DNA from: Acidimicrobiales bacterium
Lineage (GTDB): Bacteria; Actinomycetota; Acidimicrobiia; Acidimicrobiales; CAIXPF01
Length of the DNA: 44,844 nt
Direction of reading: 5' to 3'
NCBI GenBank assembly: GCA_046153015.1
Contig: JBJXGF010000097.1
Span: 1 to 44,844, forward strand
The notes under the pieces are model-generated. The model did not search any database and was not told the DNA's origin. It saw only the letters and a program-made list of their open reading frames with translations. The translations under genes were made by a program, and so were the position numbers. This document shows positions 1 to 44,844 of this stretch, one piece after another (positions within the stretch are counted from its first letter, which is position 1; each line of letters opens with the position of its first letter).

Positions 1-16
1 GGGGGGCCTTAAACGG

Positions 17-49
17 CTCCGGCCGGGCCCTTGCGGGGCCCGGCCGGAG
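17..49 (-). terminator. GC-rich hairpin, probable intrinsic terminator downstream of the ADC-family pair
   Basis: Perfect 14-bp stem (17-30/36-49). Minus-strand loop is cGCAA, followed by CCGTTT, about 30 nt after the stop at 80. Confidence 0.7.
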
Positions 50-79
50 AGACCAGCGCGCTTCTGAAGCGGTGAGGGC

Positions 80-1096
80 TTAGACGCCCGGGGGCTTCGG
101 GAAGCGGTGACGCATCGTGTACTGGTACGGCGTGGCGAAGAGCAGGTCGCCGATGTCCTCAGCGGTCCGCTCGATCGTCTGCGTCCAGATGGTGTCCGCG
201 CCCGGGATGATGAGGTCGAAGTTGAAACTCATCAGGCCGATGAGCTCCTTCACGGGCATGAACGCGCCGAGGTTGTCGAACGGCGTCGCCGTGAGGGCCC
301 ACGAGCGGATCGCGCCGGCCGAGGCCGTGCGGATCGACTCGGGCTTGAGCTGGAAGCGGTGCTGACCCTCGGTCTCGGGACGGCCCATGGCCGCCGCCGT
401 CGCCTTGGTCACCTCGGACGGGAGGTAGGTGAGGTCCCACTTCGTCGTCGTGAGGCTCGGGTCGGTGATGAGCCGCAGGTTCATGCGCCCGTACTTCGGG
501 TCGCCGTAGAACAGGGGCTTCGCCGGAAGCTCGGCGTCGTCGTACCGGCCCGTCGCAGTGTGGATGAGGTACCCACGCCGCTCCATGGTGAAGTTGAAGT
601 AGTCGTTCCCGAAACCGCCGTAGCCATCGTCTTCCTTGCCACCGTGCTCCTGGGTGATGATGTAGGCGATCTTCTTCGGGAAACCGAAGGGCTCACGGCC
701 GGCGAACACGGCCGCGTCCTGCGTGAGGTACATGTACGGGTAGTACCCGCCGTAGTACGTGTTGCCGTCCTGGCCCTTGCAGCTGGCCGACACGGTCACG
801 CCCATCTCGCCATACGGGCCGAGACCGGTGTGAAGGTGGTCGACGTACCAGAACTCGACAACGTCGTCCTCGAGGTCGAGGCACTTCGGCAGGATGCGCC
901 GAAGGGCAGCCTCGTCGACCCGGTAGAAGAAGGCCGACCACCGCGAGTTGGTGTAGGTCAGCGGGACGATGTCGTAGTCGACGAGCGGGTCCGCGATGCC
1001 CTGCGAGATGATGTCGCGCTTGTCCCTGTCAAGGGCAAGCGGCGGCGCGTCACCGGAGTCGATCCACGGAACGCTCGTGACGTTCAGCTCCGCCAT
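80..1096 (-). CDS. Acetoacetate decarboxylase (ADC)-like superfamily protein, paralog 1
   Basis: ADC-fold motifs GPYGEMG and GREPFGFPKK (Schiff-base Lys motif). AAGGAGG RBS upstream. Confidence 0.8.
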   Translation of the reverse strand: MAELNVTSVPWIDSGDAPPLALDRDKRDIISQGIADPLVDYDIVPLTYTNSRWSAFFYRVDEAALRRILPKCLDLEDDVVEFWYVDHLHTGLGPYGEMGVTVSASCKGQDGNTYYGGYYPYMYLTQDAAVFAGREPFGFPKKIAYIITQEHGGKEDDGYGGFGNDYFNFTMERRGYLIHTATGRYDDAELPAKPLFYGDPKYGRMNLRLITDPSLTTTKWDLTYLPSEVTKATAAAMGRPETEGQHRFQLKPESIRTASAGAIRSWALTATPFDNLGAFMPVKELIGLMSFNFDLIIPGADTIWTQTIERTAEDIGDLLFATPYQYTMRHRFPKPPGV

Positions 1097-1126
1097 TTGT
1101 TAGTTCCTCCTTGGAATGACGTTCAC

Positions 1127-1168
1127 CGCGACGGGGGTCCTGCTGGTGTGCGGGGTGCCCCCGTCGCG
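1127..1168. other. Intergenic inverted repeat between the two ADC-like genes (possible mRNA stabilising or processing hairpin)
   Basis: CGCGACGGGGG (1127-1137) pairs perfectly with CCCCCGTCGCG (1158-1168). Confidence 0.45.
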
Positions 1169-1196
1169 CGTGACCACGATCTGATCCTGAACCGCT

Positions 1197-2222
1197 CTAG
1201 GCGCCGAGGCCGATGGGCTTCGGGAACCGGTGACGGAGGCCGAAGCGGTACGGCTTGGCCGCGCCCGCCCAGGTCGCGTCACGGGTGTAGGTCTCCCTCC
1301 AGGGGACCTCGCCCGCCGGAATGATCAGGTCGAAGCTGAAGGTCATCAGGCCGATCATCTCCTTGGGCGGAAGCTCGTGCCCAAGGTTGTCGTACGGGGT
1401 GGCCTGCATGAACCAGTTGATGCTCGCCGGGCTGGCGGTGCGGATCGACTCCGGCTTCACCTGGAAGCGGTGCGAACCCTCGGAGTCGGGGCGGCCCATG
1501 GCCGTCGCGAGGTCCTTGGTCACCAGCGAGGGGAGGTACACCAGCTGCCACTCGGAGTTCGAGAGGTCCGGAGCGGTGACGACCTTCATGTTCATCCGGC
1601 CGTACTCCGTGTTGCCGTAGAACTTCGGCTTGGCGGAGAGGTCGGCGTCGTCGTACTTGCCGGTGGCCGAGTGGAGCACGTACCCGTTACGGATCATGAG
1701 GAAGGACCAGTAGTCGAACTGGTAGTTCTTCCCGTCGTAGACACCGTAGCCGTCGTCAGGCGCCCCGCCGTGCTCGAGCACGCGGATGAAGGCTTCCTTC
1801 TTGGGGAAGCCGAGCACGCGACCGGCGTCGATCGCGGCGTCCTGGGTCAGGTACATGTACGGGTAGTACCCGGCGTAGAGCGTGCGACCGTCACCGGCCT
1901 TGTGGCTCGCGGCCACGGTGACGCCCATCTCGCCGTACGGGCCCAGCATGGTGTGGTTGTGGTCGACGTACCAGAACTCGACGATGTCGTCCTCGAGCTC
2001 CAGACAGTCGGGAAGGACGCGACGAAGCTGCTTCTCGTCGGCCCGGTAGAAAAACGCTGACCAACGGGAGTTGGTGTAAGTCAGCGGCAGAGTGTCGATG
2101 TCCCAGATCGGGTCGACCAGTGAATAAATAAACGCGGTCTTCTCGTCACGGTCGACGGGCGACGGCGGGATCTCCCCCGTCTCCGCGCCCGGGATCTGCG
2201 TCACGGCGAACTGCTCGGCCAT
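1197..2222 (-). CDS. Acetoacetate decarboxylase (ADC)-like superfamily protein, paralog 2
   Basis: Motifs GPYGEMG and GRVLGFPKK. Shares long identical blocks with 80-1096, e.g. PLTYTNSRWSAFFYR and YYPYMYLTQDAA. Confidence 0.8.
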   Translation of the reverse strand: MAEQFAVTQIPGAETGEIPPSPVDRDEKTAFIYSLVDPIWDIDTLPLTYTNSRWSAFFYRADEKQLRRVLPDCLELEDDIVEFWYVDHNHTMLGPYGEMGVTVAASHKAGDGRTLYAGYYPYMYLTQDAAIDAGRVLGFPKKEAFIRVLEHGGAPDDGYGVYDGKNYQFDYWSFLMIRNGYVLHSATGKYDDADLSAKPKFYGNTEYGRMNMKVVTAPDLSNSEWQLVYLPSLVTKDLATAMGRPDSEGSHRFQVKPESIRTASPASINWFMQATPYDNLGHELPPKEMIGLMTFSFDLIIPAGEVPWRETYTRDATWAGAAKPYRFGLRHRFPKPIGLGA

Positions 2223-2576
2223 AGACGGACTTCCCCCTTATTCGGAAAGGGCAGCTAACTGCACACGAACCGCCGGCCGCTGGGGATTGCCACCACACCC
2301 GATGGTGCGTGGGCGGGGCGAGGACCCTCACCGGCTGGCGATGGAAAGCAGCATATGTCACTTACCCCGGTCCGTCAACGCCTCCGGGCGCCTGCGGAGG
2401 GGGTGGGGGGGAGCGTCAGATCCCTTTTGTGGAGAGGGGTTGCGCATACCAGGACGGACTTCGTGCCGATGTTGACAACCTCGGTCGACGCTGAGGTAGG
2501 GTCGCGCCGATTCGAGCCATCCGAGGGCGTTTTGGGGAGGCTTGGTCAGTCTGTCGGACGACAAGGGGGCGAGGAC

Positions 2577-3689
2577 GTGAGACGACGCTCGTGGGGCTGG
2601 CGCCTGGCGGTGATCACCGCCGGTGTGGCGCTGGCGTTGGGGCTTGCGGCGTGTGGCGATGACGACGATGACGCGGCAAGCAGCACGGCCGCCGACTCGT
2701 CCGGCGCGACCACACTCGATGTGGCCTACGTGACCACTCAGCAGCACCCGTACGGCATCGCGATCGACGCCTTCGCCAAGGAGGTCAACGCGGGCGGTGA
2801 GCTCACGATCGTGCCGCAGGCGGCCTATCCCCAGAGCGAGATCCAGCTCCTGGCGGACGTCCGCAGCGGGGTGGTCCCGATGGCGACCATCTCGAGCGCG
2901 ATCTGGGACACGGCCGGCGTCACCGCCTTCCAGGCCCTGCAGGTGCCGTTCCTGATCACCAACTACCCGCTGGCCCAGGCCGTCGAGGGCGGCCCGATCG
3001 GCCAGTCCATGCTGGAGTCGGCCAACACCGAGGCCGGGGACGTGGTGGCGCTGGCGATCCACGAGGGCGGGCTGCGCAAGCCCCTGGGCAAGGAGCCCCT
3101 GGCGAGCGTCGCCGACTTCACGGGCAAGACGATCCGCGCGCCCCAGTCGCAGGTGCTGTCCGAGGGCTTCAAGGCGGTCGGCGCGAACGTCGAGCCGCTG
3201 CCGCTGCCCGAGGTCTACCAGGCCCTCCAGAACGGGACCGTGGACGGGGTCGAGGCCAACCTGCCGCTGATCTACACCCAGAAGTGGTACGAGCAGGCCA
3301 AGTTCGTCACCGGCAACATCAACTTCTGGCCCTTCCCGACCGTGCTCGTGGTCAACAAGGCGGTCTACGACGGCCTGACCGCCGAGCAGCAGACCGCGTT
3401 GACCGACGCGGCGGCGAACATCACCGACACGTCGATCAAGATCTTCACCACCCCGGGCAGCACCGTCGCCCAGGACCTCGTGAACTGCGGGATCAAGTAC
3501 GTGACCGCCACCCAGGCCGACATCACGGCGCTGACCAACGCGTCGGCGAGCGCGGTGAGCGCCCTGGCTCCCGAGAGCCAGGACTACGCCAAGCAGATCC
3601 AGGCCGAGAAGGAGTCCCTCGGGCCGCCGGCCGCACCGCCGCCGCTGCCCACGACCTCGACCGGGGAGTGCAAGCCGCCGGCCGGATAG
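2577..3689 (+). CDS. dctP: TRAP transporter substrate-binding lipoprotein (DctP family)
   Basis: GTG start, then an Arg-rich N-terminus, hydrophobic stretch and lipobox LAAC. DctP motifs GKTIRAP and EVYQALQNGTVDG. Confidence 0.85.
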   Translation: MRRRSWGWRLAVITAGVALALGLAACGDDDDDAASSTAADSSGATTLDVAYVTTQQHPYGIAIDAFAKEVNAGGELTIVPQAAYPQSEIQLLADVRSGVVPMATISSAIWDTAGVTAFQALQVPFLITNYPLAQAVEGGPIGQSMLESANTEAGDVVALAIHEGGLRKPLGKEPLASVADFTGKTIRAPQSQVLSEGFKAVGANVEPLPLPEVYQALQNGTVDGVEANLPLIYTQKWYEQAKFVTGNINFWPFPTVLVVNKAVYDGLTAEQQTALTDAAANITDTSIKIFTTPGSTVAQDLVNCGIKYVTATQADITALTNASASAVSALAPESQDYAKQIQAEKESLGPPAAPPPLPTTSTGECKPPAG

Positions 3690-3738
3690 GCTCGCGCCGA
3701 GCGGGTCGCATGGACGCGGACTGAGACAGGAAGCGACC

Positions 3739-3766
3739 CGGCCCGGCCCCTCCGGGGGCCGGGCCG
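3739..3766 (+). terminator. Hairpin between dctP and the permease gene (terminator or mRNA stabiliser)
   Basis: CGGCCCGGCCCC-TCCG-GGGGCCGGGCCG, a perfect 12-bp stem. Confidence 0.55.
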
Positions 3767-3800
3767 CTCTCTGGCGGAGGCTCCTCCTGAGACACGAGTC

Positions 3801-5786
3801 GTGAGCGCCACCGCCGGGCCGGCCGCGGAGCCGGTCGCGCACCGGCCGGAGCGCGTCACGGCCCGGGCGCTGGCGGTCGCCGCGCGGTGGGTCGAGGTCT
3901 ACTCGCAGGCGGCGGTCGGCATCGCGCGCGTCGGCACGGCGCTGGCGGTCGCGCTGGCGATCCTGGCGATGGCGGGCAACGTGTTCACCCGCAACGTGCT
4001 CGGCTACTCGCTCCTCGGTTCCGAGGAGCTGGCCCGCTTCGCCTTCCTGTGGTCGATCTGGCTGGGGGTGTCGCTGGCGGTCAAGCGCGGGGCGGTGACC
4101 GTCATCACCTTCGTCGCCAACGCCGGGCCGGGGTGGTGGCAGCGTGCGGTGCGCACCTTCTCGGGGGTGAGCCTGGCCATCCTCCTGCTGTACGCCTGCG
4201 TGCGCTCGACCGAGTTCGCGACCGGCCAGTTCGCCAACCAGGGCTCGTCGGCGTTGCTCACGGTGCCGTGGTTCTACCCGGTCGTCTCGATGACCGTGGG
4301 CTACTACTTCATCACCCTGCACTACCTGTCGGCGGTCCTCGCCGGTGCCGTCGGGCTGGCCGACCAGGGGCGCCAGGGGGTGCGCGCCGCGCTGGCCGCC
4401 GCGGCCGGGGCGCTCGTGATCGGGGTGGCCGTCTGGGGGGCCGCCGCCGGGCTGCTCGCGATCGGGGCGTCCGAGCTGGTCGCCCTCGGGGTGATCTTCG
4501 TGGCCCTCACCCTGGCCGGCACGCCGGTCGTCTTCATGCTCTCGATCGTCGGCATCATCGCCTTCCTGCCGAGCTTCCTCGGGCTCAGCTTCTACCCGCG
4601 CCCGGATCCGTTGGTGCCCTTCTCGACGACCCAGTCGACGATGGGGCTGACCGGCGGTGGCGAGCTGCTGGTGATCCTGATGTTCCTGGTCACGGCCGAG
4701 GTGATGAACGCGAGCGGCATGTCGCTGCGCCTGATCGGCTTCGCCGCATCCCTGGTGGGCCATCTGCGCGGGGGGATGGCCTACGTCTGCCAGCTGACCT
4801 CGGCGGTCGTGTCGGGCATCTCGGGATCCGCCCAGGCCGACGCGGCGATCATGACCCCGCTGCTCGTCCCCGCCATGGAGCGCGAGGGATACCCGCGCGA
4901 TGTGGCTGCCGCCGTGGTCGCGGGGGCCTCGATCAAGGGCCCGATCGGACCCCTGTCGGTGATGTTCATCGTCTACGGCTCCCTGGGCACCGGCGCCTCG
5001 ACCGCGGCTCTCCTGCTGTCGGGGGTGATGGCCGAGCTGCTGCTGTTGATCTTCCAGGCCGCCACGGTCTACGTGGTGGTGCGGCGGATGGACTTCCTCA
5101 CCAAACGCCCCTTCGCCGGCGCGGCGGTGGTCGCGCGCACGGGGCTGGCGGCGCTGCCGGTGCTCGCGATCCCCGTGATCATCCTGGGGGGCATCTTCAG
5201 CGGTGTCTTCACCCCGACCGAGTCGGCGTCGATCGCGTCGGTCGTGGCGGTCGTCCTGGCGCTCTTCTGGTTCGCCAGCGTGGCCCCGCGGGAGCTGCCG
5301 GGCATCCTCGTGCTCGCCGGCCTCGAGACCGGCATCGTGATGCTGCTGCTGGGCGACTCGGCGATCCTCGCCAAGGCGCTCTACCTCGACCGCTTCGGCG
5401 AGACGCTGTCGGAGTTCTTCACCAGCGTCACCGACAACAAGTACGTCTTCCTGCTGCTCGTGAACGTGATCCTGCTGGCGGTGGGGATCTTCGTCGAGCC
5501 GCTGCCGGCGCTCTACATCCTGGCGCCGATCATGGCCCCGATCGCGATCGCCTACGGCGTCGACCCGGTCCACTTCGGGCTGATCATGGTCTTCAACCTG
5601 GTGCTCGCCCTGATCCACCCGCCCATCGGCCTGGTGATCTTCCTGGTGTCGAGCCTCGCCAAGGTCTCGGTGGAGCGATTGTCCATCATGATCCTGCCCT
5701 GGCTGGCGGTCAGCCTGGTGGTCCTCTTCCTGGTCACCTACCTCCCGAGTGAGGTCGTCCTGGCCCTCTCGAACCGGCTCGACTGA
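3801..5786 (+). CDS. dctM: Fused TRAP permease DctQ-DctM
   Basis: N-terminal DctQ motif SEELARFAFLW. C-terminal DctM motifs SGISGSAQADAA, GVFTPTES, GVDPVHFG and HPPIG. Confidence 0.88.
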   Translation: MSATAGPAAEPVAHRPERVTARALAVAARWVEVYSQAAVGIARVGTALAVALAILAMAGNVFTRNVLGYSLLGSEELARFAFLWSIWLGVSLAVKRGAVTVITFVANAGPGWWQRAVRTFSGVSLAILLLYACVRSTEFATGQFANQGSSALLTVPWFYPVVSMTVGYYFITLHYLSAVLAGAVGLADQGRQGVRAALAAAAGALVIGVAVWGAAAGLLAIGASELVALGVIFVALTLAGTPVVFMLSIVGIIAFLPSFLGLSFYPRPDPLVPFSTTQSTMGLTGGGELLVILMFLVTAEVMNASGMSLRLIGFAASLVGHLRGGMAYVCQLTSAVVSGISGSAQADAAIMTPLLVPAMEREGYPRDVAAAVVAGASIKGPIGPLSVMFIVYGSLGTGASTAALLLSGVMAELLLLIFQAATVYVVVRRMDFLTKRPFAGAAVVARTGLAALPVLAIPVIILGGIFSGVFTPTESASIASVVAVVLALFWFASVAPRELPGILVLAGLETGIVMLLLGDSAILAKALYLDRFGETLSEFFTSVTDNKYVFLLLVNVILLAVGIFVEPLPALYILAPIMAPIAIAYGVDPVHFGLIMVFNLVLALIHPPIGLVIFLVSSLAKVSVERLSIMILPWLAVSLVVLFLVTYLPSEVVLALSNRLD

Positions 5787-6682
5787 GATCGGCCAATGCC
5801 CTCGGCGCCGCCGCCATGCTCTGCTGGGGGGTGGCCTATGTGCCCTCGGCCTGGCTGGTCGAGTCGTGGCCGCCGCTCCTGGCCGCCGGCGCGCGCCTCA
5901 TGCTCGGCGGCGTTCTCCTGCTGGCCGTGCTGGCGATCCTCGGCCGGCCGCTCTCGCCCGGGGTCGGGGTCGCGGCGGTCGGCTGGCTGGCCCTCACCCA
6001 GACCGTCCTCTTCTACGGCGCGGTCTTCTGGGGGATCGCCCACGCCGGGACGGGCCTGTCGGCGGTGCTCGCCAACACCGACCCGCTCTTCGTCGCGGTG
6101 CTGGCGGTGGCCTTCCTCGGCGAGCGCCTGGGCGGCCTGCAGTGGGTGGGCCTGGCGCTCGGCCTCGCGGGCGCGGCGGTGGTGGTCTGGGAGGGGCCGC
6201 TCTGGCCGCCCCAGGTGTCGGCCGACGCCCTCGTGGTGCTCGGTGGCGCGGTCGCCTGGAGCATCGGCACCGTGGTCGCCGCGCGCGGGATCCGCGGGCG
6301 AGGCGCGGCGCTCGCCCTGGCCGGCTGGCAGATGACCGCCGGGGGAGCGGTGCTGATGATCGCCGGCGTGGTGGGGGAGGGGGACCCGTCGAGCACCGGC
6401 GCGCGCGAGATCGCGCTGGTCGTGGCCCTGGCGGTCGTCGGCTCGGCGGCGCCGCTCGCGCTCTTCTACCTGGCCCTGGCCGCCGCGCCGGCCGCCGAGG
6501 TGTCGGCGTGGTTCTGCCTGGTCCCGGTGGTCGGTGTGCTGACCGCCTGGCCGCTCCTGGACGAGACCCCGAGCGTGCGCCTGGTGGTGGGGATGGCGGG
6601 CGCGTCGGCCGGGCTGTGGCTGGTGCTCGGCCCGCGGGCCGCCGCGCGGGGGCGGTTGGTAGACTCGCCATCGCCGCCGTGA
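5783..6682 (+). CDS. DMT/EamA family transporter (start CTG 5783 or ATG 5816)
   Basis: About ten hydrophobic segments with EamA motifs (LANTDPLFVAVLA..FLGERL; WPLLDE). The CTG overlapping the upstream TGA restores TM1. Confidence 0.8.
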   Translation: MRSANALGAAAMLCWGVAYVPSAWLVESWPPLLAAGARLMLGGVLLLAVLAILGRPLSPGVGVAAVGWLALTQTVLFYGAVFWGIAHAGTGLSAVLANTDPLFVAVLAVAFLGERLGGLQWVGLALGLAGAAVVVWEGPLWPPQVSADALVVLGGAVAWSIGTVVAARGIRGRGAALALAGWQMTAGGAVLMIAGVVGEGDPSSTGAREIALVVALAVVGSAAPLALFYLALAAAPAAEVSAWFCLVPVVGVLTAWPLLDETPSVRLVVGMAGASAGLWLVLGPRAAARGRLVDSPSPP

Positions 6683-6707
6683 GCATCCCCGCGCCCGACC
6701 GCCGCCC

Positions 6708-7631
6708 GTGATCCTTGCTCTGTCGGGTGGAACCGGTGGCTCCAAGATGGTCGACGGCCTGGCCCAGGTCGCCGGCCAGGCCGCGCTCACGGCCGTCGTC
6801 AACACGGGCGACGACGGCGACTTCTACGGCCTGCGGGTCTGCCCGGACCTCGACATCTGCACCTATGTCCTCGCCGGGGTCGTGTCCGAGCGCGGCTGGG
6901 GCTACGCCGATGACACCTTCCGCTGCCTGGAGGGCCTCGCCACCTACGGCCAGGACTCCTGGTTCGGCCTCGGCGACCGGGACCTGGCGACCCACATCCA
7001 CCGCACCATCCGCCTCGGCGAGGGTGCGCGCCTCAGCGAGGTGACGGCCGAGATCTGCGCGCGGCTGGGCGTCGCGGCCACGCTCCTGCCGATGACCGAC
7101 GACCCGGTGCGCAGCCGGATCACCACCCCCGCCGGGACGCGCACCTTCCAGGAGTACCTGGTCAAGCACGGCGCCGCCGAGGCGATCGAGAGCATCGAGT
7201 TCGTCGGCATCGCCGACTCCCGCCCGGCGCCGGGGGTGCTCGAGGCGCTCGCGGCGGCGGAGCGGATCGTCATCTGCCCCTCGAGCCCGGTGGTCTCGAT
7301 CGGGACCATCCTCGCGATCCCCGGCGTGCGCGCCGCGCTGGCCGCGCGCCGCGAGGACTGCGTGGCCGTCAGCCCGATCATCGGCGGGCGCCCGGTCGAG
7401 GGCCCGGCCGACCGCTTCCTCGCCGGCGCCGGCTACCCCGAGTGCTCGGCGACCCAGATGGCCCGCATCTACGCCGACGTCGCGGCCGTCTTCGTCCTCG
7501 ACGCGCGCGATGCGGCCGAGGCCGAGGCGATCCGGGCGCTCGGTGTGTGCCCGGTGCTCACCGACGCCCTGATGCCCGACCGGGCGGCCCGGGCCCGCCT
7601 GGCGGCGACGGCGCTCGAGGCGCTCGGGTGA
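6708..7631 (+). CDS. cofD: 2-phospho-L-lactate/PEP transferase CofD (FbiA)
   Basis: LSGGTGGSK, VNTGDD, CPDLD, WFGLGDRDLATH, PMTDD, FQEY, VSPIIGG..VEGPA. Confidence 0.93.
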   Translation: MILALSGGTGGSKMVDGLAQVAGQAALTAVVNTGDDGDFYGLRVCPDLDICTYVLAGVVSERGWGYADDTFRCLEGLATYGQDSWFGLGDRDLATHIHRTIRLGEGARLSEVTAEICARLGVAATLLPMTDDPVRSRITTPAGTRTFQEYLVKHGAAEAIESIEFVGIADSRPAPGVLEALAAAERIVICPSSPVVSIGTILAIPGVRAALAARREDCVAVSPIIGGRPVEGPADRFLAGAGYPECSATQMARIYADVAAVFVLDARDAAEAEAIRALGVCPVLTDALMPDRAARARLAATALEALG

Positions 7632-8311
7632 GCCCGCCCACGACCTGGGCGGTGATCCCGGTCAAGCCCCTGCGCGGCGCCCTGCGCCGGCTGACCCCGG
7701 CGCTCGAGGCGCCGGTGCGGCGCGAGCTGCAGGTGGCGATGCTGACCGACGTCCTCGGCGCCTGCGCCGGCGCGCCCGGGCTCGCCGGCGTGATGGTGGT
7801 CACCTCCGATCCCGAGGCGCGCGAGATGGCCGAGCGGATCGCCGGCGCGCGGGTGGTGCCCGACCACGATCCGCCGCGGGGCATGAACGCCGCCGTCGTC
7901 CGCGGCCTGGTGGCGGTCGCGGCGGCGCGTGCCGAGGCCGCCCTGGTGCTGACGGCCGACCTGCCGCTCGCCCGGCCCGAGGACATCGCGCAGATCCTGG
8001 CCGTCGCCCCGTCGGGCCCCTCGGCGGTGCTCGTCCCCTCCTGGGACGGGACCGGCACCAACGCCATGCTGCTCCAGCCCCCGGCGGCCCTCTCGCCCTG
8101 CCTGGGGCCCGACTCGCTCGCCCGCCACCGCGCCCAGGCGCAGGGGCGCGGCGTCACCGTTGTGCTCGAGCAGCTGCCGCGCCTGGCCCTCGACATCGAC
8201 ACCCCGCGCGATCTGTCCGCGCTGATGGCGGGCGGGGGCACGGGCGCGACGCTCGAGGCCTGCGCGCGGCTCGCGATGGCCGAGCTGCTCGAGGCCGGGA
8301 GCGCCCTCTGA
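7628..8311 (+). CDS. cofC: 2-phospho-L-lactate/PEP guanylyltransferase CofC (FbiD)
   Basis: GTGA overlap with the cofD stop. Motifs VIPVK, AMLTDVL, ADLP, DGTGTNA, DIDTPRDL. Confidence 0.9.
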   Translation: MSPPTTWAVIPVKPLRGALRRLTPALEAPVRRELQVAMLTDVLGACAGAPGLAGVMVVTSDPEAREMAERIAGARVVPDHDPPRGMNAAVVRGLVAVAAARAEAALVLTADLPLARPEDIAQILAVAPSGPSAVLVPSWDGTGTNAMLLQPPAALSPCLGPDSLARHRAQAQGRGVTVVLEQLPRLALDIDTPRDLSALMAGGGTGATLEACARLAMAELLEAGSAL

Positions 8312-9045
8312 GGCTCTGGCCCCTGTCGGCCCTGCCCGAGGTGCGCCCCGGTGACGACCTCGCCGGGATGCTCGCCTCCCGGGCGGCGGCGGAGGGGGTC
8401 GTCCCCGGCGACGTGGTGATGGTCGCCCAGAAGGTCGTGAGCAAGGCCGAGGGGCGCCTGGTCGTGCTGTCGCAGGTGGACGTCGGCCCGGCGGCCCGCG
8501 CCCTGGCCGACGAGACCGGAAAGGACCCCGCTCTCTGCGCGCTGATCCTCTCCGAGAGCCGGCGGATCGTGCGCCGGCGCGGCGCGACGGTCATCTGCGA
8601 GACCCACCACGGCTTCGTCTGCGCCAACGCCGGCATCGACTCCTCGAACGTCGCCGACGGATCGGTCGTCCTGCTGCCGGTCGATCCCGATGCCTCGGCA
8701 CGCCGGCTGCAGGCGCGGATGGCCGCCGCGGTCGGCGGGCGCGTGGGCGTGGTCGTCACCGACACCCACGGCCGGGCCTTCCGGCGCGGCCTGGTCAACG
8801 TGGCGATCGGGGTGGCGGGCTTTCGCCCGATCATCGACCACCGCGGCGAGCTCGACCGCTCCGGGCGGGTGCTCGTGGCCACCGACCAGGCGCTCGCCGA
8901 TGAGCTGGCGGCGGCGGCCGGCATCTACCTGGACAAGGCCTCGGGTACGCCCGCGGTGGTCGCCTCGGGGGTGGAGACCCCGACGGCGCCCGGGGGGGCG
9001 TGGGAGCTGGTGCGCGACCCGGAGCATGACCTCTTCCGCACTTGA
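8308..9045 (+). CDS. cofE: Coenzyme F420:L-glutamate ligase CofE, single domain (probable CTG start)
   Basis: LPEVRPGDDL, KVVSKAEGR, ANAGIDSSN, DTHGRAFRRG, ADELAAAA. The conserved N-terminus needs a start upstream of 8341; CTG 8308 overlaps the cofC TGA and has GGGAG upstream. Confidence 0.9.
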   Translation: MRLWPLSALPEVRPGDDLAGMLASRAAAEGVVPGDVVMVAQKVVSKAEGRLVVLSQVDVGPAARALADETGKDPALCALILSESRRIVRRRGATVICETHHGFVCANAGIDSSNVADGSVVLLPVDPDASARRLQARMAAAVGGRVGVVVTDTHGRAFRRGLVNVAIGVAGFRPIIDHRGELDRSGRVLVATDQALADELAAAAGIYLDKASGTPAVVASGVETPTAPGGAWELVRDPEHDLFRT

Positions 9046-9118
9046 GGCCGGCCTCTGGCGGGCGCCCGGGCGCCCGCCTAAGCTGCGCGCTCCACGAGCG
9101 CCGATGATCGGGAGGACG

Positions 9119-10555
9119 ATGGGAGCGCCCCTCGGCACGCCGGAGGCCCCCCTGCGGGTGGCGGTGATCGGCTCGGGCCCCTCGGGCTTCTACGCCGCCG
9201 AGCACCTGCAGGACCAGGAGCACCTCGAGGTCCAGATCGACATGTACGACCGCCTGCCGACGCCCTTCGGGCTGGTGCGCGGCGGGGTGGCGCCCGACCA
9301 CCAGAAGATCAAGTCGGTCACACGGGTCTACGACAAGATCGCCGCCCACCCCGAGTTCCGCTTCTACGGCAACGTGGAGATGGGCCGCGACCTCACCCAC
9401 GCCGACCTGTCGGCGTACTACCACGCGATCATCTACGCGGTGGGCGCGCGCACCGACCGGCGGATGGGGATCCCGCGCGAGCACCTGCCCGGCAGCCACT
9501 CGGCCACCGAGTTCGTGGGCTGGTACAACGCGCACCCGGACTTCCGCAGCCTCAGCTTCGACCTCGCCTCCGAGAACGCGGCCGTGGTCGGCAACGGGAA
9601 CGTGGCGATGGACCTCGCGCGCATCCTCGCCAGCTCGCGTGAGGTGCTGGCGGCCACCGACATCGCCGAGCACGCGCTCCAGGAGCTCGAGGGCAACGGG
9701 ATCCGCGAGATCCACGTCCTCGGCCGACGCGGCCCGGCCCAGGCGGCGTTCACCAACAAGGAGCTCAAGGAGCTGGGCGAGCTGCCGGGCGTCGACGTGG
9801 TCGTCGACCCCCAGGACGTCGTGCTCGACCCGCTCTCGGCGGCCGACGTCGTGGCGCGGCCCAACCGCACCCGCGACCGCAACCTGGAGCTGCTGCGCGA
9901 GTTCTCCGAGCGGCCGCTCACCGGGGCGCCCAAGCGGATCGTGCTGCACTTCCTGGTCTCGCCGGTGGAGATCATCGGCACCGAGCGCGTCGAGGCACTC
10001 ACGATCGTCCACAACGAGCTCTATGAGAGCGAGGACGGCTCGATCCGCCCGCGCCCGACCGAGCGCCGCACCACGCTGCCGATGGGCCTGGTCTTCCGGG
10101 CGATCGGCTATCAGGGGGTCCCGCTGCCGGGCATCCCGTTCGACGCCATGCGCGGCGTGATCCCCAACGACGCCGGGCGCATCATCGAGCCGCACACCGG
10201 CGAGCAGGTGCAGGGCGAGTACGTGGTCGGGTGGATCAAGCGCGGGCCGCAGGGGATCATCGGGACCAACAAGCCCGACTCCCAGGAGACGGTCGGCAGC
10301 CTCCTCGCCGACCTCGCCCAGGGCCATCTGCACAAGATCGAGGTCCCCTCGCGCGACGTGCTCGAGCGCCTGCTGCGCGAGCGGCGCAGCGACTTCGTCT
10401 CCTACGAGGACTGGCAGCTGATCGACATGCTGGAGCAGGAGCGCGGGGCCGCCAGCGGCGCCCCCCGGGTCAAGTTCAGCAAGGTCGAGGAGATGCTCCA
10501 CGCGCTCCAGGAGCGCAAGCGCGCCGCCGCCGAGGAGGCCGCGAGAGAGGGCTAG
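9119..10555 (+). CDS. fprA: FprA/adrenodoxin-reductase-like ferredoxin-NADP+ reductase
   Basis: VIGSGPSG, PFGLVRGGVAPDH, GNGNVAMD, GRRGPAQAAFT, GWIKRGPQGIIGTN. Confidence 0.88.
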   Translation: MGAPLGTPEAPLRVAVIGSGPSGFYAAEHLQDQEHLEVQIDMYDRLPTPFGLVRGGVAPDHQKIKSVTRVYDKIAAHPEFRFYGNVEMGRDLTHADLSAYYHAIIYAVGARTDRRMGIPREHLPGSHSATEFVGWYNAHPDFRSLSFDLASENAAVVGNGNVAMDLARILASSREVLAATDIAEHALQELEGNGIREIHVLGRRGPAQAAFTNKELKELGELPGVDVVVDPQDVVLDPLSAADVVARPNRTRDRNLELLREFSERPLTGAPKRIVLHFLVSPVEIIGTERVEALTIVHNELYESEDGSIRPRPTERRTTLPMGLVFRAIGYQGVPLPGIPFDAMRGVIPNDAGRIIEPHTGEQVQGEYVVGWIKRGPQGIIGTNKPDSQETVGSLLADLAQGHLHKIEVPSRDVLERLLRERRSDFVSYEDWQLIDMLEQERGAASGAPRVKFSKVEEMLHALQERKRAAAEEAAREG

Positions 10556-12387
10556 ACGGCGGTCTCCACGCGGCCGTAGACCGTGGTGCGCTGGGCCGGG
10601 ACGCGCCCGGCGCCGCGGATCGCGGCCTCGAGCTCCTCGGGTGTCGCCAGCTGGCCGTGCGCGGCCCCCGAGGCGCGGGAGATGTTCTCGTCCATGAGGG
10701 TGCCACCGAGGTCGTTGCAGCCGGCGTCGAGCAGGCGGGCGCCGCCGCCCAGGCCGAGCTTCACCCACGAGGCCTGGATGTTGTCGATCAGCCCGTCGAG
10801 GGCGATCCGGCCGACGGCGTGGACCAGGACCACCTCGTCCCAGGTCGGGCCGGGACGGGCCTTGCCCTGGAGGAAGATCGGCGAGGCCATGTGGACGAAG
10901 GGCAGAGGCACGAACTCGGTGAAGCCCCCGGTGCGACGCTGGATCTGGCGCAGCACCTCGAGGTGGTTGGCCCAGGAGCGCGGGCCGTCGATGTGCCCCA
11001 TCATCATGGTGGTGGTCGCGCGCAGGCCGAGCTCGTGGGCGGTGATCATCACCTCGGCCCACTCGGCGGTGCGCACCTTGTCCGGGCACAGGTGGGCGCG
11101 CACGCGGTCGTCGAGGATCTCGGCCGCGGTGCCCGGGAGGGTCCCCAGGCCGGCGTCGCGCAGGCGGGTGAGGAACTCGCGCACCGGGATGCCGAGGGTG
11201 TGGGCGCCCTGCCAGACCTCGAGCGGCGTGAAGCCGTGGACGTGCATCTGGGGCAGGCGCTCCTTGATGCCCTCGAGCACCGAGACGTAGAAGTCGCCGG
11301 TGAAGTCCGGGTGGATGCCACCCTGCAGGCAGACCTCGGTGGCCCCGAGCTCCCAGGCCTCGACCGAGCGGTGGACCACCTCGTGCACGTTCAGGATGTA
11401 GGGGTCGCCGCGCAGGTTGAGGCTCTTCGGCCCGCGCGAGAAGCCGCAGAAGCCGCACCGGAAGTAGCACTGGTTGGTGTAGTTGATGTTGCGGTTGATG
11501 ACGTAGGTGACCGTGTCGCCGCAGCGCCGCTCGCGCAGGGTGTCGGCGACCTTGGCGATCGCCTCCACCTCGGACCCGCGGGCGCGGAAGAGCCGCTCGA
11601 TCTCGGCCACCCGCGGCGGCGTGTCCGCCAGCGAGCGCTCGAGGATCGCGGCGAGGTCGGGCGCGAGCCGCCCGAGGCCCTCCTCGGCGCCCTGCGAGCG
11701 CCAGGCCTCGTCCTCCCACTCGGCCGACAGCCGCCGCGCGGGGACCGGCGGCTCCTCGTCGCGGCCGGGCGCCCAGGTGTAGCGCGGGCGCGCCGCGCCG
11801 GAGCCGTCGATCTGCCCCAGCCAGGCGGTGAACAGCGGCCGCGCGAGCGCCTCACGGGCCTCGTCGATCTCGGTCTCGGGAGGGAGGGCGGTGCGCTCGA
11901 CGAGCGCGCGCGGGGCGATGGCGTCGCGCAGCGCGCCCACCGCCTCGGGGCTCCAGTCGCCGACCACCAGGTCGACCGCGCCGGCGGCGATCGCGTCGAG
12001 GGCCTGCTCGAGCGAGGAGACCACCACCGAGACGCGCGTCGCGATCCCCGGCAGCCACCCCAGCTCGATCGCCTCCTCGAGGCCGTCGGGGGTCGTGCGC
12101 AGGAAGGCCGCGCCGGTGCGCACGAGGGCGTCGAGCACGTCGGCGCGCGCGCCGGTGTGGCGCACCGTGATGCGCCAGCCCGCGACCCCGCGGCCGAGCA
12201 GGTCCATGGCCGTCTGCGGGTCGACCACCCAGGCGATGGCGGGCGCCTCGGCGCGCGCCGTCTCGACCGGCAGCAGCCCCTCCTCGAGGACCGCCGCGAC
12301 GCCGGAGTCGTCGAGCCCGGCGCGCTCGCGCACCCGGGCGCGCGCCCCCTCGGGACGCTCGGCGGTGCGGCAGAAGGTGACGCTCAT
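10552..12387 (-). CDS. cofH: FO synthase subunit CofH (radical SAM) with a long atypical N-terminal extension
   Basis: VTYVINRNINYTNQCYFRCGFC, EVCLQGGIHP, PGTAAEIL, NIQASWVKLG, NDLGGTLMDENISR. ATGA overlap with cofG. Confidence 0.88.
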   Translation of the reverse strand: MSVTFCRTAERPEGARARVRERAGLDDSGVAAVLEEGLLPVETARAEAPAIAWVVDPQTAMDLLGRGVAGWRITVRHTGARADVLDALVRTGAAFLRTTPDGLEEAIELGWLPGIATRVSVVVSSLEQALDAIAAGAVDLVVGDWSPEAVGALRDAIAPRALVERTALPPETEIDEAREALARPLFTAWLGQIDGSGAARPRYTWAPGRDEEPPVPARRLSAEWEDEAWRSQGAEEGLGRLAPDLAAILERSLADTPPRVAEIERLFRARGSEVEAIAKVADTLRERRCGDTVTYVINRNINYTNQCYFRCGFCGFSRGPKSLNLRGDPYILNVHEVVHRSVEAWELGATEVCLQGGIHPDFTGDFYVSVLEGIKERLPQMHVHGFTPLEVWQGAHTLGIPVREFLTRLRDAGLGTLPGTAAEILDDRVRAHLCPDKVRTAEWAEVMITAHELGLRATTTMMMGHIDGPRSWANHLEVLRQIQRRTGGFTEFVPLPFVHMASPIFLQGKARPGPTWDEVVLVHAVGRIALDGLIDNIQASWVKLGLGGGARLLDAGCNDLGGTLMDENISRASGAAHGQLATPEELEAAIRGAGRVPAQRTTVYGRVETAV

Positions 12388-13595
12388 GCGGCCACCGCCG
12401 CCAGGGGCCGAGGGGCGCCGGCGCGGGCGAGGCCCTCGTCGTCGGCGAGCGCGCGCACATGCTCGCGCAGGCCCGGGTCGACGAACTCGTCGTCGGCGAG
12501 GTACTCGGGGTAGATCGTCAGCCGCTCGCGCAGCGGGTAGCCCGCGTCGGCGCAGAGCTCGGCCAGCCGGTCGGTGTCGGGCCAGGGGGCCTCGGGGTTG
12601 ACGAAGTCGGGGGTGAGGGGGGAGACCCCGCCCCAGTCGTTGATGCCGGCCAGCAGCAGCGGGCCGTAATCGGCCGACAGGTTCGGCGGCGCCTGGATGC
12701 TCATCTGCGGGCCCATCACCAGGCGCGCGATCGCGCACGCGCTCATCAGGTCGACCAGCCCCGGCTCACCAGATGCGGCCATCGGCGTGTCCGGCTTGGC
12801 GCGGAAGTTCTGCACGATCACCTCCTGGATGTGGCCGTGGGCCTCGTGGAGCTCGCGCAGCGCCAGGAGCGCCTCGACCCGCTCGCGCACGGTCTCGCCG
12901 ATCCCGATCAGGATCCCCGAGGTGAAGGGGATGCGCAGCTCGCCGGCCCGTCGGATCATCGCCAGCCGGGTGGCCGGGCGCTTGTCGGGGGCGCCCTCGT
13001 GGGGGCCGCCCGGGCCGCAGAGCCGCTCGGAGACCGACTCGAGCATCATCCCCTGGCTGGCCGAGACCTCGCGCAGCTCGCTGAGCTCGCGCCGGCCGAG
13101 GATGCCGGCGTTGGGGTGGGGCAGCAGGCCGGTCTGCTCGATGACCATCCGGCACATGGCCGCCAGATAGGACTGGGTCGACTCGTGACCGAAGCGCCGC
13201 AGCGCCCGCCGGTGGCTCTCGAAGCGCGCCTCGGGGCGGTCGCCCAGCGTGAACAGGGCCTCCTTGCAGCCCAGCCGCCGCCCGGCCTCGGCGATCGCCA
13301 GGACCTCGTCCGGGCTCATCGTGTGGGCCCGCGGGTCGGTGTCGTGGTGGGCGAAGGTGCAGTACGAGCACACGTCGCGGCACAGGTTGGTCAGCGGGAT
13401 GAAGACCTTGCGCGAGTAGGTGACCCGGGGCGGACGGCCCCGGTCGCGCAGCTCGGCCGCCGCCGCCCAGAGGGCGGGGTGCTCGGCTCCGCGCGCGTCG
13501 GCGAGGGCCAGGGCCTGGTCGGCGCGCAGGCGCCGGCCCTCGAGGGCGGCCTCGACCCCCTCGCGCAGGGCCGGGCGCAGGGCGCCGAGCGTCAT
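12384..13595 (-). CDS. cofG: FO synthase subunit CofG (radical SAM)
   Basis: VTYSRKVFIPLTNLCRDVCSYC, GCKEALFTLG, QEVIVQNFRAKP, QAPPNL, GINDWGGVSP, NPEAPWP. TGATG overlap with the upstream gene. Confidence 0.92.
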   Translation of the reverse strand: MTLGALRPALREGVEAALEGRRLRADQALALADARGAEHPALWAAAAELRDRGRPPRVTYSRKVFIPLTNLCRDVCSYCTFAHHDTDPRAHTMSPDEVLAIAEAGRRLGCKEALFTLGDRPEARFESHRRALRRFGHESTQSYLAAMCRMVIEQTGLLPHPNAGILGRRELSELREVSASQGMMLESVSERLCGPGGPHEGAPDKRPATRLAMIRRAGELRIPFTSGILIGIGETVRERVEALLALRELHEAHGHIQEVIVQNFRAKPDTPMAASGEPGLVDLMSACAIARLVMGPQMSIQAPPNLSADYGPLLLAGINDWGGVSPLTPDFVNPEAPWPDTDRLAELCADAGYPLRERLTIYPEYLADDEFVDPGLREHVRALADDEGLARAGAPRPLAAVAA

Positions 13596-14407
13596 CAGCC
13601 GGGCTCCGGTCCCTGGCCCTCGCGGAACTTGCGCCAGTCGGCGGGGCGCTTCTCCTGGAAGCTGGCGATCCCCTCCTTGGGCTCCGGGCCGTAGACGTGG
13701 TTGAGCGCGACGAGCTCGAGGCCGTGCTGGACACCCGAGTAGAGCGCGTCGGTCGCCGTGTTCATCGCGATCTTGGCCAGCCGCAGGCCCTGGGGGGAGC
13801 GGCGAAGGATCTGGTCGCACCAGCGGTCGACCTCGGCGTCGAGCTCCTCGTCGGGCACGACCGCGTTGACCAGGCCCATCGCCAGGGCCTCCTCGGCGCT
13901 GTACTGACGGGTCAGGTAGAGGATCTCGCGCGCCTTCTTCTCGCCCACCACCTGGGGCAGGAGCTGGCAGCCCCACCACAGCGGCGCCGACCCGATCTTG
14001 GGCCCCGCCTGGCCGAACTTGCCCGAGGCGCCCGAGATGGTCAGGTCGCAGAGCACGTTGAGCTCGTTGCCGCCGCCGATGCAGTAGCCGCGCACCTTGA
14101 CGATGATCGGCTTGCCGTTGTTGCGGATGGCCAGGCCGAGCCGGTCGTGCAGGTGGTGCAGGCTGCGCTTCTCGCCGGCGGTGCGGGTGGGATCGCGGAC
14201 GTCGCCGCCGACGCAGAAGGCCCGCTCGCCGGCGCCGGTGAAGACGATCACCCCGACCGCCTCGTCGTCGGCGGCCGCCTCGAAGGCCTCGGCCAGCTCG
14301 CGGATGGTCTGGCGGCGGAAGGCGTTCAGCCGGTCGGGCCGGTTGATGGTGATCGTCGCGCGGCCGCCGCCGACCTCGTAGAGGACGTCCTCGAAGCTGT
14401 CGGGCAC
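13595..14407 (-). CDS. Crotonase-family enzyme, MenB/BadI-like (ring-opening beta-ketoacyl-CoA hydrolase or DHNA-CoA synthase-like)
   Basis: ITINRPDRLNAF, AFCVGGD, GYCIGGG, FGQAGPKIGS, GEKKAREI. GTG 14407 has a GAGGGG RBS; 14419 is an alternative start. Confidence 0.75.
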   Translation of the reverse strand: MPDSFEDVLYEVGGGRATITINRPDRLNAFRRQTIRELAEAFEAAADDEAVGVIVFTGAGERAFCVGGDVRDPTRTAGEKRSLHHLHDRLGLAIRNNGKPIIVKVRGYCIGGGNELNVLCDLTISGASGKFGQAGPKIGSAPLWWGCQLLPQVVGEKKAREILYLTRQYSAEEALAMGLVNAVVPDEELDAEVDRWCDQILRRSPQGLRLAKIAMNTATDALYSGVQHGLELVALNHVYGPEPKEGIASFQEKRPADWRKFREGQGPEPG

Positions 14408-14538
14408 GGGTCCCCTCACGCGGTCGTGGTGGCCGATCGAGCGAGAATCCTACTCGCCGCCCGGGGCCCCGCGCCGCCCCTGGACGCTGCTCCAAGTCTC
14501 ACCTGACAAGACGCGGGTTCGGCCTGCGGGCCAACATC

Positions 14539-14591
14539 TTGCCGCTTTTGGAATAGGGGTGGTACGACTCGTTCGTCGCATCAGTCACGAA
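14539..14591 (+). promoter_or_regulatory. Probable sigma70-type promoter of the iclR gene with an adjacent palindromic operator
   Basis: TTGCCG-18 nt-TACGAC with TG just upstream of the -10. TTCGT-N10-ACGAA at 14572-14591. Confidence 0.4.
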
Positions 14592-14604
14592 ACTCGGCTT
14601 CACT

Positions 14605-15510
14605 ATGCGAGACAGGAGCCCCGAGACGACCACGACAGACGCACTAGAGGAGACCGCCCGAGCGGTGAGCCCGCGCTATCGGATCCAGGCGATCGAGCGC
14701 GCCGTGGCGATCCTCAACGTGTTCTCGGTGGACGAGCCCGAGCTGGGCGTGACCGAGATCGCCGAGAGGGTCGGGCTGCACAAGTCGACCGTCCACCGGT
14801 TCATGGTGAACCTGGACGCCGCCGGCCTGGTCGAGCGCAACCCGCGCAGCGGGCGCTACCGGCTGGGCCTGCACATCTTCGAGCTCGGCGGCCTCGTGAT
14901 GCAGAGGATGAACCTCTGGGACGAGGCCCTGCCGTTCCTCGAGGGCCTCGTGCGCGACACCGGTGAGACCGGCCACCTGGCCGTGCTCGACGGGGGCGAG
15001 GCGATCTACATCGAGCGCGTCGAGGCGCGCCGGCCACTGCGGGTGCCATCGGCGATCGGCCGCGGCTACCCGGCTCATGCGACCAACCTCGGAAAGGTGC
15101 TCCTGGCCGACCTCCCGCGCGAGCGGGTCGTGGAGATCGTCGCCACGCACGGCCTGGCGTCCTACACGCGCAACACGATCACCGACCTCGTCGAGCTGGA
15201 GGCCGAGCTCGAGCGCATCCGCGTGCGCGGCTACGCGATCGACGACGAGGAGTACGACGAGGGCCTGCGCTGCATCGGGGCGGGTGTGCGCGATCACACC
15301 GGCCGCGTCGTCTCGGCCCTCGGCATCGGTGGTCCGGTCACGCGAATCACCCCCGAGCGGGTTGAGGAACTGTCACGCTTGGTCATGAATGCCGCCCGCG
15401 GGCTCTCCCGCCGGTTGGGCGCGCATCAGTCCGGCGCCTACACACCCGCAGCGCTCCGGGTCCGCACCACCGTTGCCGAGCCTCCGATGTTCGGAACGAG
15501 CAGCGCATGA
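14605..15510 (+). CDS. IclR family transcriptional regulator
   Basis: IQAIERAVAIL, LGVTEIAERVGLHKSTVHR HTH, PAHATNLGKVLLA, GYAIDDEEYDEGLRCIG. Confidence 0.93.
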   Translation: MRDRSPETTTTDALEETARAVSPRYRIQAIERAVAILNVFSVDEPELGVTEIAERVGLHKSTVHRFMVNLDAAGLVERNPRSGRYRLGLHIFELGGLVMQRMNLWDEALPFLEGLVRDTGETGHLAVLDGGEAIYIERVEARRPLRVPSAIGRGYPAHATNLGKVLLADLPRERVVEIVATHGLASYTRNTITDLVELEAELERIRVRGYAIDDEEYDEGLRCIGAGVRDHTGRVVSALGIGGPVTRITPERVEELSRLVMNAARGLSRRLGAHQSGAYTPAALRVRTTVAEPPMFGTSSA

Positions 15511-15590
15511 GCCGTCCACCCCCGGGATCGGGGTAGGTCGAAACTCACTTCCCGGCACTTCCCCACACATCCCAAGGAGACAACACGCCA

Positions 15591-16781
15591 ATGGCGACCA
15601 CCGCCACCAACCCTCTGCGCCTCTCGAGCCGCACATCACACTTCGTTCTGCCCAAGCAGTGGGCGTCCATGCGCAAGGCCGAAGCGCTCGAGCGGGAGAC
15701 GGGAAAGCGCGTCATCCACTTCGAGAAGGGCGACTTCCAGGGTGAGGAGTTCCGCCCTGCCCCGCACATCATGGAGGCCTGTGCCAAGGCCGTCGCCGAC
15801 GGCCACGTGCGCTACGTGCCCGGCCCGGGCCTGCCCGAGCTGCGCGACGCGATCGCCGAGGAGGCCACCAAGCGCGGCCGCCCGACGGTGCGCGAGGAGG
15901 TCCTGGTCACGATGGGCGCCAAGCACGCCCTGACCCAGTCCCTGCTCACCATCGTCGACCAGGGCGACGAGGTCATCTTCCCGAACCCGGGCTACCCGCC
16001 CGACGAGTTCTGGATCACCTACGCCGGCGGCACCGTCATCTACGCCCCGCTCGTCGAGCCGGACTTCCACTTCGACCTCGACTCGCTCCAGAGCCTGATC
16101 ACGCCCAAGACCAAGATGCTGATCATCAACTCGCCCCAGCGTCCCAACGGGATGACCGTCGGCCAGCTGGACGAGATCGCCGCGATCTGCGCCGAGCACA
16201 ACGTGATCGTGCTGACCGACGAGATCTTCAGCCACATGGTCTATTCCGGCGCCGAGCACAAGACGATCGCCGCGATCGAGGGGATGGCCGACCGCTCGAT
16301 CCTGGTCGACACCTTCTCGAAGACCTACATCATGACCGGCTTCCGGATCGGCTGGTGCGTGGCCAACAAGGACCTCATCACCACGATGGACATCTTCCAG
16401 CAGAACTCGGTCACCAACGTGCCCGCGTTCGTCCAGCTGGCGGCCCTCGCGGCGATCACCGGTCCCCAGGACCACGTCGAGGTCATCACCCGCAAGCTGC
16501 AGGCCAAGCGCGACCTGACCGTCGCCGCCCTCAACAAGATGCCCGGCGTCGAGTGCCAGACCCCCGACGGCTCGTTCTACGTCTTCCCGGACATCCGCGG
16601 CACCGGCATGACCGCGCAGCAGTTCGCCGACTACATGATCGAGACCTGCCAGGTCGGAGTGGTCGCCGGCTCGGCCTTCGGCGACCGCGGCGAGGGACAC
16701 ATCCGGCTGACCTACGCCTGCCCCGACGACGTCCTCGAGGAGGGCCTCGACCGGATCCGCAAGGGCCTGGAGAACCTCTAG
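15591..16781 (+). CDS. PLP-dependent aminotransferase class I/II
   Basis: GLPELRDAIA, VTMGAK, DEIF, FSKTYIMTGFRIG (PLP Lys). AAGGAG RBS. Confidence 0.9.
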   Translation: MATTATNPLRLSSRTSHFVLPKQWASMRKAEALERETGKRVIHFEKGDFQGEEFRPAPHIMEACAKAVADGHVRYVPGPGLPELRDAIAEEATKRGRPTVREEVLVTMGAKHALTQSLLTIVDQGDEVIFPNPGYPPDEFWITYAGGTVIYAPLVEPDFHFDLDSLQSLITPKTKMLIINSPQRPNGMTVGQLDEIAAICAEHNVIVLTDEIFSHMVYSGAEHKTIAAIEGMADRSILVDTFSKTYIMTGFRIGWCVANKDLITTMDIFQQNSVTNVPAFVQLAALAAITGPQDHVEVITRKLQAKRDLTVAALNKMPGVECQTPDGSFYVFPDIRGTGMTAQQFADYMIETCQVGVVAGSAFGDRGEGHIRLTYACPDDVLEEGLDRIRKGLENL

Positions 16782-16816
16782 GCTCCGCGCGCCCGGAATC
16801 GATCGAGGAGGCTTAG

Positions 16817-17275
16817 GTGGCTGAAGAACGCCTGCTGTGGGAGGACCTGACCGAGGGGGACGTCGCGATCTCGTCCGGTCGCACGATCACCGAGACCGAC
16901 GTCGTGAACTTCTGCGGCCTCTCGGGGGACTTCAACTGGTTCCACGTCGACGCGGTCGCGGCCAAGGAGTCGGTGTTCGGCCAGCGCGTCGCCCACGGCA
17001 TGCTGGTGGCGTCCATCGCCACCGGCCTCCAAGTCGGCTCGATGGAGCCGAAGATCGCGACGGCCGCCTTCATGGGGCTGCGCGAGTGGCAGTTCCGCGG
17101 GGCGGTCCTCTTCGGCGACACCATCCGCGTCAGGCGGACGATCGGCGAGAAGACCGAGCACCCCAAGAGCGACAAGCAGGGCTTCGTGATCTACGAGGTC
17201 GAGGTCGTCAACCAGGACGCCAAGGTCGTCCAGAAGGGTCAGTGGAACATGCTGATCCGGCGGCGCGAGGCCTAA
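16817..17275 (+). CDS. MaoC/PaaZ-type (R)-hydratase domain protein
   Basis: RTITETDVVNF, SGDFNWFHVD, FGQRVAHG, FGDTI. Confidence 0.88.
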   Translation: MAEERLLWEDLTEGDVAISSGRTITETDVVNFCGLSGDFNWFHVDAVAAKESVFGQRVAHGMLVASIATGLQVGSMEPKIATAAFMGLREWQFRGAVLFGDTIRVRRTIGEKTEHPKSDKQGFVIYEVEVVNQDAKVVQKGQWNMLIRRREA

Positions 17276-17287
17276 CGCCATCTGTCA

Positions 17288-17320
17288 GGACGCCCGGCTC
17301 TGACAAGGAGTCGGGCGTCC
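17288..17320 (+). terminator. Hairpin after maoC
   Basis: GGACGCCCGGCTC pairs with GAGTCGGGCGTCC (13 bp, one G-U pair). Confidence 0.5.
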
Positions 17321-17338
17321 GGTGGCGAACCGGGGGCC

Positions 17339-17749
17339 ATGACCAACATCGCTTCCACCCACACCATCACGGTCGCCCAGGCCGCCGAGACCCTTGCGGT
17401 CTCCGAGCGCACCGTCTGGCGCTACCTCAAGTCCGGCCGCCTGCCCGGTGAGACCGTCGGCGAGCCCGGCTCCCAGAGAACCCTGATCCCGCGCGACGCG
17501 GTCGATGCGCTGCGCGGCGGGCGCCCGGGCCCCGATGCCGACGCCCTGCGCGCCGAGCGCGACCGGCTCGTCGCCGAGCTCGCCGCCCTGCGCGCCGAGC
17601 GCGACGCGCTGAGCGACCGCGTCAGCGTGCTGCAGCGCTCGCTGTCACACCCGCTGCGGCCCGGTATCGCCGAGCGCGTGCTCAGCCGCGCCCTCGCCAT
17701 CGCCGCCGCGGCCCGCGCGCGGGGACCGCGCGCCTACTCGCTCCGCTAG
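17339..17749 (+). CDS. Excisionase/MerR-like HTH protein with coiled coil
   Basis: TVAQAAETLAVSERTVWRYLKSGRL, followed by a duplicated ALRAERD heptad. Confidence 0.75.
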   Translation: MTNIASTHTITVAQAAETLAVSERTVWRYLKSGRLPGETVGEPGSQRTLIPRDAVDALRGGRPGPDADALRAERDRLVAELAALRAERDALSDRVSVLQRSLSHPLRPGIAERVLSRALAIAAAARARGPRAYSLR

Positions 17750-19065
17750 CCCTTGCGCAGTGGCGGGCGGCCGTCGTCGCCCGCCAGCTCGGGGTGCCAG
17801 CGCTCGAAGTGCGCGTGGTGCTGGTCGGTGACCGCACCCGGCGGGTAGTACTGGGCGTAGAAGTCGGTGTCGACGTGCTGGGCCTGGCAGGTCAGGCGCT
17901 GGTACATCGGGTCGAGGTAGGCCGGGAAGCGGCCGTAGGTGTCGTGGACGTACTGGCAGTAGTCCTTGACGATCTGGACCGTCTCCTCGCTGGGCCGCTC
18001 GATCTGCGAGGTGACCTTGTCGGGCTCGAGGTAGGCCTTGGGCTTGTCGGGCTCGTACTGGGACCACTTGCGCTCGAGGAAGGCGTCGACCGCCGCGCCC
18101 ATGTCGTCGTGGTAGGGCGGGGTGAAGGCCTCGAATACCCCGTCGCGGCCGACCGGCACGCTCGGGCCGCGCTTGGCGTCGGCGAAGCGGAAGCCGAGCC
18201 CCGGCACGTCCATCCCGCCGAGGGCGAAGCGGGCGATGTAGCCGGTGTAGGTCCAGCCGCCCAGGCCCATCGCCTGCAGGGCCAGGTTGATGTTCTGGCA
18301 GATGAAGGCCTGCTCGACGACCTGCATCGACAGCACCCGCTGCTCGAGCTCGACGATGCCCATCTGGCGGCCGGAGTCGAGGCGCCCCGAGTCGATCCAG
18401 CGCTGCAGGCCGCAGGGCGCGTAGCCGGCCGTCTCGTCCACCAGCGTGAAGCGGTAGTCGGGCGAGAAGTAGATGAACAGCAGGTTGATGTACTCGAGCG
18501 TCATGTTCGAGACCGGCAGAAAGAGCGTCGTGCCCGGCTTGTTCGCGTTCCAGTGGTTGAAGACGAACAGGCCCGGCAGGCCGGTCGGCATCTGCGCCCG
18601 GGTCGGCTCGAGCTGCTTCTTGGCGCCGCGCACCAGCTCCAGGATGAAGTCGACCTGCTGGTCGCGGGTCTTGTTCTGGAGCGTCGAGATCTCGCCGTCC
18701 TCGGGCATGAGGTTCCACATGTCGAGGAAGTAGAGCCCGTCGTCGTTGGTGAAGAAGAGCTCGGTGCCGTGGTTGGAGCACGAGCTCGGCCAGGTGCGGG
18801 CGGTCCATTGGACCATCGCGTCGGCGCCCATCGAGGGGTCGATGTCGCCCAGGTTGAGCCCGGTGAGGCCGGTGCCGGCCACCAGCAGCAGGGCCTCCTC
18901 GAGCTCGGTCAGCGGCACGGCCTCGTAGGGGCTCTCGTAGCCGAGGGTGCCGGGCATCTCCATCCCGAGCCCCATCCGGCGGCTCTTGCGGTCGAAGACC
19001 GACTGGAAGAAGGGATAGCCCAGGCCGTCGTCGAGGCCGGGGGGGTGGGGGAGGCCCGTGCTCAC
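17746..19065 (-). CDS. Uncharacterised protein, possibly nitroreductase-like fold
   Basis: Coding-like codon usage and GTGA coupling to the acyl-CoA dehydrogenase. RKSRR, RTWPSS and [15 protein letters not shown] resemble FMN-binding nitroreductase motifs. Confidence 0.6.
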
Positions 19066-20204
19066 AGCCCCAGCTCCTTGCCGATGATCAGCTGCTGGAT
19101 CTCGCTGGTGCCCTCGGTGATCGAGGCGAGCTTGGCGTCACGGTAGTAGCGCTCGACCGGGTACTCGACGATGTAGCCGTAGCCGCCGTGGATCTGGACG
19201 GCCTCGCGGCAGACGTAGTCGGCCACCTCGGCCGAGAAGTACTTGGCCATCGAGGCCTCCTTCACGCACGGCCTGCCGGTCGAGTAGAGCCAGGCGGCCT
19301 TGTAGGCGAGGCTCTTGGCGGCCTCGATCCGGGTCGCCATGTCGGCCAGCTTGAAGCGGATCGCCTGGAACTTGGACAGGCTGCGCCCGAAGGCCTCGCG
19401 CTCGGTCGCGTACTGGCGGGCGGCGTCGAAGGCGGCCTCGGCGATCGCGGCCGACTTCACCCCGTGCGAGACGCGCCCGGTGATGAGCGCCTCCATCAGC
19501 GCCCCGAAGGCGCCCTCCTTGCCGCCGAGCAGGGCCTCCTCGCCGACCTCGCAGTCCTCGAAGACCAGCTCGGCGGTGTCCGAGGAGCGGTGGCCCATCT
19601 TCTCCAGCTTGCGCGTCACCTCGAAGCCCGGGGTGTCGCGGTCGACGATGAAGACGCTGATGCCCTCGCCGCGCTTGGTGCGGTCGGTGTAGGCGGCGAC
19701 CAGGCAGTAGTCGCAGATCGTCCCGTTGGTGATGAAGTTCTTGCGGCCGTTGATGACGTAGCCGCCGTTCTTCTTCTCGGCGCGCGAGGCAAGCCCCGCG
19801 GCGTCCGAGCCGGTGTTGGGCTCGGTGATCGCGTAGGCCCCGATGATCTCGCCGGCGATCGAGCGGGGCAGGTACTTCTCGCGCTGGGCGTCGGTGCCGA
19901 ACTTGTAGATCGGGAAGGCGGCCAGGTCGGCGTGCGCGTTCACCGAGGCCGTGATGCCGGCGCAGACCTTCGCCATCTCCTCGACGAAGATGCACTCGGT
20001 GATCTTGTCGGCGCCGATGCCGCCGTACTCCTCCGGGAAGACGATGCCCAGCAGGCCGAGCTCGCCGAGCATCGGGAGGACCTCGACGGGGAACTTCTCG
20101 TTGCGCTCCGCCTCCTCCACCAGTGGGGCGATCTCGCCCTGGGCGAACTCGCGGACCATCTGGCGAAGGTCCTCCTGCTCCTCCGTGAAGGCGTAGCTCA
20201 GCAT
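19062..20204 (-). CDS. Acyl-CoA dehydrogenase
   Basis: [50 protein letters not shown]. Confidence 0.93.
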
Positions 20205-20305
20205 GCGGCAACCTCGGGACGGGTCGGGGAACGTCGCCGCGGGCGCGCCGACGGGGGCAACCTCGGCAAAGTTTACCCTCGGGGGGGCGGATAGACTGAG
20301 GGTCC

Positions 20306-21067
20306 GTGACCGACCCATTCCGCCTCGACGGTCGCACCGTCATCGTCACCGGGGCCTCGCGCGGGATCGGCGCAGAGGTCGCGCGCGGCATCGTCGCCCG
20401 TGGCGGCGGAGTGGTGCTGGTGGCCCGCTCAGCCGAGACCCTCGCCGCGCTCGCGGCCGGCCTCGACGGGCCCGTGGCGACGGTCGCCGGCGACGTCGGC
20501 GACACCATGACCGCCGGCGAGGCGCTCGACGCGGCCGAGAAGCTCGGCAACCTGTGGGGCGTCGTCAACAACGCCGGCATCAACCCCTACTACCACCCGG
20601 TCGTCGAGACCCCGCTGTCGGAGTGGGACGAGATCCTGCGGGTCAACGTGCTCGGCGCCGCGGCGATGGCGCGCGCGGTCGGGCTGGCGCTGGTCGAGGC
20701 TGGGAACGGCGGGCGGATCGTCAACCTCTCCTCGGTCGCCGGGCTCACCGGCCTTCCCAACATCGGCCCCTACAACGCCTCCAAGGCGGCCCTCGACGCG
20801 CTCACGCGCACCCTCGCCGTGGAGCTCGGTCCGGCCGGGGTGCTGTGCAACTCGATCGCCCCGGGCACGATCGCCACCGAGATGGTCGACGGCCTCATGA
20901 CCGCGAACCCCGCCCTCAAGGAGAAGCTGGTCGCCAAGGCGCCGCTCGGGCGCCTCGGGGCGGTGGCCGAGGCGGCCTGGCCGATCGTCTTCCTGCTCAC
21001 CGACGCCGCCAGCTTCATCACCGGCCAGACGATCGTGGTCGACGGCGGCCGCCTGGCCCAGGGCTAG
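20306..21067 (+). CDS. SDR family oxidoreductase
   Basis: [34 protein letters not shown]. Confidence 0.92.
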
Positions 21068-21069
21068 GC

Positions 21070-22587
21070 GTGCGGATCGTCGTCTGCGGGGCCGGCACGG
21101 CCGGCTGCGTCGTCGCGGCCCGCCTCTCCGAGGACCCCGCCAACGAGGTCACGCTGCTCGAGGTGGGTCCTCACTACCGGCCCGGCGGCTGGCCGGCCGA
21201 GCTGGCCCACTCGCACCGGATCATCAAGGAGACCCACGACTGGGGCTACCTGGCGCGCGCCGGGGCCTCGCCGCGGATCGTCCACGTTCCGCGCGGGCGG
21301 GTGGTGGGGGGCTCCTCGATCACCAACGGCGCGATCGCCCTGCGCGGCCACCCCGAGCACTACGACGAGTGGGACGCCCACATCGACGGGTGGGGGTGGG
21401 AGAGCTGGCTGCCCTGGTTCCGCGCGATCGAGTCCGACCGCGACTTCGGCGCGGCCGCCTGGCACGGCGACCACGGGCCGATCCCGATCAGCCGCTACCC
21501 GCGCCCGGACTGGCTCGAGCTGCAGGAGCGCTTCGCCGAGGCGGCCCTGGCGGCGGGCCACGGATGGATCGACGACCACAACGCCCCCGGGGCGATCGGC
21601 ATCGGCCCGATCCCGCTCAACATGGTGGACGGGGTGCGCCAGACACCGGCCGACCGCTACCTCGACCCGGCCCTGGCGCGGCCCAATCTGGAGCTGCGCG
21701 CGGGGGTCACCGTCGACCGGGTCGTGCTCGAGGGGGGCGTGGCGCGCGCGGTCGAGGTGCTCGGCGCGGGCGGCCCCGAGCGCCTCGCGGCCGACGCGGT
21801 CATCATGGCCCTCGGCACCTACGCGACGCCCGCGGCGCTCCTTCGCTCGGGGGTCGGGCCGCTCGAGGAGCTCGGGCGGCACGGGATCCCGGTGGCCGCC
21901 GCGGTCCGCGGGGTCGGACGTGGGATGCAGGACCACCCCAAGGTCTCCTACCGCTTCGAGCTCGGCCTGGAGGCGCCGGCCTGGCCGAGCCCCTGGTACC
22001 AGTGCCTTCTGACCGGCGAGCATGAGGTCGGCGGTGAGCGGCGCGTCTACCAGGTGATGCCCTACTCGGGCACGGTCGAGGGGGGCCAGCGCTACACCGA
22101 TCTGAACGTCCAGGTCGCCGACGCCCGCTCCCGGCGCGGGATCATCCGGCTGCAGAGCCGCGACCCGGCCGCCCAGCCGGCGATCGAGATGGGCTGGTTC
22201 CTCGAGCCCTCCGACCGCGCCGCGGCGGTCGCCGCCGGTCGGCGCCTGCTCGAGGTGGCCCGCACGCCGCCGCTCGCCGGCGTCCTCACGCCGTGGCCCG
22301 GGCTCGACGACCCCGACCAGGTCCTGCGCACCGTCGAGACCTTCCACCACCCGGTCGGCTCCTGCCGGATGGGCCGCCCGGACGACCCCGAGGCGGTCGT
22401 CGACGGCGCGGGGCGCGTGCGCGACACCGAGGGCCTGTGGGTGATGGACGCCTCGGTGATCGCGCGGGTGCCCTCGGCCAACACGCACCTGGCCGTCATC
22501 GCCCTCGCCGAGCGCCTGGCCGGCGCCTTTCGCGGGGCGGGGGAGCGGCCCCCGGCGGAGTGGGCGACGACGGAGGATGCGACATAA
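21070..22587 (+). CDS. GMC family flavoprotein oxidoreductase
   Basis: GAGTAG, PRGRVVGGSS, LLRSGVGP, HHPVGSCRMG, DASVI..PSANT. Confidence 0.9.
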   Translation: MRIVVCGAGTAGCVVAARLSEDPANEVTLLEVGPHYRPGGWPAELAHSHRIIKETHDWGYLARAGASPRIVHVPRGRVVGGSSITNGAIALRGHPEHYDEWDAHIDGWGWESWLPWFRAIESDRDFGAAAWHGDHGPIPISRYPRPDWLELQERFAEAALAAGHGWIDDHNAPGAIGIGPIPLNMVDGVRQTPADRYLDPALARPNLELRAGVTVDRVVLEGGVARAVEVLGAGGPERLAADAVIMALGTYATPAALLRSGVGPLEELGRHGIPVAAAVRGVGRGMQDHPKVSYRFELGLEAPAWPSPWYQCLLTGEHEVGGERRVYQVMPYSGTVEGGQRYTDLNVQVADARSRRGIIRLQSRDPAAQPAIEMGWFLEPSDRAAAVAAGRRLLEVARTPPLAGVLTPWPGLDDPDQVLRTVETFHHPVGSCRMGRPDDPEAVVDGAGRVRDTEGLWVMDASVIARVPSANTHLAVIALAERLAGAFRGAGERPPAEWATTEDAT

Positions 22588-22663
22588 TCGCTGTTGGCAT
22601 GCACCGGACGCGCGTGCGTGGGGAGGTGCCAGAATCCCCTCGACACCGACCCTGAGAGGACCC

Positions 22664-23161
22664 ATGCCGGAGCTTCCCGCCGCCGCCGATCCGAGCGCCT
22701 CCTACACCGCCGTGATGGAGACATCCGCCGGCGAGATCACCCTCGAGCTGTGGCCCGACCTGGCGCCCCAGACGGTGGGCAACTTCGTCGGCCTCGCGCG
22801 GCAGGGCTTCTACGACGACACGGTCTTCCACCGGATCATCCACGACTTCATGATCCAGGGCGGCTGCCCGAAGGGCACCGGCACCGGCGGCCCCGGATAC
22901 GACTTCGGCGACGAGATCAACGAGCGCAAGCTGGTGAAGGGCGTGCTCGCGATGGCCAACGCCGGGCCGAACACCAACGGCAGCCAGTTCTTCATCGTCA
23001 CCTCGCCGGCCACGCCGTGGCTCGACGGCGCCCACACCGGCTTCGGCCGGGTGATCGGCGGCGAGGACGTCGTCGAGGCGCTCGCGACGACACCGACCGG
23101 CCCCGGCGACCGGCCCCGCGAGACCCAGCGGCTGGTCACGATCCGGATCGAGGAGGGCTGA
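22664..23161 (+). CDS. ppiB: Cyclophilin-type peptidyl-prolyl isomerase
   Basis: FHRIIHDFMIQGG, LAMANAGPNTNGSQFFI, WLDGAHTGFGRV. Confidence 0.92.
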   Translation: MPELPAAADPSASYTAVMETSAGEITLELWPDLAPQTVGNFVGLARQGFYDDTVFHRIIHDFMIQGGCPKGTGTGGPGYDFGDEINERKLVKGVLAMANAGPNTNGSQFFIVTSPATPWLDGAHTGFGRVIGGEDVVEALATTPTGPGDRPRETQRLVTIRIEEG

Positions 23162-23595
23162 CGCCACCCGTCTCCTCCTCGTGGGAGATCACCCTCCTGC
23201 GTCGCCCCCCCGGCGCGCGCCGCCCGCGGGTGGCCGCCCGGGTCGTCCTCGAGGCGCCCGACCTGGCCGAGGCGCGGATCGCCGCCGAGGCCGTCCTCGA
23301 CGAGCGGCGCTCGGACGAGTCGCGCTGGTCGCTCGGGCTGCTGCGGCCGCTCACCCCGATGGCGCCCGGCACGCACCGCTACCGGGCGACCTTCGCCCTC
23401 TGGGAGGCCGGTGAGGACCGCTTCGTGCGCCGCGACGTGCATCACTGCGAGGTCTGGGCGGTCGACGCCCAGAGCGCCCGGCGCCTCGCCCAGCAGGAGA
23501 TCCGCAAGGTGAGCGGCTACGAGCCCTCGTGGCGCATCCGCCAGGTCGCGCGGGTCGACGGCGCCCGCGCCCGCCCGGCGGGCGGCCGGCGCTGA
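23158..23595 (+). CDS. Hypothetical protein with an apparent internal two-fold repeat (probable CTG start)
   Basis: The open frame fills the gap exactly, with CTGA overlaps at both ends and GC3-rich codons. Confidence 0.55.
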   Translation: MTPPVSSSWEITLLRRPPGARRPRVAARVVLEAPDLAEARIAAEAVLDERRSDESRWSLGLLRPLTPMAPGTHRYRATFALWEAGEDRFVRRDVHHCEVWAVDAQSARRLAQQEIRKVSGYEPSWRIRQVARVDGARARPAGGRR

Positions 23596-24989
23596 GCGGC
23601 GAACCCGCCCGGCGCCCACTGATCACGGGCGAGGGGCGCCGCGAGACCGCGCAGTGGCTCGCGGTCCACGCCCCGGGCGACGGGGAACTGCTGGCCGAGG
23701 TCGCGGCCGCCGATGTGGACGACGTCGACCGGGCCGTCCGGGCCGCGCAGGCCGCCTGGCCGGCGTGGGCCGCCCTTCCCCCACTCGCGCGCGGGCGCGC
23801 CCTCGCGGCCTACGCCCGCCTGGTCGACTCCGAGCAGCCGGCTCTGGCCGAGCTCGTCCACCGCGAGACCGGCAAGCCCCTCGGCGAGGCCCAGGCCGAG
23901 GTCGCCCGCGCCGCCGAGGTGGTCCATCACTTCGCCGCCGAGGCCGAGCGGATGTGGGCCCAGCAGATGCCCGGCCCGACGCTCGCCACCGGCAGCTGGG
24001 TGCGCCCCTCGCCCCTCGGGGTGGTCGCCGCCATCACCCCCTGGAACTTCCCCGTCGCGCTGGTCGTCTGGAAGCTCGCGCCGGCGCTCGCCGCCGGCTG
24101 CGCGGTGGTGGTGAAGCCCGCCGTCGAGGCGCCCCTCGCGGCCTGGGCGCTCTGCGATCTGGCCGAGCAGGCCGGCCTGCCGCCCGGCCTGGTGAGCTGC
24201 CTGACCGGCGACGGACCCCTGGTCGGGGAGGCCCTCGCCACCCACCCTGAGGTCGCCAAGGTCGCCTTCACCGGATCGCGCCGGGTCGCCGAGCAGATCG
24301 CCGGCTGGGCGGCGCCGCGGCTGAAGGCGCTCTCGCTCGAGCTCGGCGGCCACGGGGCGCTCGTGGTGCTGCCCGACGCCGACCTCGACATCGCCGCCGA
24401 GGTCGCGACCATGCAGGGCTACGTCAACTCGGGACAGGCCTGTTATGCGGTCAACCGGGTGCTCGTGCCACCCGCCCTCGCGGGCGACCTGCTCGAGCGG
24501 ATGCGCGCGCGCATCGCCGCCATCGCCCTCGGGCCGATGACCACCGACCGCGGCCTGGCGCGCCACCACGCCCTCCTGGAGGAGGCCCGCGGCCACACGG
24601 GGGTGGCGATCGAGGGCGGCGAGGAGATCTCCCCCGGCCGCCTGTCGCCGGCCCTGGTCACCGGCGCCGGGCCGGGCGTGCGGCTGGTCGACGAGGAGCC
24701 CTTCACCCCGATCGTGGCGGTGATCGAGGTCGCCGACACCGCCGCGGCGATCGCGGAGGCCAACCGCCCCGACTACGGGCTGGTCAACTACGTCTGCGGG
24801 GCGGACCTGCGCGCCGCCCTCGAGACCGCCCAGGCGCTCGCCTCGGGCACCGTCGTGGTGAACGGCTGGCGCGTGGTGGTGCCCTACGCCCCCTACGCCG
24901 GCTGGCGCGGCTCAGGGGTCGGCGCCGAGCTCGGGCGGCCCGGGCTCGAGGCCTTCGTGCACTGGCAGCACCTGCGCGTCCTGGCCTAG
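23592..24989 (+). CDS. Aldehyde dehydrogenase family protein (probable CTG start)
   Basis: ITPWNFP, KLAPALAAGC, AFTGS, LELGG, GQAC, EEPFTP. Confidence 0.9.
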   Translation: MSGEPARRPLITGEGRRETAQWLAVHAPGDGELLAEVAAADVDDVDRAVRAAQAAWPAWAALPPLARGRALAAYARLVDSEQPALAELVHRETGKPLGEAQAEVARAAEVVHHFAAEAERMWAQQMPGPTLATGSWVRPSPLGVVAAITPWNFPVALVVWKLAPALAAGCAVVVKPAVEAPLAAWALCDLAEQAGLPPGLVSCLTGDGPLVGEALATHPEVAKVAFTGSRRVAEQIAGWAAPRLKALSLELGGHGALVVLPDADLDIAAEVATMQGYVNSGQACYAVNRVLVPPALAGDLLERMRARIAAIALGPMTTDRGLARHHALLEEARGHTGVAIEGGEEISPGRLSPALVTGAGPGVRLVDEEPFTPIVAVIEVADTAAAIAEANRPDYGLVNYVCGADLRAALETAQALASGTVVVNGWRVVVPYAPYAGWRGSGVGAELGRPGLEAFVHWQHLRVLA

Positions 24990-26299
24990 GAGCCTGCGGC
25001 GCGGTGCACCCGGCGCGCCCAGACGAGCTGCTCGACCTTCGGCCGGGATCCGGACACGCCGCTGTCCCCCACCCCGCCCACCACGAAGTGGGCGTCCTGG
25101 TAGAGCGGGCCCTCGTTCAGGAGCACCCGCGCGGCGCGCAGGCGGGGCAGGATCTCCTCGCCCGGGCCGAAGACCGCCGCACCGAGCGCAAAGGGGGTGT
25201 CGTTGGCGAGCGCCAGGGCGTCCTCGGCGTCGTCGGCCACGACCAGGCCGCGCAGCGGGGCGAAGGTCTCCTCGCGCCAGAGCGCCAGCCCGGCGAGGCG
25301 CTCGCGCGGCAGGGCCATGATCGTCGGGGTGAAGAACGACCCGCGCTCCCCCTCGCCCACCAGCACCTCCCCGCCCGCCGCCAGGGCCCCCGCCATCGCC
25401 TCGCGCGCCTCGGCCCGGGCGCGCCCCTCCGCCAGCGGCGCGACGTCGGTCGACGGGTCAGCCGGGTCGCCGAGTCGCAGCGCCGCCACGGCCTCCACCA
25501 GGAGCGGGCGGAAACCCTCCCAGGCCGGCCGCTCCACGACGATCCGCTTGGCCGCCATGCAGAGCTGGCCCCCGTTGGCAAAGCCGCCGAGGGCGGCGGC
25601 CTCGGCGGCGGCCTCGAGGTCGGCGCCGTCCAGCACGATCATCGCGTCGTTGCCCGAGCCCTCGGGGATGTAGGGGCGCAGGAGGGCCCCCTCGGCGTAG
25701 GCGGCCCCGAGGCCGGCCAGCTGGCGCTTGCAGGTGCGCGTCGAGGCGTGGGCGACCACGGCGTGGACGCCGGGGTCCCAGACGAGCGGCTCGGCCTCGG
25801 GCCCCGGCAGGTCGACCACCACGATCGCGTGCTCGGGCCATGGCCCGGCCAGCGCCGCGAGCACCCGCCCGGTGGTGCGCCGTGCGCGCGAGGAGGGCCG
25901 CGCCAGCACGGCGTTGCCGCCGACGAGGGCCGAGGCGGCCACGAGGGTCGGCACCCACACCGGCGAGTTGGCCGCGTGCCAGCCGAGCACCACGCCGTAG
26001 GGCGCCCACTCGAGCGTCGTCGTCCCGGAGGCCGCCGGAACTTGACGGGTGCGGATCGCCTCGGCCAGGGCGGGCAGGGCGTCGAGCAGGCCGAGGGCCG
26101 AGCTGAGCTCGCGGGCCGCGAAGCGTCGCGGCTGGCCCACCTCGGCCACGGCCTCGTCGACGATCGCGTCCCCGGCGGCGGCGAGCGCGTCGCGTGAGCG
26201 CGCGCAGAGCGCCAGGCGCGCGTCGAGGTCGAGCTCGGCGACCCGGGGCTGGGCCGCGCCGGCACGGGCGGCCGGCGCGGAGGGGTCGGTGAGGGTCAC
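24986..26299 (-). CDS. Divergent aldehyde dehydrogenase family protein
   Basis: EGSGND, NGGQLCMA, EETFAP, LANDTPFAL. The NAD-binding region is atypical. Confidence 0.75.
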   Translation of the reverse strand: MTLTDPSAPAARAGAAQPRVAELDLDARLALCARSRDALAAAGDAIVDEAVAEVGQPRRFAARELSSALGLLDALPALAEAIRTRQVPAASGTTTLEWAPYGVVLGWHAANSPVWVPTLVAASALVGGNAVLARPSSRARRTTGRVLAALAGPWPEHAIVVVDLPGPEAEPLVWDPGVHAVVAHASTRTCKRQLAGLGAAYAEGALLRPYIPEGSGNDAMIVLDGADLEAAAEAAALGGFANGGQLCMAAKRIVVERPAWEGFRPLLVEAVAALRLGDPADPSTDVAPLAEGRARAEAREAMAGALAAGGEVLVGEGERGSFFTPTIMALPRERLAGLALWREETFAPLRGLVVADDAEDALALANDTPFALGAAVFGPGEEILPRLRAARVLLNEGPLYQDAHFVVGGVGDSGVSGSRPKVEQLVWARRVHRAAGS

Positions 26300-26324
26300 G
26301 GCGGCCCAGCCTAGCGAGGCCCCC

Positions 26325-27098
26325 GTGCTGCCCCCCGGGCTGGCCGTGACCGTCTCCCCGGAGGGCCTGGCGCAGGCATGGCCGCACCTGTGCCCGCTGC
26401 AGCCGGTGCGCCGAGAGGACGACGTGGTGGTCTGCGCGCCGCGCTGCGCACCCGAGGCCGCGACGGCGGCGCTGGTCTCCCTCCCCTACCCCGTCGAGGC
26501 CCTTGCGCAGATCCCCGGCTGGCCCGATCCGGCCGCGGCGATGCTCGCGGGCTGGTACCGGCGCAGCCCCGCCCACCTGGCGGCGCCGGCGGGGGTGCGC
26601 GAGCTGGTGCAGGCCCCCGGCGAGGGCTTCGGGCCGGGCGACCACCCCACGACGGCGATGTGCCTGGCGGCGCTCGAGGGCCTCGGCCCCGGGCCGGCGC
26701 TCGATGCCGGCTGCGGATCGGGCCTGCTCGCCCAGGCGTGGGCCGCCCTCGGCCGGGGGCCGGTGGTCGCCCTCGATGTCGACCCGCGCGCGGTCGACCA
26801 CGCCCGCCGCAGCCTCGCGGCCGCCGGGCGGACGGACGCGGTCGAGGTGCGCCGGGGGCCGATCCAGTCGCTCGTCGGCGGCGACACCGCCGGGCGCACG
26901 CTCCTCGCGAACGTCCCGGTCGAGGCCCACCGCGCCCTTCTGGCGCGCGTCGCCGACCCGCCGGCCGCGGTCGTGCTGTCGGGCATCCGGCCCGCCGCCG
27001 CGGCGGGCCTGCGCGAGGCCTGGCGCGCGCGCGGCATGCACCCCCACGGCGAGTGGGAGCGGGGCGGTTTCGTCTGCCTTCGCATGGTCGGCGGATGA
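26325..27098 (+). CDS. PrmA-like SAM-dependent methyltransferase (start approximate)
   Basis: PGEGFGPGDHPTTAMCL, LDAGCGSGLLA, DVDP, LLAN, VLSGI. Confidence 0.75.
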   Translation: MLPPGLAVTVSPEGLAQAWPHLCPLQPVRREDDVVVCAPRCAPEAATAALVSLPYPVEALAQIPGWPDPAAAMLAGWYRRSPAHLAAPAGVRELVQAPGEGFGPGDHPTTAMCLAALEGLGPGPALDAGCGSGLLAQAWAALGRGPVVALDVDPRAVDHARRSLAAAGRTDAVEVRRGPIQSLVGGDTAGRTLLANVPVEAHRALLARVADPPAAVVLSGIRPAAAAGLREAWRARGMHPHGEWERGGFVCLRMVGG

Positions 27099-28306
27099 GC
27101 CGGGTCTGGCGCACCTGGGCGGTGCTGGTGCTCTTCGCGCTCGGCACCAGCCTGATCACTCCGCTGATCCCGCTCTACCAGGACCGGCTCGGGTTCAGCG
27201 ACACGGTCGTCACCCTCTTTCTCGGCTGCTACGTGGTGGCGCTCGTGCCCTCGATGCTGACCCTCGGGCAGGTGTCGGACCGGATCGGGCGGCGGGCCGT
27301 GCTGCTCGGGGCGATCGCGACCCTGGCGGTGGCGCAGGTGATCCTGATCACCGAGCCCGACCTCACCGGCCTGCTCGTCGCGCGCGCCATCCAGGGGCTC
27401 GCCACCGGGGCCTTCTTCGGCACCTGCACGGCGTTCCTGGTCGACGCCGCGCCGCTCGGCCGGATGGGGTTCATCGCGGTGCTGGGCTCGGTCTCGGTGC
27501 GCACCGGCCTCGGTTTCGGGCCCGGCATCGGCGGGGTGATCGCCCAGTACTCCGACACGCCCCTGCGGCTTCCCTTCGAGCTGCACCTGATCGCGCTGGC
27601 GGTGGCGGCCGGCCTGGTCGTGAGCCTCCCCGAGACGGTCACGGTCCGCTCGCGGCGGCCGCTCACCCTGCGCCTCGAGGTCCCCGCCGCCGAGCGCGAG
27701 GTCTTCTGGCGGGTGCTGGTGCCCTCGGGCGCCCTCTTCTCCCTCTTCGACGGCGTGGCGCTGTCGCTGATCCCGGTCTTCCTGGTGCGCACCCTCGGCG
27801 TCGACAACTACGCGCTCGTCGGGGCGGCCGGGTTCCTCGTGCTCGTCTCGGGCGCGGCCAGCCAGCTCGTGTTCCCCCGCCTCCCCCCCGCGCCGGCGAT
27901 CGGGTGGGGCCTGGCGGCCGCCTCGGTGGCATCGGTCGGCGTAGTGCTCTCCGCGCCGGCCGAGTCGGCGCCGCTCGCGCTCTGCTCGGTCGCGGCCACC
28001 GGAGCGGCCGCGGGGCTGGTCTTCAAGGGCGGCCTCGACCTGTGCACCCAGATCGCCCCGGTGCAGGACCGCGGCAAGCTCATGTCCTCCTACTACGTGG
28101 CCTGCTACCTGGGCGGGTTCTCGGTGCCGCTGCTCGTGATCGGCGTCCTGTCGGACCTGATCGGGCTGACCGCGGCGCTGGCGATCCTGTCGGCCGTCGC
28201 GGCCCTCGGGGCGACCTGGACCTGGATGGTCGGGCTGCGCTCGTTGTCGGGTCTGGCGGCCCCCGCCCCCGCGACAGCGGCCCTGTCGCACCCGGGCGCC
28301 GAGTAG
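27095..28306 (+). CDS. MFS transporter
   Basis: ATGA coupling, motif A GQVSDRIGRR, about twelve hydrophobic segments. Confidence 0.9.
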   Translation: MSRVWRTWAVLVLFALGTSLITPLIPLYQDRLGFSDTVVTLFLGCYVVALVPSMLTLGQVSDRIGRRAVLLGAIATLAVAQVILITEPDLTGLLVARAIQGLATGAFFGTCTAFLVDAAPLGRMGFIAVLGSVSVRTGLGFGPGIGGVIAQYSDTPLRLPFELHLIALAVAAGLVVSLPETVTVRSRRPLTLRLEVPAAEREVFWRVLVPSGALFSLFDGVALSLIPVFLVRTLGVDNYALVGAAGFLVLVSGAASQLVFPRLPPAPAIGWGLAAASVASVGVVLSAPAESAPLALCSVAATGAAAGLVFKGGLDLCTQIAPVQDRGKLMSSYYVACYLGGFSVPLLVIGVLSDLIGLTAALAILSAVAALGATWTWMVGLRSLSGLAAPAPATAALSHPGAE

Positions 28307-28320
28307 ACTCGACGGGGCCG

Positions 28321-29079
28321 ATGGCCCTCCAGGAGTCCGATTCCGAGGCCCTCGCCGCCACGCTGCTCGAGGCCGACCGCGCGGTCGTCCTCACCGGCCT
28401 GCGCCTGGGCGGCCCTGAGAGCCTGGACCTCACCCATGCCGATGGCGAGTGGGCCAGGCGGGCCAGCCTCGAGGCCTTCCTCACCGAGCCCGGGCGTTTC
28501 TGGGAGTACTTCTATCCCACGGCGCTCGCGATCGCCGGCCGCCGGCCGGGACCCGCCCATGACGCCCTCGCCCGGCTCGAGCGCGCCGGGGTGGTCGCGG
28601 CCCTCGTCACCCAGGCCGTCGATCGGCTCCACACCCGGGCGGGCAGCATCGACCCGGTCGAGGTCTACGGCACGGTGCTCACCCAGCGCTGCGAGCGCTG
28701 CGGCGAGCGCTACGGGCTGCCCGAGGCGGGCGCCCTGATGGCGGCCGCGCCCGACGGGGTGCCGCGCTGCACGACCTCCGGCTGCGGCTATCCACTGCGG
28801 CCCGAGGGGACGCTGTGGGGCGAGGCCCTTCCCCGGGCGGCCGTCGAGCGCGCCTGGGAGCTCGCCGCCGACGCCGACGCCTTCATCGTCCTGGACTCCG
28901 ACCTTCGCACCGCACCGATCTCGCTCCTGCCCTCGGTGCCGCTCACGCGCGGCGTGCCCCTCATCCTGGTCGGCGAGACCCCCACCCAGTACGACCGCTA
29001 CGCCCACCGGGTCATCCGGGGGCCGAGCGCCGACATCATCTCCGCGGTGGCCGACCTGATCGTCCCCTCGCCGCGATGA
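28321..29079 (+). CDS. Sir2/CobB-like protein with degenerate catalytic motifs
   Basis: VVLTG, PGPAHDALARLE, VTQAVDRLH..AG, CERC...C..GC zinc ligands, LRP...WGEALP, TPTQYD. Confidence 0.75.
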   Translation: MALQESDSEALAATLLEADRAVVLTGLRLGGPESLDLTHADGEWARRASLEAFLTEPGRFWEYFYPTALAIAGRRPGPAHDALARLERAGVVAALVTQAVDRLHTRAGSIDPVEVYGTVLTQRCERCGERYGLPEAGALMAAAPDGVPRCTTSGCGYPLRPEGTLWGEALPRAAVERAWELAADADAFIVLDSDLRTAPISLLPSVPLTRGVPLILVGETPTQYDRYAHRVIRGPSADIISAVADLIVPSPR

Positions 29080-29852
29080 GCGGCGCGCAGCCCTTCCGCC
29101 TCGACGGCCAGGCGGCGATCGTCACCGGCGCCTCATCGGGGCTCGGCGCGATCATCGCCGACGCCCTCGCCGACGCCGGCTGCGCGGTGGTGCTGGCCGC
29201 CCGTCGCGAGCAGGAGCTCGAGCGCGGCGCCGCGGCCATCGTCGCCCGCGGAGGGCGCGCGGTCGCCCGGCGCGCCGACCTGCGCGACCCCGCCCACGCC
29301 GAGGACCTCGTGTCCACGGCCCTCGGGGCCTTCGGCCGTCTCGACGGAGTCGTCCTGAACGCGGGCGCCTCCACGATCGCGGCCGCCGACGACGAGGACC
29401 TGGCCGCCTTCGCCGATGTCCTGGCCGTCAACGTGACCGCCCAGATGGCGCTGGCGGCGGCGGCGGCCCGGCAGATGATCGGCGCCGGGCGCGGCGGCTG
29501 GATGATCGCCCAGAGCTCGATCCTCGCCCGCAAGGCCGGCACGGGCCCCGGGGTGGCCGCCTACTCGGCCTCCAAGGCCGCGATCGAGCAGCTCATCCGC
29601 GAGCTGGCGCGCCAGTGGGCGCCCCACGGGATCCGCGTCAACGGCCTCGCCCCCGGCTTCTTCCCCACCGCCATGAACGCGCCGATGGTCGCCGACGAGG
29701 GCCGCCTGGCCCAGCTGGTGGCGCGCATCCCGCTCGGGCGGCCCGGCGAGCCCGCCGACCTGGCCGGGGTGGCGGTCTTCCTCGCGAGCCCGGCCTCGGG
29801 CTACATCACCGGACAGGTCATCCCGCTCGACGGCGGGATGACCTGCTGGTAG
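29076..29852 (+). CDS. SDR family oxidoreductase
   Basis: TGASSGLG, LNAG, YSASK, NGLAPGFF, ITGQVIPLDGG. Confidence 0.92.
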   Translation: MSGAQPFRLDGQAAIVTGASSGLGAIIADALADAGCAVVLAARREQELERGAAAIVARGGRAVARRADLRDPAHAEDLVSTALGAFGRLDGVVLNAGASTIAAADDEDLAAFADVLAVNVTAQMALAAAAARQMIGAGRGGWMIAQSSILARKAGTGPGVAAYSASKAAIEQLIRELARQWAPHGIRVNGLAPGFFPTAMNAPMVADEGRLAQLVARIPLGRPGEPADLAGVAVFLASPASGYITGQVIPLDGGMTCW

Positions 29853-30266
29853 CTACGCGGCGCCCGGAGGGTCGGTGTCGACCACGAACTTCTGCGAGTA
29901 GTAGATGTCGCCCTCGTGCCCGAGCTTCATCCGGCGCAGGGTGGCCTTGACGCGGGTGCCCACCTCGACGTCCTCGGGGGCGACCCCGACGACCGGCGCC
30001 GGCATCAGCACGCCCTCGTCCATGGTGATGTGGCCGACGACGTAGGGCTCCTGGCCGAGGAAGTCGCGCGGCGGGTAGTAGACCACCGTGTAGTTGGACA
30101 GCTCGCCGGTGCCGGCGAGCTCCTGCTCGGTGAGCGTGTCGCTGCCGCACTGGTAGCAGTGGTGGTGCTCCCACCAGGGGCTCAGGTGCCCGTTGGCGCA
30201 GCGCATCGCGTAGAGGCGCAGCTTGGGCGGGCCGAGACGGGAGAACTCGATCGCCGAGACGGTCAC
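29853..30266 (-). CDS. DUF35 Zn-ribbon/OB-fold protein (PhlB/AcaC-like)
   Basis: RCANGH...CYQCG, GTGELSNYTVV, PYVVG, VEVGTRV..TLRR. GGAGG RBS before the GTG. Confidence 0.82.
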   Translation of the reverse strand: MTVSAIEFSRLGPPKLRLYAMRCANGHLSPWWEHHHCYQCGSDTLTEQELAGTGELSNYTVVYYPPRDFLGQEPYVVGHITMDEGVLMPAPVVGVAPEDVEVGTRVKATLRRMKLGHEGDIYYSQKFVVDTDPPGAA

Positions 30267-30268
30267 GT

Positions 30269-31441
30269 CTAGCCCTCCAGGCGCTGATAGACGTGGATCG
30301 CGCCGACCGCGCCCGGGCCGCCGCGGCAGGCCGAGATGCCGATCTCGGCGCCGGGGCGCTGCATGTCGGGCGGCGCGGTGCCGCGCAGCTGCTCGATGAT
30401 GTCGACCGCCTGGGTGGCGCCCGTGGCCCCGAGCGGGTGCCCCTTGCAGAGAAGGCCGCCCGACAGGTTGACCGCGACCTTGCCGTCGATCCAGGTCGAG
30501 CCGTCGGCGGCGCCCTTCCAGCCCTCGCCCTTGGCGGCGAATCCGAGGCCCTCGATCCCGAGCGGCTCCTGGATCGCGAACGAGTTGTAGATCTCGGCGA
30601 CGTCGATGTCGCCGGCGCTGATGCCCGCCATCGCGTAGGCGCGCTCGGCCGGCGCGGCGAAGAGCGCGTGGGCGTCGTCGAGGGTGTCGGTGGCCGCGTA
30701 CCAGGTGCCGGTCGCCATCTGGGTGGCGGTGACATAGACCTGCGGCTTGTCGGGCTGGTCGCGCAGGATCTCCTCGCGGCACAGGATCAGCGACGACGAG
30801 GCGTCGGTCATCGGGCAGACCTCATAGAGCTTCAGCGGGTCGGCCACCTTGGCCGAGCGCATGACCTCCTCGACCGTGCACTCGAAGCGCAGGTGGGCGT
30901 AGGGGTTGCGCGCGCCGTAGTGGTGGTTCTTGACCGAGGTGTGGGCGAGGTCCTCCTCGGTGAGCCCGTAGGTCTGCATGTACTTGCGCGCCGTCAGGGC
31001 CACGCCCGAGGGGAAGGTGAGGCCCGAGAAGTACTCCTCCTTGGAGTCGGCCGCCTGGGCGATGATCGAGGTCCCCTCGACGGTCGCCAGGTCGTTCATC
31101 TTCTCGACCCCGACCACCATCACGGTGTCGTAGAGGCCCGACATGATCGCCGCGCAGCCGAGGTGGAGCGCCCACGCGCCGGTGCCGCAGGCCGCCTCGA
31201 CGCGCACCGCGCCGGCCGGTACGACGCCCAGGTGGTGGGCGACCATGAGGCCGGTCGAGTTCTCGTAGTTGAAGCCCACCGAGCCCACGTTGCCCACATA
31301 GAGCGACTGGATGTCGGCGGGCTCGACGCCCGCGTCGGCGAAGGCCAGACGACCCGACTCGACGGCCAGATCACGCAGCGACTTGCCGTGCTGGATCTTG
31401 TGAGGGGTCTTGCCGATCCCGAGAACGCCGACGCGCATCAC
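30269..31441 (-). CDS. SCP2/archaeal-type thiolase (PhlC/AcaB-like)
   Basis: VEAACGTG (catalytic Cys), GVEKM, VKNH, NPYAH, NLSGGLLCKGHPLGATG. Confidence 0.88.
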   Translation of the reverse strand: MMRVGVLGIGKTPHKIQHGKSLRDLAVESGRLAFADAGVEPADIQSLYVGNVGSVGFNYENSTGLMVAHHLGVVPAGAVRVEAACGTGAWALHLGCAAIMSGLYDTVMVVGVEKMNDLATVEGTSIIAQAADSKEEYFSGLTFPSGVALTARKYMQTYGLTEEDLAHTSVKNHHYGARNPYAHLRFECTVEEVMRSAKVADPLKLYEVCPMTDASSSLILCREEILRDQPDKPQVYVTATQMATGTWYAATDTLDDAHALFAAPAERAYAMAGISAGDIDVAEIYNSFAIQEPLGIEGLGFAAKGEGWKGAADGSTWIDGKVAVNLSGGLLCKGHPLGATGATQAVDIIEQLRGTAPPDMQRPGAEIGISACRGGPGAVGAIHVYQRLEG

Positions 31442-31447
31442 GCCTCC

Positions 31448-32434
31448 TCAGTGGGGTTCGGCCTGGCGGCCACGGGTCCAACGGTAGTACGTGGACAGGT
31501 CGATCGCCTCGCCGGCGATCTGGTCGGCCGCGCCCGACGACGACGGGGCCCCGATCACCTCGATCTCCTGGGCGATCGCCTCGCCCCCGCCGTAGCCCAG
31601 CGCGAGCAGGTGCTGGCCCTGCTCGGCGGCGTCGAGGCCCATCGCGAGGGCGATGCCGACCGAGGCCGCGCCCAGGTTGCCGATCTCCCCGACGAAGCTC
31701 GTGTGCTCGAGCTGCTCGGCGCCGACGCCCGCCTTGCCCAGCCCCCGCAGGGTCTGGGGATGGGGCTGGCTGGCGCAGACGGCCGCATAGGCGCCGGTCG
31801 GGCGCTCGGTCAGCCGCTCCAGCTCGCCGAGGGCCGCGCGGGTGGTCTCCCCGTAGGCGTCGAAGAGCACTTCGAGCCGGTAGCGGGCCTCGGGCTCGGT
31901 CCCGAGACGCCAGACGTCGTAGACCTCACGACCCGAGCGCGCGAGGGCGCCGAGCCGGGCGACCCCGCCGGAGGCGCCGACCAGGAACGCCGCCGCCCCG
32001 CCGGCCGAGAGGGTGTCGCAGACGCGCTCCTCGTAGCTCACGAGGTGGTCCGCGGCCACGACCAGCGCGGGCGCGCCGCCATCGCCTGCGAGCGCCGTGG
32101 CGATCTGGAGCCCGTCGAGGAGCGCTCCGGGGTGGCCGCCAACGTCGAGAGGCGTCGCGTCGGCGAGGCCGAGCGCGCGCGCCAGGGTCGCCGACAGCTT
32201 GCGCAGCCCGAACGGCGGCGACTGGCTGACGGCGATCACGACGCCCGGCGCCTCCGCCCCCGCGAGGGCGGCGGTCGCGGCCTCGTAGGCCATCGTCAGG
32301 GTGTCCTCGTCGAGGGCCGGGGTGCACAGGGCCTTGGAGCGCGGGCGGCCCGGGCGCCCGAAGAACTTCTGGATCTCCCCGAGAGGGGCCCGGTAGCGGG
32401 GCAGGTACGCCCCGTACCGGATGATCTCCCCCAT
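31448..32434 (-). CDS. HMG-CoA synthase-like protein lacking the catalytic Cys (PhlA/AcaA-like)
   Basis: YGAYLPRYR, DEDTLTMAYEAA, GGAAAFLVG, DVWR, IGNLGAAS, LGYGGG. Confidence 0.78.
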   Translation of the reverse strand: MGEIIRYGAYLPRYRAPLGEIQKFFGRPGRPRSKALCTPALDEDTLTMAYEAATAALAGAEAPGVVIAVSQSPPFGLRKLSATLARALGLADATPLDVGGHPGALLDGLQIATALAGDGGAPALVVAADHLVSYEERVCDTLSAGGAAAFLVGASGGVARLGALARSGREVYDVWRLGTEPEARYRLEVLFDAYGETTRAALGELERLTERPTGAYAAVCASQPHPQTLRGLGKAGVGAEQLEHTSFVGEIGNLGAASVGIALAMGLDAAEQGQHLLALGYGGGEAIAQEIEVIGAPSSSGAADQIAGEAIDLSTYYRWTRGRQAEPH

Positions 32435-32437
32435 CTG

Positions 32438-34096
32438 TTAGCGCTTGATCGTGATGCCGGCGGCCTCACGATCGAACGTGTCGGGGGTGACGCCCTCGTC
32501 GCGCAGCTTCACCTTCTGGACCCGCTCGGTCGGCGTCTTCGGCAGCTCGGCGACGAACCGGATGTAGCGCGGGACCATGAAGTACGGCATCCGCTCGGCC
32601 ATCCAGTGGGTGTACTCCACGGGGTCCGGCGCGTCGCCCTCGGCGATGCAGACGATCATGATCTCGTCCTCCGACGAGGCGCCCTCGCCGGCCTTGACGC
32701 CGATCGCCGCGACCTCCTTGACGTTCGGGTGGTCCGACGCCTGGCGCTCGACCTCCATCGAGGAGACGTTCTCGCCCCGGCGGCGGATGTAGTCCTTCAC
32801 CCGGTCCATGAAGTAGAAGTAGCCCTCCTCGTCCATGCGGCCGAGGTCGCCGGTGTGGAGCTTCAGGTTCCTGAAGTCGTCGGCGGTCTTCTCCGGCATG
32901 CCGTAGTAGGCGCGCATGACGATGTTCGGGATCTTCATGTCGACCACGATCTCGCCCGGGGTGTCGGGCGGAAGCGGCCGGTCGGTGCCCGGCTCGACGA
33001 TCGTGACCTCGTAGCCCGGGTTGGCCTTGCCCATCGAGCCCGGGACGCCCGGCTTGGTCGGGTCCATGTAGGTCGCCATGCCGGTCTCGGTGAGGCCATA
33101 GCCCTCGATGAACTTGACCCCGAAGCGCTCCTGGAACTCGTTGTAGATGTCCTTGGGCGCCGGTGCCGCGAAGCAGGTGTGCACCTTGTGGGCGCGGTCG
33201 AGCTCCGAGGGCGGGATGTTCCAGATGAAGTAGCTGACCGCGCCGATCGAGTTGAAGACGGTCGCCTCGGCGTCCTTCACCTGCTGCCAGAAGCGGCTCG
33301 AGGAGAAGCGCTCCACGTAGGCCACCCGGCCGCCGGCGACCAGCGCCGGATAGCCCGAGAGCACCTGGGCGTTGGAGTGGAAGAGCGGCAGACAGCTGAA
33401 GAAGGTGTCCTCCGACAGCGACTCGACCGACTTGCCGGCGGTGGCCGAGACCACCTCGAGCAGGCCGCGCGCCGAGAAGTAGTCGGCGGCGTTCTGCTTG
33501 ATGACGCCCTTGGAGCGGCCGGTGGTGCCCGAGGTGAACATGATCCGGGCGTCGTCGGTCCACGAGTAGGCGATCCCGTCCGGCTCACCGTCGGGGGCGT
33601 CCATGAGGGCCTCGAGCGGCTCCCACGGCAGCGTCGGGTCCGCGCCCTCCTGCTTGCCGGTCTTCATCACGATCACGTGCTCGAGCAGCGGCAGCTCGGT
33701 CTTGATGAGGTCGAGCCGCTCCAGGTAGAGGTCGGAGATGACCAGCTTCTTGGCCTCGACGAGGTTGATCGTCCAGGACAGGAAGTCGCCCTTGTAGGCG
33801 GTGTTGATCGAGCTCATCACCGCGCCGGCCTTGAGGATCCCGAACCAGACCGGGATGAACTCCTCGCAGTTGGGGAGCATGACGCTCACCGACTCGCCCG
33901 GCTGGACGCCACGTGCGATCAGGGCGTTCGCGACCCGGTTGGCGCGGGCGTTGACCTCGCCGTAGCTCACCCACGGCTGCTCGGCGAACTTCAGGTATTC
34001 CCGGTCGGGTGTCTCGGTCGCCCGCCGCTTGAGCACCTCGGCGAGAACCCACTTGGTCGGGTCCTCATGCGCGTACCAGTCGCTCCACTCGGCCAT
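32438..34096 (-). CDS. Acyl-CoA ligase (CaiC-like ANL adenylating enzyme)
   Basis: MFTSGTTGRSKG, EGYGLTE, HTGDLG, DRVKDYIRRRGENVSS, LPKTPTERVQK. Confidence 0.92.
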   Translation of the reverse strand: MAEWSDWYAHEDPTKWVLAEVLKRRATETPDREYLKFAEQPWVSYGEVNARANRVANALIARGVQPGESVSVMLPNCEEFIPVWFGILKAGAVMSSINTAYKGDFLSWTINLVEAKKLVISDLYLERLDLIKTELPLLEHVIVMKTGKQEGADPTLPWEPLEALMDAPDGEPDGIAYSWTDDARIMFTSGTTGRSKGVIKQNAADYFSARGLLEVVSATAGKSVESLSEDTFFSCLPLFHSNAQVLSGYPALVAGGRVAYVERFSSSRFWQQVKDAEATVFNSIGAVSYFIWNIPPSELDRAHKVHTCFAAPAPKDIYNEFQERFGVKFIEGYGLTETGMATYMDPTKPGVPGSMGKANPGYEVTIVEPGTDRPLPPDTPGEIVVDMKIPNIVMRAYYGMPEKTADDFRNLKLHTGDLGRMDEEGYFYFMDRVKDYIRRRGENVSSMEVERQASDHPNVKEVAAIGVKAGEGASSEDEIMIVCIAEGDAPDPVEYTHWMAERMPYFMVPRYIRFVAELPKTPTERVQKVKLRDEGVTPDTFDREAAGITIKR

Positions 34097-34151
34097 CTCT
34101 ACGTCTTCCCCCTTGGGTGCTGTCGTCGCTGGTCGGTCGCCCCGCCGTTCC

Positions 34152-34592
34152 CTAGACGGCGACGAACTTCGGCAGCGTTATCTCGTCGGTGACGTCGTGG
34201 AAGACCACGCGCACCTTCATCCCGATGGACACGTCTTCCGGGTCGATGGACGGGTAGTCGGGCTCGTCCTTGACCAGGTTGGACATCACGCGCACGCCCT
34301 CGTCCAGATCGACCAGGGCCACGACGTGGGGCGGGTCGCCCTTGTACGCCTTGCTCGGGCCGATGAAGTGGACCGAGTAGGTGTAGACCGTGCCGGTCCC
34401 CGGCGACTCGACCCACTGGACGGGCTCGAGGGTGCCGGGCACGAGGGCCCGGGGGTACCAGAAGGGCTCGCCCTTGGCGTTGGTCGGCAGGAGCAGCTTG
34501 TGCTCGCGCGTCCCGGCCCAGTAGTGGTCGCCCTCCGGGCGCATGTCGGGCAGAGGCTTGGTGTAGGGCGGAGTGGTGGACTGCTCGGACAT
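34152..34592 (-). CDS. DUF35 OB-fold protein lacking zinc-ribbon cysteines
   Basis: YWAG.REHKLL, GTGTVYTYSV, VALVDLDEGVRVMSN, IGMKVRVVF, LPKF. No Cys in the protein. Confidence 0.82.
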   Translation of the reverse strand: MSEQSTTPPYTKPLPDMRPEGDHYWAGTREHKLLLPTNAKGEPFWYPRALVPGTLEPVQWVESPGTGTVYTYSVHFIGPSKAYKGDPPHVVALVDLDEGVRVMSNLVKDEPDYPSIDPEDVSIGMKVRVVFHDVTDEITLPKFVAV

Positions 34593-34610
34593 CTCTCGTC
34601 TCCCTGTGCC

Positions 34611-35840
34611 CTAGGCCGCCGAGGGCGGTTCGCTCGACAGGACCAGCGCGCTCGTGGCGGCCAGGATCCCACCGGATCCGTTGGTGATGGCGAGCTTGGC
34701 GTCGGGGACCTGGTGGTTGCCCCCGCCCCGCCCGGTGTCGTCGGCCTCGCCGCGCAGCTGCAGGGTCGCCTCGACGATGTGGTGCATGGCTCCCAGGTGC
34801 GCCTGGCGGATCAGCCCGCCGTGGGTGTTCATCGGGAGCTTGCCGCCCAGCTTGGCGTGGCCCTCGAGCACCCAGTCCCCCGCCTCGCCCGGGCCGCAGA
34901 CGCCGAAGCCCTCGAGGGCGATCAGCGGCGTGAAGCTGAACGAGTCGTAGATCTCCGCCACGTCGAGGTCCCCGACGGTGATGCCGGCGACCTCCATCGC
35001 GCGCCGTCCGGCCCGGCCGAGGCCCTGGCGGACGCCGTCGACCGAGGTGGCCGAGGAGATGTACTGGTGCGAATAGCCCTCGCCGATGCCGGTGATGTAG
35101 ACCGGCTTGGGACGCATCGACTTGGCGCGGTCGGCGGTCGTCACGAGGAAGGCCGCCGCGCCGTCGGACACGAGCGAGCAGTCCATGGCGTGGAAAGGGG
35201 TGGCGATCCAGCGGTCGTTCATGACGTCCTCGACGGTGACCACGTCGCGCAGCATCGCGTTCCACTTCAGGGCGGCGTGCTCGGACTGGGTCGCGACGAC
35301 CGCGGCGAGCGCCTCCTGGGGGACGTCGTGCTCGTACATGTAGCGCTGGGCCAGCAGGCCGTAGCCGCCGATCGTGGTCAGGCCGTAGGGCGCCTCGTAG
35401 GCGCCGTGGCTCATCTCGCGGGCCATGGCGATCATCCCCGAGGAGCTGATGCCCGAGCGGGTGTTGTCTCCGCGCACGCAGAGCACCACCTCGGCCAGGC
35501 CGGCGTCGATCGCGAGCGCCGCCTGCACGGCCATCAGGGGCGCGGTGGCCCCGCCGACGGCGACCGAGGCGAAGTAGCCCGGCTCCATGCCGAGGTAGTC
35601 CGCGAAGGTCGTCGCGTGCATCAGCGTCGACTCGACGAAGGAGAACGCGGTGACCATCCCGTCGACCTCCGCGAGCGTGATGCCCGCGTCATCGAGGGTG
35701 ATCTTGGACACCTCGGCGAGGAGCTGGAACGACCCGCGTCCCTCCAGCTTTCCCTGCTCGGTCTCCCCCACCCCGGCGATGACGATGCCCTTGCCGAGCA
35801 TTCGGCGCGCCTCGCGCAGGTTGGGCGTGGCCTCGCTCAT
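34611..35840 (-). CDS. Thiolase-superfamily protein, Ltp2/SCP-x-like, without the nucleophile Cys
   Basis: IAGVGET, GGAT at the usual Cys site, DCSLVSDGAAA, AEIYDSF, PMNTHGG, IVEATLQLRG. Confidence 0.85.
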   Translation of the reverse strand: MSEATPNLREARRMLGKGIVIAGVGETEQGKLEGRGSFQLLAEVSKITLDDAGITLAEVDGMVTAFSFVESTLMHATTFADYLGMEPGYFASVAVGGATAPLMAVQAALAIDAGLAEVVLCVRGDNTRSGISSSGMIAMAREMSHGAYEAPYGLTTIGGYGLLAQRYMYEHDVPQEALAAVVATQSEHAALKWNAMLRDVVTVEDVMNDRWIATPFHAMDCSLVSDGAAAFLVTTADRAKSMRPKPVYITGIGEGYSHQYISSATSVDGVRQGLGRAGRRAMEVAGITVGDLDVAEIYDSFSFTPLIALEGFGVCGPGEAGDWVLEGHAKLGGKLPMNTHGGLIRQAHLGAMHHIVEATLQLRGEADDTGRGGGNHQVPDAKLAITNGSGGILAATSALVLSSEPPSAA

Positions 35841-36018
35841 CCATCCCTCCTCATGGTCGTCTCACGGGACCGATCGGGGCCGTCGGCGGCCGACGGCCGC
35901 CAGGCGACCAGAGGCAACGCAGGGCCGAGGCCAGGCCGGGTGGCCCGCACGGGCCCGAACGCTACCAGCGCCGCGAGCTGAGCGTCAAGGAGGTCCCACT
36001 CCACCTTTTAACCTGCAA

Positions 36019-36089
36019 ATAAGGATCTTATGCGGGAGCGGAGAACCCCTTCGCACCCCCGGCCGGAACCCGGTCCCCCTTGGTACCAT
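36019..36089. promoter_or_regulatory. AT-rich divergent promoter region with palindrome ATAAG-GAT-CTTAT and extended -10 TGGTACCAT
   Basis: Palindrome at 36019-36031 in an AT-rich patch. TACCAT at 36084-36089 lies ahead of the CTG-start gene. Confidence 0.4.
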
Positions 36090-36127
36090 GCGCCCCGCTT
36101 CCGATGTGAGACGCGAAGGAGATCGCG

Positions 36128-36430
36128 CTGTCTGCCTCTGATCCCAACTACGACGCCGCGACCGACACCTATCGGCAGATCTACCGCGGCCACGACAACG
36201 CCTCGGCGGTCACCAACAACGAGGGGCTGACGGTCTACTTCGACCCGGACACCAACGACGTGCTCGGCTTCTCGATCGTCAACTTCGGCGCCTACTACGA
36301 GTCCCACAAGACCGACGATGGCGAGTTCGAGGTCAACCTGCCGGCCAAGGTGCCGGCGAACCTCGAGGAGGAGATGGACTTCGACGCCGAGGCCATCCGC
36401 TCCGGCGTGCGCATCGCCGAGTTCTACTAG
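36128..36430 (+). CDS. Small acidic 100-aa protein, DUF2283-like, CTG start, absent from the ORF track
   Basis: AAGGAG-6 nt-CTG, with an in-frame TGA at 36107. Translation (M)SASDPNYDAATDTYRQIY...GLTVYFDPDTNDVLGFSIVNF...DGEFEVNLP is clearly similar to 38242-38589. Confidence 0.8.
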   Translation: MSASDPNYDAATDTYRQIYRGHDNASAVTNNEGLTVYFDPDTNDVLGFSIVNFGAYYESHKTDDGEFEVNLPAKVPANLEEEMDFDAEAIRSGVRIAEFY

Positions 36431-38145
36431 GCGGAGGACTCCCCGCCCGCGGGGCCGACCATGATGCCCCCGGGGCCCTTGCCCGAGGGGACCATCGGGA
36501 AGACCTTGGCCAGCGGGCTCACGTGGACGTCCACCAGCGCCGGCCCGTCGGCCGCAAAGGCCTCGGCGATCGCGTCGTCGAGGTCCTCGGGGGCGTGGAC
36601 GGTCGACGCGTGGATGCCGTACGCCTGGGCGATGCCGGCGAAGCTCGGCTGGAAGGCCGCGTAGCTCGAGCCGGCGTAGCGCCCCTCCCAGAAGAGCTCC
36701 TGCCACTGGCGGACCATGCCCAGGTAGCCGTTGTTCAGGATCACGACCTTGACCGGCAGGTTGTACATCTGGGCCGTCGAGAGCTCCTGGAGGGTCATCT
36801 CGAACGAGCCGTCGCCCGAGATCACGACCACCAGCTCGTCCGGGCAGGCCACCTGGGCCCCGAGCGCGGCGGGCAGGCCGAAGCCCATCGTCCCGAGGCC
36901 GCCGGAGGTGATCCAGCGCCGCGGGCGGTCGAAGATGTAGTGCTGGGCGGCCCACATCTGGTGCTGGCCGACGTCGGTGCAGACGATCGCGTCGCCGCGG
37001 GTGATGCGATAGACCGACTGGACGACCTGCTGGGGCTGGATGACGCCCTCGGCCTCATCGACCCGGTAGGGGTGCTGGCGCTTCCAGGAGGCGATCTGGT
37101 CGACCCATGCCGCGCGCCGGGCGGCGTCGTGGCCCTCGGGCAGCGCCTGGTAGGCGTCGGCCAGGGCCGCCAGGGCCGGGCCGGCCTGGCCGGCGATGCC
37201 GATGTGGGCGGCCCGGTTCTTCGAGATCTCGGCCGGGTCGATGTCGATGTGGATGATCTTGGCCCCCGGGGCCCATTCGCTCATGACGGTCGACAGGACC
37301 CGCTCATCGAAGCGCACGCCGACGGCCAGGATCGCGTCGGAGGCCTGGAAGGCATAGGTGGCCGCCGCGATGCCGTGCATCCCGGGCATCCCGACGAAGA
37401 GCGGGTGGGTGCCGGGGAAGCCGCCGAGGCCCATCAGGGTCGTGTTGACCGGGATGCCGGTGATCTCCGACAGGCGCGTCAGCTCGGCCGAGGCCTCGCC
37501 GGAGATGATCCCCCCGCCGGCGTAGATGACCGGCCGCTCGGCGGCGGCGAGGGCGCGGGCGGCGGCCTCGATCACGCGCGGGTGTCCGGCGCCCGAGGGC
37601 GGCCGGTAGCCGTCCATCGGGGGCTCGGCGTTCTCGTAGTCCTCGACATCGCGCGCCCACTGGTCGACACAGACGTCCACCAGCACCGGGCCGGGCCGGC
37701 CGGTCTGGGCGATGTGCAGGGCCTCGGCCATCGCGAGCGGCAGGTCGTCGGCGTCCTTGATCAGGTACGAGTGCTTCACGATCGGCAGGGTGATGCCGAC
37801 GATGTCGGCCTCCTGGAAGGCGTCGGTGCCGACCCGTGTCGAGCCGACCTGGCCGGTGATCGCGACCAGCGGGACCGAGTCCATGTAGGCGTCGGCGATC
37901 GGGGTGACCAGGTTGGTCGCTCCGGGACCCGAGGTCGCCGTGCAGACCCCGGCCCGCCCGGTGACCTTCGCGTAGCCTTCGGCCATGTGCCCGGCACCCT
38001 GCTCGTGGCGCACCAGGAAGGTGCGGATGTCCGGATCGTCATGGAGGGCGTCGAACAGGGGGATCACCGGGCCGCCCGGCAGGCCGAAGATCGCGTCGAC
38101 CCCCGCGCGCTTGAGGCTGGCGAGAGTCGCGTCAACCGCGCGCAT
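36427..38145 (-). CDS. ilvB: Acetolactate synthase large-subunit-like ThDP enzyme
   Basis: FGLPGG, RHEQGAGHMAEGYA, TSGPGATN, TDVGQHQMWAAQ, SGGLGTMGFGLPAA, GDGS...NN, GMVRQWQ. Confidence 0.9.
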   Translation of the reverse strand: MRAVDATLASLKRAGVDAIFGLPGGPVIPLFDALHDDPDIRTFLVRHEQGAGHMAEGYAKVTGRAGVCTATSGPGATNLVTPIADAYMDSVPLVAITGQVGSTRVGTDAFQEADIVGITLPIVKHSYLIKDADDLPLAMAEALHIAQTGRPGPVLVDVCVDQWARDVEDYENAEPPMDGYRPPSGAGHPRVIEAAARALAAAERPVIYAGGGIISGEASAELTRLSEITGIPVNTTLMGLGGFPGTHPLFVGMPGMHGIAAATYAFQASDAILAVGVRFDERVLSTVMSEWAPGAKIIHIDIDPAEISKNRAAHIGIAGQAGPALAALADAYQALPEGHDAARRAAWVDQIASWKRQHPYRVDEAEGVIQPQQVVQSVYRITRGDAIVCTDVGQHQMWAAQHYIFDRPRRWITSGGLGTMGFGLPAALGAQVACPDELVVVISGDGSFEMTLQELSTAQMYNLPVKVVILNNGYLGMVRQWQELFWEGRYAGSSYAAFQPSFAGIAQAYGIHASTVHAPEDLDDAIAEAFAADGPALVDVHVSPLAKVFPMVPSGKGPGGIMVGPAGGESSA

Positions 38146-38241
38146 GAGAAGTGTCCTTCCGCCCAGAGGTCCGAATCATCAACGGGCGAGTGTAATGGAC
38201 CTGGCCGGGGTAATCCCACCGCGAAGGAGGGCCCCCACCCG

Positions 38242-38589
38242 ATGAGCTCGACCCCACCACCACAGGACGACCCGGCGCGCCCCTCGTTCGCCGAGGAGAA
38301 CGCGATGCGGATCGCCTCCGAGTCGCTCAGCCACTACGACCAGGCCTCGGACACCTACCACTGCTCCTACGGGCCGCCGGTCCCGGCGGTCACGGTCCAC
38401 GACCCCGAGCGCGGGGTCCTCGTGCGGGTCGACCCGCGCACCCAGCAGGTCGTCGGCTTCTCGATCCCCCAGTTCAAGGCCTGGCACGCCGCCAACGCCG
38501 AGCCCGACGGCGGGTTCGAGATCGACCTGCCCTCCACCTGGCCGCTCGGCGCCGGCGAGGCCGCGGGCGGGGACGACGACGAGGCCTGA
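38242..38589 (+). CDS. Small acidic protein, DUF2283-like, paralog of 36128-36430
   Basis: [23 protein letters not shown]...[21 protein letters not shown]...DGGFEIDLP. Confidence 0.75.
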
Positions 38590-38660
38590 GCGGTCGTCGG
38601 ATCGGGGTGGTTCGGTACACTGACCGAATCGCTCACGGACAGTCGCGACAAGGAGCCGCA

Positions 38661-39473
38661 ATGGCGGTTGAGAGCCAGCGCGTCGAGGATTTCCGCCTCA
38701 CCAAGGAGCCCTACTACCTGCCGCTCGGCAACGAGGTGGAGCTCTTCGAGTCGGCCTACCACGCACGCCTTCCGGTGATGCTCAAGGGCCCGACCGGGTG
38801 CGGCAAGACGCGGTTCGTCGAGCACATGAGCTGGCGCCTCGAGCGCACCCTCGTGACGGTCGCCTGCCACGAGGACCTGACGGCCTCGGACCTCGTGGGC
38901 AAGTACACGCTGCGCGGCGACGAGACGATCTGGCAGGACGGCCCGCTCACCACCGCCGTCAAGGCCGGGGGCATCGCCTACCTGGACGAGGTGGTCGAGG
39001 CGCGCAAGGACACCACGGTGGTCATCCACCCGCTCACCGACGACCGGCGCATCCTGCCGCTCGAGAAGAAGGGCGAGATCGTCAAGGCGCCCGATGAGTT
39101 CCAGCTGGTGATCTCCTACAACCCGGGCTACCAGTCGGTGCTGAAGGACCTCAAGCACTCGACCAAGCAGCGCTTCGTGGCGATCGAGTTCGACTACCCG
39201 CCGCCGGACCTCGAGGAGACGATCCTCAAGGCCGAGTCGGGCATCGACGACGACACCGCCGCCAAGCTGGTCAAGATCGCGGAGAAGGTGCGCAACCTGC
39301 GCACGCACGGCCTCGAGGAGGGCGTCTCGACCCGGCTGCTGGTCTACGCCGGCCAGCTCATCCAGGGCGGGGTGGAGCCGATCACCGCCTGCGAGGCGAC
39401 GATCTGCAAGCCGATCACCGACGACCTGGAGATGCAGCGCTCGATCGTCGAGATCATCGCGACCCAGTTCTAG
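38661..39473 (+). CDS. cbbQ: CbbQ/NirQ/NorQ-family MoxR-type AAA+ ATPase
   Basis: [84 protein letters not shown]. Confidence 0.92.
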
Positions 39474-39492
39474 CGGCCGGGCCGGGCGCGCC

Positions 39493-40581
39493 ATGACCTT
39501 CGGCCCCGCCGTCGGCAACGTGGGCATGTACGTGGCCCGCGAGATGCTGGTCTCGGTCCCCGAGGACCAGCGCCAGGCCTACCTGCGCATGGTCGAGGAG
39601 ATCTCCGACCTCAAGTACCAGCTCGGGGTCGAGGTGGCACGCCAGCTACCGCGCCTCCTGGCCGAGGCGGACCCCGAGCGGGTCGCCCGCTACCTGCGCC
39701 AGGTCAAGGAGGTCGCGGCGACCGGGTGGAAGAGCGGGGTAGAGGTCGCCAAGCAGCTCCCCGACCTCTACGACGCGCCCGACGAGACCCTCGCCGGCGC
39801 CTATGTCGACATCGTCTCCCAGGCGACCGCGGGCCCCCCCGAGGACACCGAGACCACCCAGCTGGCCACCGAGCTCGACGACCTCGAGCGCGAGCTGCGC
39901 GAGATGGAGCCCAAGGTCAAGCGCGCCCAGGAGCTGCGCACCCAGCTCGCCGCGCGCGACCGGCGCGACGAGAAGCGCCGCAAGCACGCCGTCGAGCTCG
40001 CGGCGGCCCTGCCGCCGATCCTCGCCCGCCTGCGCCCGCGCTACCGGCCCCCCTACCTCGACCAGGTGCGCCAGGTCGCCGCCGCCGACCCCGAGGCCTC
40101 GCTCGAGGCCGCCGACACGCTGCTCGACCTCCTGAACGGCGAGCGCGTCTCGCCCGAGGGCGCCGCCGAGTGGGTCGACCGCGGCCTCGAGGTCCTCGAG
40201 CGCAACAAGGAGGTCGGGCGCGGCTACTTCCGCCTGGGCTCCAAGTACTCGCTCCAGGTGCTCGAGGAGCTCAAGGAGGGCCTGGCGCTGAAGTCGGTCG
40301 CGCGCGTCCTGAAGCTCTATGCCACCGCCCTGTCCGGGCACGAGGTCGCGATCCGGGCCACCAACGAGCTGCAGGCGGTCGACGTCTACGGCGTCGACCA
40401 CATCATGCTGCCGCCCGAGATGCACTTCCTCGAGGACGACGCCGGCAACTTCACCGCCTACAAGGTCGCCACCGCGCACGGGGCCGGGCGGATCGAGTTC
40501 GGCACCTACCAGTTCGCGCTGGCCGACATCCCCGAGACCATCGAGCGCCTGCGCGCCCGCTACCCCCAGGAGATCCGCTGA
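39493..40581 (+). CDS. Helical-repeat protein ending in a CbbO/NorD-like N-terminal segment
   Basis: About 38-aa repeats (Y(L/V)..V......GVEVA(R/K)QLP). The C-terminus L..VARVLKLYATAL...IMLP...YKVATAHGA resembles CbbO/NorD N-regions. Confidence 0.65.
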   Translation: MTFGPAVGNVGMYVAREMLVSVPEDQRQAYLRMVEEISDLKYQLGVEVARQLPRLLAEADPERVARYLRQVKEVAATGWKSGVEVAKQLPDLYDAPDETLAGAYVDIVSQATAGPPEDTETTQLATELDDLERELREMEPKVKRAQELRTQLAARDRRDEKRRKHAVELAAALPPILARLRPRYRPPYLDQVRQVAAADPEASLEAADTLLDLLNGERVSPEGAAEWVDRGLEVLERNKEVGRGYFRLGSKYSLQVLEELKEGLALKSVARVLKLYATALSGHEVAIRATNELQAVDVYGVDHIMLPPEMHFLEDDAGNFTAYKVATAHGAGRIEFGTYQFALADIPETIERLRARYPQEIR

Positions 40582-42368
40582 GCACCCTGCGCCCCCTCGA
40601 GACCGACCTCTCGCGCTTCTATGCGATCTTCCCGCAGCCGGCGCTCGCGCGGGACCTGTTCAACATCGTCGAGGGGCACCGGGTGGACTCGGCGATCCGG
40701 CGGGCCTACCCGGGCATCCGCCGCGACATGGCCCTCATCCAGAGCGCCAGCGCCGAGCGGCGGCCGGTGATCGCCAGCCTCTCGGACGCCCAGGCGGCGG
40801 TCGAGTCGCTCCTGCAGCACACCCTGGGCCTGCAGCCGGACCTCTCCGACCTCGCGCCGGCCACCCAGGCCCTGATCGGGCGCGCCGTCATCATGCTCGA
40901 CGAGATCGTGCAGATCGACGCGACGGTGGGCGACGCGGCCGCGCTCACGGGCGAGCTCTACCAGCTCATCGACGAGGGCCTGGCCGACCCGGGCAGCCGC
41001 GCGATGCCCCAGGCTGACGACCAGGAGACCGGCGACCCTCCCCCCGAGGGAGCCGGCGATCCGCCGCCGGCGGGATCGGGCGTCGAGGACTACGAGCAGC
41101 TCGAGCTGCCCCCCTTCATGACCCCGGTCATGGAGGAGCTCGTGCGCCCGCAGTCGGACGCCCCGGTCAAGCGCGAGGCCGAGGGCGCCGAGCCCCAGCC
41201 CGACGGCACCGGCCAGCGCCAGCCCGAGGAGCGCGAGGGCGAGGGCGAGGGCGACAAGGCCATGAGCACGACCGAGACCCAGGCCGGCCAGGGCGCGCCG
41301 GACGAGGTCGCCCAGCAGACCTCCTCCTCGGGCGACGAGGACGCCCCGCCGGGAACGGCCGAGGGGCGCTCCGACGACGCCGAGGGCGGCGGCTCCGACT
41401 CGCCCGAGCAGAGCGGTCTCGGGGATGTCCCCCAGGTGGACCCCGGCGCCGAGGAGGACGAGGACCTGGGCGAGCAGGTCTTCCACTACGACGAGTGGGA
41501 CCACAAGATCGAGGACTACCGGCCGGCCTGGTGCACCCTGACCGAGCACCGCCAGACCCGCACCCAGGAGGGCTTCGTCGCCGCGACCTTCCACGAGTTC
41601 GGCGGGATCGTCACCCAGATCCGGCGCAACTTCCAGCTGATGCGCCCGGAGGCCCTGCGCAAGATGCGCTACCAACTCGAGGGCGACGACCTCGACACCG
41701 ACGGCCTGGTCGAGTACGTGGTCGACCGGCGCGCGCGCATCTCCCCCACCCCGCGGGTCTACATCAAGCGCGACAAGCGCGATCGCGATGTCACGACGGC
41801 CTTCGTGGTGGACATGTCCAGCTCGACCGACCGCAAGATCGACGGCCGCAAGCGGATCATCGACATCGAGAAGGAGGCCCTCCTTCTGATGTGCGAGGCC
41901 CTCGAGGCGATCCGCGACGAGTACGCCATCTACGGCTTCTCGGGATCGGGGCGCGAGGACTGCCAATTCTACGTCGTCAAGGAGCTGGGCGAGCGCTACG
42001 ACGACCGCGTCAAGGGGCGCATCGGCGGGATCTACGCGCGTCAGAAGACGCGGATGGGCCCCGCCCTGCGCCACGCGACCCGGCGGCTGGCCGCCGCCGA
42101 CTCCAACGTGAAGCTGATGATCCTGCTGACCGACGGCAAGCCCTACGACTCGGACACCTACCAGGACAACACCTACGCGCAGGAGGACACCAAGATGGCC
42201 CTGCGCGAGGCGCGCCGGGAGAAGATCCACCTGTTCTGCGTGACGGTCGACCGCGAGGGCGCCGACTACCTGCCGCACATGTACTCGGACGCCAACTTCG
42301 TCGTGGTGGACGACGTGCGCACGCTGCCGCAGAAACTCCCCCAGCTCTACCGCCGCCTCACGACCTGA
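40578..42368 (+). CDS. CbbO/NorD-like VWA protein (probable CTG start)
   Basis: LFNIVEGHRVD, YDEWD..I.DYRPAW, EGDDLD, MIDAS VDMSSST, TRMGPALRHA, LLTDGKP, LPQLYRRLT. AGGAG precedes the CTG. Confidence 0.85.
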   Translation: MSTLRPLETDLSRFYAIFPQPALARDLFNIVEGHRVDSAIRRAYPGIRRDMALIQSASAERRPVIASLSDAQAAVESLLQHTLGLQPDLSDLAPATQALIGRAVIMLDEIVQIDATVGDAAALTGELYQLIDEGLADPGSRAMPQADDQETGDPPPEGAGDPPPAGSGVEDYEQLELPPFMTPVMEELVRPQSDAPVKREAEGAEPQPDGTGQRQPEEREGEGEGDKAMSTTETQAGQGAPDEVAQQTSSSGDEDAPPGTAEGRSDDAEGGGSDSPEQSGLGDVPQVDPGAEEDEDLGEQVFHYDEWDHKIEDYRPAWCTLTEHRQTRTQEGFVAATFHEFGGIVTQIRRNFQLMRPEALRKMRYQLEGDDLDTDGLVEYVVDRRARISPTPRVYIKRDKRDRDVTTAFVVDMSSSTDRKIDGRKRIIDIEKEALLLMCEALEAIRDEYAIYGFSGSGREDCQFYVVKELGERYDDRVKGRIGGIYARQKTRMGPALRHATRRLAAADSNVKLMILLTDGKPYDSDTYQDNTYAQEDTKMALREARREKIHLFCVTVDREGADYLPHMYSDANFVVVDDVRTLPQKLPQLYRRLTT

Positions 42369-42374
42369 CCGCGA

Positions 42375-42670
42375 CGGGGGTAGCCCGCTCGCCCCACCCG
42401 GGGTAAACGACTCGCGGCCGCCCTCCCGCCCGCGAGGCCTGACCCCGGGTAATCCGCTCGCGCGCCGGGGGAAATGGCTCGCAACCGGGGTAAACGGCTC
42501 GCGCCCAAGGGACACGAACCCGCCGTTCTCCACAGGCCGGCCGCCGCGGCGAGATCGCTACCGGGGTAACCAGCTCGCGCGCCCCCGGGGGATCCGGCTC
42601 GCGACGGGGGTATCCCACTCGCCGGGGACCGGGGTAGGCGACTCGCGCCCAACCGGGGTAACCGACTCGC
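42375..42670 (+). repeat. Array of ten iteron-like direct repeats, consensus GGGGTA-N5-CTCGC
   Basis: Copies start at 42377, 42400, 42446, 42467, 42487, 42563, 42587, 42607, 42631 and 42655, mostly 20-24 bp apart. Confidence 0.85.
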
Positions 42671-42702
42671 ACCCGGGACGTCATTCTCCCTGCACAGGCG
42701 GC

Positions 42703-42755
42703 GTTTTTTCCGACCCCTAGAATTAGGGTTGGTAGTTATAGGAAGAACAGTAGGG
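42703..42755. other. AT-rich patch, candidate DNA-unwinding element of the origin
   Basis: TTTTTTCCGACCCCTAGAATTAGGGTTGGTAGTTATAGGAAGAACAGTAG in otherwise very GC-rich DNA, directly after the repeats. Confidence 0.6.
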
Positions 42756-42795
42756 GCCGCGGCCGGCCGCGCCGCATACGCGGCCCGGCCGCGGC

Positions 42796-42813
42796 GCGAG
42801 CGATCTACCCCGG
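42796..42813 (-). promoter_or_regulatory. Inverted copy of the iteron just upstream of rep (possible autoregulatory site)
   Basis: Minus strand reads CCGGGGTA-GATCG-CTCGC. Confidence 0.6.
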
Positions 42814-42871
42814 TTATCTGCCCGCACCCGGCCCCGGCCATCCTCGCCAGCCGTCAGACTTCCCGCCGACG

Positions 42872-43846
42872 ATGACGCGTCCCGCCGCCGACCTCTCGCC
42901 TCTACCCCGCCCCGGCGCGCGCCCGCGGTCGGGTTCGGGCCCGGCCGACGACGTCCAGGTGATCGGCGCCGAGGCTCAGCTCGCGCTGTGCGAGCCCGAC
43001 CACCTGCGTCGCCTCGAGCAGCCGCTCAAGTACGGCTTCGCCGACCGCTCCAGCGCCCGCAAGGGCCTCGAGGTGGCGGCGGGCGTCGCGATCGCCGACC
43101 GGCTCGGCTCGATCCGCCAGACCGCCGGCCCGCCGATCGGCCGCCACGGCTACATGGCCATCGTCTGGCTCGGGTCGCGGTGGCTCCAGCTCGAGCAGCC
43201 GGCGGCGTCCGCGGTCCCCTTCACCCAGTACCGGCTCCTGCACGACTTCGGCTGGGAGGAGTCGGGCAAGAACGCGCGGCAGGCCCTCAAGAGGACGCTC
43301 CTGAACCTGCAGGAGGCCCGCTGGGAGGGCGAGGTCAACGACTCCCTCACCGGCAAGAAGACCCACGAGGACCACTTCGGGATCATCGACCGGGTGCTGT
43401 GGCCGGTCGTCCATGACGGCCGTCTCGAGCGCCTCGGCTACATCTTCCTGGGCAGTTGGTTCCTCGAGCAGCTGCGCCACGAGGCGGGCGTCTACATCGA
43501 CTGGGACGTCCTGCGCGACCTCCCCCCCATCGCCCGAAAGCTCTACGGGCTGCTCGAGAACGACCGATTCGAGCCGGGCGACGAGGGCGAGGAATGGCAG
43601 GCCTACTGGCTGGGGCCGGCCTTCTTCGCGAGCGTGGGGTCCACCTGCAGCCGCGAGCGCGACAATGTCGCAGCCCTCGGCCGGGCCTGCGAGGCGGTCG
43701 CGGGCCATCCGGGCACCGGGTACCGCTTCCGGCGCGAGCGCGTGGCCACCGACGAGGGCTGGGGACAGCAGCTGCTTGTGTGGCGCCCCGCCGGCAGCAC
43801 CGGCCGCAGGGTGACGCGCGGCATCACGCGCGCCGCCCAGGCCTGA
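42872..43846 (+). CDS. Putative plasmid-type replication initiator (RepA/TrfA-like winged helix)
   Basis: FTQYRLLHDFGW..SGK....LKRTLLNL, IFLGSWFLEQL and YIDWDVLRDLPPIARKLYGLL resemble initiator motifs. Lies between the iterons and parA. Confidence 0.65.
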   Translation: MTRPAADLSPLPRPGARPRSGSGPADDVQVIGAEAQLALCEPDHLRRLEQPLKYGFADRSSARKGLEVAAGVAIADRLGSIRQTAGPPIGRHGYMAIVWLGSRWLQLEQPAASAVPFTQYRLLHDFGWEESGKNARQALKRTLLNLQEARWEGEVNDSLTGKKTHEDHFGIIDRVLWPVVHDGRLERLGYIFLGSWFLEQLRHEAGVYIDWDVLRDLPPIARKLYGLLENDRFEPGDEGEEWQAYWLGPAFFASVGSTCSRERDNVAALGRACEAVAGHPGTGYRFRRERVATDEGWGQQLLVWRPAGSTGRRVTRGITRAAQA

Positions 43847-43898
43847 CGAGGCGCGATCGTGGCTGGGCACGGACGAGCCCCCTTCCGAGTGCTGCGCC

Positions 43899-43979
43899 CA
43901 TGCATGCATGCAGGCGCGCCACCAGGCACGCGTGGCAGCAGCAGGACATGAGCGCTGTCCGGCGAACATGCGAGCATGC
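43899..43979. repeat. CATG/GCA-rich short repeats upstream of parA (candidate centromere or operator)
   Basis: CATGCATGCATGCA at 43899-43912, then further CATG copies (GGACATG, GAACATG, GAGCATG). Confidence 0.4.
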
Positions 43980-44710
43980 CGACGGTCATGCCGACACGCA
44001 TCATCACCGTCGCCGCCGCCACGGGCGGCCTCGGCAAGACCACCCTGGCCTACGAGCTCGCCGCTGCGCTGGGTGGTGTCCTGGTGGACCTGGACTGGGA
44101 CGCCGGCGGGGCCACCCGCATGTGGGGCTTCGATCCCACCCGAGCCGCCCGCGCGCCACTGCTCGACGCACTCGAGAGGGGGCCTGAGGGCCGCCCGCCT
44201 CGCGTGAAGCACCGGGCCAACCAGCCCTCGCTGGTGCCCGCGCACCCGGACCTGGCGGCCAGTCGCATCGACGCCGATCTGGTCGGGGACTGCCTGTCGG
44301 CATGGGCGGGCGCCTGGCCGGAGCCCTACGTGGTGGTCGATACCCACCCGGGCGCCAACGCCCTCACCGACGGCGCGATGCAGGTGGCCGACCTGGTGGT
44401 GGTGCCGGTCGTCCTCGGAGCCCGCGAGATGGACGCCCTCGAGGCGATCGTGGCCGACTATGCGGGATATCGCCTGCTCTTGGCGCCGACGATGGTGCCG
44501 CCGGTGCCCCCGCGCCGGTTCGTGGAGCGCCTGGCCGCCCTGGCGGACGGACGGATCACCGTGGCCCCCCCGATCTCCGAGCACCGCTGGATGCGCCGGC
44601 GCCTTCGGCGCGCGGCGCTCGTGACCCAACCGAACCCCGGCGCGCGGGTGCGCGTCGCCGCCGGCGAGCTACGCGCGGTGGCCGAATCCGTGGAGGTGGC
44701 ATGTGGCTGA
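43976..44710 (+). CDS. parA: ParA family partition ATPase (short, type Ib-like)
   Basis: IITVA..TGGLGKTTLA, LVDLD, YVVVDTHPG, ADLVVVPV. Confidence 0.85.
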   Translation: MPTVMPTRIITVAAATGGLGKTTLAYELAAALGGVLVDLDWDAGGATRMWGFDPTRAARAPLLDALERGPEGRPPRVKHRANQPSLVPAHPDLAASRIDADLVGDCLSAWAGAWPEPYVVVDTHPGANALTDGAMQVADLVVVPVVLGAREMDALEAIVADYAGYRLLLAPTMVPPVPPRRFVERLAALADGRITVAPPISEHRWMRRRLRRAALVTQPNPGARVRVAAGELRAVAESVEVACG

Positions 44711-44844
44711 GCAGGCAAGCGGGATCGATCTGATGCGCCGGCGCATCGAGCGCGCGAGCCGCCAGGCGCCGCCCAGCCGGCACCCACGCGAGGAGCCGGA
44801 CGGGGCCGATGACGCGCCGGCGGCGCGGGAGGCTCCTGCGGTCG
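44703..44844 (+). CDS. N-terminus of a probable ParA partner protein, truncated by the window end
   Basis: GGAGG-6 nt-GTG overlapping the parA end. The frame VAEQASGIDLMRRRIERASRQAPP... stays open to the window edge. Confidence 0.55.
   Translation, partial: MAEQASGIDLMRRRIERASRQAPPSRHPREEPDGADDAPAAREAPAV

Follow-up and report, generated by a model that had tools for sequence, protein, structure and literature searches.

A conserved CbbQ-type AAA+ operon with an adaptor divided between two genes lies beside the AHAS large-subunit gene on a plasmid of Thermoleophilia

Four co-oriented genes of the window (the whole stretch of 44,844 nucleotides that was analysed) form an operon which, by analogy with CbbQ-CbbO, very probably encodes an ATP-driven remodelling chaperone of the MoxR/VWA kind, with its adaptor divided between two genes. 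Intact domains and motifs, strong similarity of the ATPase to both CbbQ and NorQ, and alignment of the VWA domain and tail to NorD are the grounds for regarding it as a remodelling machine. To our knowledge, CbbQ-type MoxR/VWA machines are understood for two clients only, Rubisco and cNOR. Gene content indicates that the client here is neither Rubisco nor NO reductase (NOR), and the best named candidate, which we infer and put forward tentatively, is AHAS, encoded by a divergent ilvB gene next to the operon (Table 1).

Table 1. Positions of the operon and of neighbouring features in the window
Feature	Position	Strand	Remarks
Thiolase, HMG-CoA-synthase-like, AMP-ligase, DUF35 OB-fold and thiolase genes	30269..35861	-	Pfam, NCBIfam
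small2, paralogue of small1	36113..36430	+	other side of AHAS gene
AHAS large-subunit gene (ilvB-like), candidate client	36427..38145	-	TIGR00118; divergent from operon
Divergent intergenic region, ilvB-like gene / small1	38146..38241	.	96 bp
small1, first gene of the operon	38242..38589	+	115 aa, acidic
CbbQ-type MoxR AAA+ ATPase	38661..39473	+	AAA_5 + CbbQ_C
Adaptor part 1: helical repeats and CbbO-N-terminal-like domain	39493..40581	+	362 aa, no family match
Adaptor part 2: helical region, acidic disordered linker, MIDAS VWA	40578..42368	+	VWA match
Iteron-like repeats, RepA-type initiator, ParA	42456..44710	+	RPA, ParA families

The four genes, located on the + strand between 38242 and 42368 in the sequence-only reading, were confirmed as ORFs. 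The gene set is kept in relatives, recurring in 31 loci of other genomes and on one closed plasmid, and a chance arrangement is therefore excluded. small1 heads the operon in all relative loci compared, and its product is 61-85% identical among the relatives in which it lies upstream of CbbQ. The protein has a pI of 4.27 and contains 19 D+E as against 6 K+R, and it matched no family in Pfam (at E<=0.01) or NCBIfam. Its AF2 model (pLDDT 76.6) predicts a helix, a five-strand beta meander, a second helix and a disordered acidic tail, which is conserved; a structure search of the PDB with this model returned no match, leaving a fold without known relative. A lead to DUF2283 (PF10049) for small1 and its paralogue small2 came from the third Atlas match (score 0.83, in a cluster that is 43% DUF2283), with no accompanying Pfam match. 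Among PDB sequences the small1 profile picked up only 29 residues of a biofilm surface protein, a match that was not credited. A simple scan found no sigma-70-like site in the intergenic region upstream of small1, the model used not covering actinobacterial promoters, and a simple terminator scan also found nothing. Contigs from RNA libraries of three studies, with a likeness of at least 90%, bridge small1-cbbQ and cbbQ-part 1; as they derive from relatives, they are a weak sign of expression and not proof of transcription.

The CbbQ gene starts either at ATG 38661, as annotated in Miltoncostaea oceani, or at GTG 38607, and its product shares 98% identity with its counterpart on the M. oceani plasmid. 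The AAA_5 (PF07728, 2.5e-34) and CbbQ_C (PF08406, 9.8e-32) domains both score above the Pfam cut-offs, Walker A (GPTGCGKT, residue 44) is intact, and Walker B could be read off the sequence as YLDEV. Similarity to solved structures was high, with 386 bits (E 6e-115) for CbbQ 5c3c, 349 bits for 6l1q and 326 bits for NorQ 9qh4. Family domains and structures thus agree that the system is CbbQ-type, as first described, and the sequence assigns the protein to the CbbQ/NorQ/GvpN subfamily of MoxR AAA+ ATPases. A role as a defence system was rejected, PADLOC having given only weak AAA noise.

In the CbbQ tree, the window protein and 30 relatives form one clade (support 100/100), with Nitrospirota CbbQs that pair with a long adaptor as its sister group (94/87). 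Neither the NOR clade (100/99; 3 sequences sampled) nor the clade of Rubisco- and amidase-linked CbbQs (100/99; 2 Rubisco-linked sequences sampled) includes the window CbbQ, which stands beyond the canonical activase clades as sampled. The window itself was confirmed to lack Rubisco and NOR genes. That the operon is a canonical helper of either, with its client encoded elsewhere in the genome, has a very slim chance of being correct and is largely refuted. The MAG to which the window belongs does carry a RuBisCO_large Pfam match of 77.5 bits on contig C230 and three COX1-family genes, but the C230 protein falls far below all NCBIfam Rubisco cut-offs (104 vs 438 bits) and is a Rubisco-like protein, and the COX1 matches of the MAG are oxidase-like. 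Matches like that on C230 occur in 11/14 family relatives, and only 1/14 has a CbbQ_C match, a weak one. Where the cluster is chromosomal, the genome search gave no RuBisCO_large match (0/5 genomes), and no NorB-like COX1 was found in these five genomes or in the window MAG, as judged by COX1-family matches; in the five genomes only aa3-type COX1 scores strongly, the rest being fragments. The position of CbbQ in the tree, outside both clades, also argues against a canonical helper.

Two ORFs encode the adaptor here, whereas CbbO/NorD adaptors are single polypeptides. Residues 141-359 of part 1 match positions 251-474 of the fused long family profile, the same positions being matched by the N-termini of Rubisco-linked CbbO proteins of Cereibacter and Nitrobacter (residues 55-263 and 6-280; E 4.6e-24 and 7.5e-23). 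By this profile match, part 1 carries a CbbO-type N-terminal domain. Its AF2 model (mean pLDDT 83.7) predicts helical hairpins from H7 to H260 and then a small alpha/beta part, and structure searches with the model returned no NorD, only helical repeats of a generic kind (best E 0.039 with Foldseek, best Z 8.1 with VIA-align wide). Part 2 covers profile positions 483-1049. Its description as a MIDAS VWA protein with a long acidic linker is borne out by the VWA domain (Pfam, E 2.8e-09), the motif DMSSS (DxSxS type) at residue 412 and the composition of the linker, residues 126-290, with 41 D+E vs 8 K+R. Residues 261-594 of part 2 align to residues 311-643 of NorD (9qhd_G; NorD length 646), which comprise the VWA domain and C-terminal tail. 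A supposed second NorD-like gene at 21339, suggested by a shared HYDEWD word, was rejected, as it is a GMC oxidoreductase.

It is most improbable that a frameshift artefact or a decaying pseudogene accounts for the split. The conserved start of part 2 is CTG, overlapping the part 1 stop (CTGA), with no ATG, GTG or TTG there; M. oceani also has CTG, and translation efficiency of part 2 in both is therefore uncertain. One of the best 120 homologues is a 765-aa fusion, and two loci (L032, L033) show stops in part 1. Against this, the other 119 stand alone (546-600 aa), both parts are conserved, and an identical stop and frame shift recur across independent assemblies and are also seen in the closed genome of a pure culture. 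The TGA stop, shifted frame and NTGA overlap are kept in all interpretable relatives, which have ATGA, GTGA or TTGA at the part 2 start, and the stop and frame are also kept in M. oceani. In 75/76 long homologues, part 1 and then part 2 follow collinearly in one chain of ~1000 aa. Collinear fusions elsewhere, profile mapping and the conserved stop show the split, longer-than-canonical adaptor to be genuine, and the sequences identify parts 1 and 2 as a conserved division of a CbbO-like adaptor. Searches of genome and metagenome contigs for a second split lineage (P0135) yielded none.

The replicon is a plasmid, as recognised from its RepA-type initiator (42872-43846), partition gene parA (43976-44710), iteron-like repeats made of tandem 20-24-nt units, and a closed circular relative: the gene order of the window is that of the 46,598-bp plasmid of cultured M. 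oceani (SCSIO 61214). Plasmids of this type are carried by marine and soil Thermoleophilia. The gene order in relatives wraps from the window end to the window start, and tetranucleotide/GC comparison of the contig (C70) with the MAG gave a correlation of 0.975, the 11th lowest of 83 contigs. The cluster is found in plasmid and in chromosomal settings. An ADC-like pair, earlier suggested as a neighbouring client, owes its place next to the operon solely to the circularity of the replicon, and chromosomal versions of the cluster lack it.

The ilvB-like gene scored 740.2 bits against the equivalog TIGR00118 (cut-off 538.35). The sequence-only reading had taken its product for a catabolic ThDP enzyme, but it scores as a biosynthetic AHAS large subunit, and it is the single TIGR00118 match above cut-off in 10/10 cluster-carrying genomes checked. 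The gene adjoins the operon in 26/26 informative loci, down to 49% part 1 identity. In a rearranged locus, L018, ilvB, small1, cbbQ, part 1 and part 2 are found together beside cydABDC, without the thiolases. No ilvN, the gene for the regulatory small subunit, is present in the window; it occurs elsewhere in 4/5 genomes checked, and ~1 Mb away in G188. The AHAS gene is flanked by the paralogous small1 and small2, which are ~35% identical; small2 is kept at 58-88% identity in relatives, and its conserved part has no canonical start codon in the window. Invariant adjacency, sole copy, movement together in L018, ilvN elsewhere and flanking paralogues are the reasons for naming AHAS as the candidate. 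We know of no chaperone requirement of AHAS, and literature searches gave nothing relevant on an AHAS-CbbQ or AHAS-MoxR link, or on the pathway. The ilvB linkage is confined to one lineage, Miltoncostaeaceae-like Thermoleophilia, in which the wider region is also syntenic, and the adjacency may therefore be mere inheritance.

Long-adaptor systems outside this lineage bear on the same point. Of the earlier claim of a split, repeat-expanded adaptor, the split stood, but long adaptors with repeats are not peculiar to the locus and make up a widespread clade. One scan yielded 552 long-adaptor relatives, and 395 representatives were found at E<=0.001. The 75 loci kept from the scan, all of Nitrospirota or Nitrospinota, are biased towards Nitrospirota by the query, a 7-row alignment subset. 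Gene-neighbourhood analysis of these 75 loci revealed no conserved enzyme neighbour; the commonest neighbours were a 137-aa unknown protein (50/75) and malate dehydrogenase (44/75), and besides the machine genes no window gene recurs at the Nitrospirota loci. The 137-aa protein was rejected as a counterpart of small1 (hhalign probability 0.1%). ilvB was a neighbour at 0/75 of these loci and at 0/8 other actinobacterial loci. Orphan long-adaptor CbbQ systems are thus widespread, and the same machine may act on a protein that is encoded at another place and is also present in the Nitrospirota and Chloroflexota with the fused long adaptor, in which case ilvB adjacency would be functionless synteny. 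The wide distribution of the long adaptor and the recurrence of machine genes only at the Nitrospirota loci favour this alternative, which we consider somewhat unlikely in view of the unfailing ilvB adjacency, even at the lowest part 1 identity, and of the five-gene unit with ilvB that is intact in the rearranged L018.

The upstream acyl-CoA enzyme complex (thiolase, DUF35 and HMG-CoA-synthase-like proteins) is an improbable client. Its genes are adjacent in 23/24 informative loci, plasmid and chromosomal, and small2 is transcribed divergently from the thiolase operon, but the block is absent in L018, where the machine and ilvB persist, and it is more distant from the operon than ilvB. We attach as little likelihood to the small acidic proteins themselves being MIDAS ligands or substrates, such that the machine would regulate the binding partners of small1 or small2. 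In midasin, a related AAA+ protein, the MIDAS pulls small domains, and the CbbQ AAA module resembles that of midasin (191 bits). The invariable first position of small1 and its conserved acidic tail would suit such a role by analogy; its fold without known relative and the lack of a small1 homologue in the Nitrospirota fused-adaptor systems speak against it.

A mechanism can be proposed on the NorQD architecture, taken as template from the available text of PMC13036017. CbbQ would form a hexamer, as in NorQD and CbbQO, and the VWA domain of part 2 would plug its pore and make the MIDAS site available to an acidic client residue, with the acidic linker transmitting force. The CbbO-like N-terminal domain and helical repeats of part 1 would dock on the ring and set client specificity. 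The two parts may be made by coupled translation through the NTGA overlap and then reassembled. If AHAS is the client, its catalytic subunit would be assembled or reactivated by the machine, and small1, perhaps with small2, might serve as an accessory or bridging factor. The complete proposal of an "AHAS activase", in which motor, two-piece adaptor and small acidic helper assemble or rescue the only AHAS of the cell, for example when its ThDP/FAD site has been inactivated by oxidation or in a dead-end state, is rather unlikely to hold as a whole. If true, it would apply the activase principle of Rubisco to a central ThDP enzyme, give a first client to the widespread clade of long-adaptor CbbQs and extend enzyme "activases" beyond Rubisco. 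The locus is a member of a large, unstudied clade of long repeat-bearing adaptors (Nitrospirota, Chloroflexota, Thermoleophilia) and offers a testable case, as the system is found on a small plasmid of a cultured, non-pathogenic organism, M. oceani, and the sole AHAS provides one specific candidate client. With the adaptor already cut by nature at a domain boundary, its pieces should be easy to express.

CbbQ-CbbO is a Rubisco activase according to the accessible part of PMC4660213. The present locus resembles it in the order of ATPase gene then adaptor gene, and in the CbbO-type N-terminal domain, linker and C-terminal MIDAS VWA domain of the adaptor. It differs in having the adaptor in two genes, with extra N-terminal helical repeats and 958 aa in total as compared to 743-786 aa for CbbO, in the absence of Rubisco, in a CbbQ outside the sampled Rubisco-linked clade, and in a co-encoded small acidic protein. 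NorQ-NorD, which inserts FeB into cNOR (PDB 9qh4-9qhg; available portions of PMC13036017 and PMC9976466), shares the plan of N-terminal domain, disordered linker and VWA domain, the VWA domain and tail aligning to NorD. In contrast, the locus has no norCB and its CbbQ is outside the NOR clade, and the NorD N-terminal domain is only weakly related to the locus adaptor (profile, E 3.9e-5). The closest relatives are the fused long-adaptor CbbQ systems of Nitrospirota, Chloroflexota and Myxococcota, with an adaptor collinear with part 1 and part 2 (~30-37% identity) and CbbQ 62-70% identical; unlike the locus, they have a single chain of ~1000 aa, no small1 homologue and no ilvB neighbour. Pairs of CbbQ and NorD-like proteins linked to aliphatic amidase, seen on 4 plasmids, are alike in that CbbQ/VWA genes lie beside an enzyme other than Rubisco or NOR. 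P. aeruginosa AmiB is an example. These pairs differ in the neighbouring enzyme, in CbbQs that group with Rubisco-linked ones and in single-chain adaptors of 581-746 aa, and their roles "remain unclear" in the part of PMC13209695 that was available. CbbQ/VWA pairs beside enzymes other than Rubisco and NOR, such as aliphatic amidase, therefore already exist.

The CbbQ-type system encoded by the four-gene operon is real and conserved. The four co-oriented genes that the sequence-only reading had described at 38242-42368 were confirmed as consecutive genes on the forward strand, with spacings of 17-71, 19 and -4 bases between successive genes. CbbQ showed a score of 386 bits with the solved CbbQ 5c3c, as compared to 326 bits with NorQ. 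The AF2 model of adaptor part 1 (mean pLDDT 83.7) revealed stacked helical hairpins and, at the end, a small alpha/beta region. In adaptor part 2, a 165-residue linker carries 41 acidic as compared to 8 basic residues, and residues 261-594 aligned with residues 311-643 of NorD. RNA-library contigs of relatives, obtained in 3 studies, span the small1-cbbQ and cbbQ-part 1 junctions and provide a weak hint that these three genes are co-transcribed.

Features of the contig bearing the CbbQ operon
Feature	Coordinates	Strand	Description
F420 biosynthesis region	~6700-12740		cofC/D/E/G/H
ORF	17749-19065	-	439 aa, coding-like GC3, without Pfam/NCBIfam family
Thiolase cluster	30269-35861	-	thiolase, HMG-CoA-synthase-like, AMP-ligase and DUF35 genes
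small2	36113-36430	+	small acidic protein
ThDP gene	36427-38145	-	ilvB-like AHAS (acetolactate synthase) large subunit, divergent from operon
small1	38242-38589	+	115 aa, pI 4.27, without known family (Pfam/NCBIfam)
CbbQ	38661-39473	+	AAA_5 and CbbQ_C domains, intact Walker A
Adaptor part 1	39493-40581	+	362 aa, without known family
Adaptor part 2	40578-42368	+	~596 aa, VWA protein, MIDAS DMSSS
Repeat arrays	42456-42674		three arrays upstream of repA

A search of species-representative genomes with part 1 returned 31 loci of 49-94% identity. The ThDP gene adjoins the operon in all 26 loci with enough upstream DNA, loci L005, L006, L007, L016 and L024 having been left out of this count as they start too near the operon. 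On contigs of ~40-50 kb the gene set is accompanied by RepA and ParA; on large contigs (0.1-2.8 Mb) it occurs without them, and complex I genes come next. A thiolase complex was also considered as the client; the thiolase cluster adjoins in 23 of the 24 loci with enough upstream DNA, and in locus L018 only the ThDP gene, small1, cbbQ and parts 1 and 2 are still together, between cydABDC and an aquaporin gene. We consider such a client improbable.

The window, 44,844 bases long, is an entire contig and represents an essentially complete plasmid (~45 kb), homologous to plasmid unnamed2 of Miltoncostaea oceani SCSIO 61214, a circular replicon of 46,598 bp from a pure culture that was retrieved by tblastn against plasmids. 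The two share identical gene order throughout and 98% identity in CbbQ. In relatives, the window-end genes (RepA, ParA) run into the window-start genes (two ADC-like genes, TRAP transporter), and therefore the contig was taken to be essentially complete. The iteron-like repeats, with units of ~20-24 nt and a common ACCGGGG core, are probably iterons of the plasmid origin. The replicon looks more like an essential chromid than like an accessory plasmid, because it carries F420 biosynthesis genes as well as the only AHAS large-subunit gene of the lineage. The 439-aa ORF lies between HTH and acyl-CoA dehydrogenase genes, a position at which the M. oceani plasmid lacks a gene.

The MAG of the window comprises 4.46 Mb in 414 contigs and is 82% complete. 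MAG contigs of the plasmid (L003, L004, L007, L027, L031) carry the labels Acidimicrobiales, Alphaproteobacteria, Polyangiaceae and Bifidobacteriaceae, apparently through mis-binning of a plasmid with high GC content, which may also affect the window's own MAG. Since these labels cover several phyla and CbbQ_C was matched, weakly, in only 1 of 14 relatives of the MAG's family, binning of the contig into this MAG is doubtful; its composition as compared to that of the MAG was indecisive.

The sequence-only reading had also proposed a split CbbO/NorD adaptor, and this is well supported by collinear fused homologues and by the conserved stop and frame. Searching part 1 against 1.84 billion representatives yielded 395 matches at E<=0.001. 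Among the best 150, 76 were at least 550 aa long, and in 75 of these part 1 is followed, 5-20 residues on, by part 2 in one chain, typically of ~1000 aa. In a profile built from 25 fused proteins, positions 251-474 correspond to residues 141-359 of part 1, and positions 483-1049 to residues 9-596 of part 2. The part 1 positions are also those on which Rubisco-linked CbbO proteins align with their N-termini (Cereibacter residues 55-263, E 4.6e-24; Nitrobacter residues 6-280, E 7.5e-23), while NorD matched the fused-adaptor profile weakly (3.9e-5). Because of these shared positions, part 1 is, as judged from sequence, a CbbO-type N-terminal domain preceded by extra repeats. Among the best 120 homologues of part 2, a single one, of 765 aa, was a fusion, and the other 119 were separate proteins of 546-600 aa.

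An assembly error as the cause of the split was rejected, since all interpretable relatives and the closed genome keep the TGA stop together with the change of frame. The overlap between the two parts is ATGA, GTGA or TTGA in relatives; CTGA takes its place in the window, three close relatives (L003-L005) and M. oceani, and therefore part 2 starts there at CTG or further downstream, the candidate start codons in the window being CTG 40578 and GTG 40683. The RefSeq start of the M. oceani VWA gene is ~50 codons late, resulting in loss of conserved residues (window 40578-40683; L119 37124-37274). The tblastn-matched part 1 region of the two most divergent relatives contains stop codons (L032 9521-10595, L033 10001-11078), which may represent decay or frameshifts.

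The orphan status of the system, without Rubisco or NO reductase, is well supported. None of the five genomes carrying the cluster on large contigs had a RuBisCO_large match, and COX1 matched one strong aa3-type gene in four of the five, otherwise fragments. The MAG has one RuBisCO_large match of 77.5 bits, with an NCBIfam score of 104 against a cut-off of 438 bits. It is a Rubisco-like protein, scoring far under every curated Rubisco cut-off, on another MAG contig (G000 C230; L002 215-1639, reverse strand), beside a nucleoside-phosphorylase-like gene. Rubisco-like matches were present in 11 of the 14 MAG-family relatives, which lack CbbQ except for one weak match. In a carefully built ML tree with 71 CbbQ sequences, in which known classes are thinly sampled (NOR 3, Rubisco 2 and amidase 4 rows) and several of their branches are long, CbbQ of the window and 30 relatives formed one clade (100/100), joined (94/87) with 21 Nitrospirota CbbQs. 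Placement inside the canonical activase clades, raised earlier as evidence against a new client, was not obtained, the window clade lying outside the sampled NOR clade (100/99) and the Rubisco+amidase clade (2+4 rows, 100/99).

As for the neighbouring catabolic ThDP enzyme suggested earlier as a client, the ThDP neighbour stands but its catabolic role does not, as the gene reached 740 bits, over the cut-off of 538, with the model for biosynthetic AHAS large subunits. It is the only match over the cut-off in 5 chromosomal-cluster and 5 plasmid-type-contig genomes (coordinates checked against the loci), and therefore is the lineage's sole AHAS catalytic subunit, separated from ilvN, which lies elsewhere in 4 of 5 genomes checked. 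Contig C113 of the MAG bears a canonical ilvB-ilvN pair as well, which may come from another organism. We tentatively propose AHAS as a candidate client of the CbbQ machine. The genes for small1 and small2, small acidic proteins and paralogues of each other, lie on either side of the AHAS gene; either of these proteins being a direct ligand of the machine seems quite unlikely. The small2 stretch (36110-36430) has no ATG, GTG or TTG in its conserved N-terminal half, and its DNA conservation with relatives starts at a common CTG near 36131.

When a 7-row subset of fused adaptors was used as query, 552 relatives were obtained, of which 75 loci were kept, all from Nitrospirota or Nitrospinota. In 32 of these loci a CbbQ gene stands within 10 kb of the fused adaptor; the window's other genes do not recur there. 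The most frequent neighbours are a conserved 137-aa protein without known family, present 3' of the ~1000-aa fused adaptor in 50/75 loci (L037-L111), and malate dehydrogenase, which follows it (44/75). Named long-adaptor members occur elsewhere in Chloroflexota, Dehalococcoidia and Myxococcota. At other CbbQ loci of the MAG's class, ilvB was a neighbour in none of 8. A client encoded elsewhere is only slightly less probable than AHAS.

On 4 proteobacterial plasmids (L129, L131, L132, L133), a CbbQ/VWA pair lies directly after or near an aliphatic amidase, and three of them carry urt-type transporter genes. One such pair is given as 'roles unclear' in a passage of a 2026 paper (PMC13209695). 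These pairs represent a further enzyme context for CbbQ-type chaperones. In NorQ-NorD, the VWA finger of NorD is inserted in the NorQ pore, its C-terminus touches the ring and its N-terminal domain is attached to the small AAA subdomain, with the linker being indispensable (PMC13036017). Target specificity has been proposed to come from the variable N-terminal domain (PMC9976466). By analogy, client specificity of the present system may be seated in part 1 and the beginning of part 2, and CbbQ6 would make up a remodelling motor together with parts 1 and 2.

Follow-up and report, generated by a model that had tools for sequence, protein, structure and literature searches.

An iteron-type replication and partition backbone on a probable Miltoncostaeaceae plasmid that carries a conserved F420 gene block

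The contig examined here (JBJXGF010000097.1; 44,844 nucleotides, hereafter the window) was binned with an Acidimicrobiales assembly (GCA_046153015.1, hereafter the MAG). We conclude, with a probability of roughly 0.85, that it is a nearly complete, non-mobilizable, ~45-kb circular plasmid of the family Miltoncostaeaceae (class Thermoleophilia, Actinomycetota), whose hosts are marine and Miltoncostaea-like, that it is replicated from iterons, and that the contig was most likely mis-binned. Positions 42369-44844 are the whole maintenance backbone of this plasmid, and its features are collected in Table 1.

Results

The window is collinear with a circular plasmid

The window is one whole contig and is collinear with the complete, circular, 46,598-bp plasmid unnamed2 of M. 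oceani SCSIO 61214 (NZ_CP064358.1), with the same gene order throughout, 67-91% nucleotide identity, and about 347 bp unmatched, so that only some 350 bp are missing. This plasmid was the sole match among 72,556 plasmid records, and its PLSDB type is non-mobilizable. The window contig has no terminal self-overlap, and neither of its ends has a k-mer link to any other contig of the MAG; the two ends are adjacent in the circular M. oceani record and in two contigs of related genomes (G431:C6 and G432:C92), which are circular permutations in which the distance from window end to window start is 439-485 bp. Because the entire contig is collinear with a circular plasmid and circular permutations exist in two relatives, the replicon is best regarded as a small plasmid rather than a megaplasmid or an integrated element, and the adjacency of the window's ends in three relatives similarly argues against a location beside an integrated plasmid. 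The initial annotation had placed the upstream 42 kb on a secondary iteron replicon, which the collinearity bears out, while its suggestions of a megaplasmid and of an integrated plasmid next door do not hold, as the replicon is ~45 kb and the window is nearly all of it. Many of the Rep homologs also reside on 41-46-kb contigs, and 10 of the 26 genome loci are on contigs of 40-60 kb. Scans of the window for tRNAs and Rfam families returned nothing, and GC skew was uninformative, since its cumulative amplitude of 328 was reached by 96 of 1000 block shuffles.

The M. oceani plasmid matches the window in its iteron motif, DnaA box, hairpin, operator, and parA-partner pair. It differs in carrying IS3 and IS481 transposases between rep and parA, in lacking window segment 17750-19018, and in a ParA that retains the KGG Walker A sequence. 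Its origin is annotated by pipeline names only, and the literature naming Miltoncostaea, judged by titles and abstract openings, includes nothing on plasmids.

Table 1. Features of the plasmid backbone and cargo (window coordinates).
Feature	Position	Strand	Remarks
Plasmid cargo	1..42368		Collinear with M. oceani unnamed2; Pfam ADC, DctP, CbbQ, and VWA matches
Iteron cluster 1	42377..42502	+	5 direct copies: 42377, 42400, 42447, 42467, 42487
DnaA-box-like site TTCTCCACA	42526..42534	+	In the spacer separating clusters 1 and 2
Degenerate inverted iteron	42549..42564	-	9/11 specified positions match (read from sequence); head-to-head with direct copy 42563
Iteron cluster 2	42563..42670	+	5 direct copies: 42563, 42587, 42607, 42631, 42655
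TTCTCC-CTG-CACAGGC box	42684..42699	+	After cluster 2; read from sequence
AT-rich patch, candidate DNA-unwinding element	42703..42753		GC 0.55 vs ~0.73
GC-rich hairpin/palindrome	42754..42797		Between AT-rich patch and operator
Inverted-repeat operator (candidate)	42796..42825		Exact inverted iteron 42796-42811 plus degenerate direct half
rep, RPA-family initiator, 324 aa	42872..43846	+	Pfam PF10134 and fold matches
(CATG)n palindromic array, candidate centromere/par operator	43898..43914		Upstream of parA
parA, Walker-type partition ATPase, 244 aa	43976..44710	+	Pfam AAA_31, 39.7 bits
parA partner gene, 5' part, 47 codons	44703..44844	+	Cut by contig end

Organization of the iteron array

Upstream of rep we counted by eye ten direct copies of GGGGTA-N5-CTCGC, seven of them exact (42377, 42400, 42487, 42563, 42607, 42631, and 42655) and three with a single mismatch (42447, 42467, and 42587), which agrees with the number given in the initial annotation. 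The array begins 9 bp after the stop codon of the VWA gene (42366-42368), within the 10 bp originally described, and its start-to-start distances are 23, 47, 20, 20, 76, 24, 20, 24, and 24 bp. Seven of these nine spacings are thus 20-24 bp, confirming a spacing of mostly about two helical turns, and tandem direct repeats of about 17-22 bp at helical-turn spacing beside rep are one mark of an iteron-type theta replicon. The extended form of the repeat unit in cluster 1 is aCC-GGGGTA-N5-CTCGC-Gc. Two inverted copies had also been described: the one at 42796-42811 is exact, while that at 42549-42564 is only degenerate, and its head-to-head arrangement with the adjoining direct copy is also present in the M. 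oceani plasmid.

The motif is strongly concentrated at this site. The pattern GGGKW-N6-CTCGC has nine matches in the window, eight of which fall within 42377-42811, compared with a chance expectation of 1.69, and no shuffle out of 100 reached nine matches. The exact motif occurs 11 times across the 4.46-Mb assembly, eight times at the origin and three times on three other contigs, which argues against a REP-type element scattered over the genome; nor is the motif common elsewhere in the genomes of the true hosts. Over 26 loci its density upstream of rep is 9.2/kb (155 in 16,900 bp) versus 0.20/kb elsewhere (45 in 223,484 bp), so the motif is indeed enriched upstream of Rep homologs, and the position of the array upstream of rep is shared across these relatives. 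Both motif halves, GGGGTA and CTCGC, are unchanged in the M. oceani plasmid and the other loci, where the five inner nucleotides and the spacers have diverged. Judged by its sequence, the iteron is private to this plasmid family.

DnaA box, AT-rich patch, hairpin, and operator

The sequence TTNTCCACA occurs once in the entire window, as the DnaA-box-like site between the two iteron clusters. A DnaA-box-like site was found in 16 of 24 related loci, and among ten aligned origins nine keep GTT(C/A)TCCACAG and three read TTATCCACA. The box after cluster 2 resembles the one after cluster 1, and a T-rich CCTGCA core recurs in relatives. Beside the iterons, together with the DnaA box, is an AT-rich patch that serves as the candidate unwinding element: GC is 0.55 in 42650-42749 versus 0.72-0.80 in the surroundings, the patch includes TAGAAT at 42718-42723, and it is similar, and likewise AT-rich, across all of the relatives compared. 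The patch had been placed after the inverted copy at 42796, which reverses the actual order, as the patch precedes that copy and the hairpin lies between them.

This hairpin has a predicted DNA folding energy of -27.6 kcal/mol (z -2.57). A stem is found at the equivalent place in 25 of 25 loci with differing stem sequences, and relative to M. oceani there is one compensatory change of C-G to T-A. The candidate operator follows, 47 nt ahead of the rep ATG, and relatives carry an equivalent GCGAG-N5-TACCC/GGGGTA-N5-CTCGC palindrome directly upstream of rep. The region ahead of rep thus contains a conserved inverted repeat made up of iteron halves. A sigma-70 consensus scan of 42300-44100, which includes this stretch, returned no promoters, and no terminators were found in the same interval.

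Rep belongs to the RPA family and has a predicted two-winged-helix fold

Rep scores 31.5 bits (E 1.7e-7) against Pfam RPA (PF10134, 'Replication initiator protein A'), above the whole-protein gathering cut-off of 27 bits, through a weak and partial match that covers profile positions 65-192 of 228. Many Rep homologs carry a precomputed PF10134 match as well, and Rep is 87% identical to the M. oceani protein annotated as 'replication initiator protein A'. It was initially thought to be a divergent Rep, and the RPA assignment places it within a known family. No NCBIfam model matches Rep, and its sequence profile found only chance matches among PDB sequences (E 0.8-0.9).

The predicted structure (pLDDT 72.6) contains two winged-helix domains, corresponding to the WH1-WH2 organization of initiators, preceded by ~66 residues that are poorly conserved and modeled with low confidence. 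Foldseek ranked domains 2-3 of RctB (E 6.8e-6), RepE54, and pi at the top, with initiator matches ranging from 6.8e-6 to 3e-3, and VIA comparison of residues 67-314 yielded Z 8.7 over 193 aa for pi and Z 8.4 over 201 aa for RctB domains 2-3, with pPS10 RepA (Z 7.9) and RepE (Z 7.6) also matching the model. TM-scores reach only 0.25-0.38, since the orientation of the two domains differs from that in the solved structures, and sequence identity to solved initiators is only 8-14%. Together with the RPA match, these comparisons uphold the original reading of 42872-43846 as a Rep-like gene with an initiator fold. At Z 5-6.6, the fold matches further include winged-helix regulators of the Crp/Fnr and MarR types. 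There is no clear Shine-Dalgarno sequence before the ATG at 42872 and the N-terminus is not conserved, so the rep start codon is uncertain. The Rep clade is tight, with at least 61% identity to Rep for the best 120 of 144 matches, and distant paralogs of 30-36% identity are found on large contigs of genomes of the family.

Partition genes

The anticipated parA and its coupled partner gene are both present. ParA scores 37.5 bits against NCBIfam ParA_partition, under the cut-off of 180 for that model, and its Walker A sequence is TGGLGKT (ACG at 44021-44023), whereas all 17 of the relatives examined have KGGVGK[ST]. ParA of the window consequently departs from the deviant Walker A signature KGGxxK[ST], while its AAA_31 match still indicates the family fold. 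The missing signature lysine may compromise the partition system of this particular copy, unless it reflects an error in the base call. CATGCATG was found in the rep-parA spacer at 11 of 17 loci, and in two others (L034 and L035) (TACG)n replaces (CATG)n.

The partner ORF starts with a GTG at 44703 and overlaps parA by 8 nt. Its orthologs are 138-163 aa long and share an N-terminal GIDLMRRRxERA motif and a conserved C-terminal domain. No Pfam family matched the partner, and its AlphaFold monomer (pLDDT 64.5 overall, 79-94 toward the C-terminus) consists entirely of helices and reaches Z 3.0 in its best VIA match. That the partner could be a ribbon-helix-helix protein is an idea taken from its sequence pattern.

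Plasmid cargo and its chromosomal counterparts

The cargo comprises two acetoacetate-decarboxylase-family genes, a TRAP transporter, DMT, cofD-cofC-cofE, and cofH-cofG, together with acyl-CoA/aldehyde metabolism genes and genes for a cyclophilin, a PrmA-like protein, ilvB, a CbbQ-type AAA protein, and a VWA protein. All five cof genes exceed their NCBIfam cut-offs. In four of the five plasmid-bearing genomes examined (G495, G431, G432, and G433), the plasmid contig holds the sole cofG and cofD that score over cut-off. Relatives without Rep carry almost all of the cargo on the chromosome: in G439, G441, and G443, window positions 77-40000 match chromosomal contigs as large as 2.8 Mb, with identities of 65-89%. 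A single split between plasmid and chromosomal versions is rejected by the cofGH DNA tree (AU p 0.0004).

The chromid criteria of Harrison et al. 2010, as quoted in an excerpt of bioRxiv 10.1101/2025.07.03.662523, give a divided answer for this replicon. It has a plasmid-type replication and partition system, and its genes are chromosomal in related species; a close Rep turned up in just 25 of the family's 111 genomes and the replicon measures 42-51 kb, which departs from genus-wide conservation and from a size exceeding that of accompanying plasmids. Nor does it rank second in size among the replicons, as ~0.8 Mb of G495 lies outside C1 and C3. In G495 the plasmid has a GC of 72.6%, about 3 points lower than the chromosome, compared with 75.7% and 75.3% in two 20-kb pieces of chromosome (40 kb sampled). 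Based upon the plasmid-only cofG and cofD, the chromosomal cargo of relatives, and the rejected split, we consider that the replicon resembles a chromid in what it carries, although it is small and far from universal. The possible chromid of the initial annotation is therefore supported by where the cargo resides in Rep-less relatives and weakened by the small size and limited distribution of the replicon and by the probable mis-binning of the contig.

Discussion

Host of the plasmid and alternative explanations

The contig probably belongs to a genome other than the MAG with which it was binned. Rep is present in 25 of 111 genomes of the Miltoncostaeaceae-type family (that of G431), many of them incomplete MAGs. 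The case for mis-binning draws upon one other contig of the MAG (C7), duplicate genes, and absence of the plasmid from the MAG's kin. Were the contig truly part of the MAG, a recent transfer between classes would have given it an additional, plasmid- or chromid-borne F420/ilvB set, which we regard as improbable. The composition of the window is compatible with such a transfer, as its GC of 72.2% is inside the 73.0 +/- 2.1% of the MAG, its tetranucleotide distance puts it, as contig C70, in 20th place among the 209 MAG contigs counted from the most deviant, a mild deviation that is not decisive, and the contamination estimate for the MAG is 1.24%. Against it, neither Rep nor the plasmid was found in the 14 genomes of the MAG's family or in 400 others of its class, and the MAG owns separate copies of cofD, cofE, cofH, and ilvB, at 48-61% amino-acid identity. 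The largest contig of the MAG has gene-length matches in all 14 genomes of its own family and only scraps in five plasmid-bearing genomes. A cross-class transfer also sits poorly with the non-mobilizable type of the plasmid and with the recovery of the same plasmid from bins assigned to Alphaproteobacteria, Polyangiaceae, Bifidobacteriaceae, and Gammaproteobacteria, which suggests that it is habitually mis-binned.

Two further explanations concern the backbone itself. It could be a plasmid that has integrated or is decaying, bordering on chromosomal DNA to which the upstream 42 kb would belong, as might be supposed from the linear contig without terminal overlap and from the truly chromosomal location of the same cargo in Rep-less relatives. 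This is highly unlikely, given that the M. oceani circle and the two permuted contigs place the window's ends side by side, that the chromosomal versions of the cargo have neither Rep nor the iteron cluster, and that Rep, ParA, and the iterons are intact in the window. Even less credible is that the repeats are a transcription-factor operator array or a small mobile repeat and the Rep-like protein a winged-helix regulator. The Crp/Fnr and MarR proteins in the fold list would fit this explanation, but every one of the top fold matches is an iteron initiator aligned over both domains (193-201 residues), the Pfam RPA score is over its cut-off, and the motif is absent elsewhere. Furthermore, the repeat array is always beside rep and par as the sole non-cargo part of a proven circular plasmid, and the M. 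oceani plasmid has no other annotated replication gene. We therefore favor a small circular plasmid replicated by Rep from its iterons.

A model for replication and partition

Iteron theta replicons with winged-helix initiators include RK2 oriV/TrfA, mini-F RepE, R6K pi, and pPS10 RepA. Their layout is shared by the window in its direct repeats about two helical turns apart, its DnaA box, its AT-rich region followed by a GC-rich element, its inverted repeat of iteron halves before rep, and its Rep of two winged-helix domains. Unlike these systems, the host lineage of the window is a deep-branching actinobacterium of ~73% GC, and the DnaA box separates the ten iterons into two clusters. The partition genes are reminiscent of type Ib systems such as ParF/ParG of TP228, in which a small ParA acts with a small centromere-binding partner. 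ParA of the window is similarly short and has no N-terminal DNA-binding domain, the short partner gene overlaps the parA stop and encodes an arginine-rich N-terminal motif, and a repeat array lies upstream of parA. The window differs from type Ib systems in that its partner has no Pfam family and a monomer model matching nothing, and in the Thr at the position of the signature lysine in ParA.

From the sequence anatomy, its conservation over 26 loci, the family and fold of Rep, the circularity in relatives, and the distribution of the cargo, we infer a sequence of binding and replication steps that includes Rep-iteron binding, melting of the unwinding element, and autorepression. Rep monomers would bind the ten direct iterons in their two clusters of five and, with host DnaA at the box between the clusters, would open the adjacent AT-rich patch, allowing the host helicase and replisome to load for theta replication. 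Rep dimers on the inverted-repeat operator would repress rep, while Rep-mediated pairing of iteron arrays would limit copy number. ParA and its small, translationally coupled partner would then segregate the copies, probably via the (CATG)n array upstream of parA.

Implications for the plasmid family and its hosts

The origin that seemed to adjoin housekeeping genes is part of an entire small plasmid, probably placed in the wrong MAG, and the F420 genes, ilvB, and the PrmA-like gene of the window should not be assigned to the metabolism of that MAG. The origin type is ordinary, whereas a plasmid with conserved F420 cargo is moderately interesting. Its origin anatomy, including the iteron consensus, DnaA box, AT-rich patch, conserved hairpin, operator, and candidate centromere, is now defined for an uncharacterized plasmid family of a deep-branching actinobacterial class that is hard to manipulate, and shuttle vectors for Miltoncostaea and other Thermoleophilia could naturally be built from its ~1.5-kb ori-rep segment. 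A literature search on plasmid-borne F420 biosynthesis or cofH returned nothing relevant, and in the searched portion of an F420 review the word 'plasmid' appears once, for heterologous expression.

The complete cofactor-F420 pathway is plasmid-borne as the sole copy in several genomes and chromosomal in their relatives. Tentatively, and with rather less than even odds in our estimate, the replicon could be a long-lived, non-mobilizable 'mini-chromid' of the Miltoncostaeaceae, in which an iteron/RPA/ParA backbone of ~2.5 kb maintains ~40 kb of lineage-conserved metabolic genes, including the only F420 pathway of the cell, this block having switched repeatedly between plasmid and chromosome as the family diversified. 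If true, this would be a plasmid-replicated, chromid-like element in Actinomycetota that is far under the usual size of chromids.

The contig is an almost complete plasmid

The initial annotation placed the 42 kb upstream of the origin on a secondary replicon or next to an integrated plasmid, and comparison with sequenced plasmids bears out the former. When 72,556 plasmid records were searched with Rep by tblastn, a single one matched, Miltoncostaea oceani SCSIO 61214 unnamed2, a circular, 46,598-bp plasmid typed as non-mobilizable, whose Rep is 87% identical. Its 44 annotated genes follow the same order as the window, from two ADC-family genes, TRAP, DMT, cofDCE and cofHG through ilvB, CbbQ and VWA to genes annotated as replication initiator protein A, ParA and a hypothetical protein. 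By blastn the two are collinear throughout at 67-91% identity, with the window ending near position 43,875 of unnamed2 and starting near 44,223; therefore, ~347 bp are missing from the window. Two further contigs of related genomes, G431:C6 (42,124 bp) and G432:C92 (49,951 bp), carry the window in circularly permuted form, with 439 bp and 485 bp, respectively, between its end and its start. In all three relatives the two ends of the window are adjacent. The contig itself (C70) is without terminal overlap, and no tRNA, rRNA or Rfam match was found in it. Its GC skew, which was also to be checked, was uninformative. Overall, the origin, rep and par genes are the backbone of an almost complete ~45-kb plasmid, a close homolog of which is already deposited with its origin uncharacterised.

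The window differs from M. oceani unnamed2 by an extra ~1.27 kb, in which two long ORFs had no Pfam match. Copies of this segment (72-74% identity) occur elsewhere in chromosomes of the family, beside an AMP-binding gene paralog. Conversely, the M. oceani plasmid (L007) carries IS3- and IS481-family transposase genes between rep and parA (40651-42753), which replace the (CATG)n-containing spacer of the window.

Features of the replication and partition region, and the extra segment (window coordinates)
Feature	Position	Remark
Extra segment	17750-19018	relative to M. oceani unnamed2
VWA-domain gene stop	42366-42368	ten direct iterons start directly after
Exact direct iterons	42377, 42400, 42487, 42563, 42607, 42631, 42655	n=7
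One-mismatch direct iterons	42447, 42467, 42587	n=3
DnaA box TTCTCCACA	42526-42534	between the two iteron clusters
Box after first cluster, TTCTCCACAGGC	42526-42539	DnaA-box-like
Degenerate inverted iteron	42549-42564	faces direct copy at 42563 head-to-head
Box after second cluster, TTCTCC-CTG-CACAGGC	42684-42699	T-rich CCTGCA core kept in relatives
GC-rich hairpin	42754-42797	between AT-rich patch (after second iteron cluster) and rep operator
Exact inverted iteron	42796-42811	
rep	42872-43846	324-aa ORF; Pfam RPA (PF10134), 31.5 bits, cut-off 27
(CATG)n palindromic array	43898-43914	rep-parA spacer
parA	43976-44710	small Walker-type ParA; AAA_31, 39.7 bits
Thr codon at Walker A signature lysine	44021-44023	ACG; parA codon 16
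parA partner ORF	from 44703	GTG start; 8-nt overlap with parA; truncated by contig end

An iteron origin conserved among relatives

The window spans the entire contig C70, which is binned in a MAG of 414 contigs (4.46 Mb, 82% complete). The ten direct GGGGTA-N5-CTCGC repeats described in the initial annotation, mostly about two helical turns apart, were recovered as seven exact and three one-mismatch copies, with seven of the nine spacings at 20-24 bp, and so were both inverted copies, one exact and one degenerate. A slightly looser pattern matched nine times in the window, versus 1.69 expected, and none of 100 shuffles reached nine. Because eight of the 11 exact motifs in the entire assembly sit in the window, the iteron is not a dispersed REP-type element. 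The AT-rich patch (GC 0.55), the inverted iteron and rep are likewise all present, except that their order is iterons, AT-rich patch, GC-rich hairpin, inverted iteron and rep. This layout is that of classical iteron replicons and would be comparable to RK2, F, R6K and pPS10. The feature is real: an iteron origin of textbook type, combined with a Rep of the RPA family and a par locus resembling type I.

Metagenomes yielded 144 Rep homologs at E ≤ 0.001, with identities of at least 61% in all of the 120 listed, and many of these reside on contigs of 41-46 kb. Species-representative genomes contributed 26 Rep loci, labelled mostly Miltoncostaeaceae, Thermoleophilia or Actinomycetota. The iteron core was counted in the window, in the M. 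oceani plasmid and in 24 of these loci: the 16,900 bp upstream of rep contain 155 copies (9.2/kb), versus 45 in the other 223,484 bp (0.20/kb). GGGGTA and CTCGC are almost invariant across loci, in contrast to the variable inner five bases and spacers; the consensus is aCC-GGGGTA-nnCGa-CTCGC-Gc. The DnaA box was found in 16 of 24 loci; GTT(C/A)TCCACAG is kept in nine of ten aligned origins, three of which have TTATCCACA, and TTNTCCACA occurs once in the window, at this box. A similar box follows each iteron cluster. Directly before rep, GCGAG-N5-TACCC is joined to a direct half in every relative, forming an operator palindrome. The distant group has an almost perfect version of it (…TACCCGGGGTA…), and in the window's group its right side is degenerate. 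At the hairpin position a stem is predicted in all 25 loci (fold z < -2 in 15), the stem sequences being unrelated; possible roles are a clamp on the extent of unwinding, a terminator without a tail and a signal in single-stranded DNA.

Rep and the partition locus

No NCBIfam model matches Rep and a sequence-profile search with it returned no solved relative. An AlphaFold model from 32 homologs (pLDDT 72.6, residues 80-310 well modelled) consists of two winged-helix units, the initiator fold anticipated for this protein. Foldseek best matched it to RctB domains 2-3 (E 6.8e-6), along with RepE54, Rep-DUE complexes and pi, and VIA-align to pi (Z 8.7, 193 residues), RctB (Z 8.4, 201 residues), pPS10 RepA WH1 (Z 7.9) and RepE (Z 7.6). 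The top structural matches are all iteron-binding initiators, whereas ordinary winged-helix regulators reach Z ≤6.6 and cover one domain each. Distant Rep paralogs (30-36% identity) lie within large contigs of several family genomes (G495:C1:621221-621763, G494:C1:448663-449322, G431:C3:446738-447445, and G477:C16 and C18); they may stem from integrated plasmids or mark the origins of further large replicons.

In relatives the parA partner protein has 138-163 aa and a conserved N-terminal GIDLMRRRxERAxR-PPP-RRP, which a linker of low complexity connects to a C-terminal domain that is also conserved. It matched no Pfam family and its monomer model no structure (best Z 3.0); from its sequence pattern, it may be a ribbon-helix-helix protein. 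CATGCATG is present in 11 of 17 rep-parA spacers and is replaced by (TACG)n in two distant relatives, a swap that would be expected of a centromere or operator co-varying with its binding protein. Walker A of the window ParA reads TGGLGKT, versus KGGVGK[ST] in 17 of 17 relatives, with Thr in place of the signature lysine of the deviant motif; this reflects either an impaired ParA in the window copy or a base-call error.

The plasmid probably belongs to another host

Searches of 400 other genomes from the class of the MAG, and of the 14 members of its family, turned up no Rep, and a 20-kb plasmid piece gave only paralog-level matches in class and family genomes. The MAG's largest contig has gene-length matches (70-85% identity, local synteny) in 14 of 14 family members versus only scraps in five plasmid-bearing genomes, each of which has one contig collinear with the final 20 kb of the window at 74-84%. 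Elsewhere the MAG holds cofD and cofE (C109), cofH (C352) and ilvB (C113) at 48-61% amino-acid identity, which makes the corresponding genes of the window duplicates within the bin. The tetranucleotide distance of C70 within the MAG is that of a mild outlier only. The genome of the bin is probably not the plasmid host. Rep contigs also turn up in bins labelled Polyangiaceae, Alphaproteobacteria, Bifidobacteriaceae and Gammaproteobacteria (loci L042, L044 and L030/L033/L036/L038; homolog record P0061), which suggests that the plasmid is often mis-binned or mislabelled.

The cargo is plasmid-borne in some genomes and chromosomal in others

All five cof genes of the window exceed NCBIfam cut-offs. 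Among the 111 genomes of the Miltoncostaeaceae-type family to which G431 belongs, a close Rep is present in 25, cofG in 60 and both on one contig in 14. In G495, G431, G432 and G433, cofG and cofD exceed their cut-offs on the plasmid contig alone; the Rep coordinates on G495:C3 are those of the M. oceani unnamed2 record. In G430, where the plasmid contig is incomplete, cofG and cofD were not found. Two 20-kb pieces taken at random from the G495 chromosome matched the five other plasmid-bearing genomes only patchily (66-83%). The plasmid is therefore no less conserved than the chromosome, and its synteny is far stronger.

In three genomes lacking Rep, positions 77-40000 of the window match chromosomal contigs of 1.30 Mb (G439), 2.82 Mb (G441) and 0.52 Mb (G443) at 65-89% identity, as two blocks ~40-50 kb apart with the second inverted, and no iteron cluster was found in these genomes. 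The split falls at exactly two places, the rep/par backbone site and the junction of the FAD oxidoreductase gene with cofH; ~41 kb of other DNA separates the blocks, which in G441:C2 lie at 1365868-1373084 and 1413869-1439117 (also G443:C7 and G439:C9). A cofG-cofH DNA tree of 58 rows (the window and 57 of 60 loci, after removal of three shorter than 1500 nt) requires at least six changes between Rep-linked and Rep-less rows; it is unrooted, was built by a quick method that raised warnings on composition, and contains one long branch. A clearly chromosomal clade is nested among plasmid-borne ones, and an AU test rejected separation of 23 Rep-linked from 11 big-contig rows (p 0.0004).

One set of chromid criteria (10.1101/2025.07.03.662523) includes replication type, genes chromosomal elsewhere, composition and size/universality. 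The replicon was initially considered a possible chromid, with which its plasmid-type replication and its genes, chromosomal in other species, agree, but its size and lack of universality speak against this. In G495 the plasmid has 72.6% GC versus 75.3-75.7% in the two chromosome pieces. Judged by the sole cofG and cofD in four genomes, hosts of this plasmid family have their only F420 pathway on it, within a 40-kb cargo block that is chromosomal in related lineages.
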